Part shown: positions 1-64,000 of the stretch, piece by piece
How positions within the stretch are numbered: the first letter of the stretch is position 1
Layout of the letters: each line of letters starts with the position of its first letter
Assembly: GCA_044229975.1 (NCBI GenBank)
Contig: JBGARZ010000016.1
Span: 148,352 to 212,351 of the forward strand
DNA length: 64,000 nt
DNA from: Polyangiales bacterium
GTDB taxonomy: Bacteria; Myxococcota_A; Polyangia; Polyangiales; Ga0077539
Reading direction: 5' to 3'
Notes under the pieces: model-generated
Seen by the model: only the letters and a program-made list of their open reading frames with translations
What the model was told of the DNA's origin: nothing
Databases searched by the model: none
Position numbers and translations under genes: made by a program

Positions 1-1932
1 ACCCTGCACCGCGAGGTAGTACGTCCCGGCCGCGAGCGTGACGTCGACCTGTGATGCCTGCGCGACGGTGTCGTCGTTGCAGCCGTTGGTCACCGGGCGG
101 CCCGGGCAGGTGTCGCCCTCGTTCACCGACAGGATCGTGTCGAAGCCCGAACCCAGCGTGTTGGCGATGATGCGACGCCGTTCGGTGAGGGTGATCTGGT
201 AGTACACCGCGCGGCCGCCCGCGCAGCCGAGGCCGCCGCACGGAGGCTGCGCGATGACCTGCGGCGCGGCCGACGAGTTGCCGCGGAAGATGCCGCCCGT
301 CACCGGGATGGTGCGCCGCGCCATGCAACTGTCGTTGCCCGTCACCGACGTGGCCGTCGCTGTCGGGACGGTGAGGTACTGCGCGCTCACCGTTCCGGCG
401 GTGCCCTCGGTGCCGGCGGCGATGCTGTACGCCTGCCCCGCCGTGAGCCCCTGGAAGCGCCGCCACACGTTGGTGCCAGGGCCCGTGCAGCCGAGCACCG
501 TGGTGCCCCCGCAGGGCGTCTGTAGCGCGTAGCCCACGCGCGCCGCGTCGCTGCCCGCCACGTTGACGAGCACGTCCTGCCCCGTCGGCGCGGTGAACCC
601 GAACACGGCATCCGCCCGCGACATCGCGAGGCACGACAGCGTCACCGAGCCCGGCGTGAGCGCGGCCACGTCGGCGCGCGCCACGACCCCCGGCATCAGC
701 GCGACGCCCGGGCAACGATCGGCCGGACCCGGCAGCGTCGGCGCGGCCGTGGTGACGGTGGTGACCAGCGTGCGACCCGCGGTGCCCGCCGAGCGGTGCT
801 CGACCAGCACGAAGTAGGTGCCCGGCGCCTGGTTGCGCAGCGTGCGTCGCCCGGGGTTGCCCGTGACGCATCCCGCGAGTCCGGTCGCGCGGTCGCTGCA
901 CGTCGTGGCGACCCCGACGGCGATGTCGCCGGTGCCGGTGGCGCTCACGTTGATGGTCACATCACGCGCGCTGGTGAGCGTGTACGAAAACACCGAGTCG
1001 ACCCAGCCCGACGGGGTCCCGTTGGAGCCGCAGGTGGTGCCGTGGTCGGCGTCGGCGGCGAAGCCCATGGTGGACAGCGACACGGGCGGACCATCGGGCG
1101 CCACGACGACGCCGGGGCACACGTCGCCGCGCGAGCGGGGCCGGGCCGGGGTGATGGTCGCCTGCACGATGGCCGGGTTGCCGCGGTTGGAGGAGACCGC
1201 GACGGCGTAGGTGCCCGGGCCGAGCGTGGAGGCGCGCAGCGTGGCGACGCCGTCGGCGCCGGTGGCGCTGCTGTTGGAGCAGCGGAGCTCACCCGCCCGG
1301 TCGCCGCAGGTGGCCGCGGTGCTGAGGGTGAGCACCACCGCGTCGCCGCCCGTCGGGTTGGCGGTGATGACCACGTCGCTCGGCGTCGTGATGGTGAGCG
1401 GGATGATGCCGTCGGGGCCCGCGGCGGTCTGCATCCCTTCGCAGCTCGCGGGCAGGCCGCTGGTGAGGCCGGTGAAGGTGACGGTGTGGGCAGTGCCGTC
1501 ATCGAGGCCGTTGCAGGGGCCAGGGAAGGTCGATGGGCAGCGGTCGGTGATGCCGTTGCCACACGCGGGCCCGGAGTCGATCGGCGGCGGGACATCCACC
1601 GCAGCAACATCCGTCGGCGTCGGAAGGTCTTCGAAGACGACCGGCACGTCGTCGGTGGGCGAGGGGACGTCGTCAGGGAAGACGAGGGAGTCGTTGGTGA
1701 TGACGGCGTCGGCGAAGGGCACGCCGGCGTCGTCAGGAACGCCGGTCTCCCCGGTGGTGATGATCCCGTTGTCCACGGCGATGCCGGCGTCTGGCGGGAG
1801 GGCGGCGGAGTCCGTCGTGGTGGAGGCGTCGTCGCGCGCGCCGTCGAGCGGCGGCAGCAGCAGCACCGTCGAGCCACACGCGCTGAGCGCCCCCATGGAC
1901 AAACACACCATCAAGCCACGCCACCGAAGCAT
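1..1932 (-). CDS. Cys-containing surface lipoprotein with repeated beta-sandwich (PPC-like) modules, 3'-truncated by window edge
   Basis: Absent from the ORF track (no stop in window). Manual translation MLRWRGLMVCLSMGALSAC (lipobox), acidic DAG/DVP linker, repeated units ending LGPGTYAVAV / QAPGTYFVLV / LAAGTYYLAV, and GFDTIL...CNDD. Confidence 0.75.
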   Translation of the reverse strand, partial: MLRWRGLMVCLSMGALSACGSTVLLLPPLDGARDDASTTTDSAALPPDAGIAVDNGIITTGETGVPDDAGVPFADAVITNDSLVFPDDVPSPTDDVPVVFEDLPTPTDVAAVDVPPPIDSGPACGNGITDRCPSTFPGPCNGLDDGTAHTVTFTGLTSGLPASCEGMQTAAGPDGIIPLTITTPSDVVITANPTGGDAVVLTLSTAATCGDRAGELRCSNSSATGADGVATLRASTLGPGTYAVAVSSNRGNPAIVQATITPARPRSRGDVCPGVVVAPDGPPVSLSTMGFAADADHGTTCGSNGTPSGWVDSVFSYTLTSARDVTINVSATGTGDIAVGVATTCSDRATGLAGCVTGNPGRRTLRNQAPGTYFVLVEHRSAGTAGRTLVTTVTTAAPTLPGPADRCPGVALMPGVVARADVAALTPGSVTLSCLAMSRADAVFGFTAPTGQDVLVNVAGSDAARVGYALQTPCGGTTVLGCTGPGTNVWRRFQGLTAGQAYSIAAGTEGTAGTVSAQYLTVPTATATSVTGNDSCMARRTIPVTGGIFRGNSSAAPQVIAQPPCGGLGCAGGRAVYYQITLTERRRIIANTLGSGFDTILSVNEGDTCPGRPVTNGCNDDTVAQASQVDVTLAAGTYYLAVQG

Positions 1933-2074
1933 CGATCGACTCCTTTGAGGGCTCCGGGAGGGTCGAGCGGGTCCCGCGCCCCTGCGAAGCAGCGCGGTTG
2001 TACACCGGGGCCCGCGCGCACAACATGGGGTTGCAAAGTCGCAAGGGACGGCGCGCAGGACTACCCTCCGGCGC

Positions 2075-3466
2075 GTGAATGCAAGCGACACGACGGTGCT
2101 GGTGGTGGAGGACGACCGATCGAACCTGGAGTCGCTGGAGCGGCTCCTGTCGCGCGAGGGCTACCGGGTGTCGACGGCGCCCGACGCGAAGACGGCGCTC
2201 GACCTGCTGCGCCGCCAGCGGGTCGAGGTGGTGGTCACCGACCTGATGATGCCGGGCGCCTCGGGCATCGACCTCTTGAAGGCGACCAAGACGGTGTCGC
2301 CCGAGACGGAGGTCATCGTGATGACCGCGTACGGCACGGTCGAGACGGCCGTCGAGGCGATGCGCGGGGGCGCGTACGACTTCGTGGAGAAGCCGCTCAA
2401 GCGCGTGCAGATCGTGAAGAGCGTCGCGAAGGCGGCCGAGAAGGCGTCGCTCGTGGCGGAGAACCGGGTGCTGCGCGAGGAGATCTCGGCGCTGCGCAAG
2501 CGCGAGATCGTGGGCAACTCGCCGGCGCTGCGGCAGGTGCTGGAGGTCGCGGGGCAGGCGGCGCCCTCGATGGCGACGGTGCTCATCCTGGGCGAGTCAG
2601 GAACCGGCAAGGAGCTGCTGGCGCGCTACGTCCACGCGCGGTCGAGCCGGGCGGCGGGGGCGTTCATCGCGGTGAACTGCGCGGCCATCCCGGAGACCAT
2701 CCTCGAAGCGGAGCTGTTCGGGTACGAGCGCGGGGCGTTTACGGGGGCGGTGGCCAAGCGGGACGGACGCTTCGCGCAGGCGCGGGGCGGAACGCTCTTC
2801 CTCGACGAGATCGGCGAGCTGTCCCCCGCGGTGCAGGTGAAGCTCCTGCGGGTGTTGCAGGAGGGCGAGTACGAGCCGCTGGGCGGGCGCACGCAGCGGG
2901 CGGACGTTCGGGTGGTGGCGGCGACCAACCGCGACCTGCGTGACGAGGTCGCGGCGAAGCGCTTCCGCGAAGACCTCTACTACCGGCTCAACGTCATCGC
3001 GATCACGGCCCCGCCGCTGCGCTCGCGGCCGTCGGACGTGCCGTTGTTGATCGAGCACTTCCTCAAGGTGTTTGGTCAGCGCAACGGGAAGGGCCCGTTT
3101 GCGGTGGCGCCGGCGGCGATGGAGCGGCTCTCGCGCTACGGCTGGCCCGGCAACGTGCGCGAGCTGGAGAACACCATCGAGCGCGCCGTGGTGCTCTCGC
3201 GCAGCACAACCCTGGACGTCGCGGACTTCCCCAAGGGGCTGGTGGAGAGCGAGCAGGCGCGCTCGGAGCTGGTGGTGCCCATCGGGACGCCGCTGGAGGA
3301 GATCGAGCGCATGGTGATTCGCGAGACGCTGCGGGTGACCCACGGCGACAAGCGGCTCACGGCGCAGTTACTGGGCATCGCGACGCGCACCATCTACCGA
3401 CGGCTCGCCGAGGAGCGCGACGGCGGCGTCGGGGGGGACGGGATGGAGGACGAGGAGAGTGAGTGA
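2075..3466 (+). CDS. Sigma-54-dependent response regulator (NtrC/AtoC family)
   Basis: Receiver domain (VVEDD, TDLMMPG), Walker A GESGTGKE, GAFTGA, LFLDEIGE, WPGNVREL, C-terminal Fis-type HTH. Confidence 0.95.
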   Translation: MNASDTTVLVVEDDRSNLESLERLLSREGYRVSTAPDAKTALDLLRRQRVEVVVTDLMMPGASGIDLLKATKTVSPETEVIVMTAYGTVETAVEAMRGGAYDFVEKPLKRVQIVKSVAKAAEKASLVAENRVLREEISALRKREIVGNSPALRQVLEVAGQAAPSMATVLILGESGTGKELLARYVHARSSRAAGAFIAVNCAAIPETILEAELFGYERGAFTGAVAKRDGRFAQARGGTLFLDEIGELSPAVQVKLLRVLQEGEYEPLGGRTQRADVRVVAATNRDLRDEVAAKRFREDLYYRLNVIAITAPPLRSRPSDVPLLIEHFLKVFGQRNGKGPFAVAPAAMERLSRYGWPGNVRELENTIERAVVLSRSTTLDVADFPKGLVESEQARSELVVPIGTPLEEIERMVIRETLRVTHGDKRLTAQLLGIATRTIYRRLAEERDGGVGGDGMEDEESE

Positions 3467-3472
3467 CCTGTC

Positions 3473-5044
3473 GTGGGTGTGGCGCGGGAGGCGTTCTCGC
3501 GCGACAAACTCGGGGGCATGACATCGAACCTTGAGGCGACGCTCCGCGACCCGGCCCGGTTGCGAGCGCTGGTCGAGACGGGGCTCCTCGACTCCGCGCC
3601 GGAGGTGGCCTTCGATCGGCTGACCCGGCTGGCGTCGAAGATCCTGCGGGTGCCCGTCGCGCTGGTGTCGCTCGTCGACGACCACCGGCAGTTCTTCAAG
3701 AGCGCGGTGGGCCTCGGCGAGCCGTGGGCGACGCGGCGGGAGACCCCGCTGTCGCACTCGTTCTGCCAGCACGCGGTGGCCTCGCGCGAGCCGCTGGTGG
3801 TGTTCGACGCGCGCGAGCACCCGTTGCTCCGGCACAACCTCGCCATCGTCGACCTCGACGTGGTCGCGTACGCGGGCGTTCCGCTGGTGACCTCCGACGC
3901 GCAGGCGCTGGGTGCCCTCTGCGTCATCGAGGCGACGCCGCGGCGGTGGACCGACGAGGAGATGGAGGTCCTCCGCGAGCTGGCGGCGTCGGTGGTGACC
4001 GAGATCGAGCTGCGTCGGGTCGCGCGCGAGTCCCTGGCCGCGGCCGAGGCGCTGGCGGTTCTCCAGGCGGCGGCCGAGGCGGCCAACATGGCGGAGTCGA
4101 GCGCGGAGGTCACGCAGCGCTGCCTCGACCTGCTGTGCGCGCACACCACGTGGCCGGTGGGTCACGCGTACCTGAAGCGCGGCGACGCGCTGGTGTCGGG
4201 CGAGCTCTGGAGCGCCGGGACGTCGGATCGCTTCGAGGACTTTCGCGCGCTGACGGCGCGCACGCGGCTGGAGTCGGGGGTCGGGCTGCCGGGGCGGGTG
4301 CTGGCGTCGGGTGAGCCGGAGTCCGTGGACGACGCGGGCGCCGACCCGGGTTCAGCCCGCGCGGCGACGGCGCGGGCCGTGGGGCTGCGCGGCGGGTTCG
4401 CGCTGCCGGTGCGGGTGGGCAGCGAGGTGGTGGCGGTGCTGGAGTTCTACGCGGACACGGCGGAGTCGCTCGACGCGAGGACGCGCGCGGTGATGGCCAA
4501 CGTGGGCACGCAGCTCGGGCGCGTGGTCGAGCGCGAGCGCCACGCGGCCGCGGTGGAGGGGCTGTCGCTGACCGACGAGCTCACGGGCCTGCACAACCGC
4601 CGCGGGTTCACGGCGTTGGCGGCGCAGGCGCTGGCGCTGGCGACGCGGCAGGGCAAGAGCGCGCAGCTCTGCTTCATCGACATGGACGGGCTCAAGCGCA
4701 TCAACGACGAGTTCGGCCACGAGGCGGGCGACCGCGCCCTCGTCGAGCTGGCCACGGTGCTGAAGAAGACCTTCCGCCAGTCGGACGTGGTGGCGCGGCT
4801 CGGGGGCGATGAGTTCGTGGTGTTCGCGCCGGAGGCGTCGGAGCAGACGCGGCCGTCCATCCGGTCGCGGCTCAACGCACAGCTGGCGACGCACAACGTG
4901 AAGGGCGAGCGGGAGTTCACGCTGTCGGCGAGCGTGGGGCTGACGACGTACGACCCGTCGAACCCGCAGACCCTGGACGCCCTGCTCGCGCGCGCCGACG
5001 CCCTGATGTACGAGGACAAGCGATCGCGCAAGGCGGGGCGGTAG
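3473..5044 (+). CDS. GAF-GAF-GGDEF diguanylate cyclase
   Basis: GAF (FDRLTRLA...SFCQH), second GAF, TDELTGLHNRRGF, RLGGDEF with RxxD I-site (RQSD); true start may be ATG 3518. Confidence 0.93.
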   Translation: MGVAREAFSRDKLGGMTSNLEATLRDPARLRALVETGLLDSAPEVAFDRLTRLASKILRVPVALVSLVDDHRQFFKSAVGLGEPWATRRETPLSHSFCQHAVASREPLVVFDAREHPLLRHNLAIVDLDVVAYAGVPLVTSDAQALGALCVIEATPRRWTDEEMEVLRELAASVVTEIELRRVARESLAAAEALAVLQAAAEAANMAESSAEVTQRCLDLLCAHTTWPVGHAYLKRGDALVSGELWSAGTSDRFEDFRALTARTRLESGVGLPGRVLASGEPESVDDAGADPGSARAATARAVGLRGGFALPVRVGSEVVAVLEFYADTAESLDARTRAVMANVGTQLGRVVERERHAAAVEGLSLTDELTGLHNRRGFTALAAQALALATRQGKSAQLCFIDMDGLKRINDEFGHEAGDRALVELATVLKKTFRQSDVVARLGGDEFVVFAPEASEQTRPSIRSRLNAQLATHNVKGEREFTLSASVGLTTYDPSNPQTLDALLARADALMYEDKRSRKAGR

Positions 5045-6289
5045 CTACGGGGTCGGGCTGACCGGTGCCGCCGGTCGGGCCATCGGTCTCGCCGCGGGAC
5101 GCACCGCCGCCGGTCGCGCGATGGTGCGCTGGCCCATGCCCGCCGGCGTCGCCGCCGGGAGCGTTCGCTGGTTGGCGCCCGCGGGCGTCGGGGCGGGCGT
5201 CACGTCGACGTTGGGCCGCGCGGCGTCGTCCTGGTGGATGGAGTACCGCACCAGCGCGCGCAGCACCTCGTTGCGCTGGATGTTGCCCACGAGGCTCTTG
5301 ATGTCCTCGTACAGCGACGGGTCGACGAGCAGCGCGCCGAGCGTCCCACGCCCCGCGCGAATGTCCGTCATGAGCGCGTTGGTCTGCGTGGTGACCTGGT
5401 TGAGGTTGGTCAGCGTCTGCGCGAGGTCGTTGCCGTAGATCACCTGGTGCAGTCCGCCGTTGCCGGTGCGCACGTCGCGGGTGATGGCGCCCACCTCGTT
5501 GGCCGCGCTCGCGAGGTTGCGCACCATGGTCTCGCCCTCGCGGTCGTAGATGAGCGCGTGCACGAGGCCGTGGCCGTTGCGGGCGTCGCGGGCGAGGCCG
5601 TCGACCTGGTCCATCGTGGACGAGGCGTGCGCCGCGGTGGACTGCACCGAGGCCATCATCGCGTCGACGCGCCGGGCCATCGCGTCGCTGGTGAGCATGT
5701 CGTGCACCGGGCCCGGGCCCGTCGCGATCTGGCCCGTGATGACGCTGAGGTTGTGCAGCGCCGCCTGGAGGTCGGCCGTGGACTGCGGCGACGCCAGCGC
5801 GCCCGTCATGCGCGAGACGTCGGCGAGCACGGTGTTGACCCGCGTGGCCGCCTGCGCCGCGGCGCGCATCGCGCCCGCGAGGTCGTCGGACTCCTCCGAG
5901 GTGACGTTGGCGCCGTTGGCGACCGGCGCGCCCGCGGCGGTGCCCATGGTGATGTCGAGGGCCTTGTCGCCCAGCAGGCCCTTGCTGGCGATGCTCACGC
6001 GGCTGTCGGAGCGCACGCGCTGGAGCTGGTCGGACACCATCGAGAAGGCCACGTGGATGCGGCGGTCGGCGTCGCTCGTGCCGAAGGAGATGGTCTGCAC
6101 CTGGCCCACGTCGAGGCCGCCCATGCGAACGGGCGAGCCCACCTTCAGGCCCGCGACGTCGTTGAAGGTCGTGTGCAGCACGGTGTGCCGCTGAAACATG
6201 TGCCGCTCGTCACCCACCAGGAAGATGAGGATGCCGGCGACGATGAGGCCGATGAGGAGGAAGAGGCCGACCTTGACGTTCCTGACCAT
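5045..6289 (-). CDS. mlaD: MCE/MlaD family protein with long helical extension
   Basis: N-terminal TM, FNDVAGLKVGSPVRMGGLDVGQV, GLLGDKALDI, GTLGALLVDPSLYED. Confidence 0.88.
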   Translation of the reverse strand: MVRNVKVGLFLLIGLIVAGILIFLVGDERHMFQRHTVLHTTFNDVAGLKVGSPVRMGGLDVGQVQTISFGTSDADRRIHVAFSMVSDQLQRVRSDSRVSIASKGLLGDKALDITMGTAAGAPVANGANVTSEESDDLAGAMRAAAQAATRVNTVLADVSRMTGALASPQSTADLQAALHNLSVITGQIATGPGPVHDMLTSDAMARRVDAMMASVQSTAAHASSTMDQVDGLARDARNGHGLVHALIYDREGETMVRNLASAANEVGAITRDVRTGNGGLHQVIYGNDLAQTLTNLNQVTTQTNALMTDIRAGRGTLGALLVDPSLYEDIKSLVGNIQRNEVLRALVRYSIHQDDAARPNVDVTPAPTPAGANQRTLPAATPAGMGQRTIARPAAVRPAARPMARPAAPVSPTP

Positions 6290-6325
6290 GACGGGTGTTG
6301 CTCGCGGGGAGTGTGAAGGTGGGCG

Positions 6326-7099
6326 TCAGACGGAGCGGGCCATGAGGGCGGCCATGTCCTCGTCTTCGGGGGCGTGGCCGGTGATGAAGTTGTGCACCAG
6401 GGGGTTGTTGGAGTTGCGAAACTCCTCGACCGATCCGCTGGCCACGATCTGGCCCTTGTAGACCATCGCGAGGCGGTTGGAGACCGTGAACGCCGTGCCC
6501 ATGTCGTGGGTGACCACCACGCTGGTGACGCTGAGGGCGGTCTTGAGCGATACCACCACGTTGTTGATGCGGGTGGTGTTGATGGGGTCCAAGCCCGTGG
6601 TGGGCTCGTCGTAGAGCAGCACCTCGGGGCGCAGCGCGATGGTGCGAGCGAGGCCGACGCGCTTGCGCATGCCGCCGGAGAGGTCGGCCGGGGCCATGGC
6701 CTCGATGCCCGGCAGGCCGACGAGGGAGAGCGCCCAATCGACGCGCTCGGAGATCTCGTCCTCGGTCATCTTGAAGTGTTCGCGGAGGCCGTAGGCGACG
6801 TTTTCGCGCACCGACAGCGAGTCGAAGAGGGCCGCGCCCTGAAACACCATCCCGATGCGTTGACGCACCAGCGCGAGCTCGGCGGGCTTGAGACCGAGCA
6901 CGCTCTTGCCGTCGAAGCGGATGTCGCCCTTGTCGGGGACGAGCAGCCCGATGAGCATCTTGAGCATCACGCTCTTGCCCACGCCGGAGCCGCCGAGGAT
7001 CGAGAACGCCTCGCCGCGCTCGATGGACAGGTTGAGCCCCGCGTAGACCTGCTTGGGTCCGAAGGCCTTGTAGACGTCGTGGAATTCGATCAGCGCCAT
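6326..7099 (-). CDS. mlaF: MlaF-like ABC transporter ATP-binding protein
   Basis: GGSGVGKS, FQGAALFDSL, LSGGMRKRVGLAR, LYDEPTTGLDP; adjacent to MCE gene. Confidence 0.92.
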   Translation of the reverse strand: MALIEFHDVYKAFGPKQVYAGLNLSIERGEAFSILGGSGVGKSVMLKMLIGLLVPDKGDIRFDGKSVLGLKPAELALVRQRIGMVFQGAALFDSLSVRENVAYGLREHFKMTEDEISERVDWALSLVGLPGIEAMAPADLSGGMRKRVGLARTIALRPEVLLYDEPTTGLDPINTTRINNVVVSLKTALSVTSVVVTHDMGTAFTVSNRLAMVYKGQIVASGSVEEFRNSNNPLVHNFITGHAPEDEDMAALMARSV

Positions 7100-7163
7100 C
7101 GTCGAGCGGCGGTACGGTGCACCGCACGGCCTCCGTTGGCAACGCCCGTCGGCGCGGGGCCGG

Positions 7164-7592
7164 TCACGGGTCGCTCGCCGCTGCGTCGCGGCGGGATTCG
7201 ATGTGCTGCCCCGCCTGCCTGGCCATGGCGCTGTAGCGCGCGTGGATGTCCGCGAGGGCCGCGTCGTCGAGCTCGTCGAGGTTGAGCATGGCGTTGTCGG
7301 CGTCGCTGACGGCGCGGATGAGCTCGTCGAGCTTGAGGTGCATCGCCTCGCTGTCGCGGTTCTGGGTGTTCTGGATGAGGAACACCATCAAGAACGTGAT
7401 GATCGTGGTGCTGGTGTTGATGACGAGCTGCCAGGTGTCGCTGAAGTGGAAGAGCGGCCCGGTGAGGGCCCACACCACGATGACGAGGCTGGCGAGCGCG
7501 AAGGTGGTGGGCTTCCCCGCGAGCTGGGAGGTGTGCCGCGCGAAGACGGTGAAGCGGGAGATCTTGCGCGGTGCTTTCGGGGGGTCGGCCAT
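7164..7592 (-). CDS. Low-affinity iron permease (Fet4-like) family protein
   Basis: FSDTWQLVINTSTTIITFLMVFLIQNTQNRD...LKLDELIRA signature. Confidence 0.9.
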   Translation of the reverse strand: MADPPKAPRKISRFTVFARHTSQLAGKPTTFALASLVIVVWALTGPLFHFSDTWQLVINTSTTIITFLMVFLIQNTQNRDSEAMHLKLDELIRAVSDADNAMLNLDELDDAALADIHARYSAMARQAGQHIESRRDAAASDP

Positions 7593-7608
7593 GCGGCGAG
7601 GATAGCGG

Positions 7609-8175
7609 CTACTTCTTCCCGTAGGTGGCGAGCAGCGTGGCCATGTCCTCGGCGTGTTCTTCCTCCTTGGCGAGGATGCCTTCGAGCATGCGTCGGGTGG
7701 TCGGGTCGGTGTCGCCGAGGAAGCGGATGACCTCGCTGTACGACTCGATGGCGACGCGCTCGGCGACGAGGTCTTCGCGGATCATGTCGGTGAGGCTCTT
7801 GCCCTCGACGTACTCCGAGTGCGAGCGCATCAGCATGCCTTCGGGGCTGAAGTTGGGCTCGCCGTTGAGCTGCGTGATGCGGCGCGCGATCTCGTCGGCG
7901 TGGCCCTGCTCCTCGTTGGCGTGCTCGAGAAACTCGTCGGCGACGGCGCCCGCTTCGAGCCCGGAGGCCATGAAGTAGTGGCGCTTGTAGCGCAGCACGC
8001 AGACCAGCTCGGTGGCGAGCGCGACGTTGAGGAGCTTGATGACCTCCTCGCGATCGGCGCGATAGTTCTCGACGACGGCGCCGCGCTCGATGTGCTGGCG
8101 GGCGCGTCGACGAAGCTCCTTCACGTCGGTGAGAAACGGGTTCGCGTTGCTCGGGGTATTGGCTTGTTGGCTCAT
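7609..8175 (-). CDS. Ferritin-like / bacterioferritin-Dps family protein
   Basis: ALATELVCVLRYKRH, EEQGH, EDLVAERVAIESY, EEEH di-iron motifs; start placed at MSQQ. Confidence 0.9.
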   Translation of the reverse strand: MSQQANTPSNANPFLTDVKELRRRARQHIERGAVVENYRADREEVIKLLNVALATELVCVLRYKRHYFMASGLEAGAVADEFLEHANEEQGHADEIARRITQLNGEPNFSPEGMLMRSHSEYVEGKSLTDMIREDLVAERVAIESYSEVIRFLGDTDPTTRRMLEGILAKEEEHAEDMATLLATYGKK

Positions 8176-8324
8176 ACGGGGAGGCATTGCGAGGGGCGTT
8201 CCAGGCGGGACGGAAGGCGGTTGTGAGCAGACGGGGTGCGAAGCGACGCCACGCGCGGCGCAGGAGGCCGTGGCGGTGCGCCTCACCTGTGGCGTGTCGG
8301 CGAGGTGGAGTACCGTCGCGGGCA

Positions 8325-8777
8325 ATGCCGGAGCCGACGACGACGGTGGCGCAGGTGGTGTCGGCGCTGTGGGAGCTGCCGCAGAGCTCGCTGGGCTTCG
8401 CGCTGTGGATGGCGGCGCGAGCGACGGGCCGGGTGAGGGGAGAGGAGCGCGAGCACGGCAGGAGGTTCGTGGAGGTTCCGGGGATGGCGGTGTCGCTGGG
8501 GCACTTCGTGTTCTGGAGCAGCGAGAGCACCCGCTGGCACCACAACGACGCGGAGACGCGGGCGCACGAGTGGGGGCACACGTTTCAATCGCGCGTGCTG
8601 GGGCCGCTGTATCTGCCGCTGGTGGGGGTTCCGTCGAGCGCGCGGGCGCTGTACGCGGTGGCGTATCGGGAGGTCACCGGGCGGCGGTGGCGGGGGTACT
8701 TCGACGGGTACCCGGAGGTGCAGGCCGACCGCTACGGCGGGGTCGACCGCGCGGCTCGCGCGGCGCGCTGGGGGTAG
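8325..8777 (+). CDS. Small hypothetical protein with HExxH motif
   Basis: WELPQ..LG, HEWGHTFQSRVLGPLYL, YPEVQAD. Confidence 0.7.
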   Translation: MPEPTTTVAQVVSALWELPQSSLGFALWMAARATGRVRGEEREHGRRFVEVPGMAVSLGHFVFWSSESTRWHHNDAETRAHEWGHTFQSRVLGPLYLPLVGVPSSARALYAVAYREVTGRRWRGYFDGYPEVQADRYGGVDRAARAARWG

Positions 8778-8784
8778 ACGCCTC

Positions 8785-9555
8785 CTACAGTGCCCGCCCC
8801 TGCGCTCCGTCGACGACCACGCACGCGCCTGTCACCCAGCGCGCCCGCTGCGAGCATAGAAACGCCACCACGTCGGCGACCTCCTCGGGCGCCCCAAAGC
8901 GTCCCATGGGGAGATCATCCCGCTTCATCTTCTCGATGCGCGCCGGGTCGTCCTTCGCCCGCCGGTCCCACGACCCGCCCGGGAACATCACCGACCCCGG
9001 CGCCACGCTGTTCACCCGGATGCCATGCTTCGCGAGGCTCACGGCCATCTCCTTGGTCGTCGCGATCACCGCCGCCTTCGCCGCCATGTACGGCGACGTC
9101 GAGCAGAACTCCCGCCCGCAGATCGACGACACGTTCACGATCGCCCCGCCGCCGTGCTCGTGCATCCAACCGACGGCCGCCTGCGAGCACCACACCGTCG
9201 CCATGAGGTTCAAGTCCATCACCTCGCGCCACTGCGCCGCGGTGGCCTTCTCGAAGCTCCCCGACCCGAGGCTCCCGCCCGCGTTGTTCACCAGCACGTC
9301 GACGCCGCCCATCGTCTCGATGGCCTCACCCACCGCGTGCTGCGCGCCCGCCTCCGTCGACACGTCCGCCACGATCGCGTGCGCCTCGGCGCCTGCCGCC
9401 CGCAGCGCCGCCACCGTCGCCCGCAGCGTCTCTTCGCCGCGCGCCACCAGCGCCAGCCGCGCGCCCTCCCGCGCCAGCGCCTCCGCGATCGCCCGCCCGA
9501 TGCCGCGGCTCGCGCCGATGATGAGCGCCCGCTTGCCCGTGAGTTCGAGGTCCAT
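8785..9555 (-). CDS. SDR family oxidoreductase
   Basis: GASRGIG, VNNAG, YxxxK (YMAAK), IRVNSVAPG. Confidence 0.93.
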   Translation of the reverse strand: MDLELTGKRALIIGASRGIGRAIAEALAREGARLALVARGEETLRATVAALRAAGAEAHAIVADVSTEAGAQHAVGEAIETMGGVDVLVNNAGGSLGSGSFEKATAAQWREVMDLNLMATVWCSQAAVGWMHEHGGGAIVNVSSICGREFCSTSPYMAAKAAVIATTKEMAVSLAKHGIRVNSVAPGSVMFPGGSWDRRAKDDPARIEKMKRDDLPMGRFGAPEEVADVVAFLCSQRARWVTGACVVVDGAQGRAL

Positions 9556-9608
9556 GATGGCGATGGGTCTACCACCACCGCGATCACCACCGGAGTACCC
9601 TCGCGCGT

Positions 9609-11780
9609 ATGTCGCGCCAACTCTCCCTCGCGCTCGCCGCGCTGTTCGTCGCGCTCCTCTTCACACCTGCCGCCCACGCCCAGGCGCCCGCCGCCGCGCC
9701 CGGCTCGTGGGCCTCGCAGCTCGACGAGCTCACCCGCTGGGTCGAGACCCACCGCGGACCCGAAGCGTGCACCGAGCGCTGCTTCGCGCTCACCCGCGTG
9801 CGCATCACCGGCTCGCTCGAACCAGGTCCCCTCCAGTTCGAGCTCGAAGGCGCCGTGCTCGCCCCCGGTACCGTCACCATCCCCCTCTTCGGTCCGCCCG
9901 GCCGCGTGCGCCTCGACAACGTCACCCAGGATGGCACACCCGCCGCCGTCAGCTTCGACGATGAGGCGTACTTCGTCCGCACCGCCGCGCGCCGCTTCGT
10001 CATCCGCGGCTCGCTCGCCCTTCTCGACGAGCTCGCCCTCACCATCCCCGGCCCCCTCAACCTCCTCGACGCCGAGGTCACCGGCGCCCGCGTCGTCGAG
10101 GGCGCCCACCTCGCGGGCCTCTCCAACGCCACCCTGCACTTCGACCGCGGCGTCCCCGCAGCGCCCACCGCTGGACCGACGGTCTACCAGCGCTCCCACG
10201 CCGTCCGCGTCGGTCGCGAGATCGGCTTCACCGACCGCGTCGTCCTCCAGTCCGGAACCGACCTCGGCGTCGTCAGCCTCCCGCTGCGCAACGGCGAGCG
10301 CGTGCTCGACGTCAACGGCGCCGTCGGCTGGCGCCAGGAGGGCACGGCCCTGTTGCTCCCCACCGTCGGTCGCTCGGCCGATGTCACCATCACCGGGACG
10401 CTCCCCTCCGTCGGGAGCTTCGAGCCCGACCCGCGCTCGGAGTACGAGTGGTGGCTGCTTGAGTCCGACGCCGAGCACCGCCTCACCGTCACCGGCGACG
10501 CCCGGCAGATCGACGCCGCCGAGTCGCCCATCCCGCGCACCATGGCGGGCGCGCGGCTCTACCTCGTCGAGCGCGGACACCACCTCGCCGTCGCCGTTGA
10601 GACGCTGCACAGCCTCGACGCGCTCGCGGCCGTCGTCCATGCCCACCGCCGCACGACGGTGCTCACCCGCCGCGGCGACCTCGTCTCCGACGACGCCATC
10701 ACCTACGAGAACAACGGCATCGATTTCCTCACCCTCGACCCACGGGCCCGCCCCATCTACCTGGCCACCGACGGGACCGCCGAACGCATCATGCACGCCG
10801 ACCAGGGCGCTCGTGAGGTGCTGGTCTCGCTGCGCAACGGCCGCCACAACGTGCGCGTCCAGACCCTCGGCACCGCGTCCCTTGCGCTCTTCGGTGGCTC
10901 CTTCGAGGTGCCGACCCCGACCTACCGTTTGACGGCTAGCCGCGTGACGGTGGACGTCGGGTTCCCCGCCTTCGTGACGCCGTTGGCGGTGCTCGGAGGA
11001 GACCGCGCGTGGCTCGCCTTCAACCTCGACGACCTGCTCGCGGTGCTCTTCGCGCTCGGCCTCGGTTGGGCGCTCGAACGCGACGCCGCCCGCCGTGTGC
11101 TGCTCGGCGCGGTCATCGCAGGAACGTGGTTCGTGTCAGGTGCACTCTACGCGGTGGCGATCCTGGGCGCGGCCGTGTGGGTGCTCCGCGGGCTGATCTT
11201 CCGTCGGCGCTCGCTCGCGAGAACCGCGGTGTACTGCGCCGTGGCGGCCATCGTCGCGATCGGCGTCGGGAGCATCGTCGCCACCAGCCGCAGCACGCGA
11301 GGACCGGTGATGACCAATGTCGCGCCCATCGTCGCGACGGTTCCGCAGGTGCAGTCGCGGGCGACGCCCGGCACCGAGACTTGCAACAACCTGGACGACG
11401 ACTGCAACGGGGCGGTCGACGACGGCAACGGTCGCCTCGACAACAACAACAATCCCCTCCAGCGCACGGGGCGTGGGCTCCTCAACGCCTACCAGGCGGT
11501 CACCGACAGCGCCGCCATGGTGCAGGGCGTGACGCCCGTCGCCATCACCCTGCCCGCGTACGAGCGGGTGGTGGGCGTCTCGCGCGAGCTCGTCACCCGC
11601 GAGCGTCCGTTTCACCCGCACGTGCTCTACGTGACCTCGTGGACCACCGGGCTCCTCGGCTTCACCTGGGCGCTGCTCGTTCTGCTTCTGGCGCGCTCGC
11701 ACCGTGAGGCGCTCACCCGCTGGAGCGCCGCGCTGCGCGACCGCCTGCGCGTCGAAGAGGCGCCCGCGGAGACCCCATGA
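9609..11780 (+). CDS. Exported multi-pass membrane protein of unknown function
   Basis: Signal peptide, large beta-rich region, several TM helices, single ETCNNLDDDCNGAVDDG motif; stop overlaps next ATG (ATGA). Confidence 0.75.
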   Translation: MSRQLSLALAALFVALLFTPAAHAQAPAAAPGSWASQLDELTRWVETHRGPEACTERCFALTRVRITGSLEPGPLQFELEGAVLAPGTVTIPLFGPPGRVRLDNVTQDGTPAAVSFDDEAYFVRTAARRFVIRGSLALLDELALTIPGPLNLLDAEVTGARVVEGAHLAGLSNATLHFDRGVPAAPTAGPTVYQRSHAVRVGREIGFTDRVVLQSGTDLGVVSLPLRNGERVLDVNGAVGWRQEGTALLLPTVGRSADVTITGTLPSVGSFEPDPRSEYEWWLLESDAEHRLTVTGDARQIDAAESPIPRTMAGARLYLVERGHHLAVAVETLHSLDALAAVVHAHRRTTVLTRRGDLVSDDAITYENNGIDFLTLDPRARPIYLATDGTAERIMHADQGAREVLVSLRNGRHNVRVQTLGTASLALFGGSFEVPTPTYRLTASRVTVDVGFPAFVTPLAVLGGDRAWLAFNLDDLLAVLFALGLGWALERDAARRVLLGAVIAGTWFVSGALYAVAILGAAVWVLRGLIFRRRSLARTAVYCAVAAIVAIGVGSIVATSRSTRGPVMTNVAPIVATVPQVQSRATPGTETCNNLDDDCNGAVDDGNGRLDNNNNPLQRTGRGLLNAYQAVTDSAAMVQGVTPVAITLPAYERVVGVSRELVTRERPFHPHVLYVTSWTTGLLGFTWALLVLLLARSHREALTRWSAALRDRLRVEEAPAETP

Positions 11781-12775
11781 AGGCCGCCCTCTTCCACCAG
11801 TACGGCGACGCCGACGTGATGCGCGTCGAGGACGTCGCCGACCCGACGCCCGGCCCGCGTGACGTGCTCGTCCGTGTCCACGCGGCGAGCGTCAACCCGG
11901 TCGATTGCAAGATCCGCTCGGGGGCCCAGCGCGCGGTCATCCACTACCGCCTGCCGCAGATCACCGCGATGGACGTCTCGGGCGAGGTCATCGCCGTCGG
12001 CGATCGGGTCACCCGCTTCAAGGTCGGCGACGCCGTCATCTCTTCCCCGACACACCGCCGACCCGGGACCTGCGCCGAGCTCGTCGCCATCGACGAGTCC
12101 GCGGTAGCGCTCAAGCCCGCTCGACTCGACCACTTCCAGGCCGCGGCGCTCCCGCTCGCGGGGCTCACCGCGTGGGCCTCGCTGGTCGACGCCATGCGTG
12201 TGCACTCGGGCCATCACGTCTTCATCCAGGCAGGCGCCGGCGGCGTCGGAACCATCGCCATCCAACTGGCGAAGCACCTCGGCGCGGAGGTCGCCACGAC
12301 GTGCAGCGCGCGCAACGTGGACTTCGTTCGCTCGCTCGGGGCCGACCGGGTAATCGACTACAACGTCGAGCGCTACGAGCAGGTGCTGGGCGAGCAGGAC
12401 TCGGTGCTGGAGTCCATCGGCGGAGAAGCCAACGCGCGCTCGCTCGCGGTGCTCAAGCGCGGCGGCCGGATGTCACTGGTGGTGAGCGGCATCCCCGAGG
12501 CGGTGAAGAAGCACGGCGCGTACGGCGGCGTGGCGAGGGCCATCGCGGCGCAGGCGGGCTACATCGTGGGCGCTTGGTGGCACAAGCGCGTGGTGGTGAA
12601 GATGGTCGTCCGGCCGACCGACGGGGCGATGCTGCAACGGCTCGCAGACGTCGTGGAGTCGGGGGCGGTGACGCCGGTGGTGGACGCGGTGCTGCCGCTC
12701 GCCGACATCGCCGAGGCGCACCGTCGCGTGGAGTCGGGGCGCACCCGCGGGAAGATCGTCATCCAGCTTCGCTGA
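11777..12775 (+). CDS. NADP-dependent oxidoreductase (MDR / quinone oxidoreductase family)
   Basis: AASVNPVD, AGAGGVG, GADRVIDY, GRTRGKIVI. Confidence 0.92.
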   Translation: MKAALFHQYGDADVMRVEDVADPTPGPRDVLVRVHAASVNPVDCKIRSGAQRAVIHYRLPQITAMDVSGEVIAVGDRVTRFKVGDAVISSPTHRRPGTCAELVAIDESAVALKPARLDHFQAAALPLAGLTAWASLVDAMRVHSGHHVFIQAGAGGVGTIAIQLAKHLGAEVATTCSARNVDFVRSLGADRVIDYNVERYEQVLGEQDSVLESIGGEANARSLAVLKRGGRMSLVVSGIPEAVKKHGAYGGVARAIAAQAGYIVGAWWHKRVVVKMVVRPTDGAMLQRLADVVESGAVTPVVDAVLPLADIAEAHRRVESGRTRGKIVIQLR

Positions 12776-14471
12776 GCGCGAACCCCAGCAGCGTGAGGTC
12801 GTCGGGCAGCGGTGCTCCGCCGCGGAAACGATCGAGCTCCGTGACGGTCGCGCGCATCGCGTCGGCGAGCTCACCGGGCGCGCCGAGCAACGCCAGCACG
12901 GACGCTTCATCGAGGCGTACGCCCGACGGGGACCACTGCTCGACGAGGCCATCGGTGTACGCAAAGAGCCGGTCGCCCGCGAGCAGCGGGGCCTCGCGGT
13001 CGGCGTAGTCGGCGGCGACGGTCATCCCCACGAAGCTGCCGGGCTCGTACAGCTCCACCACCTCCGCGCGGCGCAACACCACCAGCGGGAGCTGTCCCGC
13101 GTTGGCGTAGCGGAGGCGCCAGCCCGCGGCCTCGGGGACGAGGTCGAAGCAGCACGCCGAAAAGCGCATCTGCCGGTCGGGGTGCATCGCGACGGCGTCG
13201 GCGTTGATGCGCGCGAGCAGCGCGGCGGGCGTCGCGGCGACAGCCTTGTGGCGCTCGTAGAGGGTCTTCACCACCATCGTTCGCAGGCTCGCCTGAACCC
13301 CGTGGCCCACCGTGTCGGCGAGAAACACCCGCAGTCCCCCGCCCGGCCTCGCGGCCACGTCGTAGAGGTCGCCGCCCACCACCTCCGCGGGCTCGTAGCA
13401 GGCGTGCACCGTGACGCCCGACGCCAGCGCGCGAACGTCCGCCATCGCCGGGAGCATCGCCCGCTGGAAGGCGCTGGCCTCGCGCAGGTCGGCGTCGATC
13501 ACGGCGCGTCGCGTCTCCAGCTCGCGCAGCGCCTCGCGCAGCCGTTGGTCGGCGGCGCGGCGCTCGCTGATGTCACGGATGATCCCGCTGTAGAACGACG
13601 CCTCCCCGACGCTCCAGCGCGCGAGCGACAGCTCGACGGGGAAGAGCGTCCCGTCGCGGCGGATGCCTTCGAGCTCCACGGTGCGCCCCAGCACCCGCGG
13701 CGGCGCTCCCTCGCGCTGGCGGGCGATGCCGCGCTCGTGCGCTTCGTTGTAGGCGGGCGGGACGATGCGCGCGAGGGGCTGCCCGATGATGTCGGCCTCG
13801 GTGTAGCCGAACATGCCTTCGGCGGCGCGGTTCCAGAAGGTGATGCGGCCGTCGAGGTCGGCGCTCACGATGGCGTCGTTGGCCGAGCGCGCCACGGCCT
13901 GGAAGCGGCTCTCGGACTCGCGCAGCGCGGCGATGGTCCACTGCCGCTCGATGGCGTGGCCGAGCTCGCGGCCGATGATCTCCGCCGCGTCGCGCAGCGC
14001 GGCGTCGATGTCCGCGCCCTCCTCGGACGACGTGAAGAACTCCAGCACCGCCACCACCCGCGCGCCCGCCAGCACCGGAAACGCGAAGCCCGTCGTCACC
14101 TCGATGCCCGGGAAGTGCTTCGCCCGCGGGAAGTCCGGCTGGCTCGCGAGGTGGTCCATGAGCACGGCGCGCCCGCTGCTCATCACCCGACCCGGCAGGC
14201 CCCGGCCGGGCTCCAGTCGGGTGGACTCCGTCGCCTCACGGAAGCGCGCGAAGCGATCGAGGTCGTCGGAGCACCACACCCGCGCGGACACGAGCTCGCC
14301 GGTGCCGTCCTCGGCCAGTACGTATGCGTGCCCGAGGGGCCAGCCCAGGCCCGCGCGCACGCCTCGCAGCGCCGCGCGGAGGATCTCCTGCACCGACGTC
14401 GCCGCCTGGGCCGCGAGCAACGAATCCTTCAACACGCGGCGTGCGCGCCGCTCCTGCGTCAGTTCATCCAT
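12759..14471 (-). CDS. GAF-PAS-SpoIIE (PP2C) protein phosphatase
   Basis: PAS (WNRAAEGMFGY...FPVELS), VGGDLYD, ADTVGHG, NAGQ, YTDGLVE, DDLT. Confidence 0.9.
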   Translation of the reverse strand: MDELTQERRARRVLKDSLLAAQAATSVQEILRAALRGVRAGLGWPLGHAYVLAEDGTGELVSARVWCSDDLDRFARFREATESTRLEPGRGLPGRVMSSGRAVLMDHLASQPDFPRAKHFPGIEVTTGFAFPVLAGARVVAVLEFFTSSEEGADIDAALRDAAEIIGRELGHAIERQWTIAALRESESRFQAVARSANDAIVSADLDGRITFWNRAAEGMFGYTEADIIGQPLARIVPPAYNEAHERGIARQREGAPPRVLGRTVELEGIRRDGTLFPVELSLARWSVGEASFYSGIIRDISERRAADQRLREALRELETRRAVIDADLREASAFQRAMLPAMADVRALASGVTVHACYEPAEVVGGDLYDVAARPGGGLRVFLADTVGHGVQASLRTMVVKTLYERHKAVAATPAALLARINADAVAMHPDRQMRFSACCFDLVPEAAGWRLRYANAGQLPLVVLRRAEVVELYEPGSFVGMTVAADYADREAPLLAGDRLFAYTDGLVEQWSPSGVRLDEASVLALLGAPGELADAMRATVTELDRFRGGAPLPDDLTLLGFALSEAG

Positions 14472-14514
14472 CGGTGGGGCGATGAAAGCCGATCGACCCC
14501 TCGGCTGTCGATGG

Positions 14515-15528
14515 TCAACCGCCGTGACCGAGCGCCTGCGCGACCCGCTCGAAGGAGCGCATCCGCTCGGCGTGGTCGGCCGCGAAGGTGGTCACCATCA
14601 CCTCGTCGGCCTGCGTGAGCGCCACCAGCGACTCGACCCGCGCCCGCACCGTGTCGGGCGTCCCGATGATCTGCGCCGCGCGGATGCCCTCCACCGCCGC
14701 CGCCTCGGCCGAGGAGAAGACGTACGCGCGCGCCTCGGCGTCGTTGAGCAGCCGCGAGGGCCTGCCCGTCCGCAGCCGCGCGAAGGCCACGAGCGTCGGG
14801 ATGGCCATGCGCTCGGCGTCTTCCACCGTGTCGGCGCAGAAGATCGAGAGCGCCAGGATGGCGTGCGGCTTGTCGATGGCGCCGGGCTTGAAGCGCCGCC
14901 GGTACGCGAGCATGGGAGCTTCGGGCGAGGCGGGGCTGAAGTGCGCCGCGAAGGCGAAGCCGCGGCCGATCTCCGCCGCGAGGTGGGCGGAGTAGTCGCT
15001 CGACCCGAGGAGCCAGACGGGCGGCAGGGGGACGTCGTCGGGCTGCGCGGCGACGGTGGCGAAGGGATGCCCGCGGGGGAAGCTACGGTCGCCGCAGAAC
15101 CCGAGGAGCTCGGCGAGCTGGGCGGGGAAGTCGTCGGCGTAGACGGCCTCGCGCGAGCGGCGCAGGGCGAGGGCGGTGGTGGGGTCGGTGCCCGGGGCGC
15201 GGCCGAGGCCGAGGTCGACGCGGCCGGGGGCGAGGGCTTCGAGCAGGCGGTAGGACTCGGCGACCTTGAGGGGTGAGTGGTTGGGGAGCATCACGCCGCC
15301 CGACCCGAGGCGGATGCGGGTGGTGACCATGGCCGCGCGGGCGATCATGATTTCGGGCGTGGTGCTCGCGATGGCGGGCATGTTGTGGTGTTCGGCGTAC
15401 CAGACGCGGGAGTAGCCGAGGCGCTCGGCGTGCTGGACGAGCTCCAGGGAGTTGGCGAGCGCCTGCGCGCTGGTCATGCCGTTGGTGAGCGGGACGAGGT
15501 CGAGGACCGAGAGCGGCAGTGGGGTCAT
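14515..15528 (-). CDS. LLM-class flavin-dependent oxidoreductase (luciferase-like, YhbW type)
   Basis: LSVLDL, WYAEHH, GSGGVMLPNHSPL, LGLGRAPG, WLLGSS. Confidence 0.93.
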   Translation of the reverse strand: MTPLPLSVLDLVPLTNGMTSAQALANSLELVQHAERLGYSRVWYAEHHNMPAIASTTPEIMIARAAMVTTRIRLGSGGVMLPNHSPLKVAESYRLLEALAPGRVDLGLGRAPGTDPTTALALRRSREAVYADDFPAQLAELLGFCGDRSFPRGHPFATVAAQPDDVPLPPVWLLGSSDYSAHLAAEIGRGFAFAAHFSPASPEAPMLAYRRRFKPGAIDKPHAILALSIFCADTVEDAERMAIPTLVAFARLRTGRPSRLLNDAEARAYVFSSAEAAAVEGIRAAQIIGTPDTVRARVESLVALTQADEVMVTTFAADHAERMRSFERVAQALGHGG

Positions 15529-15613
15529 TGGGAGGATGCGGGTTGTGATCCCGCGCGTGCGGCAACGCCAGCCCTTCACTTCACCCGGGTCGAGGAACTA
15601 GTCTCCGCGCGCC

Positions 15614-16375
15614 ATGACGACGACGACGAAGCCCGCGTTTCTCAACTTCCGCGTCGACCACATGACGCTGCTCCTCCAGCCGGCGCTCTACAACGTGGCC
15701 TACGTGCTCTTCAAGACGGTGTTCGGCGTCGGCCCCGACGACCTCCTCTACGACAAGCGCAAGGAGTGGGTGCCCGGCGAGGGCGAGCAGTCGATGACCT
15801 ACGCGATGCGCCTCGGGCAGGGCGTCGACGACCCGAAGCTCACCAACACCATCGTGGCGGTGGTGCAGCCCTCGGAGCCCGCCAACCAGCCGTCGCACGT
15901 CCGCACGATGCTCGACTCGCACTCGGCGGCGGCGCACTGGCAGCACATCGCGCTGCGCACGCCCGACCTGCTGGCCTTCCACCAGCACGCGCTGGAGCGC
16001 GGCGTGAACTTCATCACCCCCATCCTCAAGGACGACGAGGAGAACCTCATCCAGGTGTTCAGCGGGGAGTGGTTCTTCCCGGGGACGAAGCCGAGCGGGA
16101 TGTTCTTCGAGTTTCTCCAGCGCGACCCCAACGACCAGGTCGTCGCGCAGCTCGCGAGCCAGAACCGCAAGTGGTTCCGCGACGAGACCTTCATCGGGCT
16201 CTACGTGGAGAAGGAGCGCGAGTACCAGAGCGGCGACGTGAGGCCCTTCGTCGACGACGCCCTCTTCACGCAGCTCCGCGAGCTCATCGGAACCAAGAAG
16301 ACCTGGGAGCTCGACGACGCCGTGCTGCGCGAGGCCGAGGCCCGCATGATGGACTACGCGCGCTCCAGGCGCTGA
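15614..16375 (+). CDS. VOC-superfamily protein resembling the C-terminal catalytic domain of 4-hydroxyphenylpyruvate dioxygenase
   Basis: VDH...WQHIALRT...LIQVFS...FFEFLQR. Confidence 0.7.
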   Translation: MTTTTKPAFLNFRVDHMTLLLQPALYNVAYVLFKTVFGVGPDDLLYDKRKEWVPGEGEQSMTYAMRLGQGVDDPKLTNTIVAVVQPSEPANQPSHVRTMLDSHSAAAHWQHIALRTPDLLAFHQHALERGVNFITPILKDDEENLIQVFSGEWFFPGTKPSGMFFEFLQRDPNDQVVAQLASQNRKWFRDETFIGLYVEKEREYQSGDVRPFVDDALFTQLRELIGTKKTWELDDAVLREAEARMMDYARSRR

Positions 16376-16385
16376 CGCCGCCCGC

Positions 16386-18083
16386 TCACCGCACCCACAG
16401 CCCATAGAACTCCGTCCCCGCGCCCGGCGTGATCGCGTCCGAGCGGTCGTTGACGTCGGCCCCGCCTGCGCGCGGGCTGCACGCCGACCCGCTGCAAAAC
16501 GCGCCCAACCCGGTGGGGTAGTCCACGTTGTCGCGGTAGCTCGTCGACAGGTACGTGCGGTCGCGGTTGGTGTCCTGCGCGCCGTCGGCCTCGCCCGCCT
16601 TCAGGTACAGCCGCGTGCGCGCGACGCCGTTGAGCAGCGCCGCGTCACCCGCCCTCGGCGTGGCGCTCGCGATGACGCACGCGTGGGTGCACTCCGGGTG
16701 GCGCGTGAACACCTCCGACCCGCCGCAGGTCCAGTCGAGGCGCGCGAGCGACGCCTGGAGCGACCGCCCCTGGAGGCACCCGTCGTCCGTCGCCAGCAGA
16801 AACTGGTTGCGGTGCGTCACCATCAACGCCCGCGCCTCCACGCTCACAAACGCCGTCGAGCGGTAGTCCGCGTTGGCCGTCGGGTCGAGCGTTCCGAAGG
16901 TCGCGGTGGTGCTCTCCCACGCGTTGGGCATCGGGGAGGTCACGAGCCAGTGTCCCGTGTCGGCTGCGTCGCCGAGGTTGGTCACCGTGGCCACGTAGGT
17001 CCATCCGCCGCCAGCCGTGGTCATGTCGCAGTACACCTCGAAGGGCGCGCCCATCCCTGCGCCGTCGGGGTCGATGGTGTACCGACCGTCCGCTGATGAT
17101 GGGCGCAGGGCCTTCTGTTCGAGGCAGCTCCGCGGGGGCGCGCAGCTCGACCCGGCGCAGCGACCGGTGGCGCAGACCATCCCGCAGCCGCCACAGTTGC
17201 GCGCGTCGGTGCGGGTGTCCGCCTCGCAGCCGTTGGCGGGCGCCGCGTCGCAGTCGCCGAAGCCGACATCGCAGCTCGCCACGCCGCACGCACCCGCCGC
17301 GCATCGGGCCGTTGCGTGGGCGGGCGAGCACGTCAGCCCGCAGCCGCCGCAGTGGGCCGCGTCGGTGGTGAGATCGGTCTCGCAGCCGTTGGCGGGCATC
17401 CCATCGCAGTCGCCGAAGCCCGCCTCGCAGGCGACGACGCGGCAGGTCGAGGCGACGCACGCGGGCGTGGCGTGGGCGAGGGCGCAGGTGAGCCCGCACG
17501 CGCCGCAGTTGGCGGGCGAGGTGGTGGTGTCGACGCAGCGATCGACGCAGAGGACCTGACCGGATGGGCACTGGCAGGCGCCCGCGACGCAGGCGGCTCC
17601 CGCGGCGCAGCGGGTGTCGCAGTCGCCGCAGTGGAGGGCGTCGGTGGCGAAGGTCACGCACGACGCGCCGCAGAGGGACTGTCCCGCGGGGCAGGTGATG
17701 CGACAGGTGGAGGCGCCGCAGACCTCGCCGGGCTGGCAGGCGCGACCGCAGGCGCCGCAGTGGGCGGCGTCGCTGGTGGTGTCGACACAGCGGCCATCGC
17801 AGAGGGCCTGGGTGGCCGCGCAGGTGGGCGGGACATCGGCCGCGGGGACATCGGCCGCGGGGACATCGACGACATCGGGCAGGGAGGGGACATCGGGCGA
17901 GGGGACATCGAGCGGGGAGGGGACATCGGTGGGACCGAGGTCGAAGGAGCCAGCATCGAGGGTCGCAACATCGGGCGCGTCGGTGTCGGCATCGGTGGAG
18001 CCGCCGACGACGGTAAGGTTGCTGCTACACGCGCTGGCCAGCGCGAGGCTGACGGCGACGACGGCGAGGCGGGCGGGGCGCAT
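16386..18083 (-). CDS. Cys-rich lipoprotein with C-terminal fibrinogen/intelectin-like domain
   Basis: Lipobox ASAC, repeated CVDTTSDAAHCGACG / DCDG..ANGCE units, YTIDPDG...VYCDMTTAGGGWT. Confidence 0.85.
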   Translation of the reverse strand: MRPARLAVVAVSLALASACSSNLTVVGGSTDADTDAPDVATLDAGSFDLGPTDVPSPLDVPSPDVPSLPDVVDVPAADVPAADVPPTCAATQALCDGRCVDTTSDAAHCGACGRACQPGEVCGASTCRITCPAGQSLCGASCVTFATDALHCGDCDTRCAAGAACVAGACQCPSGQVLCVDRCVDTTTSPANCGACGLTCALAHATPACVASTCRVVACEAGFGDCDGMPANGCETDLTTDAAHCGGCGLTCSPAHATARCAAGACGVASCDVGFGDCDAAPANGCEADTRTDARNCGGCGMVCATGRCAGSSCAPPRSCLEQKALRPSSADGRYTIDPDGAGMGAPFEVYCDMTTAGGGWTYVATVTNLGDAADTGHWLVTSPMPNAWESTTATFGTLDPTANADYRSTAFVSVEARALMVTHRNQFLLATDDGCLQGRSLQASLARLDWTCGGSEVFTRHPECTHACVIASATPRAGDAALLNGVARTRLYLKAGEADGAQDTNRDRTYLSTSYRDNVDYPTGLGAFCSGSACSPRAGGADVNDRSDAITPGAGTEFYGLWVR

Positions 18084-18154
18084 GGCGACGGTGATGCACC
18101 CGTCGTTGGGGGACAGGCAATCTATCGGGCGTGGAAGGGGCCTCGCGTTCGGGG

Positions 18155-18299
18155 CCAGAGGAGAAGCCGCCAGGACGCAAGGGTCGCAAGGGGGGACGGA
18201 GGGATCTCACGATGGTTGTTGGGGCTCCGCGACATGACAGCGTCGGGGCCTGTCCATTCCGTTCCTTGCGACCCTCGCGCCCTGGCGGCCCCTTTCTGG
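18155..18299. repeat. Long imperfect palindrome in divergent intergenic region
   Basis: gccgccaggacgcaagggtcgcaagg vs ccttgcgaccctcgcgccctggcggc (2 mismatches in 26), with further pairing inside and outside. Confidence 0.7.
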
Positions 18300-18454
18300 T
18301 CACACACCGACGGGCACTGGGACCTCCGACGTCTCACTCCACGCGGCAGGCGTCCTCGAACGAGAGGCGCGGGTGGAGCTTCGTCGCGAGCGCCGGAGCA
18401 TATCGCGGCGGGGTCACCGCGACGCCCGCTCGCCGCGGTACCGTCGCGCTCCGC

Positions 18455-20337
18455 ATGAACCTCCCGCCCAACCCGACGCCCCTCTCCGTGCTCCGCGCGC
18501 AGCTCCTGCCGGTGGCGATGGTGTTCCTTCTGCCGCTGCTGTCGCTGGGGTTCACGCACCATGCGATCGGCTCCTTCGACGACAGCTTCGTCCGCCGCGC
18601 GACGCTCCAGATGGAGCGCGACGCCACGGTCACCCCCGAGCAGCGCGCCGAGTTCACGGCCTTCGTCACCCGCAACCCGCCGTCCGGGGCCTGCGTCTCC
18701 ACCGACCCCGCGCTCGCCCGCTACCGCGAAAACCTCTCCGGTTGGTGCTCGGACACCTGGCAGTTTCTCGACGCGCGCCGCGCGAGCCACTGGGCGCTCG
18801 TGCTCGGTCTCTTCGCCACGCTCGCGGGCGCCGGCCTCGCGCTGCTCGCCCACTTCAACGCCCGCGCGCAGTACGCGAGCTTCGTCATCGGCTGGCGCGC
18901 GATGCAGGTCTTCGCCGCCATCGAGACCATGATCCAGGGCGTGCTCGCGGTGTGGCTGTCGTTCTGGGTGACGGCCTTCTTCTTCCACATCTACATCGTC
19001 AAGATCATCCTCGTCGTCGCGGTGTTCGCCCTGTACGTGTCGTGGCACGCCATCCGGTCGATCTTCCTGAAGCCACCCCCGCCGCCGCCCGTCGAGGCGC
19101 TGCGCGTCGAGGAGGAGCGCGCGTCGGGCCTCTTCGCCCGCATCCGCCAGCTCTGCGCCCGCGTCGGAACCGAAGCCCCCTCCAACCTCCTCGTCGGCAT
19201 CGACGACAACTTCTTCGTCACCGAGTGCCCGCTCGACCTCGTCGAGGGCCGCGCCGAGGGCCGCTCGCTCTACGTCAGCCTCGCCCTCCTGCGCGTGCTC
19301 GACCGCGAGGAGACCGACGCCGTCCTCGCCCACGAGATGGGCCACTTCGTCGGCGGCGACACCGCCTTCACGCTCCGCATGGCGCCTCGCCGCGCGGCCT
19401 CGGTGCGCTACCTCGTGGCGCTCGCCGACAGCGCGCTGCCGGTGTTCTATTTCATGAACGCGTACTTCGCGGCCTTCAACCTCGCGCTGCTCCGCGCCGA
19501 GCGCGACCGCGAGTTCGCGGCCGACGCCCTCTCGGCCCGCATCGTCTCCGGCGCCGCCCTGGGTCGCGCGCTCGTGAAGATCGCCGCCTACTCCAGCTAC
19601 CGAACGCGCGTCGAGGCGAAGCTCTTCGACAACGACCGCACCCACGAGTCGCTCTCCATCGCGTCGCGCATCGCCGACGGCTTCGCGACCTACGCGGCCG
19701 GTGAAGACTGCTCCCTCGACCTGCGCGTCGCCGCGACGCCGCACCCCTTCGACACGCACCCCGCCCTCGACGCGCGCCTGGACGCCGTCGGGGCCCGCGT
19801 GGCCGGTGCCGACCTCGCCGCCGTGCTGCTCGCGCCTGCCGCGACGACGTGGCGCTCCGAGGTGGCCGACGCCGACACCATCGAGGCGCGCCTCTGGACC
19901 GACTACGAGGCGCGCTTCCACGCCGTGCACGAGCGGTCGCTCGCGTTTCGCTACCTGCCGTCGACCCCGGAGGAGGAGGCCGTGGTCGTGCGGTATTTCC
20001 CGGTGCGATCGTTCGCGTACGAGCACGACACCGTGGAGGTCGACTTCAAGAGCGTCACGGCGCCAGCGTGGGCCCGGTTCCGCTCGCGGACGTCCGCGAC
20101 ATCCAGATCAACGAGCGGATGTTCAAGAAGTACGTCGACGTCGTGCTGGTCGACGGGACGCAGCACTCGCTGCTGGTGAAGGGCCTCGGGTCGGGACAGA
20201 CGGAGTTCGTCGAGGTGCTGGCGCTCTACGTGGGTCGTGGTCAGGTGGCCCGCGAAGACGCCCAGCGACGGGCGGCGGCGAGCGCATCGCTTGACGCTGC
20301 GAGACCCGCGGCGATAGAGCAGACCCCCGATGCCTGA
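18455..20337 (+). pseudogene. M48 (HtpX-like) membrane metalloprotease, apparently frameshifted at ~20070 (possible sequencing indel)
   Basis: TMs, LAHEMGH, REFAADA, DTHP; protein-like sequence continues in another frame (GPVPLADVRDIQINE...) after GGG at 20070-20072. Confidence 0.75.
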
Positions 20338-20785
20338 GGCGATCACCGTGGCTGACGAGGGCCTCACCCCGCTCGCACCCCGACGCATCATCGGCGCAGC
20401 GGTCGACGGGATCGTGTTCGCGTTCTGCGTACAGATCTTTCCCCTCGGCCTCGTCGCGGCTCCGCTCTACTTCGTCTTCGGTATGCGGCGTCGCACGCTC
20501 GGGCACCGGGCCGCGGGCCTCTCGGTGGTGACGCGCGACGCGACGCCGCTCGACCTTCGCCGGGCCGCGCTGCGCGCTCTTCCGGTCTGCGCGCTCATGA
20601 CGCTCGCGAGCTTCCCGGTGTGGGGCGTGCTGCTCTTCGTGGTGGGGGCGGTCGTGTGGGCGGGGGTCGACGCCTGGCTCTACACGCAGGGATGGCGCCT
20701 CGGCCTGGGTGACCTCATGGCCGGGACGGCGACCGTGCGGCGGCCGCCTCGCGTTGCGCCCGCACCTCCCGCAACACCGGGGTGA
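20330..20785 (+). CDS. RDD family membrane protein
   Basis: RRIIGAAVD, TLGHRAAGLSVV, RLGLGDLMAGT. Confidence 0.8.
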   Translation: MPEAITVADEGLTPLAPRRIIGAAVDGIVFAFCVQIFPLGLVAAPLYFVFGMRRRTLGHRAAGLSVVTRDATPLDLRRAALRALPVCALMTLASFPVWGVLLFVVGAVVWAGVDAWLYTQGWRLGLGDLMAGTATVRRPPRVAPAPPATPG

Positions 20786-21719
20786 GCCGCGCAGAGGCGG
20801 CGCGGTTGCACGCCGCCGTCGGGTGACCGTCGTTGGAGTTCACCTCCAGGCGGAAGTCATCGATCACGCGGGTGTGGGTGTGGTGCGCGGCGTCGTAGCG
20901 GCGGACGGCGTAGGCGAAGTTCCAGCTCCGGCAGTAGTCGACGACCATGACCTCGTGGCCGTTGCGCGCGGCGAGGGAGTACAGGTAGTCGAGCACCAGG
21001 CTGATGCGGTGCCAGTAGAGCGGAGGCACCAGCGAGATGACCCGGAAGTCGCTGGTGTAGAGGGCCATCTTCCAGTTGACGAAGACGCGCTGGATGCCCT
21101 CGTTGATGAAGTCGGGCATGACGCGGGTGACGCCCTCGACGTTGCGGCTCCAGCGCACGACGCTCACCGAGTCCGTGGTCGACACGTCGTCGCAGATGAA
21201 CGAGTAGAGCGCGACGTCGGGGTGGTACTTCATCCCGAACACCTGGGTCATGCGGCCCATGCCCTCGAAGTTCATGCCGGGGATGCCGAAGTTGAAGGTC
21301 TCGTAGCGGTCGCCGAGGTCGCGCTGTAGCGCGTTGGGCAGCGTGTCGCGCTGCTGGAGCCCGAGGCCGAAGATGAACGAGTCACCAAACACCGCCACCC
21401 GGAAGACGCCCGGCGCTGCGGTGAGGGTGTGGTCGACGTCGCGGAAGCCCTCGGCGTTGGTCGAGATGCGGATGGGCTGGTACCCGCGGATGGCGCCGGG
21501 CGCGTGCTCGTGGGTGTGCTCGACGTCGCGGAGGTTGGGCCGGAAGCGGGTGATCTGGTCGGGCGGGATGTTCATCACATCGAGCCGGATGGCCGTGAAG
21601 TTGGAGCGCAGCGGCACCAGCAGCGCGAGCTCGATGAGCGTCGTGACGACGTAGACATTGAAGAGGACGACCTTCGCCCGTTGAGCGAACCGCGCCGCCA
21701 GCTCTGAGGGCTCCGCCAT
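20715..21719 (-). CDS. SGNH/GDSL hydrolase family protein
   Basis: TNAEGFRD, FGDSFIFG, NFGIPG, DGHPT; start placed at MAEPSEL. Confidence 0.85.
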   Translation of the reverse strand: MAEPSELAARFAQRAKVVLFNVYVVTTLIELALLVPLRSNFTAIRLDVMNIPPDQITRFRPNLRDVEHTHEHAPGAIRGYQPIRISTNAEGFRDVDHTLTAAPGVFRVAVFGDSFIFGLGLQQRDTLPNALQRDLGDRYETFNFGIPGMNFEGMGRMTQVFGMKYHPDVALYSFICDDVSTTDSVSVVRWSRNVEGVTRVMPDFINEGIQRVFVNWKMALYTSDFRVISLVPPLYWHRISLVLDYLYSLAARNGHEVMVVDYCRSWNFAYAVRRYDAAHHTHTRVIDDFRLEVNSNDGHPTAACNRAASARLTPVLREVRAQREAAAARSPSRP

Positions 21720-21839
21720 CGCCGCGACGCTAGTCCTTTTCCGCGGGCGATGTGAAGCCCGACGCGCGGTCGTCCGACGGCTTCGACGTGTACTGGCCGA
21801 TGGGCCACCGCACGCCCCGCCGTGGTGCCCGTTGACCTC

Positions 21840-22385
21840 ATGGGAACCCTCTTCGCCGACCCTCGCATCGAGGCTCTCTACCGCCGCCTCTTCGACACGC
21901 CCGAGCGCCGCGCCCGGCTCGCCGAGCTCCTCGGCGCCCTCCTCGAAGAAGCTCCTCCGCCCGCGGCCCAGACGCCCCCTCGCAAGCCGCGCCCCGCGAA
22001 GAACGTCCTGCCTCCCCCCGACCTCTCGTCGCCCCCGATCGGCGATGGCGAGCGCCTCGACGCATCGCGCGGGTGGCTGGAGGTCTCCTTCGCCGCCGAC
22101 CAAGGCCGCGTGGAGTCGGTGATGGTCTTCGAGACCCACCGGCCGGGCGCCCTCTACGCGGTGGTCGCCGTCGAGGCCGACGGTCGCACCGAGACCCTCT
22201 GGCAGCGCGGCTCCATCGGGTCGCTCCCGCACGCGGCGACGGTGCTCTCGGTGCGCCTGCGTGAGCCTCGTCCCCTCACGAAGCTACGTCTCTGGGTGGA
22301 CACCGACGTGGTCGACACCTGGCCGGAGATCGACACCGTCGCGCTCGTCCCGTGGCGCATCACCACCGAGACCTGCGCGGTCTGA
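21840..22385 (+). CDS. Hypothetical protein with probable discoidin-like beta-sandwich C-terminus
   Basis: WLEVSF...VMVFET..PGA...WPEIDTVAL; GC3-biased frame. Confidence 0.6.
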   Translation: MGTLFADPRIEALYRRLFDTPERRARLAELLGALLEEAPPPAAQTPPRKPRPAKNVLPPPDLSSPPIGDGERLDASRGWLEVSFAADQGRVESVMVFETHRPGALYAVVAVEADGRTETLWQRGSIGSLPHAATVLSVRLREPRPLTKLRLWVDTDVVDTWPEIDTVALVPWRITTETCAV

Positions 22386-22391
22386 CCAACC

Positions 22392-23309
22392 TCACCCCTC
22401 GAAGAGACGGAGCGCGTTGCCCGACAGCACCGCCGCGCGCTCGGCCTCGCCCGGAACCGCATCGAGCAGGCGTCGCAGCTCGCGGTCCCAGGCGTAGGGG
22501 AGGTTGGGGAAGTCGGTTCCGTACAGGAGGCGTGACGCGCGCCCCGGGAAGAGCGCCGGCGGCAGCTCGCACGGGAGGAAGTCCGCGATCGCCATGGTGG
22601 TGTCCAACCACAGGTGCTCATAGCGATCGAGCAGGTCGAGGTACCCGTCGAACTCGTCGGCCCCGAGGTGCGGCACCACCAGCTTCAGCCGCGGATACTT
22701 CTGGAGCACCCGCTCCACCTGCTGCACGCCGCAGAGCGCCCGCGTGTCCACTCCGTACGCGGGCGACGACGGCTCGCGACCCGCGTGGATCACCACCGGA
22801 ACACCCGCGTCCTGGCACTGCGCGTACACCGGGTCGATGCGCGGGTCGTCGGCGCCCATGCGCTGCACGTGGCAGTGCAGCTTGATGCCGCGGAGCCCCA
22901 GCGGGCCCAGCGCCTCGCGCACCACGGCCTCGGTGTCGGGCTCACCGGGCATCACCGTTCCGAGCGGGATGATGACGTCGCGGTGCGCCGCCGCGAGCTC
23001 GGCGACATATCGGTTGAGCATCGCGGCGAGACCCGGCTTGTGCGAATAGTGCAGCGCGCAAAACCGCGACACCCCGCGCTCGCGCATGAACGCAATCACC
23101 TGCTCGGAGTGCAGCCGATATCGGATGGGCCACGCGTTGACGTCGAACCACCGCCAGATGGCCTCGAACATCCCATCGGGGAAGAGGTGCACGTGCGCGT
23201 CGACCACCGTGAGCCCGGCCGGGACGCTCGCGCCCTCGGCATCATCGATGCCGCCGCGCGGGATGTACGGACCGTGCGCGCAGCCTGCGGGGCCCTCGTC
23301 GTGGCTCAT
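22392..23309 (-). CDS. Amidohydrolase family protein (Amidohydro_2)
   Basis: VDAHVH, GIKLH, IHAG, PHLG, LYGTDFP. Confidence 0.92.
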   Translation of the reverse strand: MSHDEGPAGCAHGPYIPRGGIDDAEGASVPAGLTVVDAHVHLFPDGMFEAIWRWFDVNAWPIRYRLHSEQVIAFMRERGVSRFCALHYSHKPGLAAMLNRYVAELAAAHRDVIIPLGTVMPGEPDTEAVVREALGPLGLRGIKLHCHVQRMGADDPRIDPVYAQCQDAGVPVVIHAGREPSSPAYGVDTRALCGVQQVERVLQKYPRLKLVVPHLGADEFDGYLDLLDRYEHLWLDTTMAIADFLPCELPPALFPGRASRLLYGTDFPNLPYAWDRELRRLLDAVPGEAERAAVLSGNALRLFEG

Positions 23310-23311
23310 CG

Positions 23312-24034
23312 CTAGCTGACGCGCTGGAGGCAGTCGCGCAGGCGGTCGTCGATGACGCGGTTGAGGCCGCCGCGCATGCCGCCGCGGACGTTGGCCTCGG
23401 GGAAGAGGTGCGGTCGGCCGAAGTCGTCGACGGCGTGCGTGAGCTCCATCACGCCGAGGTTGTTGGCCCGCGCGTAGTGCATCACTTCGAGCAGCACCCG
23501 CAGCTCGGCGTAGCCGTCGTAGCCGCCTTCCTGAAGGCGTTCGAGGAAGTAGCGGGTGCGGCGCTCGATGTCGCGCACCAGCAGGAAGACTTCACCCGCC
23601 GTCACGAAGGACCCCGCCGTCGCGGGCCCCGAGAAGCCCTCGCGAATCTCTCCGACGGCCGCGCCCAGCTCCCGCGTGCGCGCGCCGAGGATGGACGCCG
23701 AGCGGGTGTATGGACGCAGCGGGCACTCGCCCGAGCCGCGCCAGTACGACAATCCCAGGTTGCCCAGGAAGTACACCGGGTGGTGGTGCGCCGCGACGAT
23801 GCCGAAGGCGTAGTTGACCGACGCGGCCCACGGGAGACCGTCACCCGCGCGCAGCGATCCCACCGCGGCCTGCATGGTCGGAACCCACGCGCCGAGGCGC
23901 TCGCGCAGCGCCGGGTGATCGCCCGCGAGGTCGATGAGCTGTGCGATGGGTCGACGGTCGACGAGCGCAGGAACCCACGTGTGCAGGTAGGCCCGCTCCT
24001 CGAAGGGGTGGAGGGTGACGGCGTAGGGCGTCAC
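23312..24034 (-). CDS. Hypothetical protein
   Basis: Protein-like C-terminal half of ORF 23312..24796; GTG start overlaps the upstream stop (GTGA). Confidence 0.7.
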   Translation of the reverse strand: MTPYAVTLHPFEERAYLHTWVPALVDRRPIAQLIDLAGDHPALRERLGAWVPTMQAAVGSLRAGDGLPWAASVNYAFGIVAAHHHPVYFLGNLGLSYWRGSGECPLRPYTRSASILGARTRELGAAVGEIREGFSGPATAGSFVTAGEVFLLVRDIERRTRYFLERLQEGGYDGYAELRVLLEVMHYARANNLGVMELTHAVDDFGRPHLFPEANVRGGMRGGLNRVIDDRLRDCLQRVS

Positions 24035-24561
24035 GTCCCGGAGTCGGCGGCGGGTGGGGTCGACAGCGCGCGCACGACCTTCTCGACGGTGTCGCGGGCG
24101 CGGCCCTCGATCATGGCTTCGAGGATGCGCCGGGCGCCGGGGTTGCGGTTGAGCACGTCCTCGATGTCGGCGTGGTCGAAGCGCACCACGCTCAGGTCGG
24201 TGAGCGCCGTCACCGTGGCCGTGCGCGGGAGGTTGGTGAGCAGGGCGACCTCGCCGAAAAACGCCCCGTGTTGCAGCGTCGCGAGCACCAGCGGCGCGCC
24301 GTCGGGCGTGGTCGTCGTGACCTCGGCGACCCCCTGGTCGATGAGGTAGAAGTCCGAGCTCGGCTCGCCTTCGGTGAGCACCACCTTGGCGGGCGGAAAC
24401 ACCATCACCACCCCGCGGTCGGCCAGGTCGCGCCGCGCCTCGGGGTCGAGCGAGCGAAACAAGAACGACCCCGTGACCACCGCCTCGACCCCGTCGCGCA
24501 GCCAGTCCAGCGTGTCGGCCGTGGCCGCGGTCCCCTCGTCGGTCGTCAGTGGGTCGGTCAT
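24031..24561 (-). CDS. Stand-alone cyclic nucleotide-binding domain protein
   Basis: EGEPSSDFYLIDQG, GAFFGEVALL..PRTATV phosphate-binding cassette. Confidence 0.9.
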   Translation of the reverse strand: MTDPLTTDEGTAATADTLDWLRDGVEAVVTGSFLFRSLDPEARRDLADRGVVMVFPPAKVVLTEGEPSSDFYLIDQGVAEVTTTTPDGAPLVLATLQHGAFFGEVALLTNLPRTATVTALTDLSVVRFDHADIEDVLNRNPGARRILEAMIEGRARDTVEKVVRALSTPPAADSGT

Positions 24562-24701
24562 CGTGCGGCGTCGATGCTGCCACGGTTCGGCGCTGCGACG
24601 CCACCGACGCACCCGCTTCGCCGGGTCGGCGGTGATGCGTGGGGGAGGGGCTTGTTCCAGAACGCGCGAAGTCGGTGGTATAGGGGCCCAAGTCGGTCGC
24701 C

Positions 24702-26768
24702 GTGGTCACCTCTCCGCAGACAACTCCTACGCCCGCGCCCCCGTCACCTGCCCCGGCCACGCCGTCGGTGATCCCTGGCGTGATGTCCGCGGGCACGCGC
24801 CTCGGCCGCTACGAGATCGTCTCCGACCTCGGCGCGGGCGGCATGGCCACCGTCTATCTCGGGCGCGCGCTCTCGGTCGCCGGCTTCCAGCGCCTCGTCG
24901 CCATCAAGCTGCTGCACCCGCACCTGCTGAGGGACGAGACCTTCGTGCAGATGTTCCTCGACGAGGGGCGGCTCGCGGCGCGCATCCACCACCCCAACGT
25001 CGTCGCGACGCTCGACCTCGAACGCTCCCCCGAAGGTCTCTACATCGTCTCGGAGTACATCGAGGGCGACCAGCTCCTGGGGCTCTACAAGTCCGCGCGC
25101 GCCACCGAGCAGCGCATCCCGCGCAACATCGCGCTGCGCATCGCCATCGATGTTCTGGCGGGTCTCCAGGCCGCCCACGAGCTCACCGACGACCTCGGCG
25201 TTGCCCTCAAGATCGTCCACCGCGACGTCTCGCCGCACAACATCCTCGTCGGCTCCGACGGCATCTCGCGCCTCACCGACTTCGGCATCGCCAAGGCCGA
25301 GGAGCGCATCGCCGACACCCGCGATGGCATCGTGAAGGGCAAGCTCTCGTACATGGCGCCCGAGCAGCCCAACGACGGGCCCATCGACCGCCGCGCCGAC
25401 CTCTTCGCGCTCGGGACCGTCCTCTGGGAGTGCCTCACCGGCCGCCGTCTCTTCCCCGGGAAGACCGACGCCGAGGTGCTCCAGTCCCTGCTCAACCGCC
25501 CCATTCCGCGGCTGCGCGCCGTCGACCCGGAGCTCCCCGAGGCGCTCGACGGCGTGCTCGCCCGCGCCCTCGACCGCGACCCCGAGCGCCGCTGGCAGAG
25601 CGCGCGAGAGTTCGCCGATGCTCTCGAAGGAGCAGTGTCGGGCTCCGAGATCGCCTCGTACCGGGTCGTCGCCGAGCACGTGAAGCAGGTCGCCTCGGCC
25701 AAGATCATCAACGAGCACGAGCGCCGCCGCGCCACCACCCGCGACCTCCCGGCGTACCGCCCGACGGCCGAGTCCCTGCGCTCCATCGCGGCCATCCCCT
25801 CGCCGGGGCGCCCCACCGTGACGCCGCCAGAGCCCGCCGAGATCGTCGTGCCCGCGCACGCCGACGAGGCGCCGACGCAGATCCAGTCGACGAACATGCA
25901 CCTGCTGCCGCCGACGATGCCGACGGCGCGCTCGCTCGTGGCCCCGCCGCCGCTGCCGCCGTCCGCGAAGCTCATCGTCGCTCCCCCGGAGACGCCCACC
26001 GCGCGTCCGCCCTCGGCGGCGTCCGAGCACCGCACCTCCGGCTCGCGCCCGCTGCCGCCGCTGCCGCCGTTGACGGCTCCGTCGTCACAGCCCGCTTCGG
26101 ACAAGCCACCGACGGAAGCCGCCAAGGACGACGCGTCGGCGGTCGAAGAGCCGATGCCGCTGCTGGCCGAGAAGCGCATCTCCATCCCGCCGACGCTCAT
26201 CTCGTCGCCCGCGCTCGACGAGGCCGCCGCCGTCGCGCGCCTCTCGCTCGCGCCGCCCGTCGTGTCGACGGAGATGCTCCCGATGTCGCCGCCGGTCGTG
26301 CAACCGGTCGTGCAACCGATCGCGCCGCCAGAGCCACGGCGCCGCGGGGGCGCTTGGATCTTCGCGGGCGTGGTCCTGCTGGGCGTCGCCCTCGGGCTCG
26401 TCATCTGGAAGGTCGGCCTGCAGGAGACGTCCTCCGGCGGCAGCGCTCCCGCCGTGGCGCGCGCGGTCGAGCCGACGCCCATCGTCGTGCCGCCGCTCGA
26501 TCCGCCGGTGACCCCGGTCGTGCCCCCGCCCGCCGTCGCGATGGAGTCCGCGCCCGTCGTCGAAGCGCCCGCCGTCCCCGTCGTCGAGGCGCCCGCTGCG
26601 CCCGTCGTCGTCGCGGCTCCGTCGCCGCAACCGCTGCTCCGTCGGCCGGTGCCGCCTCGCGCTCCGGTGCCTCCGACGCCGCCCGTCGCGCGGCCGCCCG
26701 TGGTCGTTCCGGTGCTGCCCGCGCCCGTCGCGACGCCGACCGCTCCGTCGCTCCCCACCTCGATCTGA
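24702..26768 (+). CDS. Hanks-type Ser/Thr protein kinase with TM and Pro-rich tail
   Basis: LGAGGMATV, VAIK, HRDVSPHN, DFG, YMAPE; TM WIFAGVVLLGVALGLVIW. Confidence 0.95.
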   Translation: MVTSPQTTPTPAPPSPAPATPSVIPGVMSAGTRLGRYEIVSDLGAGGMATVYLGRALSVAGFQRLVAIKLLHPHLLRDETFVQMFLDEGRLAARIHHPNVVATLDLERSPEGLYIVSEYIEGDQLLGLYKSARATEQRIPRNIALRIAIDVLAGLQAAHELTDDLGVALKIVHRDVSPHNILVGSDGISRLTDFGIAKAEERIADTRDGIVKGKLSYMAPEQPNDGPIDRRADLFALGTVLWECLTGRRLFPGKTDAEVLQSLLNRPIPRLRAVDPELPEALDGVLARALDRDPERRWQSAREFADALEGAVSGSEIASYRVVAEHVKQVASAKIINEHERRRATTRDLPAYRPTAESLRSIAAIPSPGRPTVTPPEPAEIVVPAHADEAPTQIQSTNMHLLPPTMPTARSLVAPPPLPPSAKLIVAPPETPTARPPSAASEHRTSGSRPLPPLPPLTAPSSQPASDKPPTEAAKDDASAVEEPMPLLAEKRISIPPTLISSPALDEAAAVARLSLAPPVVSTEMLPMSPPVVQPVVQPIAPPEPRRRGGAWIFAGVVLLGVALGLVIWKVGLQETSSGGSAPAVARAVEPTPIVVPPLDPPVTPVVPPPAVAMESAPVVEAPAVPVVEAPAAPVVVAAPSPQPLLRRPVPPRAPVPPTPPVARPPVVVPVLPAPVATPTAPSLPTSI

Positions 26769-26781
26769 GCCCACTGCCCCG

Positions 26782-27807
26782 ATGCCAACGCTTCGTCGTC
26801 CGCTCTGCTCACGCGCCGCTGCGCTCGCGGTGATGCTTACCGCGTCGGGTATTCCGTCGGTCGCCCTCGCGCAGTCGCCGCCGAGCGCAGCCGCCACGCC
26901 CGCCGCCGTCGCCGCGCAGGGCCGCTTCGACCGCGGGCGCACCCTCTTCCAGCAAGATCACTTCGCCGAGGCGCTCCCCGAGTTTCGCGCGTCGCTGGAG
27001 CTGTTTCGCAGCCCCAACACCCGGCTCTACGTGGGCCTCTGTCTCCAGCGCTTGAACCGCTTCGCCGAGGCCTTCGCGGAGCTCTCGCGCACGGCGGCCG
27101 AGGCCGGCGACCTCGTCGCCACCGACCGCCGCTACGAGGGCGCTCGCGACCTCGCGCGCCGCTCCCTCGCCGAGGTCGAGCCCCGCGTGGCGCAGCTCTC
27201 GGTGCGCGTCGTCGACCCGCCGCCGGGCGTGACCGTGCACGTCGGCAGCACGACGCTCGACGCGGCGGCGCTGGGCGTGGCGATCCCGTTTGATCCGGCG
27301 GAGGTCACGGTGGTGGCCGAGGCGCCGGGCTTTCTTCCGTCGCGGCAGTCGGTGCGGCTGACCCCGGGCGGTCGGGCGTCCATCGAGCTCGCGATGCGCC
27401 GCGCGCCGGTGACGGCCAACGTTGCTCCGCCGGTGACGGGGCAGGGAGAAAACGTTCCGCCGCCCGCTCGTGGCGGTGGGGTGCGGGTGGCGGGCTTCGT
27501 GGTGGCGGGCGTCGGCGTCGCGTCGCTGGCGGTGTTTGGCGTGCTCGGGGGGATGGCCTCGTCGCAGTACAACGACCTCTCGCGGGTGTGCCCGGTGCGC
27601 GCGTGCGGCCCTGCACAGGTGGCGGACATCGACAGCGGCGTGGGGCTCACCACGGGGGCCAACGTGATGCTGGGCGTCGGGATCGTGGCGGTGGTCGCGG
27701 GCGGTGTGATGATCGCGGTGGGCGGTCCGAGGTCGGGGGCGGCGCCGCAGACGACGGCGTACGTTGATCCGACGTCGGGGACGGTGGGGGTGCGCGGTGC
27801 GTTCTGA
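26782..27807 (+). CDS. Exported TPR + PEGA-like protein with C-terminal hydrophobic hairpin
   Basis: Signal peptide, TPR-like helices, VVAEAPGF beta domain, two hydrophobic segments around a Cys pair, ends GVRGAF. Confidence 0.8.
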   Translation: MPTLRRPLCSRAAALAVMLTASGIPSVALAQSPPSAAATPAAVAAQGRFDRGRTLFQQDHFAEALPEFRASLELFRSPNTRLYVGLCLQRLNRFAEAFAELSRTAAEAGDLVATDRRYEGARDLARRSLAEVEPRVAQLSVRVVDPPPGVTVHVGSTTLDAAALGVAIPFDPAEVTVVAEAPGFLPSRQSVRLTPGGRASIELAMRRAPVTANVAPPVTGQGENVPPPARGGGVRVAGFVVAGVGVASLAVFGVLGGMASSQYNDLSRVCPVRACGPAQVADIDSGVGLTTGANVMLGVGIVAVVAGGVMIAVGGPRSGAAPQTTAYVDPTSGTVGVRGAF

Positions 27808-28759
27808 GCGGGCTCGATGGCTCGTGCTGGCGGCGGTGCTGGGCGGGTGTTCGTTTGAGTGGGACGCGCTGCGGCCACGGGTCGACGGCGGGACGCGGGC
27901 GGACGTGCAGATGGGCACGGACGCAGGCGCAGACGCGGGCTTCGCGACGGACGTCGTGACGACGACGGACGTGGGCGAGGACGCGGGCACGACGGACGTG
28001 GGTGAGTCGGACGCGGGCGAGCTCGACGTGGGTGAGCTGGACGCGGGCACGACGGACGCGGGCGAGCTCGACGCGGGCACGGACGTCGGCTTCGACGCGG
28101 GTGTGATGGATGTGGGGACGCCCGATGTGGGGACGCCCGATGTGGGGCGACCGGACGTCGGGATGCCCGACGTGGGCACGCCGGATGTCGGGACGCCGGA
28201 CGTGGGGACACCCGACGTCGGGACCTCGGACAGCGGAGTGGTCGCTCCCACCGCGGGTTCGCTGGTGATCACCGAGATCATGAACGACCTCGAAGGCTCG
28301 CCTTCGGAGCCCGAAGGGGAGTGGATCGAGATCTACAACCCGGGACCGAGCGCGGTGAACCTGTCGAACGTGCGGGTGCGGGATGCGAGCTCCGCCTCGG
28401 GGCCGATCGTCCCCACTTCGGGGACGGCGATCATCCAGCCGGGCGCCTACGCGGTGCTCGCGCGAACCGCGACGCTGGACATCAGCGGTGGGCCGGTTCG
28501 GGCGATCGCGACCTACGACACGGTGGCGCTCAACAACTCGGGGAGCGAGACCGTCACCATCGAGACGACGACCGGGACGCTGATCGACACGGTGACCTAC
28601 GGGGCGGGCTGGCCCAACGTCGGCGGTCGCTCGAAGTCGTTGCGTTCGACGAGCCTCGACGCCACGGCGAACAACATGGTGGCCAACTGGTGCGGGGCGA
28701 CGACCCTCTACACCACCGCCAACTACGGAACGCCCGGCGCCGCCAACGACTGCCCCTGA
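27797..28759 (+). CDS. Lipoprotein with acidic repeat linker and lamin-tail domain
   Basis: LGGC lipobox, DAG/DVGTP repeats, LVITEIM...EWIEIYN...LNNSG. Confidence 0.85.
   Translation: MRSERARWLVLAAVLGGCSFEWDALRPRVDGGTRADVQMGTDAGADAGFATDVVTTTDVGEDAGTTDVGESDAGELDVGELDAGTTDAGELDAGTDVGFDAGVMDVGTPDVGTPDVGRPDVGMPDVGTPDVGTPDVGTPDVGTSDSGVVAPTAGSLVITEIMNDLEGSPSEPEGEWIEIYNPGPSAVNLSNVRVRDASSASGPIVPTSGTAIIQPGAYAVLARTATLDISGGPVRAIATYDTVALNNSGSETVTIETTTGTLIDTVTYGAGWPNVGGRSKSLRSTSLDATANNMVANWCGATTLYTTANYGTPGAANDCP
28109..28228 (+). repeat. 15-bp coding tandem repeat (DVGTP-like x8)
   Basis: gatgtggggacgccc-like units repeated 8 times. Confidence 0.85.
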
Positions 28760-28839
28760 ACCCCCGCCGGGCAATCGTTCGCGGACGCCCGGAGGTGGGT
28801 GGAGACCCGCGGCGGACTGGAGTAGCTTCCGCGCCCTTC

Positions 28840-29601
28840 ATGAGCAACGTACGCGTCGGCACCGCTGGTTTCGCCGTCCAGCGAGAGCGCTATCAGTCCA
28901 AACTCCGCTTCGTCGAGGTGAGCTTCCGGGCGCCTGTTCCTTCTCCGAAGGTGCTCGCCGGGTGGAAGCGCTCCTCGCCCGAGGGCTTCACCTTCGCCGC
29001 CGTCGCGCCCGACACGCTCTACGGTGAGCGCGACTGGCCGCTGCGCGACGCCACCAGGCTCCAGTCCGAGCTCGATCGCTTCGGCAACCAGTGCAACGCT
29101 CTCGGCGCGCGCGTCGTGGTGTTTCGCACGCCCCTCGCCATCTCGCCCGGCAGCGTCGCGCTCAAGCGCTTCCTCCCGGTGCTCGAACGCGCCCGCAACT
29201 TCGGCGCGATCCTCGTGTGGGAGCCCGCCGGCCTGTGGGAGCGCGAAGAGGCCGTCGCCGTCGCCTCGGACTTCAACGCCGTCGTCGGCGGTGACCCTCT
29301 TCAAGACGAGCCCGAAGAGAACATCATCTACGCCCACCTCCGCGGCCTCGGCTCCGACCAGCGGTACACCATGGGCCGCCTCGAAACCCTCGCCGAGCGC
29401 ATCGCCGGGGCCGACGAAGCCTTCGTGGTGTTCGACTCGGGCTCCGCGTGGCGCGAGGCGTGCGGCTTCGCGAAACTCTCGGGCGAGCTCCTCGCCTCCG
29501 AAGGCGACGACGAAGAGGGCGACGACCTCGACGACGACGAGGAAGACGACGACGAGGACGGCGACGACCTCGACGACGAAGACGAAGACGCGGACGGCTG
29601 A
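28840..29601 (+). CDS. DUF72 family protein with long acidic tail
   Basis: RVGTAGF, FVEV..F, VWEP, YAHLRG, FVVFD; poly-D/E C-terminus. Confidence 0.8.
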   Translation: MSNVRVGTAGFAVQRERYQSKLRFVEVSFRAPVPSPKVLAGWKRSSPEGFTFAAVAPDTLYGERDWPLRDATRLQSELDRFGNQCNALGARVVVFRTPLAISPGSVALKRFLPVLERARNFGAILVWEPAGLWEREEAVAVASDFNAVVGGDPLQDEPEENIIYAHLRGLGSDQRYTMGRLETLAERIAGADEAFVVFDSGSAWREACGFAKLSGELLASEGDDEEGDDLDDDEEDDDEDGDDLDDEDEDADG

Positions 29602-29607
29602 ACGACG

Positions 29608-30687
29608 ATGCGCAACGCGGTCATCGCACGCGACACGGTCGCCCAGGCGGCGGCGCAGTCCCTCGTCGCCGAACAAGGGACCGCTGTCGACATGGCCCTC
29701 GCGGGTCTTCTCGCGGGCGCCACGCGCGCCTCCTCCGCGTCGCTCCTCGGCGCGGCCGGAGTGCTCGTCGCGGGCCCCGGCATGGGCCTCCACTTCGTCG
29801 ACGGTCGCGCTCGCGCTCCAGGCATCGGAACGCCCCGTCCCAAGGCCACCGACTCTCCGTCCGACGCCACGCGCGCGACGGTTCCGGGTCTCTTCGAGTG
29901 TGTGCTCGCGGCGCACGCGCGCTTCGGCTCGCTGCCCCTCTCGGTCATCACCAAGGCCGCCGTCGCGGCCATCCGTGAGTCCGGCCCCGACGACGGCACC
30001 CGCAAGCGCCTCGTGGTCCTGGAGCAGTTTCATCGCACGGGCCTCGCGGTGCTGGAGCGCGTCGGCGTGCTGCGCGGCATCCTCGAATCCGTCGGCCCCG
30101 TCGCGGCCGGAACCTTCTCCCCCGACGACCTCGCCCCCCGCGCCGCCCCCATCGTGTCGCCCATCGCGTGCACCGACGGCGCCCACGAAGTCTGCCTCCC
30201 GCCGCGCTACCGCCGCTGGAACAACATCAACGCCCCCGAAGCCCTCCCGACCGTTCCGGTCGAGAGCCTCGTCGCGGCCGACATGCACGGCGTGATCGTC
30301 ACCGTCTCCTGGCTCGTCGCGCCGCCCGCCATCGCGCTGCCGGAGGTCCCTGGTCTGGCGCTCGCGGCGTTGCTGCCGACGCCGCGCAAGGGTGTTCCGC
30401 GCTGGCGACCTGGGACGCCGCTGCCGTCGCCCATCCCGCTGGCCATCTGCCGCGCGGAAGGGCGCGCGTGGGCGGGGCTCGGGGTGTCGGGCCACGGCGA
30501 CGTGGTGTCCCTGCGCGACGAGATGCTGAGCGCCCGCCTCGCGAGCGTGGGCATCGACTGCCTCGTGGGCGAAGGCGCGGGCGAGGCGGCGGCGCGCGAC
30601 GCCGTGTCGCTGTGGGTGATCCGCGACGCCAAGGGCGACGAGGTGCAGGCCACCATGGGCGCAGCGGTCGGGGCGCTGTCTCCGTAG
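29608..30687 (+). CDS. Shortened, degenerate gamma-glutamyltransferase-like protein
   Basis: GTAVD, VDGRARAP, VPGL..AHARFGSLPL, LGVSG; lacks the TTH nucleophile motif. Confidence 0.65.
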   Translation: MRNAVIARDTVAQAAAQSLVAEQGTAVDMALAGLLAGATRASSASLLGAAGVLVAGPGMGLHFVDGRARAPGIGTPRPKATDSPSDATRATVPGLFECVLAAHARFGSLPLSVITKAAVAAIRESGPDDGTRKRLVVLEQFHRTGLAVLERVGVLRGILESVGPVAAGTFSPDDLAPRAAPIVSPIACTDGAHEVCLPPRYRRWNNINAPEALPTVPVESLVAADMHGVIVTVSWLVAPPAIALPEVPGLALAALLPTPRKGVPRWRPGTPLPSPIPLAICRAEGRAWAGLGVSGHGDVVSLRDEMLSARLASVGIDCLVGEGAGEAAARDAVSLWVIRDAKGDEVQATMGAAVGALSP

Positions 30688-30720
30688 GATTTCCCACGCG
30701 ACGGCGATATCGTCGCGGCC

Positions 30721-32145
30721 GTGAGACGACTGTCGTTGGTGGGTATCCTCGGCGCGGGGCTCGTGGGGTCGGTGACCGCGGGGGCGCAGCCGTTGCCGCC
30801 GAGCGCGCCGAGTCCGTCGCCCGCGGTGGTCGCAGCGCGGGAGACCGCCAACGCCTCGCAGACGGGCTTCTCCTTCGGGTCGTACGGGCGCGTCGGCGTG
30901 GCGAGCGATCTGCGCGGGCGCACCGGGCGGGTGAGCAACGTGGTGGCCTTTGGTCCGCGACTGGAGCTGCCGTCGTACGCGGAGGTGCAGTTCAACTACG
31001 ACGCGCGCTTCGGGCACTCGCGGTGGCGCGCGGTCACCACCATCGCGATGAACGAGTCGCTCTTCCACTTCACCGGCCGCTTCGACGGAGCGTTTGCCGT
31101 GCGCAACCTCTACCTCGAAGAGACGGGCGTCGGCAGCGATCGGCTCTCGTTGTGGGTGGGCTCGCGGATGTACCGCGGCGACGACGTCTACCTCCTCAAC
31201 TTCTGGCCGATGGACAACCTCAACATGGTCGGCGGCGGGGCGCGCTACCTCGCGGGCGAGCACGTCGTGTTGCAAGCCGCGGTGGGGATGAACCGCCTCG
31301 ACGACCCCTATCAGCTCCAGACCATCAGCGTGGCGCCGAGGGACGGGTTCGGTCCGTCGACGGCCTTCCTGCTCGACCGCCCGCGGGTGCTCGCAGCGGC
31401 GAAGGCGACGTGGTTCTCGGTGGGCCGCACCGCGCGCGAGGGACTGAAGGTGTCGCTCTACGGCGAGGCCCACGCGATGGCGTCGGGCGTGCGGCAGCTC
31501 AACGACGCGGGCGTTCGCATCGAGCTCCCGTCGGACAGCGGCTGGGTGGTGGGCGGTCAGGTGGGGCTCTACCGCGGGGCCAATTTCATCAACGTGTTCG
31601 CGCGGTATTCACGGGGCCTGGGAGCGTACGGCGAGCTGGATGTTCCGGTGACGCTGGCGAGCGCGCGGACCTCGGCGCGGGCGGAGGACTTCCGCCTTGC
31701 GCTCTCGGGCAACTGGGAGACGGGGCCCTTCGCGCTGATGGTCGGTGCGTACTTCCGGTACTTCCGCGACGCTGATCCGGGGGTGTTTTCGCGCGACGCG
31801 CTGGTGGAGGGCGCGGTCGCGGCGAGGCCCATCGTGTGGTTCGGCCAGCGCGTCGGGGTCGCGGCGGAGGTGAGCTATCAGCGCATCGTCTACAACGCCA
31901 TCGACCCGGTGACGGGCAACGGCGCGCTCGCGGGGTCGGTGACGCGCTTCGCGGTGATGCCCTTCGTGTCGCCAGCGGGCCGAGGGAGCTACACGCGGCC
32001 GCACCTCCAGGTGATCTACGCGGCGAGCCTGCGCGACGACGGCGCGCGGCGGCTGTATGCGCCCGACGATCCGTTCAGCTTCAACAGTGTCGAGCACTTC
32101 CTCGGGGTGGGCACGGAGTGGTGGTTCAACAGCAGCTATCTGTGA
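30721..32145 (+). CDS. Carbohydrate porin (LamB/maltoporin-like)
   Basis: Signal peptide, YGRVG, WVGSRMYRGDDVYLLNFW, ends GVGTEWWF. Confidence 0.8.
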   Translation: MRRLSLVGILGAGLVGSVTAGAQPLPPSAPSPSPAVVAARETANASQTGFSFGSYGRVGVASDLRGRTGRVSNVVAFGPRLELPSYAEVQFNYDARFGHSRWRAVTTIAMNESLFHFTGRFDGAFAVRNLYLEETGVGSDRLSLWVGSRMYRGDDVYLLNFWPMDNLNMVGGGARYLAGEHVVLQAAVGMNRLDDPYQLQTISVAPRDGFGPSTAFLLDRPRVLAAAKATWFSVGRTAREGLKVSLYGEAHAMASGVRQLNDAGVRIELPSDSGWVVGGQVGLYRGANFINVFARYSRGLGAYGELDVPVTLASARTSARAEDFRLALSGNWETGPFALMVGAYFRYFRDADPGVFSRDALVEGAVAARPIVWFGQRVGVAAEVSYQRIVYNAIDPVTGNGALAGSVTRFAVMPFVSPAGRGSYTRPHLQVIYAASLRDDGARRLYAPDDPFSFNSVEHFLGVGTEWWFNSSYL

Positions 32146-32252
32146 GGGCAGCCGTAGGGAAAGACCGCGATGCGGGCTGCCGATGTGCGAGGGGATTGAC
32201 CAACCCGCGACGCGGGTAAGGCGACCAGGCATGCCGACGAGGTCGACGTTCA

Positions 32253-33842
32253 CTACTGCGGTGGTGACGGGTCGTGCGCGAGCGGCGGTGTGGTCCACGG
32301 CAGCGGCTCCCAGCGCAGGGGACCGCGGGCGTACTCATGAGTTCCCCCGACGGCGCGTAGGACGCGCTCTCGACCGGCGAAGGAGACCGTGAAGCGCGGC
32401 ATCGATGCGACGCGCACCTGCTGGAGGTCGATGACGACCCCCTCGATGGTGACGTAGAGCGAGGGGCCTTCGTTCCGCCACCAGTTCACCTCGGACAACG
32501 ATCGGTAGCGCGACGAAGGACGCCACACCCAGACCTCGTCCGTCTCCACGTCGCGTACGCGGTACTGTCGGCGACCGTCGCGCCTCGGGCAGGTCGCGAT
32601 CCTCGACCCGGACTCTCGTCCGCACCATGTCTCATCGCTGTCGAGTCGGGTGACGTGGAGCCCGTCGAGATCCAGCAGGACGTATCCAGACGCGTCGAGC
32701 CTCAGCACCCGACCCGGGAACGACCGCACCCGCACAGGTTGCGAGGCCCGAGGGTCTCCCGGAACGTTGGCCCCCTCGACCCGCAGGGAGAGGCGCTCGA
32801 TGCCGTGCTGATAGACCTTCACCTCATCGGTCCGGTCTTGGGTGGAGTGCCCTTCGCATTGGACGACGATCAGATCCCGCCGCGGGTCGGCGTGCATGAC
32901 GCGCGCGTCGCAGCTCGCGGGAACCCACGATTCCTCGCGACCGTCGAGGTCGCGAACGACGAGTCTGCCGTCCGGTGCGCGCACGACGAACCTCCGTCCG
33001 AACACGCTGACCAGCCCCTCGACGACGCGCGCCCGCCCACTGTCGACCGTGGCGACTCTCACCTCCGTGCGCGAGTGGTCGGTCGACGCGTCGGTGCGCG
33101 GATCGACCCAGAGCGTCACCAGCTCCCCCCAGGCATCGAGTCGCGCATCGCGCAGCACTCCGTCACCGGGATCGATCACGTGCTCTCGTCCCGAGCCTAG
33201 GTCTCGGACGATGACGTCGCGCCGCTCGCCTGCGTCGTGCGTGTAGAGCAAGCGATGGCCTTCGTGCGCGAATTGGAGGGCGCCTCCGTCCTCGCACCAC
33301 CGCCAGACCTGGGGCGTCGAAGCGAGAGGGGAGGGGCCGAGGTTCCAGGCGAGTCCCTCGACGGTGTCTCGCAGCCAGAGGCGCTGCTGCGCGGCGTAGG
33401 CGACGTAGCGGCCGCTCGGATCACGCCCGCAGTACCGGTCGATCGCCTCGCCTTCCCCGCTCCCGCTGACCAGGTAGGAGACGGTGGCATCCTGCGCGGG
33501 GTGACCATCGTCCTCTTCGAGGTGGAACTCGACCCGACCGTCGCCGTCGGTGTCTGCACGGGTCTGCGCGACCACGACCCACCGGGCGTCCGGCGATGCG
33601 TCGAGCACCCTCGTCGGCGCTGCGGTCCCGATCAAGGCGCCGTCCGATGGGGCCCGCGCGGGAGTCGCCAACACGGCGCTGGGGGGCGTCCATGACGGCG
33701 CGACGGAGATCGGCAGAGCGGGGGTGTTGTGCGGGTGTTGCGCCGGGGCACCGTGCGGTCGGACGGCGCCTCCCGCGCACCCCGACCCGAACACGGACAG
33801 GATCACGAGCCCCGCGTAGGAGCGCTTCGTCGACGACGCCAT
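32253..33842 (-). CDS. Putative lipoprotein, probable beta-propeller-like
   Basis: GSGC lipobox-like, ASPDARWV, DTDGDG, DPSGRYVAY. Confidence 0.6.
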   Translation of the reverse strand: MASSTKRSYAGLVILSVFGSGCAGGAVRPHGAPAQHPHNTPALPISVAPSWTPPSAVLATPARAPSDGALIGTAAPTRVLDASPDARWVVVAQTRADTDGDGRVEFHLEEDDGHPAQDATVSYLVSGSGEGEAIDRYCGRDPSGRYVAYAAQQRLWLRDTVEGLAWNLGPSPLASTPQVWRWCEDGGALQFAHEGHRLLYTHDAGERRDVIVRDLGSGREHVIDPGDGVLRDARLDAWGELVTLWVDPRTDASTDHSRTEVRVATVDSGRARVVEGLVSVFGRRFVVRAPDGRLVVRDLDGREESWVPASCDARVMHADPRRDLIVVQCEGHSTQDRTDEVKVYQHGIERLSLRVEGANVPGDPRASQPVRVRSFPGRVLRLDASGYVLLDLDGLHVTRLDSDETWCGRESGSRIATCPRRDGRRQYRVRDVETDEVWVWRPSSRYRSLSEVNWWRNEGPSLYVTIEGVVIDLQQVRVASMPRFTVSFAGRERVLRAVGGTHEYARGPLRWEPLPWTTPPLAHDPSPPQ

Positions 33843-34006
33843 GAGGGTCGGCGGAGCAAGCGGTGAGCCGTTGCGAACGCCACAACAGCCGCGGATGTCG
33901 CGTGCCGCGTGCGTGTGCGATTCACCACGGCGTGTCTGCGATCGGTGGTCGCCGTGGCCGGCGCACCTCCGACCGCCTCACCCGCGGATACGCATCGCGC
34001 GGGCGA

Positions 34007-34750
34007 TCAGGAGCCCGTCGCGGGCCGGTCGAGCGGCACGCCGAGCGCCGCCTCGAAGTGGTCCTCCAGCGCGACGAAGTGCGACTGCGGCACCTCCGCG
34101 ACCGCGACCCGCAGCCGCTCGACGAGGCCCGTGATCCTGGGCTCCGCCGCGGCGCCCGCCTCGACGGCGCCGTCGACGCTCGCGCGCGTGGGCGCCGTCT
34201 GCCCGACCCCGATGCGCTTGAGGAGGTCGCGCCCCAGGGCCTCGAGGGCGCTCTTCGAGCCCTCGAACACGCCGCCGATGACGCGGCCGAGCGGCGAGAC
34301 CGAGACCTCGGCGCACGCCTTCTCGACCGCCGCGCGCACCTCCGCCGGAGACTTCGGGCCGACCGGGGCCACGGCGCGCGACGCGAGCGCGAGGTCGAGC
34401 AGCAGCCCGCGGTGGTAGCAGAGGCTGGCCTCGTCGCTCGCCCGCTTGACCTCCGCGACCACGAAGAGCTTCCGGAAGATCAGCTTGAAGGGGAACGTGA
34501 CGATCCCCTTCGCGATGCCCAGAAACACGCCGTCGCCCGGGTCGTTGGCCAGCTCGGAGACCGCGTCGTCGCCCAGCGGGATGTTGTGCTCGGCGGCGAG
34601 CTGGCGGACGAGGCGGCGCTCGATCGCGGCCTTGACCGCGTCGTCAAGGAGCGGGATCGGGATGAGCGGGGTCAGGCCCACGAGCGCCGCGTGGGTGAGC
34701 AGCACGCTCTCATCGACAACGCGGCGAGGCCGGGGGCGACGTTCGCTCAT
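34007..34750 (-). CDS. Hypothetical protein with hydrophobic N-terminal hairpin
   Basis: LTPLIPIPLLDD motif; GC3-biased frame. Confidence 0.7.
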   Translation of the reverse strand: MSERRPRPRRVVDESVLLTHAALVGLTPLIPIPLLDDAVKAAIERRLVRQLAAEHNIPLGDDAVSELANDPGDGVFLGIAKGIVTFPFKLIFRKLFVVAEVKRASDEASLCYHRGLLLDLALASRAVAPVGPKSPAEVRAAVEKACAEVSVSPLGRVIGGVFEGSKSALEALGRDLLKRIGVGQTAPTRASVDGAVEAGAAAEPRITGLVERLRVAVAEVPQSHFVALEDHFEAALGVPLDRPATGS

Positions 34751-34825
34751 CGGGGCGTTGACGGTACCACCGGCCACGGGATGGTCGTCGGACGTTCGCC
34801 GCGATCGCAGTGAATCGGGGATGCA

Positions 34826-34959
34826 GCCAATAAGAGGTCCAACGGGGCACCGTCGTCGGCACGGATCGGCTCGGGGTTACCGATTGCCCAGACCGCGAAG
34901 TACAACTCGGGCGGACGACGTGTACGGAGCTCCCGTTGCCCCCGCTGGAGAGCTCGCTG
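34826..34959 (-). mobile_element. 134-bp mini-element copy 1 (CAG/hairpin end to IS91 oriIS-like end)
   Basis: Same length as, and homologous to, 41120-41253 and 43824-43957; minus-strand end CCCCGTTGGACCTCTTATTGGC. Confidence 0.75.
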
Positions 34960-35008
34960 GCGGACGACGTGTACGGAGCTCCCGTTGCCCCCGCTGGAGA
35001 GCTCGCTG
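34960..35008 (-). repeat. Exact 49-bp tandem duplication of the CAG-proximal part of the mini-element
   Basis: Identical to 34911-34959. Confidence 0.9.
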
Positions 35009-35588
35009 GCCGCTGGCCTTCGTCGGTCACCACCAGCCACGCGCCGAGCTCTTCCGAGTACGCCGGACCGTCGCCCGTGTACTCCAGCCGAAACTCCTCC
35101 GTTCGCGTGCGACGCCACACCTGCAACGCCCACGGCCCGCCCATCAGCCCACGGCCACGCCGCTCGGGGTCGAAGATCCACAGCTCCCGCGTGCCGCTCG
35201 CGGCGTACTTCAGCGGGCCCTCGTTGTAGTCCTTCTTCGCCGTGTCGCGGCTCACCACCTCGGCCGCCACCCGCGGCGGCGCGTGGCCCGCCTCCCACGT
35301 CAGGATGCTTCGCGCCGCCTTCGGTAGCGCCGGCGCCACGAGGTACACGTCCGGGTCGACGCCCACGCTGGCGTGCGACTCATCCCAGCGCAGCGCGATG
35401 TCCTCTCCCGCCGTCGCATCGAGGCCCGTGCGCGCGATGAACGCCTCCAGCACCTCCCGCAGCAGCGTCGTCGTCCTCAAGTGCTCCGGGGTCACGGGCA
35501 TGGTCACGCCGTCCTGGAGCACCCACCGCTCGGACCACCGCGGGGCCTCGAACACCACGTCCACCCCGCGCGGATCCCTCGTCGCCAT
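35009..35588 (-). pseudogene. Uma2-family endonuclease-like gene, 5' part (C-terminus replaced by mini-element)
   Basis: VDPDVYLV, PRVAAEVVS..TAKKDY..LKYAASGTRELWIFDP; breaks after TDEGQR. Confidence 0.85.
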
Positions 35589-35755
35589 GCTGCTCACGCT
35601 ACCACCCATCGCAGCAGGCGTGCCATCACGGGACACCGAGAAAACAAGCTCTTCAGCTCACCGCCGCCATGGCGGCGGGGGTGGCGGCGGGTGGCACGTG
35701 GGGTGGACGTTTCACGAGGCGATCGGGCAGTAGGGCGCCTCACGTGGTCGCGGAC

Positions 35756-35889
35756 GCGGTGCCTGCGCGGTGCGAGGGCGACGGGGGGTGGAGCGTTGGA
35801 ATCGGTCAGGACGGCGCCACCGGAGCGCTTGGGAACTTCTCCTCCGCAGTGGGGAGCAGTGCGAGCGAGCGCTCTGCGACCGACGGGCG
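35756..35889 (+). repeat. Copy of transposase-downstream motif plus CAG-started unit (second subfamily)
   Basis: GCGGTGC-N30-GCGTTGGAATCGGTCAG matches the minus strand downstream of the transposase; caggacggcgccac.ggagcgct and ctgc.accgacgggcg recur at 37829-37867. Confidence 0.65.
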
Positions 35890-35912
35890 GACACGCCGCT
35901 CTGAACGTCACG

Positions 35913-35944
35913 GACCTCCTGACACCGATGGATGTCAGGAGGTC
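35913..35944. terminator. 12-bp stem hairpin downstream of lipoprotein gene
   Basis: gacctcctgaca / tgtcaggaggtc; no clear U-tract. Confidence 0.45.
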
Positions 35945-35973
35945 GATGTCGACCGTCTTCTTCAGTCCCCGCC

Positions 35974-37716
35974 TCAGTCCTCGTCGCTGACCTGCTCGGT
36001 GCGGTCGATGGTTCCGTCGCCGTTGTCGTCGTAGGTCACGGTCATGGGCATGCCGTTGCCGGCCCAGCTCCCGAAGTTGACGAACATCACCGCCGCCGCC
36101 GAGGCCGTCACGCCCGCGTGCTCGAACACCACCGCGCCCGAAGCGGACACCCGCTCGACGTACAGCTCGAAGGTGGGCGCCGCGGCGCTGCCGTCGAAGC
36201 TCACGCGCGCGCGGTTCATCGCGAAGTCCACCGAGAGGCGGAGGTTTTGCCCCGCGGTCATGGACGTGGTGCGCAGCTCGATGAGGTAGTCGTCGCCCTC
36301 AGACTGGTACGCCAGCGAGAGCGTCGGGGTCTCGGTCCCCCCGGAGCGGTACAGCAGGTCGGGCGGGCCCGGCTGAATCACCAGCGTGTCGCGCTGCATC
36401 GGGTCGATGTTCACGCCGTCGAGGCCGAGGGTCCAACCCGCGCCCTGGAAGAGCAGCTCGCTCTGCGTGGCCGTCGCGAGTCCGGCCCCATCGAGGGTGA
36501 TGGTGAGCGGCGTGGCGCGCGGCACGCTGAACACCGGGTCGGGCCGCGACAGGTTGCCCGGCATGCGGAGCGACACCCGCGAGTCCGGGATGTTGGTGAC
36601 GATGCGGCCGTCGGCCCCGACGGAGGTGCTGCGTGACATGCCGTCGGTCACCGTGACCTGGCTGTTGCCCACGGTGTTGATGCTGATGCGGGTCGCGCCG
36701 CCGCCGTCCATCGCGCGGTTCTGCCAGGCGGTGTTCGGGTGCGGGAGCGCGAGCCGAGGCCCGGCGTCGCGAATCTGGATCGGGAACGTCGTGTCCGTGC
36801 CGCTCCACTCCGCGTCGGGCATGGAGGGGTTGAGCGCGGCGCGGTAGCGCCAGGTGTTGGCGGCGGTGTCGATGGTGATGAAGCGCTCGGAGTCGGGGTG
36901 GTTGTTGTCGTAGACGAGCACGTCGACGACGGTGTCGCTGCGGCGGCGGATCGCGTACGGCAGCACCGAGTGGCCGCCGGCGGCGGCGAAGATGCCGATG
37001 GCGGTGCCGAGGAAGGCCCGCCCGCGGGCGAACTCGGTCGTGAGGTGGGTGACGAGTTCGCGCGGCGACATCGTGCGCGAGGGCGCCACCATCGGGTCGA
37101 CGGTCGACTGGGTGATGGCCCAGAACATCAGCTCGCGCTCGACGGTGTTGTTGAGCGGGAGGGCGAAGGCGTTGGTGCCGCCGAAGGTCATCGGGGCGAT
37201 GCTGCCCGCGTAGAGGTGCGCCGCGAAGATGGAGTAGCCCTCGCAGTTGCCCTCGTGGGCGCCGTTGTTCTCGGCGTCCATCCACTGCCGCGCGTTGGGG
37301 ACGAGCACGCACGCGCCGGTGGCGTTGGCGCCCTCGCAGACGCTCGTGCCGAAGAGGCGGCGGAGGTTGTCGGCGTCGAGGCGCGCGGTGACGGGGGTCT
37401 CGCCGGCGCGGCTGGTTCCGCGGTTGGGGAAGCTGAAGCCGTTGGGGTTGGGGCGGAAGCCCCAGTCGGGCATCGTCGGCGTAGCGCCGTCCGTCGGAGC
37501 GGTGCCTACGTCGGTGGGAGTGGTGCCTGCGTCGGTGGGCGTGGTGCCTGCGTCGGCGGGCGCGGTGCCTGCGTCGGTGAAGCCGGCGTCTGGCTTCTTG
37601 CCTGCGTCCGACGGCGTCGTGCCCGCGTCCTGAACCGTCGCCGGGTCAGTGCCGCAAGCCGCTAGGGAGAGCATCGCGGCGGTCAGGAGTCGATGTCGGG
37701 CGCTGTTCGTGTTCAT
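35974..37716 (-). CDS. Lipoprotein with putative papain-like Cys-His-Asp/Asn peptidase domain
   Basis: LAAC lipobox, DAGTTPT repeats, GFSFPN, GNCEG, GHSVLPY, VYDNNHP, C-terminal DDNGDGTID. Confidence 0.75.
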   Translation of the reverse strand: MNTNSARHRLLTAAMLSLAACGTDPATVQDAGTTPSDAGKKPDAGFTDAGTAPADAGTTPTDAGTTPTDVGTAPTDGATPTMPDWGFRPNPNGFSFPNRGTSRAGETPVTARLDADNLRRLFGTSVCEGANATGACVLVPNARQWMDAENNGAHEGNCEGYSIFAAHLYAGSIAPMTFGGTNAFALPLNNTVERELMFWAITQSTVDPMVAPSRTMSPRELVTHLTTEFARGRAFLGTAIGIFAAAGGHSVLPYAIRRRSDTVVDVLVYDNNHPDSERFITIDTAANTWRYRAALNPSMPDAEWSGTDTTFPIQIRDAGPRLALPHPNTAWQNRAMDGGGATRISINTVGNSQVTVTDGMSRSTSVGADGRIVTNIPDSRVSLRMPGNLSRPDPVFSVPRATPLTITLDGAGLATATQSELLFQGAGWTLGLDGVNIDPMQRDTLVIQPGPPDLLYRSGGTETPTLSLAYQSEGDDYLIELRTTSMTAGQNLRLSVDFAMNRARVSFDGSAAAPTFELYVERVSASGAVVFEHAGVTASAAAVMFVNFGSWAGNGMPMTVTYDDNGDGTIDRTEQVSDED

Positions 37717-37828
37717 GGAGTTGCCTCGGCGAGTCGGTGATGGAGTCACCCTCTGCCCATCCGGTAGCCCGGTCGCCCTCCCTTGAGAATCTAGAATAAA
37801 TTCGATCGCCCTCGGCGCGCGGGATCTC

Positions 37829-37910
37829 CAGGACGGCGCCACGGGAGCGCTCTGCAACCGACGGGCGAATCTGCGCCTGCGAGGGTGCCCTGTTGGAATA
37901 TCTGTTCGCC
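37829..37910 (+). mobile_element. Diverged short mini-element (CAG start, oriIS-like end)
   Basis: aatctgcgcctgcgagggtgccctgttgga aligns 24/30 with copy-3 gatctgtgccagcaaggttgccccgttgga; ends CTGTTCGCC vs CTGTGAGCC. Confidence 0.6.
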
Positions 37911-38031
37911 TCGACCCGACCTACGCCGGGCACACCTTCGGGCTCTGGCTCGTAGGGGTCACCGCGTCCGCGGTCGGCGGTGACGCCCTCTACCGAACGG
38001 CCTTCGACGCGTACTCCTCGCGGCGCACGAT

Positions 38032-39375
38032 TCAGTTCGCCGCCGCCGCGCCCTCGACGCGCGCCTTCGCGCCGAGCGGGATCGTCGCGCGCACCAGCGT
38101 CCCCCCCGTCGATGCGGCGGTGACCGAAAGCTCGCCCCCGAGGCTCGAGACCCGCTCGCGCATCCCCACCACGCCTCGCCCCGGGCGGATGGGGCCGTGC
38201 TCGTCCGTCGCCCCGTCGTCGGCGATCTCCAGCGTGAGCGCGTCGCCTCGGCGCTCGAGCGACACCGACACGCTCGTAGCGCGGGCGTGTCGCGCGACGT
38301 TGTTGAGCGACTCCTGCGCGACGCGAAACGCCACCAGGCCCACCTGGGCGTCGGGCTCGGCGCCGAGGTCCACCGCCACCGCCACCGCGCACGCGGTGCG
38401 CTCGCGGTGGTGGCGGCCCAGCCAGTGGATCGCGCACTCCAGGCCCTCCTCGTCGAGGATGCGGGGGCGCAGCGACTCCAGGATCGCCCGCACGCTCCCG
38501 TGTGATCGCTCGATGGCCCCGGCCATGCGCTGGAGCCCCCCGAGCTGCCGCTCGTCGCGGGTGTACGCGCGCATCGCCTCGACCTCCAGCCGCAGGGCCG
38601 TGATCTCCTGGCCGAGGTCGTCGTGGAGCTCGTGCGCGAGGCGCCGCCGCTCGACCTCGAGCACCTCGTCGAGGCGCATCGCGAAGCTTCGGATCTCGCT
38701 GGTCTGGGCCTCGACGCGAGAGCCGAGCTCGGCGTTGAAGCGCTCGAGCTCTCGCCGCAGCCGGAGCTCGTTGACCAGGGACTCCCGCTGAATGCGCGCG
38801 ACGATCACGGCGAGGAGGGTGAACATGAACACCAGGACCACGTTGTGGTTGCGAAGCAGGGGCGAGGTCTGCACCGCTACGATGCCCGCCGCGAGAACGG
38901 CGCTGTTGGCCACGGCCACGCCGTAGAACCACGTTGCCGGAAAGCGGATCGCGAACGGCGTCGCGAGCAGTAGTGGGGGGTACTGCCCCAGGTTGCCGTG
39001 GAGGGCCTGGGCGTTGATCGCCAACAGCGCGACGTGCGACAGCGCGATGAGGTTGATGATCGGGCCGATGCGGTCGGCGACGGCGCGCGCGGGGCCGCGG
39101 TTGATCGCCGCGCACAACAGCGCGACCGTGTACCCGATGGTGGCGGCCCCCAGGAGGATCACGGCGCCGTGCCGCCAGGCCCGCTCGAGCTCCGTGGTGA
39201 CCGCGATGCGCGCGTAGAACAACGTGAGGCCCGTATGCAGCGCCAGCACCACCGGGCCCCAGGCTCGGGCGCGCCTGAGGTTGATCGCGCGGTCCTGTTG
39301 GGCGAGCTCGGCGCGGGCCCCGGCGTCGAGCGCCCGCTCGGGGTTGAGCAGGAGGAGGAGGCGTTCGAGTCCCAT
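38032..39375 (-). CDS. Membrane sensor histidine kinase (HisKA_3 / NarX-UhpB type)
   Basis: Multiple TMs, ERRRLAHELHDDLGQ, LRPRILDEEGL, QESLNNVARHA, G.GVVGMRER. Confidence 0.92.
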   Translation of the reverse strand: MGLERLLLLLNPERALDAGARAELAQQDRAINLRRARAWGPVVLALHTGLTLFYARIAVTTELERAWRHGAVILLGAATIGYTVALLCAAINRGPARAVADRIGPIINLIALSHVALLAINAQALHGNLGQYPPLLLATPFAIRFPATWFYGVAVANSAVLAAGIVAVQTSPLLRNHNVVLVFMFTLLAVIVARIQRESLVNELRLRRELERFNAELGSRVEAQTSEIRSFAMRLDEVLEVERRRLAHELHDDLGQEITALRLEVEAMRAYTRDERQLGGLQRMAGAIERSHGSVRAILESLRPRILDEEGLECAIHWLGRHHRERTACAVAVAVDLGAEPDAQVGLVAFRVAQESLNNVARHARATSVSVSLERRGDALTLEIADDGATDEHGPIRPGRGVVGMRERVSSLGGELSVTAASTGGTLVRATIPLGAKARVEGAAAAN

Positions 39376-39474
39376 GTCGAGGCGCCCGGTCACGGCCGCG
39401 ATGTTAGACCACATCTAGCGCGGTACCCCGGAAGGGTGGCGCCGTTGGCCCTCCAGCGTCGGGAGGGGTCAGCT

Positions 39475-40071
39475 CTAGGCGCCGGTGATTCCATGGCGTG
39501 CAGCGTACTGGGCTACGTCGAAGGTCGAGCGGACGCCGAGCTTCTCGCGCACGGCCTTCAGGTGTGTGCTCACCGTGCTCGGGGCCATCTCGAGATCCCA
39601 GGCGATCTCCGACGGGGTGAGGCCGCGGGCGAGGGCGAGGAACACCTCCCGCTCGCGCGCAGAGAGGCGCTCGTGGGGGAGCTTCGCCGCGGGGCCCTCG
39701 TGGGGCTCCGTCGCGCGCGTGTCGAGCACGGCGTCGCGCAGCGCCGCGAGCGGCTCGGACTTCGAGACGTACGCCGACGCCCCCGCCGCGAGGGCCCACG
39801 CGGCGTACTCCTCCGCGGGGTACATCGAGTAGATCACCACCCGCAGTCTGGGCTGCTGCGCGCGCACGTCGCGCAGGAGGTCGGTGCCTGAGCGCCCCGG
39901 GAGCGACAGGTCGAGCACCAGCACGTCCCACTCGCTCCGCGCGGCGAGTTCGAGCACCGCGAGGCCGTCGCCCACGGAGCCAGCCCACGACAGCTCCGGG
40001 ATGGTGTCGAACCACGCGTGCAGCCCCTCGCACACGATGGCGTGGTCGTCGGCGACGAACACCCGGATCAT
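39475..40071 (-). CDS. NarL/LuxR family response regulator
   Basis: VADDHAIV, LDLSLPG, LSAREREV...STVSTH. Confidence 0.93.
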   Translation of the reverse strand: MIRVFVADDHAIVCEGLHAWFDTIPELSWAGSVGDGLAVLELAARSEWDVLVLDLSLPGRSGTDLLRDVRAQQPRLRVVIYSMYPAEEYAAWALAAGASAYVSKSEPLAALRDAVLDTRATEPHEGPAAKLPHERLSAREREVFLALARGLTPSEIAWDLEMAPSTVSTHLKAVREKLGVRSTFDVAQYAARHGITGA

Positions 40072-40334
40072 CCGGCGCTCCGCGTCGGGAGCGCCACCGA
40101 CAACCGGGTGCCCGCCGGCACGACCCCGTCATCGTCGAGCATGCGCGGGCGCAGCGACTCCATCTCCAGGCGCATGGCGGTGAGCTCCTGGCCGAGGTTG
40201 TCCTGGAGGTCGCGGGGCCAGAGCGCGACGGTGAGCGCGTCGCCCGCGAGGCACACGGTGCGGGAGAGCGCCCGGCTCTGCGCGTCGGCGACCGTCGCGA
40301 AGTCGTCCGGGGCGCTGGCTTCGTGGTGGGGCAT
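40068..40334 (-). pseudogene. Internally deleted histidine kinase remnant
   Basis: RDLQDNLGQELTAMRLEM | ESLRPRMLDDDG | GTRLSVALP fused in frame; stop overlaps the regulator ATG. Confidence 0.7.
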
Positions 40335-40410
40335 CGGCTCGTGGGGGATTGGGGTGTAGATCCCGCGAATCCTCGACCGCTGTCAACGCGGGCCGGGGAG
40401 TCGCCGTCGA

Positions 40411-40716
40411 TCACATGGTGGGCGCGGGCACCGCGAAGGTGGGGAGCGCGCGGGTGGTGGCGGTGATGGTCAAGGTGGTCATCTGCCCGACGGTGCTCAT
40501 CGGCGCGTAGCCCGCCTCGTTGCTGCCGACCACGAGGCCCTGCACGTCGCCGCTAAGCATGGCCTGGTTCAGTCGCGAGGTGAACTGGTTCCCGTCGACG
40601 TCCGAGAGCACGGAGGTGATGATCACGGGCTCGCTGAAGCGCACCCGCGCGATGAGTCCCCAGTAGACCGTGCCGTCCCCCCGCGGCGGGAGGTGCGCGA
40701 AGGCCGGAGCGGTCAT
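40411..40716 (-). CDS. Small hypothetical protein or gene fragment
   Basis: 101-aa ORF with GC3 bias, directly after the Uma2 stop. Confidence 0.45.
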   Translation of the reverse strand: MTAPAFAHLPPRGDGTVYWGLIARVRFSEPVIITSVLSDVDGNQFTSRLNQAMLSGDVQGLVVGSNEAGYAPMSTVGQMTTLTITATTRALPTFAVPAPTM

Positions 40717-40727
40717 CGGCGCGAGGC

Positions 40728-41119
40728 TCAGCCGGTGCGACCGGTGAGCGCCTCAAGCCGCGTGCGTAGCTGGGCCACCTCGGCTTGGGCCGCCTCCTTC
40801 GCCGCGCGTTCGGTCTCCTTCGCCGCGCGCTCCTCCTCCGCCACCGTCAACCACAGCCTCTCGCCCGCCTCATCGTCGGCGATGCGCAGCCGCTGGCCTT
40901 CGTCGGTTACCACCAGCCACGCGCCGAGCTCTTCCGAGTACGCCGGACCGTCGCCCGTGTACTCCAGCCGAAACTCCTCCGTTCGCGTGCGACGCCACAC
41001 CTGCAACGCCCACGGCCCGCCCATCACCCCACGGCCACGCCGCTCGGGGTCGAAGATCCACAGCTCCCGCGTGCCGCTCGCGGCGTACTTCAGCGGGCCC
41101 TCGTTGTAGTCCTTCTTCG
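40728..41119 (-). pseudogene. Uma2-family gene, 3' part (N-terminus replaced by mini-element)
   Basis: Starts at KKDYNEG, keeps the coiled-coil tail and stop; 40889-41119 duplicates 35009-35239 with 2 mismatches. Confidence 0.85.
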
Positions 41120-41253
41120 GCTCATAGGAGATCCAACGGGGGAGCCTTGCTGGCACGGATCCACCGGAGCTTACAGATCGCCCAGACCGCGAAGTACAAC
41201 TCGGGCGGACGACGTGTACCGAGCTCCCGTTGCCCCCGCTGGAGAGCTCGCTG
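41120..41253 (-). mobile_element. 134-bp mini-element copy 2
   Basis: Minus-strand CAGCGAGCTCTCC...CCCCGTTGGATCTCCTATGAGC joined directly into Uma2 coding sequence. Confidence 0.8.
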
Positions 41254-41391
41254 GCGAGGTCAGCGTCGTCGTGCAGTGATCGCGTAAGGTCAGCAGGCGA
41301 TGGTTCGGCCGACGGCTCGTCCTTCGCGGGCGACAGACCGAGGATCACGAACTGGTCGGAGCGCTTCGGCAGAAGGCTAAGGAGAACAAGC

Positions 41392-42000
41392 ATGATCGCA
41401 GCTGATTGGGTCGCACGGCTCCGTGCGTACGTCGCCGAACGGAACCTCGCGCGCCCGGCTCTCGACGACAACGCGCTCAACGCCCTGGAGCGCTGGCAGT
41501 ACCGGATCCACGGCGGGTTCATGCAGACGTGGCTGCGGAAGCACGGCCCGCAGATGCTCAACGAGCGCGCGGCCTTCGCCGAGCTGCAACGGCGCGTCTC
41601 CCCCAATCCCGTCGTCGTTGCGCACGGCGACGTCCCCTTCGCGGTGGCGATGCGCGTCCTCGTCGGGGACGCCGGCCTGCGCGGCGAAGGGCGCGTGGTC
41701 GTCCTCCTCGACGACGAGTACGAGCGGTTCATGGCGGCGAACCCCGAGGCGGGCGCCGACGACGATCGCGAGTTCGACTTCCACGTGTCGACGTGGTCGC
41801 GGTTTGCGCCAGCTCCTCCGGCTCTGCTCGAACGGGCGCGTGAGCTTGGCAAGGCCATCGACCCGTCGGGCGCGTACCTGAATCACGTCAACGGCACGCT
41901 GTGGGCACCGCGCTGCGGGTTGCAGGTCGAGAACCTCTGGTCGTGGAACGGCACCGAAATGCACCTCATCGAGGAGGGCATTGCGCACGTTCGCTACTAG
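41392..42000 (+). CDS. Hypothetical protein (cargo)
   Basis: AGGAGA RBS, ATG, 202-aa protein-like ORF. Confidence 0.75.
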   Translation: MIAADWVARLRAYVAERNLARPALDDNALNALERWQYRIHGGFMQTWLRKHGPQMLNERAAFAELQRRVSPNPVVVAHGDVPFAVAMRVLVGDAGLRGEGRVVVLLDDEYERFMAANPEAGADDDREFDFHVSTWSRFAPAPPALLERARELGKAIDPSGAYLNHVNGTLWAPRCGLQVENLWSWNGTEMHLIEEGIAHVRY

Positions 42001-42022
42001 AGCGGCGGGCGGCCGGACCGCG

Positions 42023-42547
42023 TCACTTCGCCCAGATCCGATAGACGGCCCGCTCGAAGCGGCCGAACTGCACCCGCACCTGCTCGCCCTCGCGCAGCCG
42101 CTCGAACGCCCCGCCGCTCGGGTGCAGCGCCTCGCCCGCCACCGTCGCGCAGTACATCACACCGCCCTTCCCGGTCGGGATCGTGCGCAGGTCGCTGACC
42201 GTTCCCTCGGCGATGCGCCGCGTGATCAGCAGGTCGAGGCCCATTCCCCCGCCGCTCTTCAGCAGCACCCACGCGAGCCACAGGCCGAAGACCTCCGCCA
42301 CCACCATCCCCAGCACCGAACCGACCGCCGCGAGGTGACGTCCGTCGCCCCACCGCCGCGCGATCTCTGCGAAGGGCAATCCCATCACGATCGGAACCGT
42401 CGCCCCCGCGAGCAGCACCGCCCCGAAGGGCACCATCATCAGCGCGCCCATCACGTCGAAGAACACCCATCCCACGCCGCGCGACCACACGAGCTGCCAG
42501 CGGTCATCCGGCGTCGCAGCCTCGCGGTAGCGGTCAGCCTTCTGCAT
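42023..42547 (-). CDS. Small membrane protein (cargo)
   Basis: Hydrophobic segments then short beta-rich tail; start MQKADRYR. Confidence 0.7.
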   Translation of the reverse strand: MQKADRYREAATPDDRWQLVWSRGVGWVFFDVMGALMMVPFGAVLLAGATVPIVMGLPFAEIARRWGDGRHLAAVGSVLGMVVAEVFGLWLAWVLLKSGGGMGLDLLITRRIAEGTVSDLRTIPTGKGGVMYCATVAGEALHPSGGAFERLREGEQVRVQFGRFERAVYRIWAK

Positions 42548-42570
42548 CGGCGCCGACTCTATCCCCAAGC

Positions 42571-43725
42571 TCACATCACGTTGCGTTCGCGGTAGGCATC
42601 TTCGAAGTCCTGACTCCAGCCGGGCCGATGTGGCGTCGCGCGGATGCCTTGCGCGACGCCGAAGTAGAGGTGCGCGAGCATCGCGACCGCGGCGACTTCC
42701 CAATGCGGGACGTGCAGGTTGGCCACGTCCGCCAGGCGGACCGCGAGGTCGTCCACGCAGGCCGTACGGCGCCGGAGCCACGGCGTGAGACTCGCTTCCA
42801 CCCAGCGGTCGTACTCGACGACTGTGGTCGGGGCGGGCGCCAGATCGTCGCGTCGCAGACACGCGTCGGAGGCCCGCCGTGCCAGTCGGAACTGCGCCTC
42901 CGCGAAGGCCGCCAACCGGATGCGCCCATCGTCGTCCGCGATGTTTCCGTTGGCGTTGGTGTGGTCGATGCCCGACTCGGTCATCACGTTGAAGGGCGAG
43001 ACCACGCCCATGGAGCCACCTCGTCGGCGCGCCTCGCGCTCCTCCGCCCGTACGCGCTCGGCTTCGCGTCGACGCTCCGCGCGAGGGTCCACCATCCCCA
43101 GCGCCGCGAACGCGACGGGCCACCGCGCGTCGGCCGCCTCCCAGCTCCGCGCCGCGCCCCTGAGATCGCCCAGCGCCTCGTACGCGCGGCCGAGCCCCAC
43201 CAGCGCCCGCGACTGCACCAGCCACTGCGACCGCGCCGGGAACCGCCGCGCGAGCGCGTCGTACCATTGGCTCGCCTCGGTCCATTGGTGACCCGCTTCG
43301 AGCGCGGCGCCCACCGTGAAGGCCGTCTCGACGGCCGCATCGCGCGACGCGACGAGCTGCCACCGCGCGTCGGCCTGCGCGCGCGACAGCTCGCCCAGCG
43401 CGATGCGAAACTCCACCGCCCGCCCCATCGCGACGACCACGCGGTCATCGGACGAGTGCTCAGCCGCGCGCTCGATGAGCTCGGCGGCGCGGGCGAAGTC
43501 GCCGATGGCCTCGTGGTCGGCGGCCAGCGCGAGCTCGTTGTCGAGCGATCGGGCGTCGCGGGGACACTCCAGCAGCGAAGTGCGCAGGGCGATCGCGGCG
43601 CCGGGCCGGTGGGCCTGCTCGGCGCGGAGGGCGCGTTGGTGGTCCGCCGCGTCGCACGCACGAGTGACGCGCGGGACGAGCGACAGCAACGACAGGACGA
43701 CGACCGTACGAAGCGAGGGGCTCAC
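42571..43725 (-). CDS. Exported TPR-repeat protein (cargo), possibly C-terminally truncated
   Basis: Signal peptide, repeated Ala/Leu TPR-like helices (ALVGLGRAYEALGDLRGA). Confidence 0.65.
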   Translation of the reverse strand: MSPSLRTVVVLSLLSLVPRVTRACDAADHQRALRAEQAHRPGAAIALRTSLLECPRDARSLDNELALAADHEAIGDFARAAELIERAAEHSSDDRVVVAMGRAVEFRIALGELSRAQADARWQLVASRDAAVETAFTVGAALEAGHQWTEASQWYDALARRFPARSQWLVQSRALVGLGRAYEALGDLRGAARSWEAADARWPVAFAALGMVDPRAERRREAERVRAEEREARRRGGSMGVVSPFNVMTESGIDHTNANGNIADDDGRIRLAAFAEAQFRLARRASDACLRRDDLAPAPTTVVEYDRWVEASLTPWLRRRTACVDDLAVRLADVANLHVPHWEVAAVAMLAHLYFGVAQGIRATPHRPGWSQDFEDAYRERNVM

Positions 43726-43823
43726 CGACCGTCCAACGGCGGGCGCGGCGTGGTTGTGACCGGCGCTCTTCGCGACCGACGCGGCGCCCTCGCTCCAACA
43801 CAGCGGGTACCCGAAGAAGCTCG

Positions 43824-43957
43824 GCTCACAGGAGATCCAACGGGGCAACCTTGCTGGCACAGATCCACCAGAGTTTACAGATCGCCCAGACCGCGAAGTC
43901 CAACTCGGGCGGACGACGTGTACCGAGCTCCCGTTGCCCCCGCTGGAGAGCTCGCTG
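43824..43957 (-). mobile_element. 134-bp mini-element copy 3, about 105 bp downstream of the transposase stop
   Basis: About 7 mismatches to copy 2 by eye; preceded by GCGTTGGATTCGGT|CAG. Confidence 0.8.
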
Positions 43958-44061
43958 ACCGAATCCAACGCCTCGCACCCGGCGCGCGCTCCCCTCCGCG
44001 CGCACCGCGGCCTTCATCGTCCCGTCAGCGACGGTCAACGGCTCCCGGCCCACCCCCTCGC

Positions 44062-44680
44062 CTACAACCCGGCCGGCGGCCCGTCGCGTACGCGTCTCAT
44101 CCGCGGCACCTCGGTCGAGACGCCGAGGTGCTCCAACACGCGCACGATGCCAGCCCGCTCGATGAGCGCTGCGATCATCTTCATTCGCCCGCCGCACGCC
44201 GGGCACGCGAGCGCGTCGATGCCCCACACACGCCACAAGAGACGCGCCCACTCGATGCGCCCGCTCTGCGTGATCGCGTCGCTGTTGCCGCGACGCTTCG
44301 ACTCGCTCACTGCGCCCCTGGCGTTGACGTTCTCCGGCCGCTCCATCGCCGACACCGCCGGCGCCGTCGTCGCACACGGACACCCGGCGTCGGCCACCGG
44401 CGGCGGAACCACCGCGACGCGCCAGGGAGAATTCGGCGCGAGCACGCCGTGGTACCTCACCAGCGGCGTCCGCGGCGGCGGCACCAGCGCCGCCAACCGC
44501 GCCATGAACTCCATCGGCGTCATCACCCGGTGCGTCGCCCGGCGCTCCGCGGCGACTTCACCCGGTAGGCCACGTTGCCGTCGGGCAACACGCTCACCCG
44601 ACCGCTCGCCACCGCTGGGCGCGCCATGTACCGGCACAGCCGCTCCAGCGCCGTGCGGTCGTCTGCCGCGGCGCGCATCC
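44062..44680 (-). pseudogene. IS91/ISCR-family rolling-circle (Y2) transposase, C-terminal remnant with frameshift
   Basis: DDRTALERLCRYMARP, EFMARLAALVPPPR..LVRYHGVLAPNS, WARLLWRV..IDALACPACGGRM; frame change at ~44539; no N-terminal HUH part seen. Confidence 0.88.
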
Positions 44681-44830
44681 GCCGCGTCGACAGGTCACCG
44701 TCGTGGACTGCGAACGTGACCGCCGCGCGCCGCGCTGACGCCGCGGCGTGGGCCCCGGGGACCGGGGCCGTGGCAGACCCGCGTCGCCTACTCCGAACGT
44801 CAGCACCTCGGCGTAGCTTCGTGACGGCTC

Positions 44831-46291
44831 TCACTGCGGGTTTTCGATGAGGACGCCGAGCAGCTCCAAGATCTCGCTCGACGTCGTCTTCCCCGCCGGC
44901 GGGTTGCCTTCCCCGTCGCGCGCCGTCGGGTCGGCGCCTGCCGCGAGCAGCGCTCTCACGATCTCGACGTGACCGCGCGCGACTGCGGTGTGCAGTGGCG
45001 ACACGCCCTCGATGTTCACGGGCACGCCGTGCGCGAGAAGCGCCTTCGCGGTGCCGACCGCGCCGGTGTGCGCGGCGTACGTCAGCGCGTTCCAGCTCCC
45101 CTGCGTGTCGCTCGGATTGGCGCCGCGCGCGAAGAGCAGCGCCAGAAGGGGGCCCGGAGCGCGAGACCGCGCGGCGAGCAGGAGCGGCGTCCAGCCGGTG
45201 TCGTCCTTGAGCCGAACGTTCGCGCCGGCGCGCACGAGGGCTTCGGCGGACGCGAGCTGCCATGTCCCACCCCACGCGAGAGCGTCGTGCAGAGGTGTGT
45301 CGTTCGAAGCGTCGAGCGCGTCGACGTCGGCACCGCGCCGCAACAGAAGCGCGATCACCTCTTCGCGTGAGCGTGCACGCGCGCCCACCGACGCCGATAC
45401 GCTCGTCTCCGCGGCCGCCAGGATGAGGTTTGCGATCGGCCTCGGTTCGCCGACGGCCCAATGAAGCGGCGTCTTGCCCGCGCCGTCGCGAAGATCGACG
45501 CTCACGTCGGCATCGAGCTGCGCCGCGACACCGGCGACGTCGCCGTTCGCTGCGAGCGCGTGGATCGGCGCACCGAGACCGTTCGGGTGTGCGGCGTCGA
45601 TGTGTCGGTACAGGGCGGCCCCTGCTTCGAACTCCTCGCGCCGAAGTGCGAGTTCGAGCGCCGTCTGGTTGCAGTCGCCGTCGCGAAACCAGACATCCGC
45701 GCCGTGGTCGAGGAGCAGAGTCAGGACGCCGACGTGGGTATCACGCGCGGCGTAGTGCAACGGACGACCGTGAAAGTCGCCGAAGCGATTGGGATCGGCG
45801 CCGTGGGCGAGGAGAAAGCGAACGAGCTCGAGGTCGTTCGCGTCGACCGCGAGGATCAGCGGTGACTGCCTCCCGAGACAGTCGCTGACGTCACCCGCGA
45901 CATCGAGCGCGGCGCCGCGGTCGACGAGGTAGCACGCGACCTCGCGCGCTCCGTGCGCCACCGCGAGAACCAACGGCGTCGACCCGGTCTCTTCGTTCAG
46001 GACGTCGACCTTCGCCCCTGCTTCGACGAGCAGCCTCACGATTCCGAGGGTCGAGTCCTGGGTCGCGGCGTTCACGAGGGGCAGATCGCCGAACTCCGCC
46101 GCAGGGTTCGGATCGGCGCCGCCACGAAGTTGCGCCGCGACAGCAGCTTCGTCCTCGTCGACGACGGCTTGGAGAAGCTTCTCGGCGGAGTCGGCGGCCA
46201 CGAGTGACAGCGTACCCGCGATCAGCCGCGATTTCGCTTCGGAGGACGGGCGAACCGGCTCGCCTCTGGTTGCCCCGCGGGCCCTCGCCAC
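44831..46291 (-). CDS. Ankyrin repeat protein
   Basis: Many TPLH/GADPN/GADV repeats; start uncertain. Confidence 0.9.
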   Translation of the reverse strand: MARARGATRGEPVRPSSEAKSRLIAGTLSLVAADSAEKLLQAVVDEDEAAVAAQLRGGADPNPAAEFGDLPLVNAATQDSTLGIVRLLVEAGAKVDVLNEETGSTPLVLAVAHGAREVACYLVDRGAALDVAGDVSDCLGRQSPLILAVDANDLELVRFLLAHGADPNRFGDFHGRPLHYAARDTHVGVLTLLLDHGADVWFRDGDCNQTALELALRREEFEAGAALYRHIDAAHPNGLGAPIHALAANGDVAGVAAQLDADVSVDLRDGAGKTPLHWAVGEPRPIANLILAAAETSVSASVGARARSREEVIALLLRRGADVDALDASNDTPLHDALAWGGTWQLASAEALVRAGANVRLKDDTGWTPLLLAARSRAPGPLLALLFARGANPSDTQGSWNALTYAAHTGAVGTAKALLAHGVPVNIEGVSPLHTAVARGHVEIVRALLAAGADPTARDGEGNPPAGKTTSSEILELLGVLIENPQ

Positions 46292-46304
46292 GACTCTGTG
46301 CGCT

Positions 46305-48809
46305 TCACCCCTTCACCGCCGCGTGCACCGCCGCCAGCGCGGGCGCCACCTCCGTCGCGTGATCGCGCAGCGTCGCGCGCAATCGGGCCGGTGTGAGCCG
46401 CGCGTCGGGCAGCAGTCGCTCCAGCAGCTCGATGGCGTCGGCCTTGCGCGCGAGCTCCGATCCGCCCAGCAGTGCGACCACCTCGGCCACCGACGACAGC
46501 GCGCACACGGCCGCCTCGACGTCGCCGTTCGCGAGGCGCGGGCGACGCCCCTGGTGGGCCTTGACCGCGACGCCACCCGCCGGCTCAGGGAACCACCGTG
46601 CGAAGCGGGCCGCGATCGCCACCCGGTCGCGGTTGGCCGCTTCCAACCGCGCGCTCGCTCCCTCGCGTCCGTCGTGCCTGGCGTCGCTCGCGTCGAGCTC
46701 GCGCAGCGCCCGCGCCTCGTCGTCGAGGCGCTGCAACACGCCCGACTCGCGCGCCCGCTCGATCGCCACCAGCTCATCCACCAATGGGCCGAGCTCACCG
46801 GAGAGCTCGCGCGCCACCACGCTCGCCGGCCGCGACGCCGAGTCTGGCAGGTGCAGCGCGACCCCGCCGTCGAGCTCGCCCGCGGTGATCGACGCGAGCT
46901 GAGCGTCGTCGAGGTGGTGGTAGAACGCCACCTCACCCGCGGCCCGCTGCCGCGCGACCAGGGCACGGAGCGCGGGGTTCTCCGTGCCGAGCGCGATGAC
47001 GCTGACACCGAGCGGCAGTCCCTCACACTTCGCTCTCGCCACCGCCACCAGCTCTTCGTCGACCGCGGCCTCGCCGTCGGTCACCAACACGAGCTGCGCG
47101 TGGGTGAGCTCGCGATCGACGGCGCGCGCCTCGGCGACCTGTTCGAGGCTCGCGATGAGGGCCTTCTGGATGTTGGTTCCGCCCCGGCGTGTCGTCGTCA
47201 GGACGTCGCGCATCGCGGCGCGGGCGCCCTCCACCGAGTCGACGCGCGTGACGGGCAACAGGCCCTCATCGAAGTACCGAAACAGCAGCGTGGCGCGGGT
47301 GTCGCCGGGCGCCGCGAGGCGCGCCGAGAGCGTCGCGAGCTCGGCTACGAGCAGGGCATCGCGCACGTGACCGCGAGGGCCCGCCATGGAGGTCGATCCG
47401 TCGAGCACGAAGACGCGCACCTCGCTCCGCATCACGACGCGACTGCGCCGCTGCGGCTCCGGCCGAACGTAGCGCCGCGTGAGCAACCGCCCCGTCACGA
47501 GGTCGAGCAGCACGCTGCGCGGGTCGGAGATGCTCGCATCCGGGAGGTCGTCGACCCCCTCCGCCGGAACCAGCACCAGCGTCTGCGTGGGGAAGCGCAC
47601 CGCCCGCAGCACCCGCTCCTCTTCGTCGACGCGCACCGGCGCGAGCGCTCCGCCCACCTCGAAGCAGCCGTCCACCGTCACCGTGGCGGCGAGCACGCCG
47701 CGCTCGGCGCCCTCGGCGTACGCCTCGCGCAGCAGGTGCTCGGCGTCTTCGCGAACGCCCTGTGACTCCGACGAGCGCGCGATGGTGGCCCTCGCTTCGC
47801 GGCGCGCCTCCTTCATCGCCTCCTCGACGAGGCCGACGCCGCCTTCGCCCAGCATCGCGCCCGCCGAGCGGCGCAGCGACGCGCGTCGTGCCGTCACGCT
47901 CCGCGGGTCTTCGCCGCCCCACAGCGCCTGGGTGGCGCGCGACGTCACCCGCGCGACGTCGTGGTCGTCGTTGGCGAGCGCCGCGGCGTCGACGGCCGAG
48001 AGCGCGGCCCATAGCCGTCGCGGGTCGCCGCGGTCGATGGCGGCGCGGGCCTGGTGGACGAGCGACACGTCCGCCGCGAGGCCGATGGACTCCAGCCGGT
48101 CGACGCGGGTGATCTCGCGGGTGACGTAGTCGGCGCGGGCGCGAACGCCGTGCGGTTCGAGCGGGAGCGCCGCCGACACGTCGAGCAGGCGTTGCCGCGC
48201 TGCCACCAGCAGCCGTCGCTTGCGCCCGAGGAAGCCCACCTCCGCGCGCGCCGCGGCGAGCAGGTGGTCGATGGCGGCGAGCTCCAGCTCCACGATGCGC
48301 GCATCGGCGTGGGGGACGGCACCCTCCCGCGTCGCCACTTCGCACGCAAAGGGGTCGACCTGCGTCGTGTCGGCGCTCTCTGCCTCGCGCGCTGGGAGGA
48401 GCGCGAGCGGAGGCGCAAAGACCACCCGATCGCCGTGGCTGAGACGCTGTCGCGCGAGGGCGTCGTCCCGATCGAGCAACCCATCCACCGCGACGAGGAG
48501 TTCCCAGGCGCGCCGCAGCCACGCGGCGTGGGCCACGGGCGCACGGTCCCGCAGGATCGCCGCGCGCTCGATGGTGGTGACGTTGGCTTCGAGCTCGTCG
48601 ACGGCCGCCTCGAGCCTCGCCCGCGCGCCCGTGTCCGCGAGCCGCTCCAACAGCCGCGTCAGGGCCTCGTAGCGAACGGTCGCGCGCCAGCGGGTGAGCG
48701 CCAGCACCGGCCGCGCGACGCGAAAGAGCCGCTGCGCTTCGATGCCCGCCGGGTCGAGCGCGACCCGCTCGATGCGCTCGGCGAGGCGCTGCAACCGTTC
48801 GCTGGTCAC
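46305..48809 (-). CDS. VWA domain-containing protein (partner of MoxR ATPase)
   Basis: MIDAS VLDGSTSM, GGTNI, LVTDGE. Confidence 0.85.
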   Translation of the reverse strand: MTSERLQRLAERIERVALDPAGIEAQRLFRVARPVLALTRWRATVRYEALTRLLERLADTGARARLEAAVDELEANVTTIERAAILRDRAPVAHAAWLRRAWELLVAVDGLLDRDDALARQRLSHGDRVVFAPPLALLPAREAESADTTQVDPFACEVATREGAVPHADARIVELELAAIDHLLAAARAEVGFLGRKRRLLVAARQRLLDVSAALPLEPHGVRARADYVTREITRVDRLESIGLAADVSLVHQARAAIDRGDPRRLWAALSAVDAAALANDDHDVARVTSRATQALWGGEDPRSVTARRASLRRSAGAMLGEGGVGLVEEAMKEARREARATIARSSESQGVREDAEHLLREAYAEGAERGVLAATVTVDGCFEVGGALAPVRVDEEERVLRAVRFPTQTLVLVPAEGVDDLPDASISDPRSVLLDLVTGRLLTRRYVRPEPQRRSRVVMRSEVRVFVLDGSTSMAGPRGHVRDALLVAELATLSARLAAPGDTRATLLFRYFDEGLLPVTRVDSVEGARAAMRDVLTTTRRGGTNIQKALIASLEQVAEARAVDRELTHAQLVLVTDGEAAVDEELVAVARAKCEGLPLGVSVIALGTENPALRALVARQRAAGEVAFYHHLDDAQLASITAGELDGGVALHLPDSASRPASVVARELSGELGPLVDELVAIERARESGVLQRLDDEARALRELDASDARHDGREGASARLEAANRDRVAIAARFARWFPEPAGGVAVKAHQGRRPRLANGDVEAAVCALSSVAEVVALLGGSELARKADAIELLERLLPDARLTPARLRATLRDHATEVAPALAAVHAAVKG

Positions 48810-48811
48810 AA

Positions 48812-49119
48812 CGATTCACCCCGTGGACGTTCGCGAAGTAGGGGCCGGGGTTCACGGTGCAGGCTCCGCGTCCGTCGGGCTCCGTTCACCCCGGTCAATG
48901 GTAGGGGGTCACCCCGCCGCTGCGCGACGGGGTTGCAAACCCGAGATCCATCACGCTCCTGACCGACGAGAAGCGTGGGGCAATGACTTCCGTTGCAACC
49001 CCGTCGCGCAGCGGCGGGGTGACCCCCTACCATTGACCGGGGTGAACGGAGCCCGACGGACGCGGAGCCTGCACCGTGAACCCCGGCCCCTACTTCGCGA
49101 ACGTCCACGGGGTGAATCG
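48812..49119. repeat. Perfect 127-bp inverted repeat with 54-bp spacer (MITE/REPIN-like)
   Basis: 48812-48938 is the exact reverse complement of 48993-49119. Confidence 0.95.
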
Positions 49120-49126
49120 GTCTCAC

Positions 49127-51748
49127 TCAGCGGCTCACTCGCCGAGCGGCCGTGTCGAGCAGCGTCGTCCAACCAGCGTCGGAGCGCCCGCGTTGCAGCG
49201 CCACCAGCACCCGGCTGGACTCCGCCTCGACGGCCTCGATGCGCGCCCGCAGCGCGTCGGTGGCGGCCGCTGCCTCGGCGAAGACCTCGCCGATGACACG
49301 AGCCTCGATGGCAAAGCGCAGCAGCGCTCCCTCGTCACGCGTCACGTGAAAGAACCTGCTCCCCGCGAGCGTGGGCAGCGCCGTTCCGATGAGCGTGGCG
49401 CTGCCCGACGAGAGGGCGGTCTCCGCCGCGGGACCGAGCTCGGCCCACCAGCGCTCGACGAGCGAGACGGCTCGCTCGACGCGCGCGACGTCCAGCGCGA
49501 CGACCTCGGCGCGGAGCTCGGCGGGCAGGTCGGCGAGGGTGGCGCCGAAGCGCGTGAGCATCTCGGCGGGCGATCCCAGGTCGGTGGCCCTCGTGGGCGC
49601 GATGCGCAGGCCGAGCTCGACGAGGGTGTACGCGAGGGACACGCGGGCCGACCCCGCGCGGAGCTGGCGATACCCGGTGTGCGAGGGCGGTTGGGTCTGG
49701 GTCGATTGCGTGCCGCGTTCGCCGCGGACGAGGGCGAGGGTGGCGAGCCGGATGAGGTCGGCCGTCGCGATGACGCCCTTCAATCCCGCGCGATCGAGCT
49801 CGTCGACGAGGGCGCCCACCTGCGCGACCAGGTCCGGTCGGTCGGTCGCCTGGACACGCTCGAAGGCCGCGCGGACCAGCGGCTCGATGCGCGGCCCCAC
49901 CACGCGACCCTTGAGCGCCCAGCGGTCGGCGCCGCAGCGCGCGAGCCTCTCGCCGAAGCCGTCGATGCGCTGGAGCACCGGAACCAACCGCCCCAGCAGC
50001 TCACCGAGCTTCTCCGGTCCGACCTCGGCGAGCGCTCGCGCCACGGCGTCACGGAACGCGACGTCCCACACCTCGACGAGCTCATCTTCCACCCGCGCCA
50101 CGGCCACGGCGGACGCCCGCTCGAAGCTCTCCGGCCCGCTGTCGTCGGCGCCCGCGGCGCGGAGCTTTGCGGCGGTTTCCAGCAGACGTTCGAGGCGCTC
50201 GACGGGGCCCATCGCCCGGCGCGCGACGTCGTCGAGCGAGGCGTCGACGGGGAGCAGCCCATCGAGCGCCGCGCCCACGCGCGACCCCGCCAGCGCGGCC
50301 GTGTCGAGCACCATCCGGATGGCGCGCGCCCGCAGCCATCGGGCGGTGGGACGGGCCGCTCCGCCCGATGCTTCGAGGCCGTCGGCCAGCGACGAGAGCT
50401 CGCCGATCACGTCGACCTCCGTGGCGCTCGCGCCCGCGGTGATGCCGGCTCGCAGCGCGCGCTCGGAGAGGTGCGTGAGGGCGGTGGCGAGCAGCTCGGC
50501 GGCGGCGGGTGCCGTCGGTCCCCCGGAGTCGGCGGTGTGGGCGAGGGTGGCGGCGGTGGCGAGCAGCGGCCGCGGGTCGGCGACCGGCACTGCGGCATCG
50601 ACGGACTGCTGGAGCGCGGCGACGTCCCGCTCGATGCTGGGCCGCGAGGCGCGCTCGGTGCGCGGGACGCGGGCGAGGGCGCGCTCGAACATCTCCCGCT
50701 CGGTTCGCAGGATGGAGAGCTGCCGACGTTCGCGGGGGTCGCTCTCCTTGTCGATGAGCGCCGTGAGGCTCTCCCGCGGCGGACCCGAGAGCAGGAGACT
50801 CAAACGCAACCCGGCGAGGTCGTCGTGGCCGACCTCGAGCTCGCGCGTGGGGTTGCGCATGATGGCGTCGTAGAGGCAGACCGCGCGCAGGATGCGCCCG
50901 AGGCGAACGGCCGTGCGGGTCGAGAGGTAGCGAGTGGGTGTGAAGGTGGGGTCGCTCTTGGCGGCGTGGGCGAGGTCGCGGTCGAGGTGTTCGAGGAGCG
51001 CGCAGAGCGAGCCGCAGACGGCGTCGGGCACGACGATGCGGTCGGCGGTGGCCTGGAGCACGTCGAGGTCCTGGATGGTGAGGTTGGCTTCGAGCGAGCG
51101 GGCTCGGACGCCGCCGACCTGCGAGCGCAGCACGCGGCCGAGGCTGTCGGGCGACGCGAATCCCTTGGGGACGAAGCCCACGAAGGCGATGCGATCGACG
51201 AAGGCGAGGAGCGTCTCGCGCGACCCGTCGAGCACCTCGGCGAGGTAGCGGTTGGTGGTCATCAGCGCGCACTCGATGGCGCCGCGGGTGGTCTTGGCGC
51301 CCTGCTTCAGCTCGCGCTCGTGCAGCACGTTGAGGGTCGTGCGCAGCAGCATGTCGCGGCCGTCGAGCACCTCGTCGAGGAAGGCGTGGACGGCGCCGAG
51401 CATGCCTTCGTCGGTGAAGTGCTCGGTGCGCCCGGTGGCCATGAGGGTCTTGAAATCGATGGGACCAACAAGGTCGGTCTGCACCGTCGACTCGGTGAAC
51501 TGCCGCGCGAACAAGCTGGGCTGCCCGGTGCGCTCGTCGACGATGCGACCGAGGACGGCTGCGGCGATGCCGCTCTTGGCGGTCCCGGGCGGGCCCGTCA
51601 TGAGGACGTGCTCGCGGCCGAGGAGGGCCATGGCGATCTGCGCGAGCAGGTCTTCGCGCTCGACGAAGGTGCGGTTGAGCTCCTCGAAGAAGGAGCGGAA
51701 GCGGGCAGAGGCAGCGGCGAGGTCCGCCGAGGCGGTGGAGAGCGTCAC
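49127..51748 (-). CDS. MoxR/RavA-like AAA+ ATPase with long helical C-terminus
   Basis: EHVLMTGPPGTAKS, AFLDE, LNVLHER, AFVDRI, LSTRT. Confidence 0.9.
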   Translation of the reverse strand: MTLSTASADLAAASARFRSFFEELNRTFVEREDLLAQIAMALLGREHVLMTGPPGTAKSGIAAAVLGRIVDERTGQPSLFARQFTESTVQTDLVGPIDFKTLMATGRTEHFTDEGMLGAVHAFLDEVLDGRDMLLRTTLNVLHERELKQGAKTTRGAIECALMTTNRYLAEVLDGSRETLLAFVDRIAFVGFVPKGFASPDSLGRVLRSQVGGVRARSLEANLTIQDLDVLQATADRIVVPDAVCGSLCALLEHLDRDLAHAAKSDPTFTPTRYLSTRTAVRLGRILRAVCLYDAIMRNPTRELEVGHDDLAGLRLSLLLSGPPRESLTALIDKESDPRERRQLSILRTEREMFERALARVPRTERASRPSIERDVAALQQSVDAAVPVADPRPLLATAATLAHTADSGGPTAPAAAELLATALTHLSERALRAGITAGASATEVDVIGELSSLADGLEASGGAARPTARWLRARAIRMVLDTAALAGSRVGAALDGLLPVDASLDDVARRAMGPVERLERLLETAAKLRAAGADDSGPESFERASAVAVARVEDELVEVWDVAFRDAVARALAEVGPEKLGELLGRLVPVLQRIDGFGERLARCGADRWALKGRVVGPRIEPLVRAAFERVQATDRPDLVAQVGALVDELDRAGLKGVIATADLIRLATLALVRGERGTQSTQTQPPSHTGYRQLRAGSARVSLAYTLVELGLRIAPTRATDLGSPAEMLTRFGATLADLPAELRAEVVALDVARVERAVSLVERWWAELGPAAETALSSGSATLIGTALPTLAGSRFFHVTRDEGALLRFAIEARVIGEVFAEAAAATDALRARIEAVEAESSRVLVALQRGRSDAGWTTLLDTAARRVSR

Positions 51749-51911
51749 GGCGGCGACGATACGACGGCGCCCAGAACGTGATCAGGTGACCTGTCGGGGG
51801 GCGTCCCTTGTCCGGCAAGCGAACCGACGCCGTCCGCTGCGCTCCGTCGCAAGGGTGCTCACGCGGACGTTGAGCCGCACCCCGCGGTCGTGGTTGGATG
51901 CTTCGCACGCC

Positions 51912-53166
<1,255 letters not shown>

Positions 53167-53174
<8 letters not shown>

Positions 53175-54207
53175 TCTGCACTCCCGCGCGCTCGCAGCGG
53201 GCCTCTGTCTCGCCGCCGCGCTGACCCTGTCTCCGCTCGGCGCGCTCGCGCAATCACCGGCTGCTCGCGACCTCGTGCGACAGGGCTTCGAGGCGCGCCG
53301 GGTGCAGCACGACGCCGACGCGCTCGACCTCTTCCGCCGGGCCGAAGCGCTCGAACCGTCCGCCATGGTCCGCGCGCAGATCGCCCTCGCCGAGCTCGCG
53401 CTGGGCCACTGGCGCGACGCCGACGCGCACCTGCGCGAAGCGCTCGCCACGACGGCCGACCCCTGGATCGCGCGCAACCTCGATGGCCTCCGCGCAGCGC
53501 TCTCGCGCGTCGACGAGCACCTCGGAACGCTAGAGATCTACGGAGGCGTCGACGGAGCGCAGGTGTCCGTCGATGGCGAGTCGGTGGGGGTGCTCCCGCT
53601 CGCCGCTCCGCTGCGGTGGCCCGTCGGGCGCGTCACGGTGCGGGTGAGCGCCGAGGGGTACGCGCCGGTCGAGCGGGCGACGGTGATCCATCCGGGCGAG
53701 CTCACCCGCGAGTCGGTCGCGCAGCGCGCGGTGGAGCCGGTGCCAGCGCCCGTGGTCGCGCCTCCACCGCTTGTCGCTCCAACGGTCATGGCTGTTCCCG
53801 TGCTGGTCATGCGCGACCGACCCGTCCGACGACCACGCCCCCGCAGTTGGACCGAACGCGTCGGCGCGGGTCCGTGGGTGCTCGTCGGATCAGGCGCGCT
53901 GCTCTGGGCCGCAGCCGCGCCGCTGCTGGTGTGGCAGCGCGACGCGGCGGGCGACGATCTGCGCGCGCTGGGGTGCACCCTCGACGCGACGGGCGATGCG
54001 TTTCGTTGTTCGGGCAACGGCGACGCGGCGACGTCGGTGCACGAGCGCGGCGCCACCTACAACGCGCTGGCCAACGCTGCCTGGATCACCGGCGCCACCA
54101 TGACGACCGCCGGCGTCGCGTGGTTGATCGCGCGCGCCACGGGTAGCGACCCATCGACGACGGTGGGCTGCTCGTCGCGCGGATGCTCGCTGGCGGTGCG
54201 CTTCTGA
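53167..54207 (+). CDS. Exported TPR + PEGA domain protein
   Basis: Signal peptide, TPR helices, GAQVSVDG...VSAEGY, hydrophobic hairpin with Cys pair, ends LAVRF. Confidence 0.85.
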
Positions 54208-55217
54208 GCCGCGTGTTGCGAGCGTGGTGTCTGGCGGGTGCGGCGTTGGCGTCGTGCACGTTTCCCGATCTGCGCCTGACGACCGACGCCGCCGTCGATG
54301 TGCCCGTGGTCGTCGACGTGTCCGCGGTCGTCGATGCGCCTGCGCCCGCGCCGACGCCGAGCTGTCCGTTGCCCACCGAGCACGGCTGCGAGCGGGTGAT
54401 CGTGGAGGGCGGAACGTTCACGCTCGGCGGCGAAGGGCGCAACGGTCCATCGCAGCCGGGTGTGTCCGTCGACGACTTCGTGCTCGACGCGACGGAGGTC
54501 ACGGTGCGTCGCTACCGGCGCTTCGTGGCGGCGGTCGACGCGGGGCAGGTCGCCGGTCGCCTCGTGGTGGACTATCCCCCGCCGGGGCGTTCGCACTTCG
54601 TCGTCGACACCGTCGGGCTCGGCGGCCGCGTCGGCTCGGACGTCGCGTGCAACTGGAGCCCAGAGGCGCGCGGTGATCGCGACGATCAGCCCATCAACTG
54701 CGTCAACTGGTTCGGCGCGATGGCGTTTTGCATCTGGGATGGTGGGCGCCTGCCGACCGAGGCGGAGCTGGAGTACGCCGCGCGCTGGTGGCGGGCGGGT
54801 GAGACGCCGCGGACCTTCCCGTGGGGCCCGCAGCAACCCGACTGCACACACACGCAATGGCGCGCTGGCGACCCCGGTGGGTGCCCCGGTGACGACGGGC
54901 TCACCACGCGTCGCGTCGGGAGTCTCGCGGCGGGTGCGGTCTTCGGGCTCCTTGACCTGGCGGGCAACGTCACCGAGTGGTGCGCCGACGAGTTCGTCGC
55001 GTACGCGAGCGCCGCGGCGCCCAACGAGTGCTGGGGTCGCGGCCCCGTGCGAAACCCGGTGTGCCGGTCGATGGCGGCCACCGATCACACCGCGCGCGGC
55101 GGGAGCTGGACCAACCACGCCGACGAGTCCACGCAGCTCCAGACCGTCGCGCGCGAGGCCGTCATGGCCCGCAGCGCGCTGCCGACGCGCGGCCTGCGCT
55201 GCGCCCGCGCTCGCTGA
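54183..55217 (+). CDS. Formylglycine-generating enzyme (SUMF1/FGE-sulfatase) domain lipoprotein
   Basis: LASC lipobox, DATEVT, RLPTEAELEYAAR, GLLDLAGNVTEW, RGGSW, GLRCAR. Confidence 0.9.
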   Translation: MLAGGALLSRVLRAWCLAGAALASCTFPDLRLTTDAAVDVPVVVDVSAVVDAPAPAPTPSCPLPTEHGCERVIVEGGTFTLGGEGRNGPSQPGVSVDDFVLDATEVTVRRYRRFVAAVDAGQVAGRLVVDYPPPGRSHFVVDTVGLGGRVGSDVACNWSPEARGDRDDQPINCVNWFGAMAFCIWDGGRLPTEAELEYAARWWRAGETPRTFPWGPQQPDCTHTQWRAGDPGGCPGDDGLTTRRVGSLAAGAVFGLLDLAGNVTEWCADEFVAYASAAAPNECWGRGPVRNPVCRSMAATDHTARGGSWTNHADESTQLQTVAREAVMARSALPTRGLRCARAR

Positions 55218-55222
55218 CCATC

Positions 55223-56596
55223 TCAGCCGTCGACGACTTCCACCCGCGCGCCACCGAGGCGATAGCCATCGTCGCAGCGTTCGAGCACGTCGCGCAGCCC
55301 GAGCTTCCGCAGCGTCGAGAGGGCCACGTAGACCCGCCCCGGACCGGACAGCCCGACGGGCTTCTCTCCCGGCCATCCTGCGTCGACGAGGCGCGCGGTG
55401 GAGACCGCGTCGGTCGCTCCGGACTCATGGTGCCGACCCAGCGCTTCGAGCAGCCGTGACAGCGCCCGCCGCGGGTGCACGTGTACCCGCACGCCATCGG
55501 GCAGGTCGAACCATCGCCCGTCGCGCGCCACGCGGTAGGCACCCTTCGGCGGCGCGGGCCGCGGCCCGTCGTCACCCTCCGCCGAACGCTCCAGATACGC
55601 CTGCGCCGCGAGCGGCTCGACCATCGCTTCGGACCATCGCACCGGCTCCGTCCCCGTGGACGACGCGAGGTGACTGACCACGAAGTCTTCCAGTTGTCGG
55701 AGGTTGCCCGGCCACGGCGATCGGAGCAGCGACACCATCAGCCGGTGGTGCACGCGCGCCGGGCGACCGTGGGCCGCGGTCGAGAGCCGATCGATGAGCA
55801 GCGGCAGGTCGACCATGCGCTCGCGCAGCGGCGGGACGCGCCACACGGCGGGCGTGAGGGCGGCGAGCGAGGCGTCGAGGTCGGACTCCTGTTCGCGGCT
55901 GCGGCCCTCGACCCAGAGCACCAGACGCCCGCGGTGGGGTGTGGCGTGACGGAGGGCGGCGGTCGTCGCCTCGTCGGGGGAGGACAGCGGACCCACCAGC
56001 ATCACCTGACCCTCGGCGGCTGCACTGGGAACCGTCGCGACGTGCGCGAACGGGATGCCCTCGTGCGTGGCGATGGAGCGGGCGACGTCGACGATGCCCG
56101 ACGCGGGCTCGCCGTGCAGGGCCACGAGCGTGTGTTCCGCGGGGAGGTCGCGCAGACCGGTGAGCACTCGCGCCATCGACCAGCCGAGCGCCGCGACGGG
56201 GTCCTGCGCGAACACGGGGTAGATCGCCGGGGCGCGCTGCACGACCAGCAGGACGCCGCCGACGCGAACGATGTCATCGACGTCGAGCTCGCGGTGTTGG
56301 GCGGCGATGCCGTTGACCCAGGTGCCGTTGCTGCTCCCGAGGTCGTGCAGCAGGAGGGAGCCGCGGTCGTTGGCCTCGATGCGGCAGTGGCGTCGTGACA
56401 TGCGCGGGTCGGCGAGCCCGCCGGGTCCGAGCGCGCTGCCGTCGCGGCAGAGCTCGATGGAGACGCCGGGGAGCAGCACCCGCCGCAGCCCCACCATCGG
56501 CGCCGCCGGGTGGTGCACCACGTGGAGCGACCAGCACGGCGTCGCGCGCTCGTCACCGCCCAGGGTCGGAGGCGTGTCTCGGATCGTCGTCGTCAC
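55223..56596 (-). CDS. FHA-domain protein with degenerate sigma-54 activator-like region and C-terminal winged-helix-like domain
   Basis: MSRRH, DLGSSNGTWVNG, PPLRER..DL, WPGNLRQL, WPGE...RVYVALSTLRKLGLRDVL. Confidence 0.8.
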   Translation of the reverse strand: MTTTIRDTPPTLGGDERATPCWSLHVVHHPAAPMVGLRRVLLPGVSIELCRDGSALGPGGLADPRMSRRHCRIEANDRGSLLLHDLGSSNGTWVNGIAAQHRELDVDDIVRVGGVLLVVQRAPAIYPVFAQDPVAALGWSMARVLTGLRDLPAEHTLVALHGEPASGIVDVARSIATHEGIPFAHVATVPSAAAEGQVMLVGPLSSPDEATTAALRHATPHRGRLVLWVEGRSREQESDLDASLAALTPAVWRVPPLRERMVDLPLLIDRLSTAAHGRPARVHHRLMVSLLRSPWPGNLRQLEDFVVSHLASSTGTEPVRWSEAMVEPLAAQAYLERSAEGDDGPRPAPPKGAYRVARDGRWFDLPDGVRVHVHPRRALSRLLEALGRHHESGATDAVSTARLVDAGWPGEKPVGLSGPGRVYVALSTLRKLGLRDVLERCDDGYRLGGARVEVVDG

Positions 56597-56750
56597 GCCG
56601 GGCGAGTATCGCGCACCGAGATCCTCGCAGGAAACAAGGACGTTGCGCGTCGGGCGCGGCCCGCGGACGAGACGGGGGACGACCTCACCGGCATGATGTA
56701 GGTGAATGGGGGTGGTTGTCAGCCTGCAAGCTGTGATAGGCCTTCGCCCC

Positions 56751-58100
56751 GTGAAAACCACGCGCGCCTTGGGCCTGGCCTGTCTCGCTGTTGGAGCACT
56801 CGTGGGCTGCGGCACTGCCGACCCGTCGGCGGCCGAGAGCGATGGGCTCGACACCGAAGGTCTGAGCTTCTCGACCGAGGAGATTCGCAGCGCGGGCTCG
56901 CCGCCGTGGGTCTACGGCGGTTCGCTCCCGACGCTGGTCAACCCGAAGGTGGTGGTCTCGCAGTCGGGGCACACGGCGCGTGTGACGGGCGACCTCCCCG
57001 CGGGATGGTCGGGCGTGGTCCCGTACTACGCCTCGGTCGAGACCGTGGCTGCGCGGCGCGTGCTCACGGTGGTGTACCCGATCGCGACGGGCGCGAGCGC
57101 CTCGCTCGACTCGGCGGCGCGCACCTTCACGGCGCTGTCGGGCATTCCCTTCCGACCCAACGGCATGGCCTATCCCACGACGGGCCCGAGCTACGTCACC
57201 TGGGGGGGGTTCCCCTTCGTCGCCTACAACGGCGGCATCGCCTTCCACGGGCCCATCACGTACACGACCAGCACCGCGAACGGCGAGCGCGTTTACGACT
57301 GGTATTTGCAGCGCGGCCCGGTCTCGCACGGCTGCAACCGCATGCAGGGCGAGCACGTGACGGAGTTCGCGCACCTCGTCGGCTTCGACATGCACAACAC
57401 CTGGGGCGCCAACGTGCGCGTCGCGCGGCGGGCGACGGTGCAGGTGATCCGCGACTACGACCGGCTGCCCTCGGGCGAGGCCGTCGACGTGGACTACCCG
57501 CGCACCGCCGGGGCGCGCGCGCCGACGGGTCCGACGCGGGTGTTCCCCACCTGGAACGCCGACGAGATGCCCCGCCTCGTGTGCGCCGACAACCGCGCGC
57601 GTCGCACGGCCAACACCCCCGTGCCCGACAACTTCTGCGACTACATGCCTGCCAACGGCAGGGACCTCGCGACCGGCAACCCCATCGGCCCCGTGCTGGT
57701 CGACAACGGCACCGCGGCCTTCAGCGCGTCGTCGTCCTTCGCCCGCTACACCCGCAGCCCGGTGCGCGTGGGCGCCGACTACATGGCGGCCGAGATCGCC
57801 AACGCAGGCACCGCGACCTGGACGCTCCCGGTCACCCGCAGCGGGAGCTTCCGGGTGTGGGCTCGCTACGCCCCGGACGAGAACCGCAACACCCGCGCGT
57901 CCTACCGGGTGTACGCGGGCGCGGCCGAGTCTTCGGGGCAGACCCCGGTGGTGGTCAACCAGCGCCAGCCCGGCACGCAGGGCTGGGTGGAGCTCGGGGT
58001 CTACTCGCTCAACGCCGGCGCGAAGGTCGTGCTCACCGCGACGACGAGCTCCGACGGGTGGACCATCGCCGACGCCGTTCGCCTCGAACCCACTTCCTGA
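56751..58100 (+). CDS. L,D-transpeptidase (YkuD-like) lipoprotein with C-terminal carbohydrate-binding-like domain
   Basis: LVGC lipobox, GIAFHG...VSHGCNRM, C-terminal VDN...VNQR..WVELG..IADAVRL. Confidence 0.85.
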   Translation: MKTTRALGLACLAVGALVGCGTADPSAAESDGLDTEGLSFSTEEIRSAGSPPWVYGGSLPTLVNPKVVVSQSGHTARVTGDLPAGWSGVVPYYASVETVAARRVLTVVYPIATGASASLDSAARTFTALSGIPFRPNGMAYPTTGPSYVTWGGFPFVAYNGGIAFHGPITYTTSTANGERVYDWYLQRGPVSHGCNRMQGEHVTEFAHLVGFDMHNTWGANVRVARRATVQVIRDYDRLPSGEAVDVDYPRTAGARAPTGPTRVFPTWNADEMPRLVCADNRARRTANTPVPDNFCDYMPANGRDLATGNPIGPVLVDNGTAAFSASSSFARYTRSPVRVGADYMAAEIANAGTATWTLPVTRSGSFRVWARYAPDENRNTRASYRVYAGAAESSGQTPVVVNQRQPGTQGWVELGVYSLNAGAKVVLTATTSSDGWTIADAVRLEPTS

Positions 58101-58230
58101 AGAGCGTTCGGGCGACGCGTCGAAGGGCGTTGCGAGGGCGAGGGGGGCATCGCGGGATGCATCCCCGCGATACGAAGACGGCCAGCTGAGCGTCGCTGCT
58201 CAACTGGCCGTTTTCCCTTAGCTTGTTTTC

Positions 58231-58274
58231 GGAGCGGGCGACCGGGATCGAACCGGCGACGTTCAGCTTGGGAA
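58231..58274 (-). tRNA. 3' half of tRNA-Gly(CCC): attachment-site fragment, not a full tRNA
   Basis: Minus strand TTCCCAAGCTGAACGTCGCCGGTTCGATCCCGGTCGCCCGCTCC gives anticodon loop, T-arm and acceptor 3' strand; 5' half absent. Confidence 0.85.
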
Positions 58275-58369
58275 CGCGATAGGCCCACGTTTCCAGGTGT
58301 TTCGCAGCGCTTCCACCCCGTGGATCATCGTTTCCTGGGGGTCGCCGTTGGTCCGGCACGTTTCGCCCG

Positions 58370-58392
58370 CGGGGTGTGAAACGGGGTGTGAA
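58370..58392 (+). repeat. Direct repeat, candidate integrase arm-type sites
   Basis: cggggtgtgaa-a-cggggtgtgaa about 100 bp inside the att core. Confidence 0.6.
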
Positions 58393-58622
58393 GAGCGGAC
58401 GGAAAAAAGGCCTGCCTGAGAACATCGCGCACCGGCTGGCCCCCCTGCACTGGTGCCGTTCGCCTCAGCCCTGTGGCTGATGAAATGGGCGACAATACCA
58501 GCGAGCCTTCATGAGGATCCCGGTGACGGGCACAGCCGTGCGGCTAGTCGTCTCCACGCCCAATAGCCGATTGACAACATCGACCGCGAACGCCGGCTCT
58601 GACGAACGTTTCCGTCCCCAAA

Positions 58623-58641
58623 CCGTCCAATCGTTGGACGG
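58623..58641. promoter_or_regulatory. Palindromic operator-like site upstream of HTH gene
   Basis: ccgtccaa-tcg-ttggacgg. Confidence 0.45.
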
Positions 58642-58756
58642 GGACTCACTACCGCGACGCCGCTTCAAGGGCGTACGCCGTACGCCGGTGGGGGTGTTCC
58701 GTGTGGCAGGAGGCCGCGCGGATGACTCCCATCCGTCACCCTAACCTTGGGAGATC

Positions 58757-58963
58757 ATGATGCCCTCCGCAGCAGATTCCCTTGCCGATCTCGCGCGCAC
58801 GCTCCGTCCCGATCAGCGGATGTCCGTGTGTGCGCGCGCTCTCGTCGATCTCCGCACGCTTCGGCGGCTGCGAAAGGGTCGCCCCATCCGCGAAACCTCG
58901 CGGATACGACTCGCCAACGCCTTCCGCGAACTCGGGCTGCTGGAGGCCCAGACCACCAGATAG
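58757..58963 (+). CDS. Small basic HTH-like protein (Cro/AlpA-like)
   Basis: GGGAGA RBS, 68 aa, VCARALVDLRTLRRLRKGRPIR; first gene ahead of the replication genes. Confidence 0.55.
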   Translation: MMPSAADSLADLARTLRPDQRMSVCARALVDLRTLRRLRKGRPIRETSRIRLANAFRELGLLEAQTTR

Positions 58964-59013
58964 ACGAAGTCCGCGCGACACCGGCCAAAGCGTGCGCGGA
59001 CTCCGAGGGATGT

Positions 59014-60879
59014 ATGAACAAGGTAAAGCAAGTTTCGAGAGAGTGCAATAGTGCACTCTCGTCACTCAATCCGCCTGGAGGCTGGGAATCGACACCGGCC
59101 CTGAACGACCTCGCCGGGGAGTTCCTCCTCAAGGGACGCGAGGAGGTCCTTCGACGTGGATGCACCGCAATCGTCGACGCCTTGGCGGAGGCGGCGGACA
59201 CCAGTACCCGCAGCGATCGCCCTGGCGCACTCGTCGCGACCCATTGGTCCGGAGGGACGGGAACGACCGCCGGTGGGCGGGATGGTCGTCCCGGTCAGGG
59301 AGTGGTCTTCCGAGGAAGCCTCGCCGAGCACGCGGCCCAACTGGAGACCTGGGCCGCCTGGGATCCGAACGAGGTCCACGCCACGTTGATCGCACGATTG
59401 CGTGCGACTGGCGTCTCCCCGGACGAGATCCGCTCCGAGATCAAGCGCGCCAGCCCGGCGCGCACCTTGGGCGTCTCTCGCTTTGGGGGACGAGCTGAGT
59501 ATGAGTTCGTGGAACGCACGGGGCCGTTTATGGACAACGACGGCGAGGGTCCTCCCGATGCTCTGCGATCTGCACTCGAATCGGCCGGTCTCGGGTACAT
59601 CTTCCAGGCCCGGCCCGACAGCAATCGATGGCATCTGGAAATTCCGTTCGCCGAACCCCTTCGCCCTGACGGTCTCGTCTACCCGCTTCACCGCGCGCCC
59701 CCGCCCGACGTCAACGAAGACGAGGTATCGCGATGGACGGCGCAACACTATGGGGTTGTCAGCGTAGCGACGGAGTATGACGACCTCGGAGAGAGATACT
59801 CGCGTGAGATCCGGGCCTTCTCTGCGGAGGAGAGGAGAGCCTTCGAGGACTACATGCGCAAGCTCAAGGCGTGGAAGGATTCGTTCTACACGCCGTCCAT
59901 GGCCTGGCTGTTCGGCATCTTGTCCGGGGTCGGAGAACTCGCATGCCGGTGGGTCTTGTACGGCGCGAAGGGGACCGATGGAAAGCCGATGGCACAGAGG
60001 GACATGGCGAACGCTCGTGCTCTCCCTGGTGATCGTCTCTCGATCTCTCACCTCGGATTCGACGCCATGCCCGCGCATCAGCTACTCGGCCTCGGCTACC
60101 CCTACACGCGCCGCGCTGCGACCGACGCCGTGCCCATCACACAATTCCGCGATGGACATCTGCTTTCCATGAAGCGTGTGCTGGAGTTGACGGGATTCGT
60201 CGCTCCAGTGGTCTCCGAAGAACGGAAGATGCCGCGCTTCTCTTCCGTCGGCGCTCCGAGAGAGGAGCGCGACCGAGTGCGACTTTCGGTCGCCGAGTTC
60301 TCCGGGCTCGGTTCCACGGAAACCGACACGCGCAGCCGCCAAAAGACATCGAGCGAAGATTCCGCACTCCACGAGCTCGATGCCGTTGGCGGCGGGCTGC
60401 GCGCGTCGAATGAGCGCGGCGGGTCGACGCGCCCTGGGCTCTATGCCGCCATCGTCGATGGCTTTCGCACCGCGCATCTGGTTCAGCGAACGCTCAGCGA
60501 CAAGGTGATCGTGAGTTGCCCGTACGCTGGCGGCCACAGTCATCGAGACGCGAGCGGGACCGCGATCATGGGGACAGGCTGGGTCAAGTGTCATCACGGG
60601 AGTTGCGCCGGTCGCGAGCAAGCGGACTTCCTGGTGGCGCTCCCGATCGACGCGCAGGTCACGCTCGTCGAGGCGCTTCCGAGGGTTCTGCCCGATGACT
60701 TCGGAGCGCTGTATCTGCCCGGCGTTCTCAAGGTCGCTGCGCGAGTCCGCTTGCTCAAGACGTCCGCGTTCGAGGAGGCCCTCAAGAGACTGTACCGAGA
60801 GGACGTGGTGCGACGCCCGGGAGAGCAAAATCGAGTCGAGCAATGGTACGTGCGCGTGTGCGGGGAAAGGGTCGTTTGA
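59014..60879 (+). CDS. Candidate archaeo-eukaryotic primase (prim-pol) with C-terminal Zn finger
   Basis: FMDND (DxD), RWHLEIPFAEPL, GFD...GYP, CPYAGGHS...KCHHGSC; 1 nt upstream of helicase gene. Confidence 0.6.
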   Translation: MNKVKQVSRECNSALSSLNPPGGWESTPALNDLAGEFLLKGREEVLRRGCTAIVDALAEAADTSTRSDRPGALVATHWSGGTGTTAGGRDGRPGQGVVFRGSLAEHAAQLETWAAWDPNEVHATLIARLRATGVSPDEIRSEIKRASPARTLGVSRFGGRAEYEFVERTGPFMDNDGEGPPDALRSALESAGLGYIFQARPDSNRWHLEIPFAEPLRPDGLVYPLHRAPPPDVNEDEVSRWTAQHYGVVSVATEYDDLGERYSREIRAFSAEERRAFEDYMRKLKAWKDSFYTPSMAWLFGILSGVGELACRWVLYGAKGTDGKPMAQRDMANARALPGDRLSISHLGFDAMPAHQLLGLGYPYTRRAATDAVPITQFRDGHLLSMKRVLELTGFVAPVVSEERKMPRFSSVGAPREERDRVRLSVAEFSGLGSTETDTRSRQKTSSEDSALHELDAVGGGLRASNERGGSTRPGLYAAIVDGFRTAHLVQRTLSDKVIVSCPYAGGHSHRDASGTAIMGTGWVKCHHGSCAGREQADFLVALPIDAQVTLVEALPRVLPDDFGALYLPGVLKVAARVRLLKTSAFEEALKRLYREDVVRRPGEQNRVEQWYVRVCGERVV

Positions 60880-60880
60880 C

Positions 60881-62869
60881 ATGGAACTGTGGCAACAGTC
60901 GGCCCAGAACCTTTGTGAGGAACTGCGACGGCAGGGACTACCCGCCATCCAGACGTCAGTGACCATCGGCCTCTTGAGGCAGATGAGAGAGGCGAACCCG
61001 AGTGCCTTTGCCGTGGTCGTCGAAGCGGTGAAGGGCCTCGGCCTGCACGAGGATTTCGAGAGGGCTCTGGCTCACCCGCCCGCCCCGGTCGGACCTCCAC
61101 CGCCGGCCGGGTGTCCCGCTGTCCCGGACGAGGTGCTCGCCGCATGCGACGTCCCTTGGATGCACATCGCGGTGTCGAGGCATCTCCCCGAGTTGTACGC
61201 GGCGCTCCGAACCCGGGAGGACGTCGCGATCCTGCTGCGAGGAACGGTGGGGCTCGATCAACTCGCCCTGGTCGCCGAGGTGTGGGAGGACGGGGCCCGG
61301 GCCCTCTACGACCGGGCCGAGGCCCTTCAGCCGGGGGGCGGGGCGGCCCTGGCAGAGGCCGTGTACAGGCAGACCGGGGTGGGTCGGGGGGCCTTCGTGC
61401 GCGGCAGTGAGACGGAGGTGGCCGAGCACTTGTTGCGCGACCTTCAGGGCGACTCTCCTGTGCCGCTGGTGTTCGCGGAGTGGGCGTTCTGGCGGTACGA
61501 CCCCGACACGGGGGTCTATGGGCAGGTCACGAGGCAGGCCGCCGAGGCCGCCGTGCAGCGGTATGACGGCAGGGCCATCGGGCGGGGGTCGAAGAGGGGC
61601 CGGTTGAGCGTTTCCGCGAACGTCGCCAGGGGCGTCATCCACTGCGCCGAACTGCGCTGCGATCAGCCTGCATTTTTCGACGAGGCGGTTCGCGGCATCG
61701 CCTTTTCGGACGTGTTCGTCGCCCTGACGAGCGACGGCGTGACGTCCGAGCCCCACGATCCGTCGCATCGGGCCCGGCACGCCAGACCGTTTCCCTACGA
61801 TCCGCACGCGCCGTGTCCCCGATGGGAGCAATACCTGCGGGAGGTCTTCACACGGACGCAGGTCGAGGCCACCCACGACAACGAAGAGGACGAGGAGTTC
61901 GACGACGCTCAGGAGCGCACTCTCCTCTTGCAGGAGTACCTGGGGGCCTGCCTGGCAGGTCTTACCACCAAGTTTCAACGGGCACTCATCCTGTATGGCC
62001 CCAAGGGGAACGACGGCAAGTCGGTGCTCCTCAAGGTGGCGCAGTCCCTCTTCCCCTTCGACGCGCTGGCGGCGGTGGCCCCCAAGCACATCGCCCAGCG
62101 TTTCGGCCCGGCCGATCTCGTGGGCAAGGACTTGAACACGGTGGCCGACATCCCCGGCGACGTGCTGGAAGATGCGACCGAGCTGATGCAGGCGATCACC
62201 GGAGACCGCTTGCGGGCGGACCGGAAGAACCGCGACCCCGTGACGTTCGTGCCGAGGGCCGGGCACATCTTCTCCTGTAACAAGCTGCCCGGCACCAAGA
62301 ATCAGACCGACGGGTTCTGGCGGCGCTTCATGGTCCTGATGATGACCCACGCGTTCACGCGCGAGGAGAGGGATCCCGATCTCGACAAAAAGCTCCTCGC
62401 GGAAATCCCGGGCATCCTCGCGTGGGCGCTGGCGGGGTTGCCCCGGCTCCTCACGGCGGGCGACTATACCGTCCCCCCGTCGACCGCGCGCTTAATGAAC
62501 GTGTGGCGCACAGAGAGCGATCCCGTGCGGATGTTCTTTACGGAGTGCTGCGTCACCCCTCAAACGTGCGAGTGGGACGTGAGCGAGCCGCGCACTTTGG
62601 TACCCATTCGCGGCACAACCCCAGCGAACCTGTATCTTGCCTACACGGAGTGGTCGGCGCGGGCCGGACACAAGCCGTTGAGCGCCGCGAGCTTCCGGCA
62701 GCGGTGGGCGACGCTCAACATTCCCAAAGGTCGCTGCGCCGGCAATCCGCGCGAGCGATTCATCTGGATCGTGCTGCGCGTCAATCCAGCGGGGGCGCGG
62801 GAGATGCTGATCCCCGTGGACATGGCCCTGAAGGCGGCCAGTACCCGGGTAGATCGGAACCTGTCATAG
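60881..62869 (+). CDS. Phage/plasmid P4-family D5-like SF3 helicase
   Basis: CPRWEQYL, LQEYLG, LYGPKGNDGKS, ITGD...RKNRDP, FSCNKLP, GFWRR, GILAWAL, SDPV..F. Confidence 0.9.
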   Translation: MELWQQSAQNLCEELRRQGLPAIQTSVTIGLLRQMREANPSAFAVVVEAVKGLGLHEDFERALAHPPAPVGPPPPAGCPAVPDEVLAACDVPWMHIAVSRHLPELYAALRTREDVAILLRGTVGLDQLALVAEVWEDGARALYDRAEALQPGGGAALAEAVYRQTGVGRGAFVRGSETEVAEHLLRDLQGDSPVPLVFAEWAFWRYDPDTGVYGQVTRQAAEAAVQRYDGRAIGRGSKRGRLSVSANVARGVIHCAELRCDQPAFFDEAVRGIAFSDVFVALTSDGVTSEPHDPSHRARHARPFPYDPHAPCPRWEQYLREVFTRTQVEATHDNEEDEEFDDAQERTLLLQEYLGACLAGLTTKFQRALILYGPKGNDGKSVLLKVAQSLFPFDALAAVAPKHIAQRFGPADLVGKDLNTVADIPGDVLEDATELMQAITGDRLRADRKNRDPVTFVPRAGHIFSCNKLPGTKNQTDGFWRRFMVLMMTHAFTREERDPDLDKKLLAEIPGILAWALAGLPRLLTAGDYTVPPSTARLMNVWRTESDPVRMFFTECCVTPQTCEWDVSEPRTLVPIRGTTPANLYLAYTEWSARAGHKPLSAASFRQRWATLNIPKGRCAGNPRERFIWIVLRVNPAGAREMLIPVDMALKAASTRVDRNLS

Positions 62870-63013
62870 ACAGAGGAGGGAGTGAGTGCTTCGTTCAGTG
62901 AGGAAGGCGCCGAGTCGTCGGGTGTGGCGGGCTGCACCGTCGCAGCGTCAAGCTCATAGAGTCGCGTGCGCGGTCGCCCTCGGCGCGCCGTAGATGATGT
63001 ATCGTCGACGGCC

Positions 63014-63361
63014 GTGGACGCGCTACAGCAGTACGGGCGGTTCTGGGGGGTGCTCGCCGTGGCGATCACCGGGCTCTGCATCATGGGGCAGGGCGAGGTG
63101 TTCGGGGCGCTGCGCGAGATCGCCCTCAACACGCGGGCGATGGCGAAGGGGGCCGCGGCGGTGCCCGAGGCGCCCCAGGCCGGCGACGCGAAGGCTCCAA
63201 CGCCGACCACGTATGGGGCGCTCGACGCCATGGCCGGGCTCCTCAAGCTGGTTGGGGCGGTGCTGATCGGAGGGGCGATTTACGTGCATCTGTTCGTCCC
63301 GGAGCAGCCGCGGCCGCGCGCCGTCGGGGCGACGACCGAGACGGCCCCGCCGTCGCCGTAG
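63014..63361 (+). CDS. Small two-TM membrane protein
   Basis: Two hydrophobic segments; start uncertain. Confidence 0.55.
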   Translation: MDALQQYGRFWGVLAVAITGLCIMGQGEVFGALREIALNTRAMAKGAAAVPEAPQAGDAKAPTPTTYGALDAMAGLLKLVGAVLIGGAIYVHLFVPEQPRPRAVGATTETAPPSP

Positions 63362-63532
63362 CGCCTGCGGTCAGCCGAGCACCAGACACTCGGCGCTGGC
63401 GCGATGGGACGCGCGGCTCGCACATCGACGTGCCCCCTGCCGCCACGCGGCCGGCTCGCCCGCCGGCTCGACTCCGCGGGTGCCCAGGCGCACGACGGCG
63501 GGCGGGCAGGGCAGCGCGGTGGTGCCTTTGCC

Positions 63533-63809
63533 GGGACGAAGGGACGAGCTCAGGACAAGAAGACTGGAGACCTCGTCCCATCACGGTACTTCTCGTTTTC
63601 GAAGCATTTCGCTAACTGCGGGACGAGGGGGACGAGGTGTTTGGACTTCTGCTGAGTGATGGATTCTTTCCGAGGCTCGGTGGGCTTCTTGGAGCGTGAG
63701 CAGACATGTAGACCCGACACGCCACCACCTCGTCCCGGACCCCAACGCAGCGCAACCGGTTGAAAATACGAGGATTGATGCGGGACAAGGTCTGGAGGGG
63801 GCTCGTCCC
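63533..63809. repeat. Iteron-like GGGACRA repeat cluster (putative replication origin)
   Basis: GGGACGA at 63533, 63541, 63620, 63629; GGGACAA at 63782; TCGTCCC at 63573, 63730, 63803. Confidence 0.6.
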
Positions 63810-64000
63810 GGGCGCGTTTTGGAGTGCCCCATCGAAGCGCCGCGGGCCGGGCGCCGAGCTTCGTAAGCACCCGGTCAGGGCCATCTCGCAGGGTCAAGCG
63901 CGCGTTCCCACTGTGCGGCCCGGAGGTCCGCCATGCCGAAGCCCGCTCGTTCACCGACGCCATCCCCCCAGCCCCAGCATCGTCGTCGTCCGCACAATCT

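What the first reader, a model, noticed from the sequence alone, without database searches (positions are those of the whole stretch)
34826..44680. Array of 134-bp rolling-circle-type mini-elements punctuating cargo genes downstream of an IS91-family transposase
Seen: three co-oriented copies of exactly 134 bp (34826-34959, 41120-41253, 43824-43957). On the minus strand each starts at an invariant CAG followed by a hairpin (GAGCTCTC...GGGAGCTC) and ends in CCCCGTTGGAnnnnYTRTnnGC. Copy 3 lies about 105 bp after the stop of a Y2 transposase remnant. The copies separate unrelated cargo blocks, and both ends make sharp junctions inside a Uma2 gene without target duplication. Established: IS91/ISCR oriIS lies downstream of the transposase, has a G(C)GTTTGAA..CCTAT-like terminus, makes no TSD and captures flanking genes. 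Inference: the hairpin/CAG acts as a cryptic ter, creating a non-autonomous 134-bp element that captures and stacks genes in an integron-like tandem array, driven in trans by an HUH transposase.
Basis: partly seen in the sequence, partly recalled or inferred. Interest (0 to 1): 0.82.

Follow-up and report, generated by a model that had tools for sequence, protein, structure and literature searches.

The report
Rolling-circle transposon DNA-capture array
The three 134-base repeats are copies of the start end of an IS91/ISCR-type jumping gene that all stop at one conserved site behind the transposase gene, and here and across this bacterial genus they separate kilobase pieces of unrelated DNA that the transposase likely captured and stacked beside itself.

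Summary
Observation confirmed, with additions: a 49-bp duplication after copy 1, two different Uma2 copies, and a nested second family. The unit is the ori end of an ISCR-like element; an open-frame 503-aa HUH transposase elsewhere in the genome ends in the same unit. All 22 transposase-side copies in the genus end at a conserved TG|ASCSRWTCCAAC site (48 hits, 0 control), while the 100-180 bp between it and ori vary. The hairpin is not conserved, so it is not the stop signal; the signal lies outside the unit. Free copies match the neighbouring master (median 97.5%), face one way (79 of 96 pairs) and lie on its ori side (14 of 18). No simple insertion was found (0 of 89), and the two junction types differ (G next in 9/9 versus 5/17 donors). 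The unit is thus likely a seam left by in-place capture, not a free mini-transposon; the chemistry is untested. Precedents: IS801 ori-end minis and the ISCR28 'sandwich'. This scan noted similar arrays in other genomes. New variant of a known kind.

The parts
34826..34959 (+). Unit 1 (ori terminus at 34826; + is the strand predicted to be transferred). Chimeric: 3' half 98% like units 2/3, 5' half 68-70%
34960..35008 (+). Exact 49-bp repeat of the inner end of unit 1 (TG end joined to an internal G of a unit)
   Evidence: bridged by a contig of run X2 (record 3)
35009..41119 (.). Cargo block A: 5' part of Uma2, nested second-family element with a predicted lipoprotein, histidine kinase, response regulator, kinase fragment, 3' part of Uma2
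35009..35239 (+). 231-bp Uma2 segment, repeated (99%) at 40889-41119
   Evidence: a run-X2 contig over 35035-35239 has about twice the depth of its neighbours
35661..35809 (+). Transposase-less remnant of a second family, inverted: the GC-rich motif found upstream of the C14 528-aa transposase, then an internal site GTTGGAATCGGT|CAG
35974..37716 (-). Predicted lipoprotein (lipobox-like LAAC, no Pfam hit); cargo of the nested element
37829..37909 (-). 81-bp unit of the second family (CAG start on +, ori terminus at 37909)
38032..40334 (-). Histidine kinase, LuxR-type response regulator and kinase fragment; 91-92% identical to copies in G001 and G002, whereas a core segment is 81-83%
41120..41253 (+). 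Unit 2, 95% identical to unit 3
41254..43823 (.). Cargo block B (two hypothetical genes, one TPR protein). A sister copy at G000 C4:101214-102533 lacks both units and continues past both junctions mid-gene
43824..43957 (+). Unit 3, the master copy attached to the transposase
43958..43970 (+). Conserved internal site core ACCGAATCCAACG directly after the TG end; absent after units 1 and 2
44062..44714 (-). 3' remnant of an IS91/ISCR transposase (residues about 295-503 of the C14 protein, 71-78% identical, frameshift near 44541, no HUH or zinc domain)

Best explanation
The repeats are copies of the origin end of an ISCR-like rolling-circle element that all stop at one conserved site behind the transposase gene, and the transposase likely uses that site to duplicate its origin end and splice a 1-8 kb piece of other DNA between the new and the old copy, so that an array would grow in place on the origin side. 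Shown: the unit is an ori terminus; its inner end is fixed by a motif that stays with the transposase; free copies match the neighbouring master, face one way and bound unrelated, often gene-cutting blocks; the two junction types have different sequence rules. Inferred (HUH chemistry recalled): the enzyme nicks ori and holds its 5' G on tyrosine; replication copies the unit up to the internal site; the new TG-3'OH attacks a second tyrosine-linked nick made at R|G(C) in donor DNA; the donor's far 3' end is joined to the held ori. With no donor, the same reaction would give the head-to-tail dimers seen; with a unit as donor, the 20-49 bp end repeats. This window's array is now inert in cis (remnant transposase).
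For: Open-frame 503- and 528-aa transposases in G000 carry Zn_Tnp_IS91 + Y2_Tnp; the 503-aa one ends in the same unit. Some ori variants end CCTATACCC, as ISCR1 oriIS does (PMC13023784 passage). The internal site gives 48 hits versus 0 control in 9 of 9 genus genomes; 29 of 32 exact core hits tallied follow TG; unit length behind it is 100-180 bp in 22 masters. Free copies are followed by G in 91 of 99 cases, GC in 73. Donor base after the junction: G in 9 of 9 inner-end donors versus 5 of 17 ori-end donors, p=7e-4. 0 of 89 copies gave an empty site; in 11 of 11 with both flanks mapped, the flanks map to different places. Same-array identity median 0.975 (49 pairs) versus 0.64 elsewhere in the same genome (432 pairs). 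79 of 96 neighbouring pairs are co-oriented; 14 of 18 family-matched copies lie on the ori side, and 8 of 9 masters have them only there. Two dimers and four terminal repeats were found. In three further Myxococcota genomes a downstream copy starts exactly at the same site.
Against: No circle, intermediate or activity was observed. The empty-site test is weak: only 11 of 89 copies had both flanks mapped, and donors are other species (82-99% identical). Chimeric units (unit 1, C10:116100) show that units also recombine, as the circle model predicts. In G002:C76 four of five matched copies lie on the transposase side of an internal master remnant. No pair of strains shows one array gaining a block; the shared G003/G004 site is bounded by another element's junctions. 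Loci were fetched around hits and come from related genomes, so the counts are not independent. The 231-bp Uma2 overlap is not explained by a single capture.
Confidence: 0.45

Rival explanations
1. Insert, read through, recombine back. The master releases the mini at the internal site; it inserts at R|G somewhere; lacking the stop motif, its ori reads 1-8 kb into the flank and closes a circle (unit + cargo); the circle integrates at the master by homologous recombination through the 120-180 bp unit. The array is the same, the route indirect.
For: Explains both junction rules, family sorting, co-orientation, dimers and chimeric units crossed over in the conserved core. It parallels the circle-and-recombine model for ISCR1 (PMC13023784 passage).
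Against: Needs solo insertions as intermediates: 0 of 89 seen. The C4 sister of block B has no unit at either junction. It survives if intermediates form on transient foreign DNA.
Confidence: 0.3
2. Hopping composite (closest to the first reader, and to the ISCR28 sandwich). A mini hops a few kb upstream of the element's ori, and the new ori then moves mini + trapped DNA + element to a new site; repeating this adds one block per move.
For: One-sided arrays of master-like units; in G003:C62 the whole array interrupts a region that is contiguous in G000; IS801 releases ori-end minis in vivo (PMC3189936).
Against: Predicts outermost or left-behind units with contiguous flanks (none), and one target rule for both junction types (they differ).
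Confidence: 0.15
3. Debris: ordinary one-ended transposition products, later joined by deletions and recombination in a variable island, with no dedicated function.
For: The window transposase is a remnant; the region from about 32.2 kb on has no orthologous order in relatives; partial, chimeric and nested copies are common.
Against: A 12-bp motif is conserved outside the unit across transposases only 49% identical, while the unit itself varies; arrays of 98-100% identical units span 19-26 kb; inner ends are exact to the base.
Confidence: 0.08
4. Misassembly around a short repeat.
For: No laid run spans the array.
Against: The copies differ by 5-15%; a contig of run X2 bridges unit 1 and its 49-bp repeat; the same layout recurs in other assemblies.
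Confidence: 0.02

Closest known systems
IS801 miniature ori-end fragments of 229, 360 and 679 nt (Bardaji et al. 2011, PMC3189936; passages and part 1 of 2 of the Discussion read)
   Same: Short fragments that keep the ori end and stop at a fixed internal point; released from a full-length IS91-family element.
   Different: The authors found no conserved motif at those stops and trapped them as simple insertions. Here a conserved motif fixes the end, simple insertions were not found, and copies form one-sided arrays with cargo.
ISCR28 'sandwich' capture of armA (Yuan et al. 2024; not held, seen only as described in passages of PMC12772301)
   Same: A second, remnant oriIS and the element's own oriIS bracket a captured gene.
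   Different: One gene and one remnant as described. Here fixed-length units, a dedicated internal site and up to six units per array. I could not see whether the original paper reports a fixed end.
IS91/IS801/IS1294 and ISCR1 (PMC13181058, PMC13023784, PMC13393415; passages read)
   Same: HUH transposase, ori downstream of the gene with a CCTAT-N4 terminus, no target duplication.
   Different: Known capture takes DNA beyond terIS by failed termination; here cargo accumulates beyond oriIS. The CTTG/GTTC/CTCG target rule is not kept (10 of 205).
Integrons (recalled)
   Same: Co-oriented repeat-cargo units stacked beside the gene for the enzyme, with one special site that stays with that gene (attI-like).
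   Different: No tyrosine recombinase, no attC fold; cargo is multi-gene and cut mid-gene.
Helitrons (search listing only; rules recalled)
   Same: Rolling-circle capture of gene fragments; target rule on the 3' side of the nick.
   Different: No helicase domain; the conserved stop signal is not a hairpin inside the element.

Membership tests
IS91/ISCR family | HUH transposase with IS91 zinc and Y2_Tnp domains | tested here: met
   G000 C14 proteins pass both Pfam cut-offs; H182 and H184 invariant in 18 homologues. The window copy is a remnant.
IS91/ISCR family | oriIS downstream of the transposase gene with an ISCR-like terminus | tested here: met
   ISCR1 terminus from a PMC13023784 passage
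IS91/ISCR family | No target-site duplication | tested here: met
   Donor-mapped junctions show at most 1-2 shared bases
IS91 proper (IS91, IS801, IS1294) | Target tetranucleotide 5' of ori (CTTG/GTTC/CTCG, PMC13181058) | tested here: not met
   10 of 205 ori ends; only a purine bias (175 of 205). CTTG is the inner end of 45 of 136 units.
IS91 proper (IS91, IS801, IS1294) | Two catalytic tyrosines (recalled; ISCR said to keep one) | tested here: not met
   R313-L-x-R316-Y317, one invariant tyrosine
IS91/ISCR family | terIS palindrome upstream of the gene | tested here: inconclusive
   A CCCGCCGCCA repeat or GCCGCCATGGCGGC motif recurs upstream, but no sharp boundary was defined
IS91/ISCR family | Rolling-circle transposition, ssDNA circles | not testable with these tools
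   Only low-depth contigs were available
IS801-type ori-end minis | Fragment keeps ori and ends at a fixed internal point | tested here: met
IS801-type ori-end minis | Moves as a simple insertion; no conserved motif at the stop | tested here: not met
   0 of 89 (low power); conserved motif
Integron/CALIN | Integron integrase beside the array | tested here: not met
   No recombinase among 26 ORFs scanned from 30.7 to 51.8 kb
Integron/CALIN | attC palindromic fold; single-gene cassettes | tested here: not met
   No significant fold; blocks cut genes. No attC model was run.
MITE | Terminal inverted repeats and target duplication | tested here: not met
   Ends differ and no duplication is seen

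The most novel reading that the evidence does not exclude
An integron-like DNA-collecting platform run by a single-strand HUH nuclease. A sedentary transposase gene carries an attI-like release site and repeatedly splices arbitrary kilobase pieces of incoming foreign DNA (four blocks of the G002:C9 array are closer to other species' copies than to the host's) behind fresh copies of its own origin, needing no pre-made cassette site in the donor.
Probability: 0.3. Interest if true: 0.88.

Novelty: new variant of a known kind. Interest (0 to 1): 0.67.

Why it matters
ISCR elements are thought to capture resistance and catabolic genes, but the mechanism is poorly characterised and ori-side 'sandwich' captures rest on single cases. 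This genus gives a dedicated 12-bp site, two junction rules, an open-frame enzyme and a 134-bp substrate, which together make ori-side capture directly testable. If capture needs no site in the donor, any DNA could become a cassette, which would be a general route for building accessory islands and a possible single-strand DNA insertion tool.

Tried and rejected
Rfam over 33-50 kb gave only a sub-threshold miRNA match on the unrelated inverted repeat. A loose ori regex gave 383 hits in G000 versus 482 in the control and was dropped for a weight matrix (0 control hits). Hairpin as terminator was rejected. The internal site as an independent origin was rejected: 29 of 32 tallied core hits follow TG. 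attC was rejected: an RYYYAAC-like word is present, but the junction lies 13 bases away. tblastx gave 35 nominal junction-spanning hits, mostly self-extensions or low-identity repeats; for the three on the transposase gene (L102, L104, L108) the donor sequence does not join the two flanks; the rest were not checked one by one. Sequencing runs held at most 10% of the words; their joints table was noise from other organisms. The shared G003/G004 site could not show growth in place. No empty site for the whole window array was found in 5 relatives. Cargo ORFs (90 scanned) show no functional theme; PADLOC was not run. Nine literature searches found no description of a conserved internal release site or such arrays. 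Yuan 2024 was not held; Toleman 2006, Schleinitz 2010 and TnPedia were not read; no supplements were opened.
Full report
1. Observation. The three copies are real and at the stated coordinates. No run spans the array.

2. What the unit is. The genome (10 Mb, 71% GC; transposase homologues are labelled Deltaproteobacteria or Polyangiales) has 26 profile hits at E<1e-3, 15 of them near full length, on 8 contigs. It has two open-frame transposases of 503 and 528 aa with Zn_Tnp_IS91 and Y2_Tnp domains. HUH and a single tyrosine (RxxRY) are invariant in 18 homologues; that ISCR enzymes keep one tyrosine is recalled. The 503-aa gene is followed at about the same distance by the same unit. The outer end reads G-N3-ATARG-N4-YCAAC; some variants end in CCTATACCC on the coding strand, as the ISCR1 oriIS does (PMC13023784, passages). 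The unit is therefore the ori end. The initial G is partly built into my search pattern.

3. The inner end. Behind the transposase stop in relatives stands a near-invariant GCGTTGGAWTCGST|CA, then a variable stretch, then ori. As a pattern it has 48 hits and 0 control hits in 9 of 9 genus genomes; the ori pattern has 232 versus 19 (some are coding chance hits). Among 205 distinct ori ends in G000 and the fetched loci, 22 are 'masters' with this site, at 100-180 bp from ori. Their last 40 bases share no hairpin (mean z -0.4). Of 99 free copies with a clear end, 91 continue with G and 73 with GC. So the conserved signal lies outside the unit and stays with the transposase, and free copies have lost it. 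The motif repeats the CCAAC core of ori at a shorter distance from the cut (7 versus 13 bases). Of 38 testable loci from other taxa (80 fetched), 9 have a short downstream ori-end copy; in the 3 Myxococcota loci with this motif the copy starts exactly at it.

4. Arrays. Neighbouring ori ends within 10 kb face the same way in 79 of 96 pairs; the median spacing is 2.5 kb. Family-matched copies lie on the ori side of a master in 14 of 18 cases; the 4 exceptions are one contig, G002:C76. Units within an array are 97.5% identical (median) against 64% elsewhere in the same genome. G002:C9 holds four 121-bp copies, two as a head-to-tail dimer, 98-100% identical to a master 13-19 kb away; G002:C76 holds six. 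Cargo is miscellaneous and often cut mid-gene (90 ORFs scanned). These loci were chosen around hits and the genomes are kin, so the counts describe rather than test.

5. Junctions. Block B has a sister at C4 without units, and both junctions map to the base. If units were simple insertions at R|G, donors would continue with G at both junction types. They do so in 9 of 9 inner-end donors but 5 of 17 ori-end donors (of 97 and 199 flanks queried; p=7e-4). Joined flanks of 89 free copies found no empty site (two hits were a dimer matching itself), and the 11 with both flanks mapped point to different places. Each block therefore has two ends made by different cuts. Against a purely direct route, unit 1 and C10:116100 are chimeras crossed over in the conserved core, so units also recombine.

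6. Mechanism. Best reading (0.45): capture in place. The enzyme copies the unit from ori to the internal site, joins the new TG end to a G-starting nick in donor DNA, and joins the donor's far end to the held ori. Rival 1 (0.30): mini insertion, read-through, circle and homologous integration at the master. Rival 2 (0.15): a hopping composite. Debris 0.08, misassembly 0.02. The first two share the main claim (about 0.75): a dedicated site, and arrays that grow beside the master. All chemistry is inferred from recalled HUH rules; none was observed. The donor may be foreign: four G002:C9 cargo pieces are closer to other species than to the host's own copies, whereas G000 cargo has own-genome sisters at 85-95%, which fits either old self-copies or shared mobile DNA.

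7. Known relatives. IS801 releases ori-end fragments in vivo, but without a conserved motif and as simple insertions (PMC3189936, passages and part 1 of the Discussion). IS91 captures DNA on the ter side and targets CTTG/GTTC/CTCG (PMC13181058, passages); only 10 of 205 ends here follow those words. ISCR28 is reported to trap a gene between two oriIS (Yuan 2024, seen only through passages of PMC12772301; not held). PMC6354349, PMC5737581 and PMC13393415 were read as passages. Nine searches (listed under Tried and rejected) found no account of a conserved internal release site or of multi-unit ori-side arrays; subscription papers, TnPedia and supplements were not seen. The element belongs to the IS91/ISCR family and works like an integron in layout, but it is not an integron.

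8. Earlier notes of this scan describe similar ori-end arrays in other genomes, some read as capture systems and some as debris. They are unchecked and were not used as support; this sequence itself had no look-alike. One note calls this chromosome Myxococcota, in line. Verdict: real; new variant of a known kind; interest 0.67.

Noticed in passing
G000 C14:48176-49187, C36:290289-291300, C24:12468; L214:1926-2938; L055; run X2 at window 34834-34840: A ~1-kb element with ends GGCTCATGTTCCCC (the L214 copy is IS1595 family by Pfam) sits inside ori-like or internal-site-like motifs in these cases, including unit 1 in the X2 strain: an insertion sequence that seems to target these ends. Other matches to this end word were not near such motifs.
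   Followed up: partly
window 44655-44800: REP-like GC-rich repeat with about 179 hits in the genome, often in ~53-bp tandem runs; it lies where the transposase remnant breaks off.
   Followed up: no
window 48805-49126: Long inverted repeat (134-nt arms, 98%, 54-nt spacer) between the vWA and MoxR genes; about 11 related ~320-bp hits in the genome.
   Followed up: no
window 35661-37909: Nested, inverted array of a second family: transposase-less remnant with an internal site, interrupted unit, lipoprotein gene, 81-bp unit.
   Followed up: partly
G000 C4:101214-102533 and C2:115297-115564: Sister copies of block B and of the lipoprotein gene are 88-95% identical but carry several internal deletions of 75 bases or more.
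   Followed up: partly
L119 (G002:C9): Units are 98-100% identical, yet four cargo pieces are 88-94% identical to other species' copies and only 81-90% to G002's own: foreign DNA, or an array transferred whole. Cargo includes a kaiB-kaiC block.
   Followed up: partly
G000 C14:204243-207127; L053:7068-11736; L203:4532-6815: DNA next to a master or outer unit reappears as a 200-470 bp copy inside or beyond the array, like the 231-bp Uma2 repeat here. Unexplained.
   Followed up: no
L120 (G002:C148), L126, L054, L078: Uma2 genes recur beside units; two 97%-identical copies bracket the G002:C148 array.
   Followed up: no
window 44831-51748: Ankyrin, vWA and MoxR-type ATPase genes with no orthologues in 5 relatives searched; conserved gene order stops near 32150.
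   Followed up: no
L226, L237: In a further Myxococcota genome and an acidobacterial genome, downstream ori-end copies start 9 bases after the start of a TTGAAT word resembling the ori core: possibly the same design with another spacing.
   Followed up: partly
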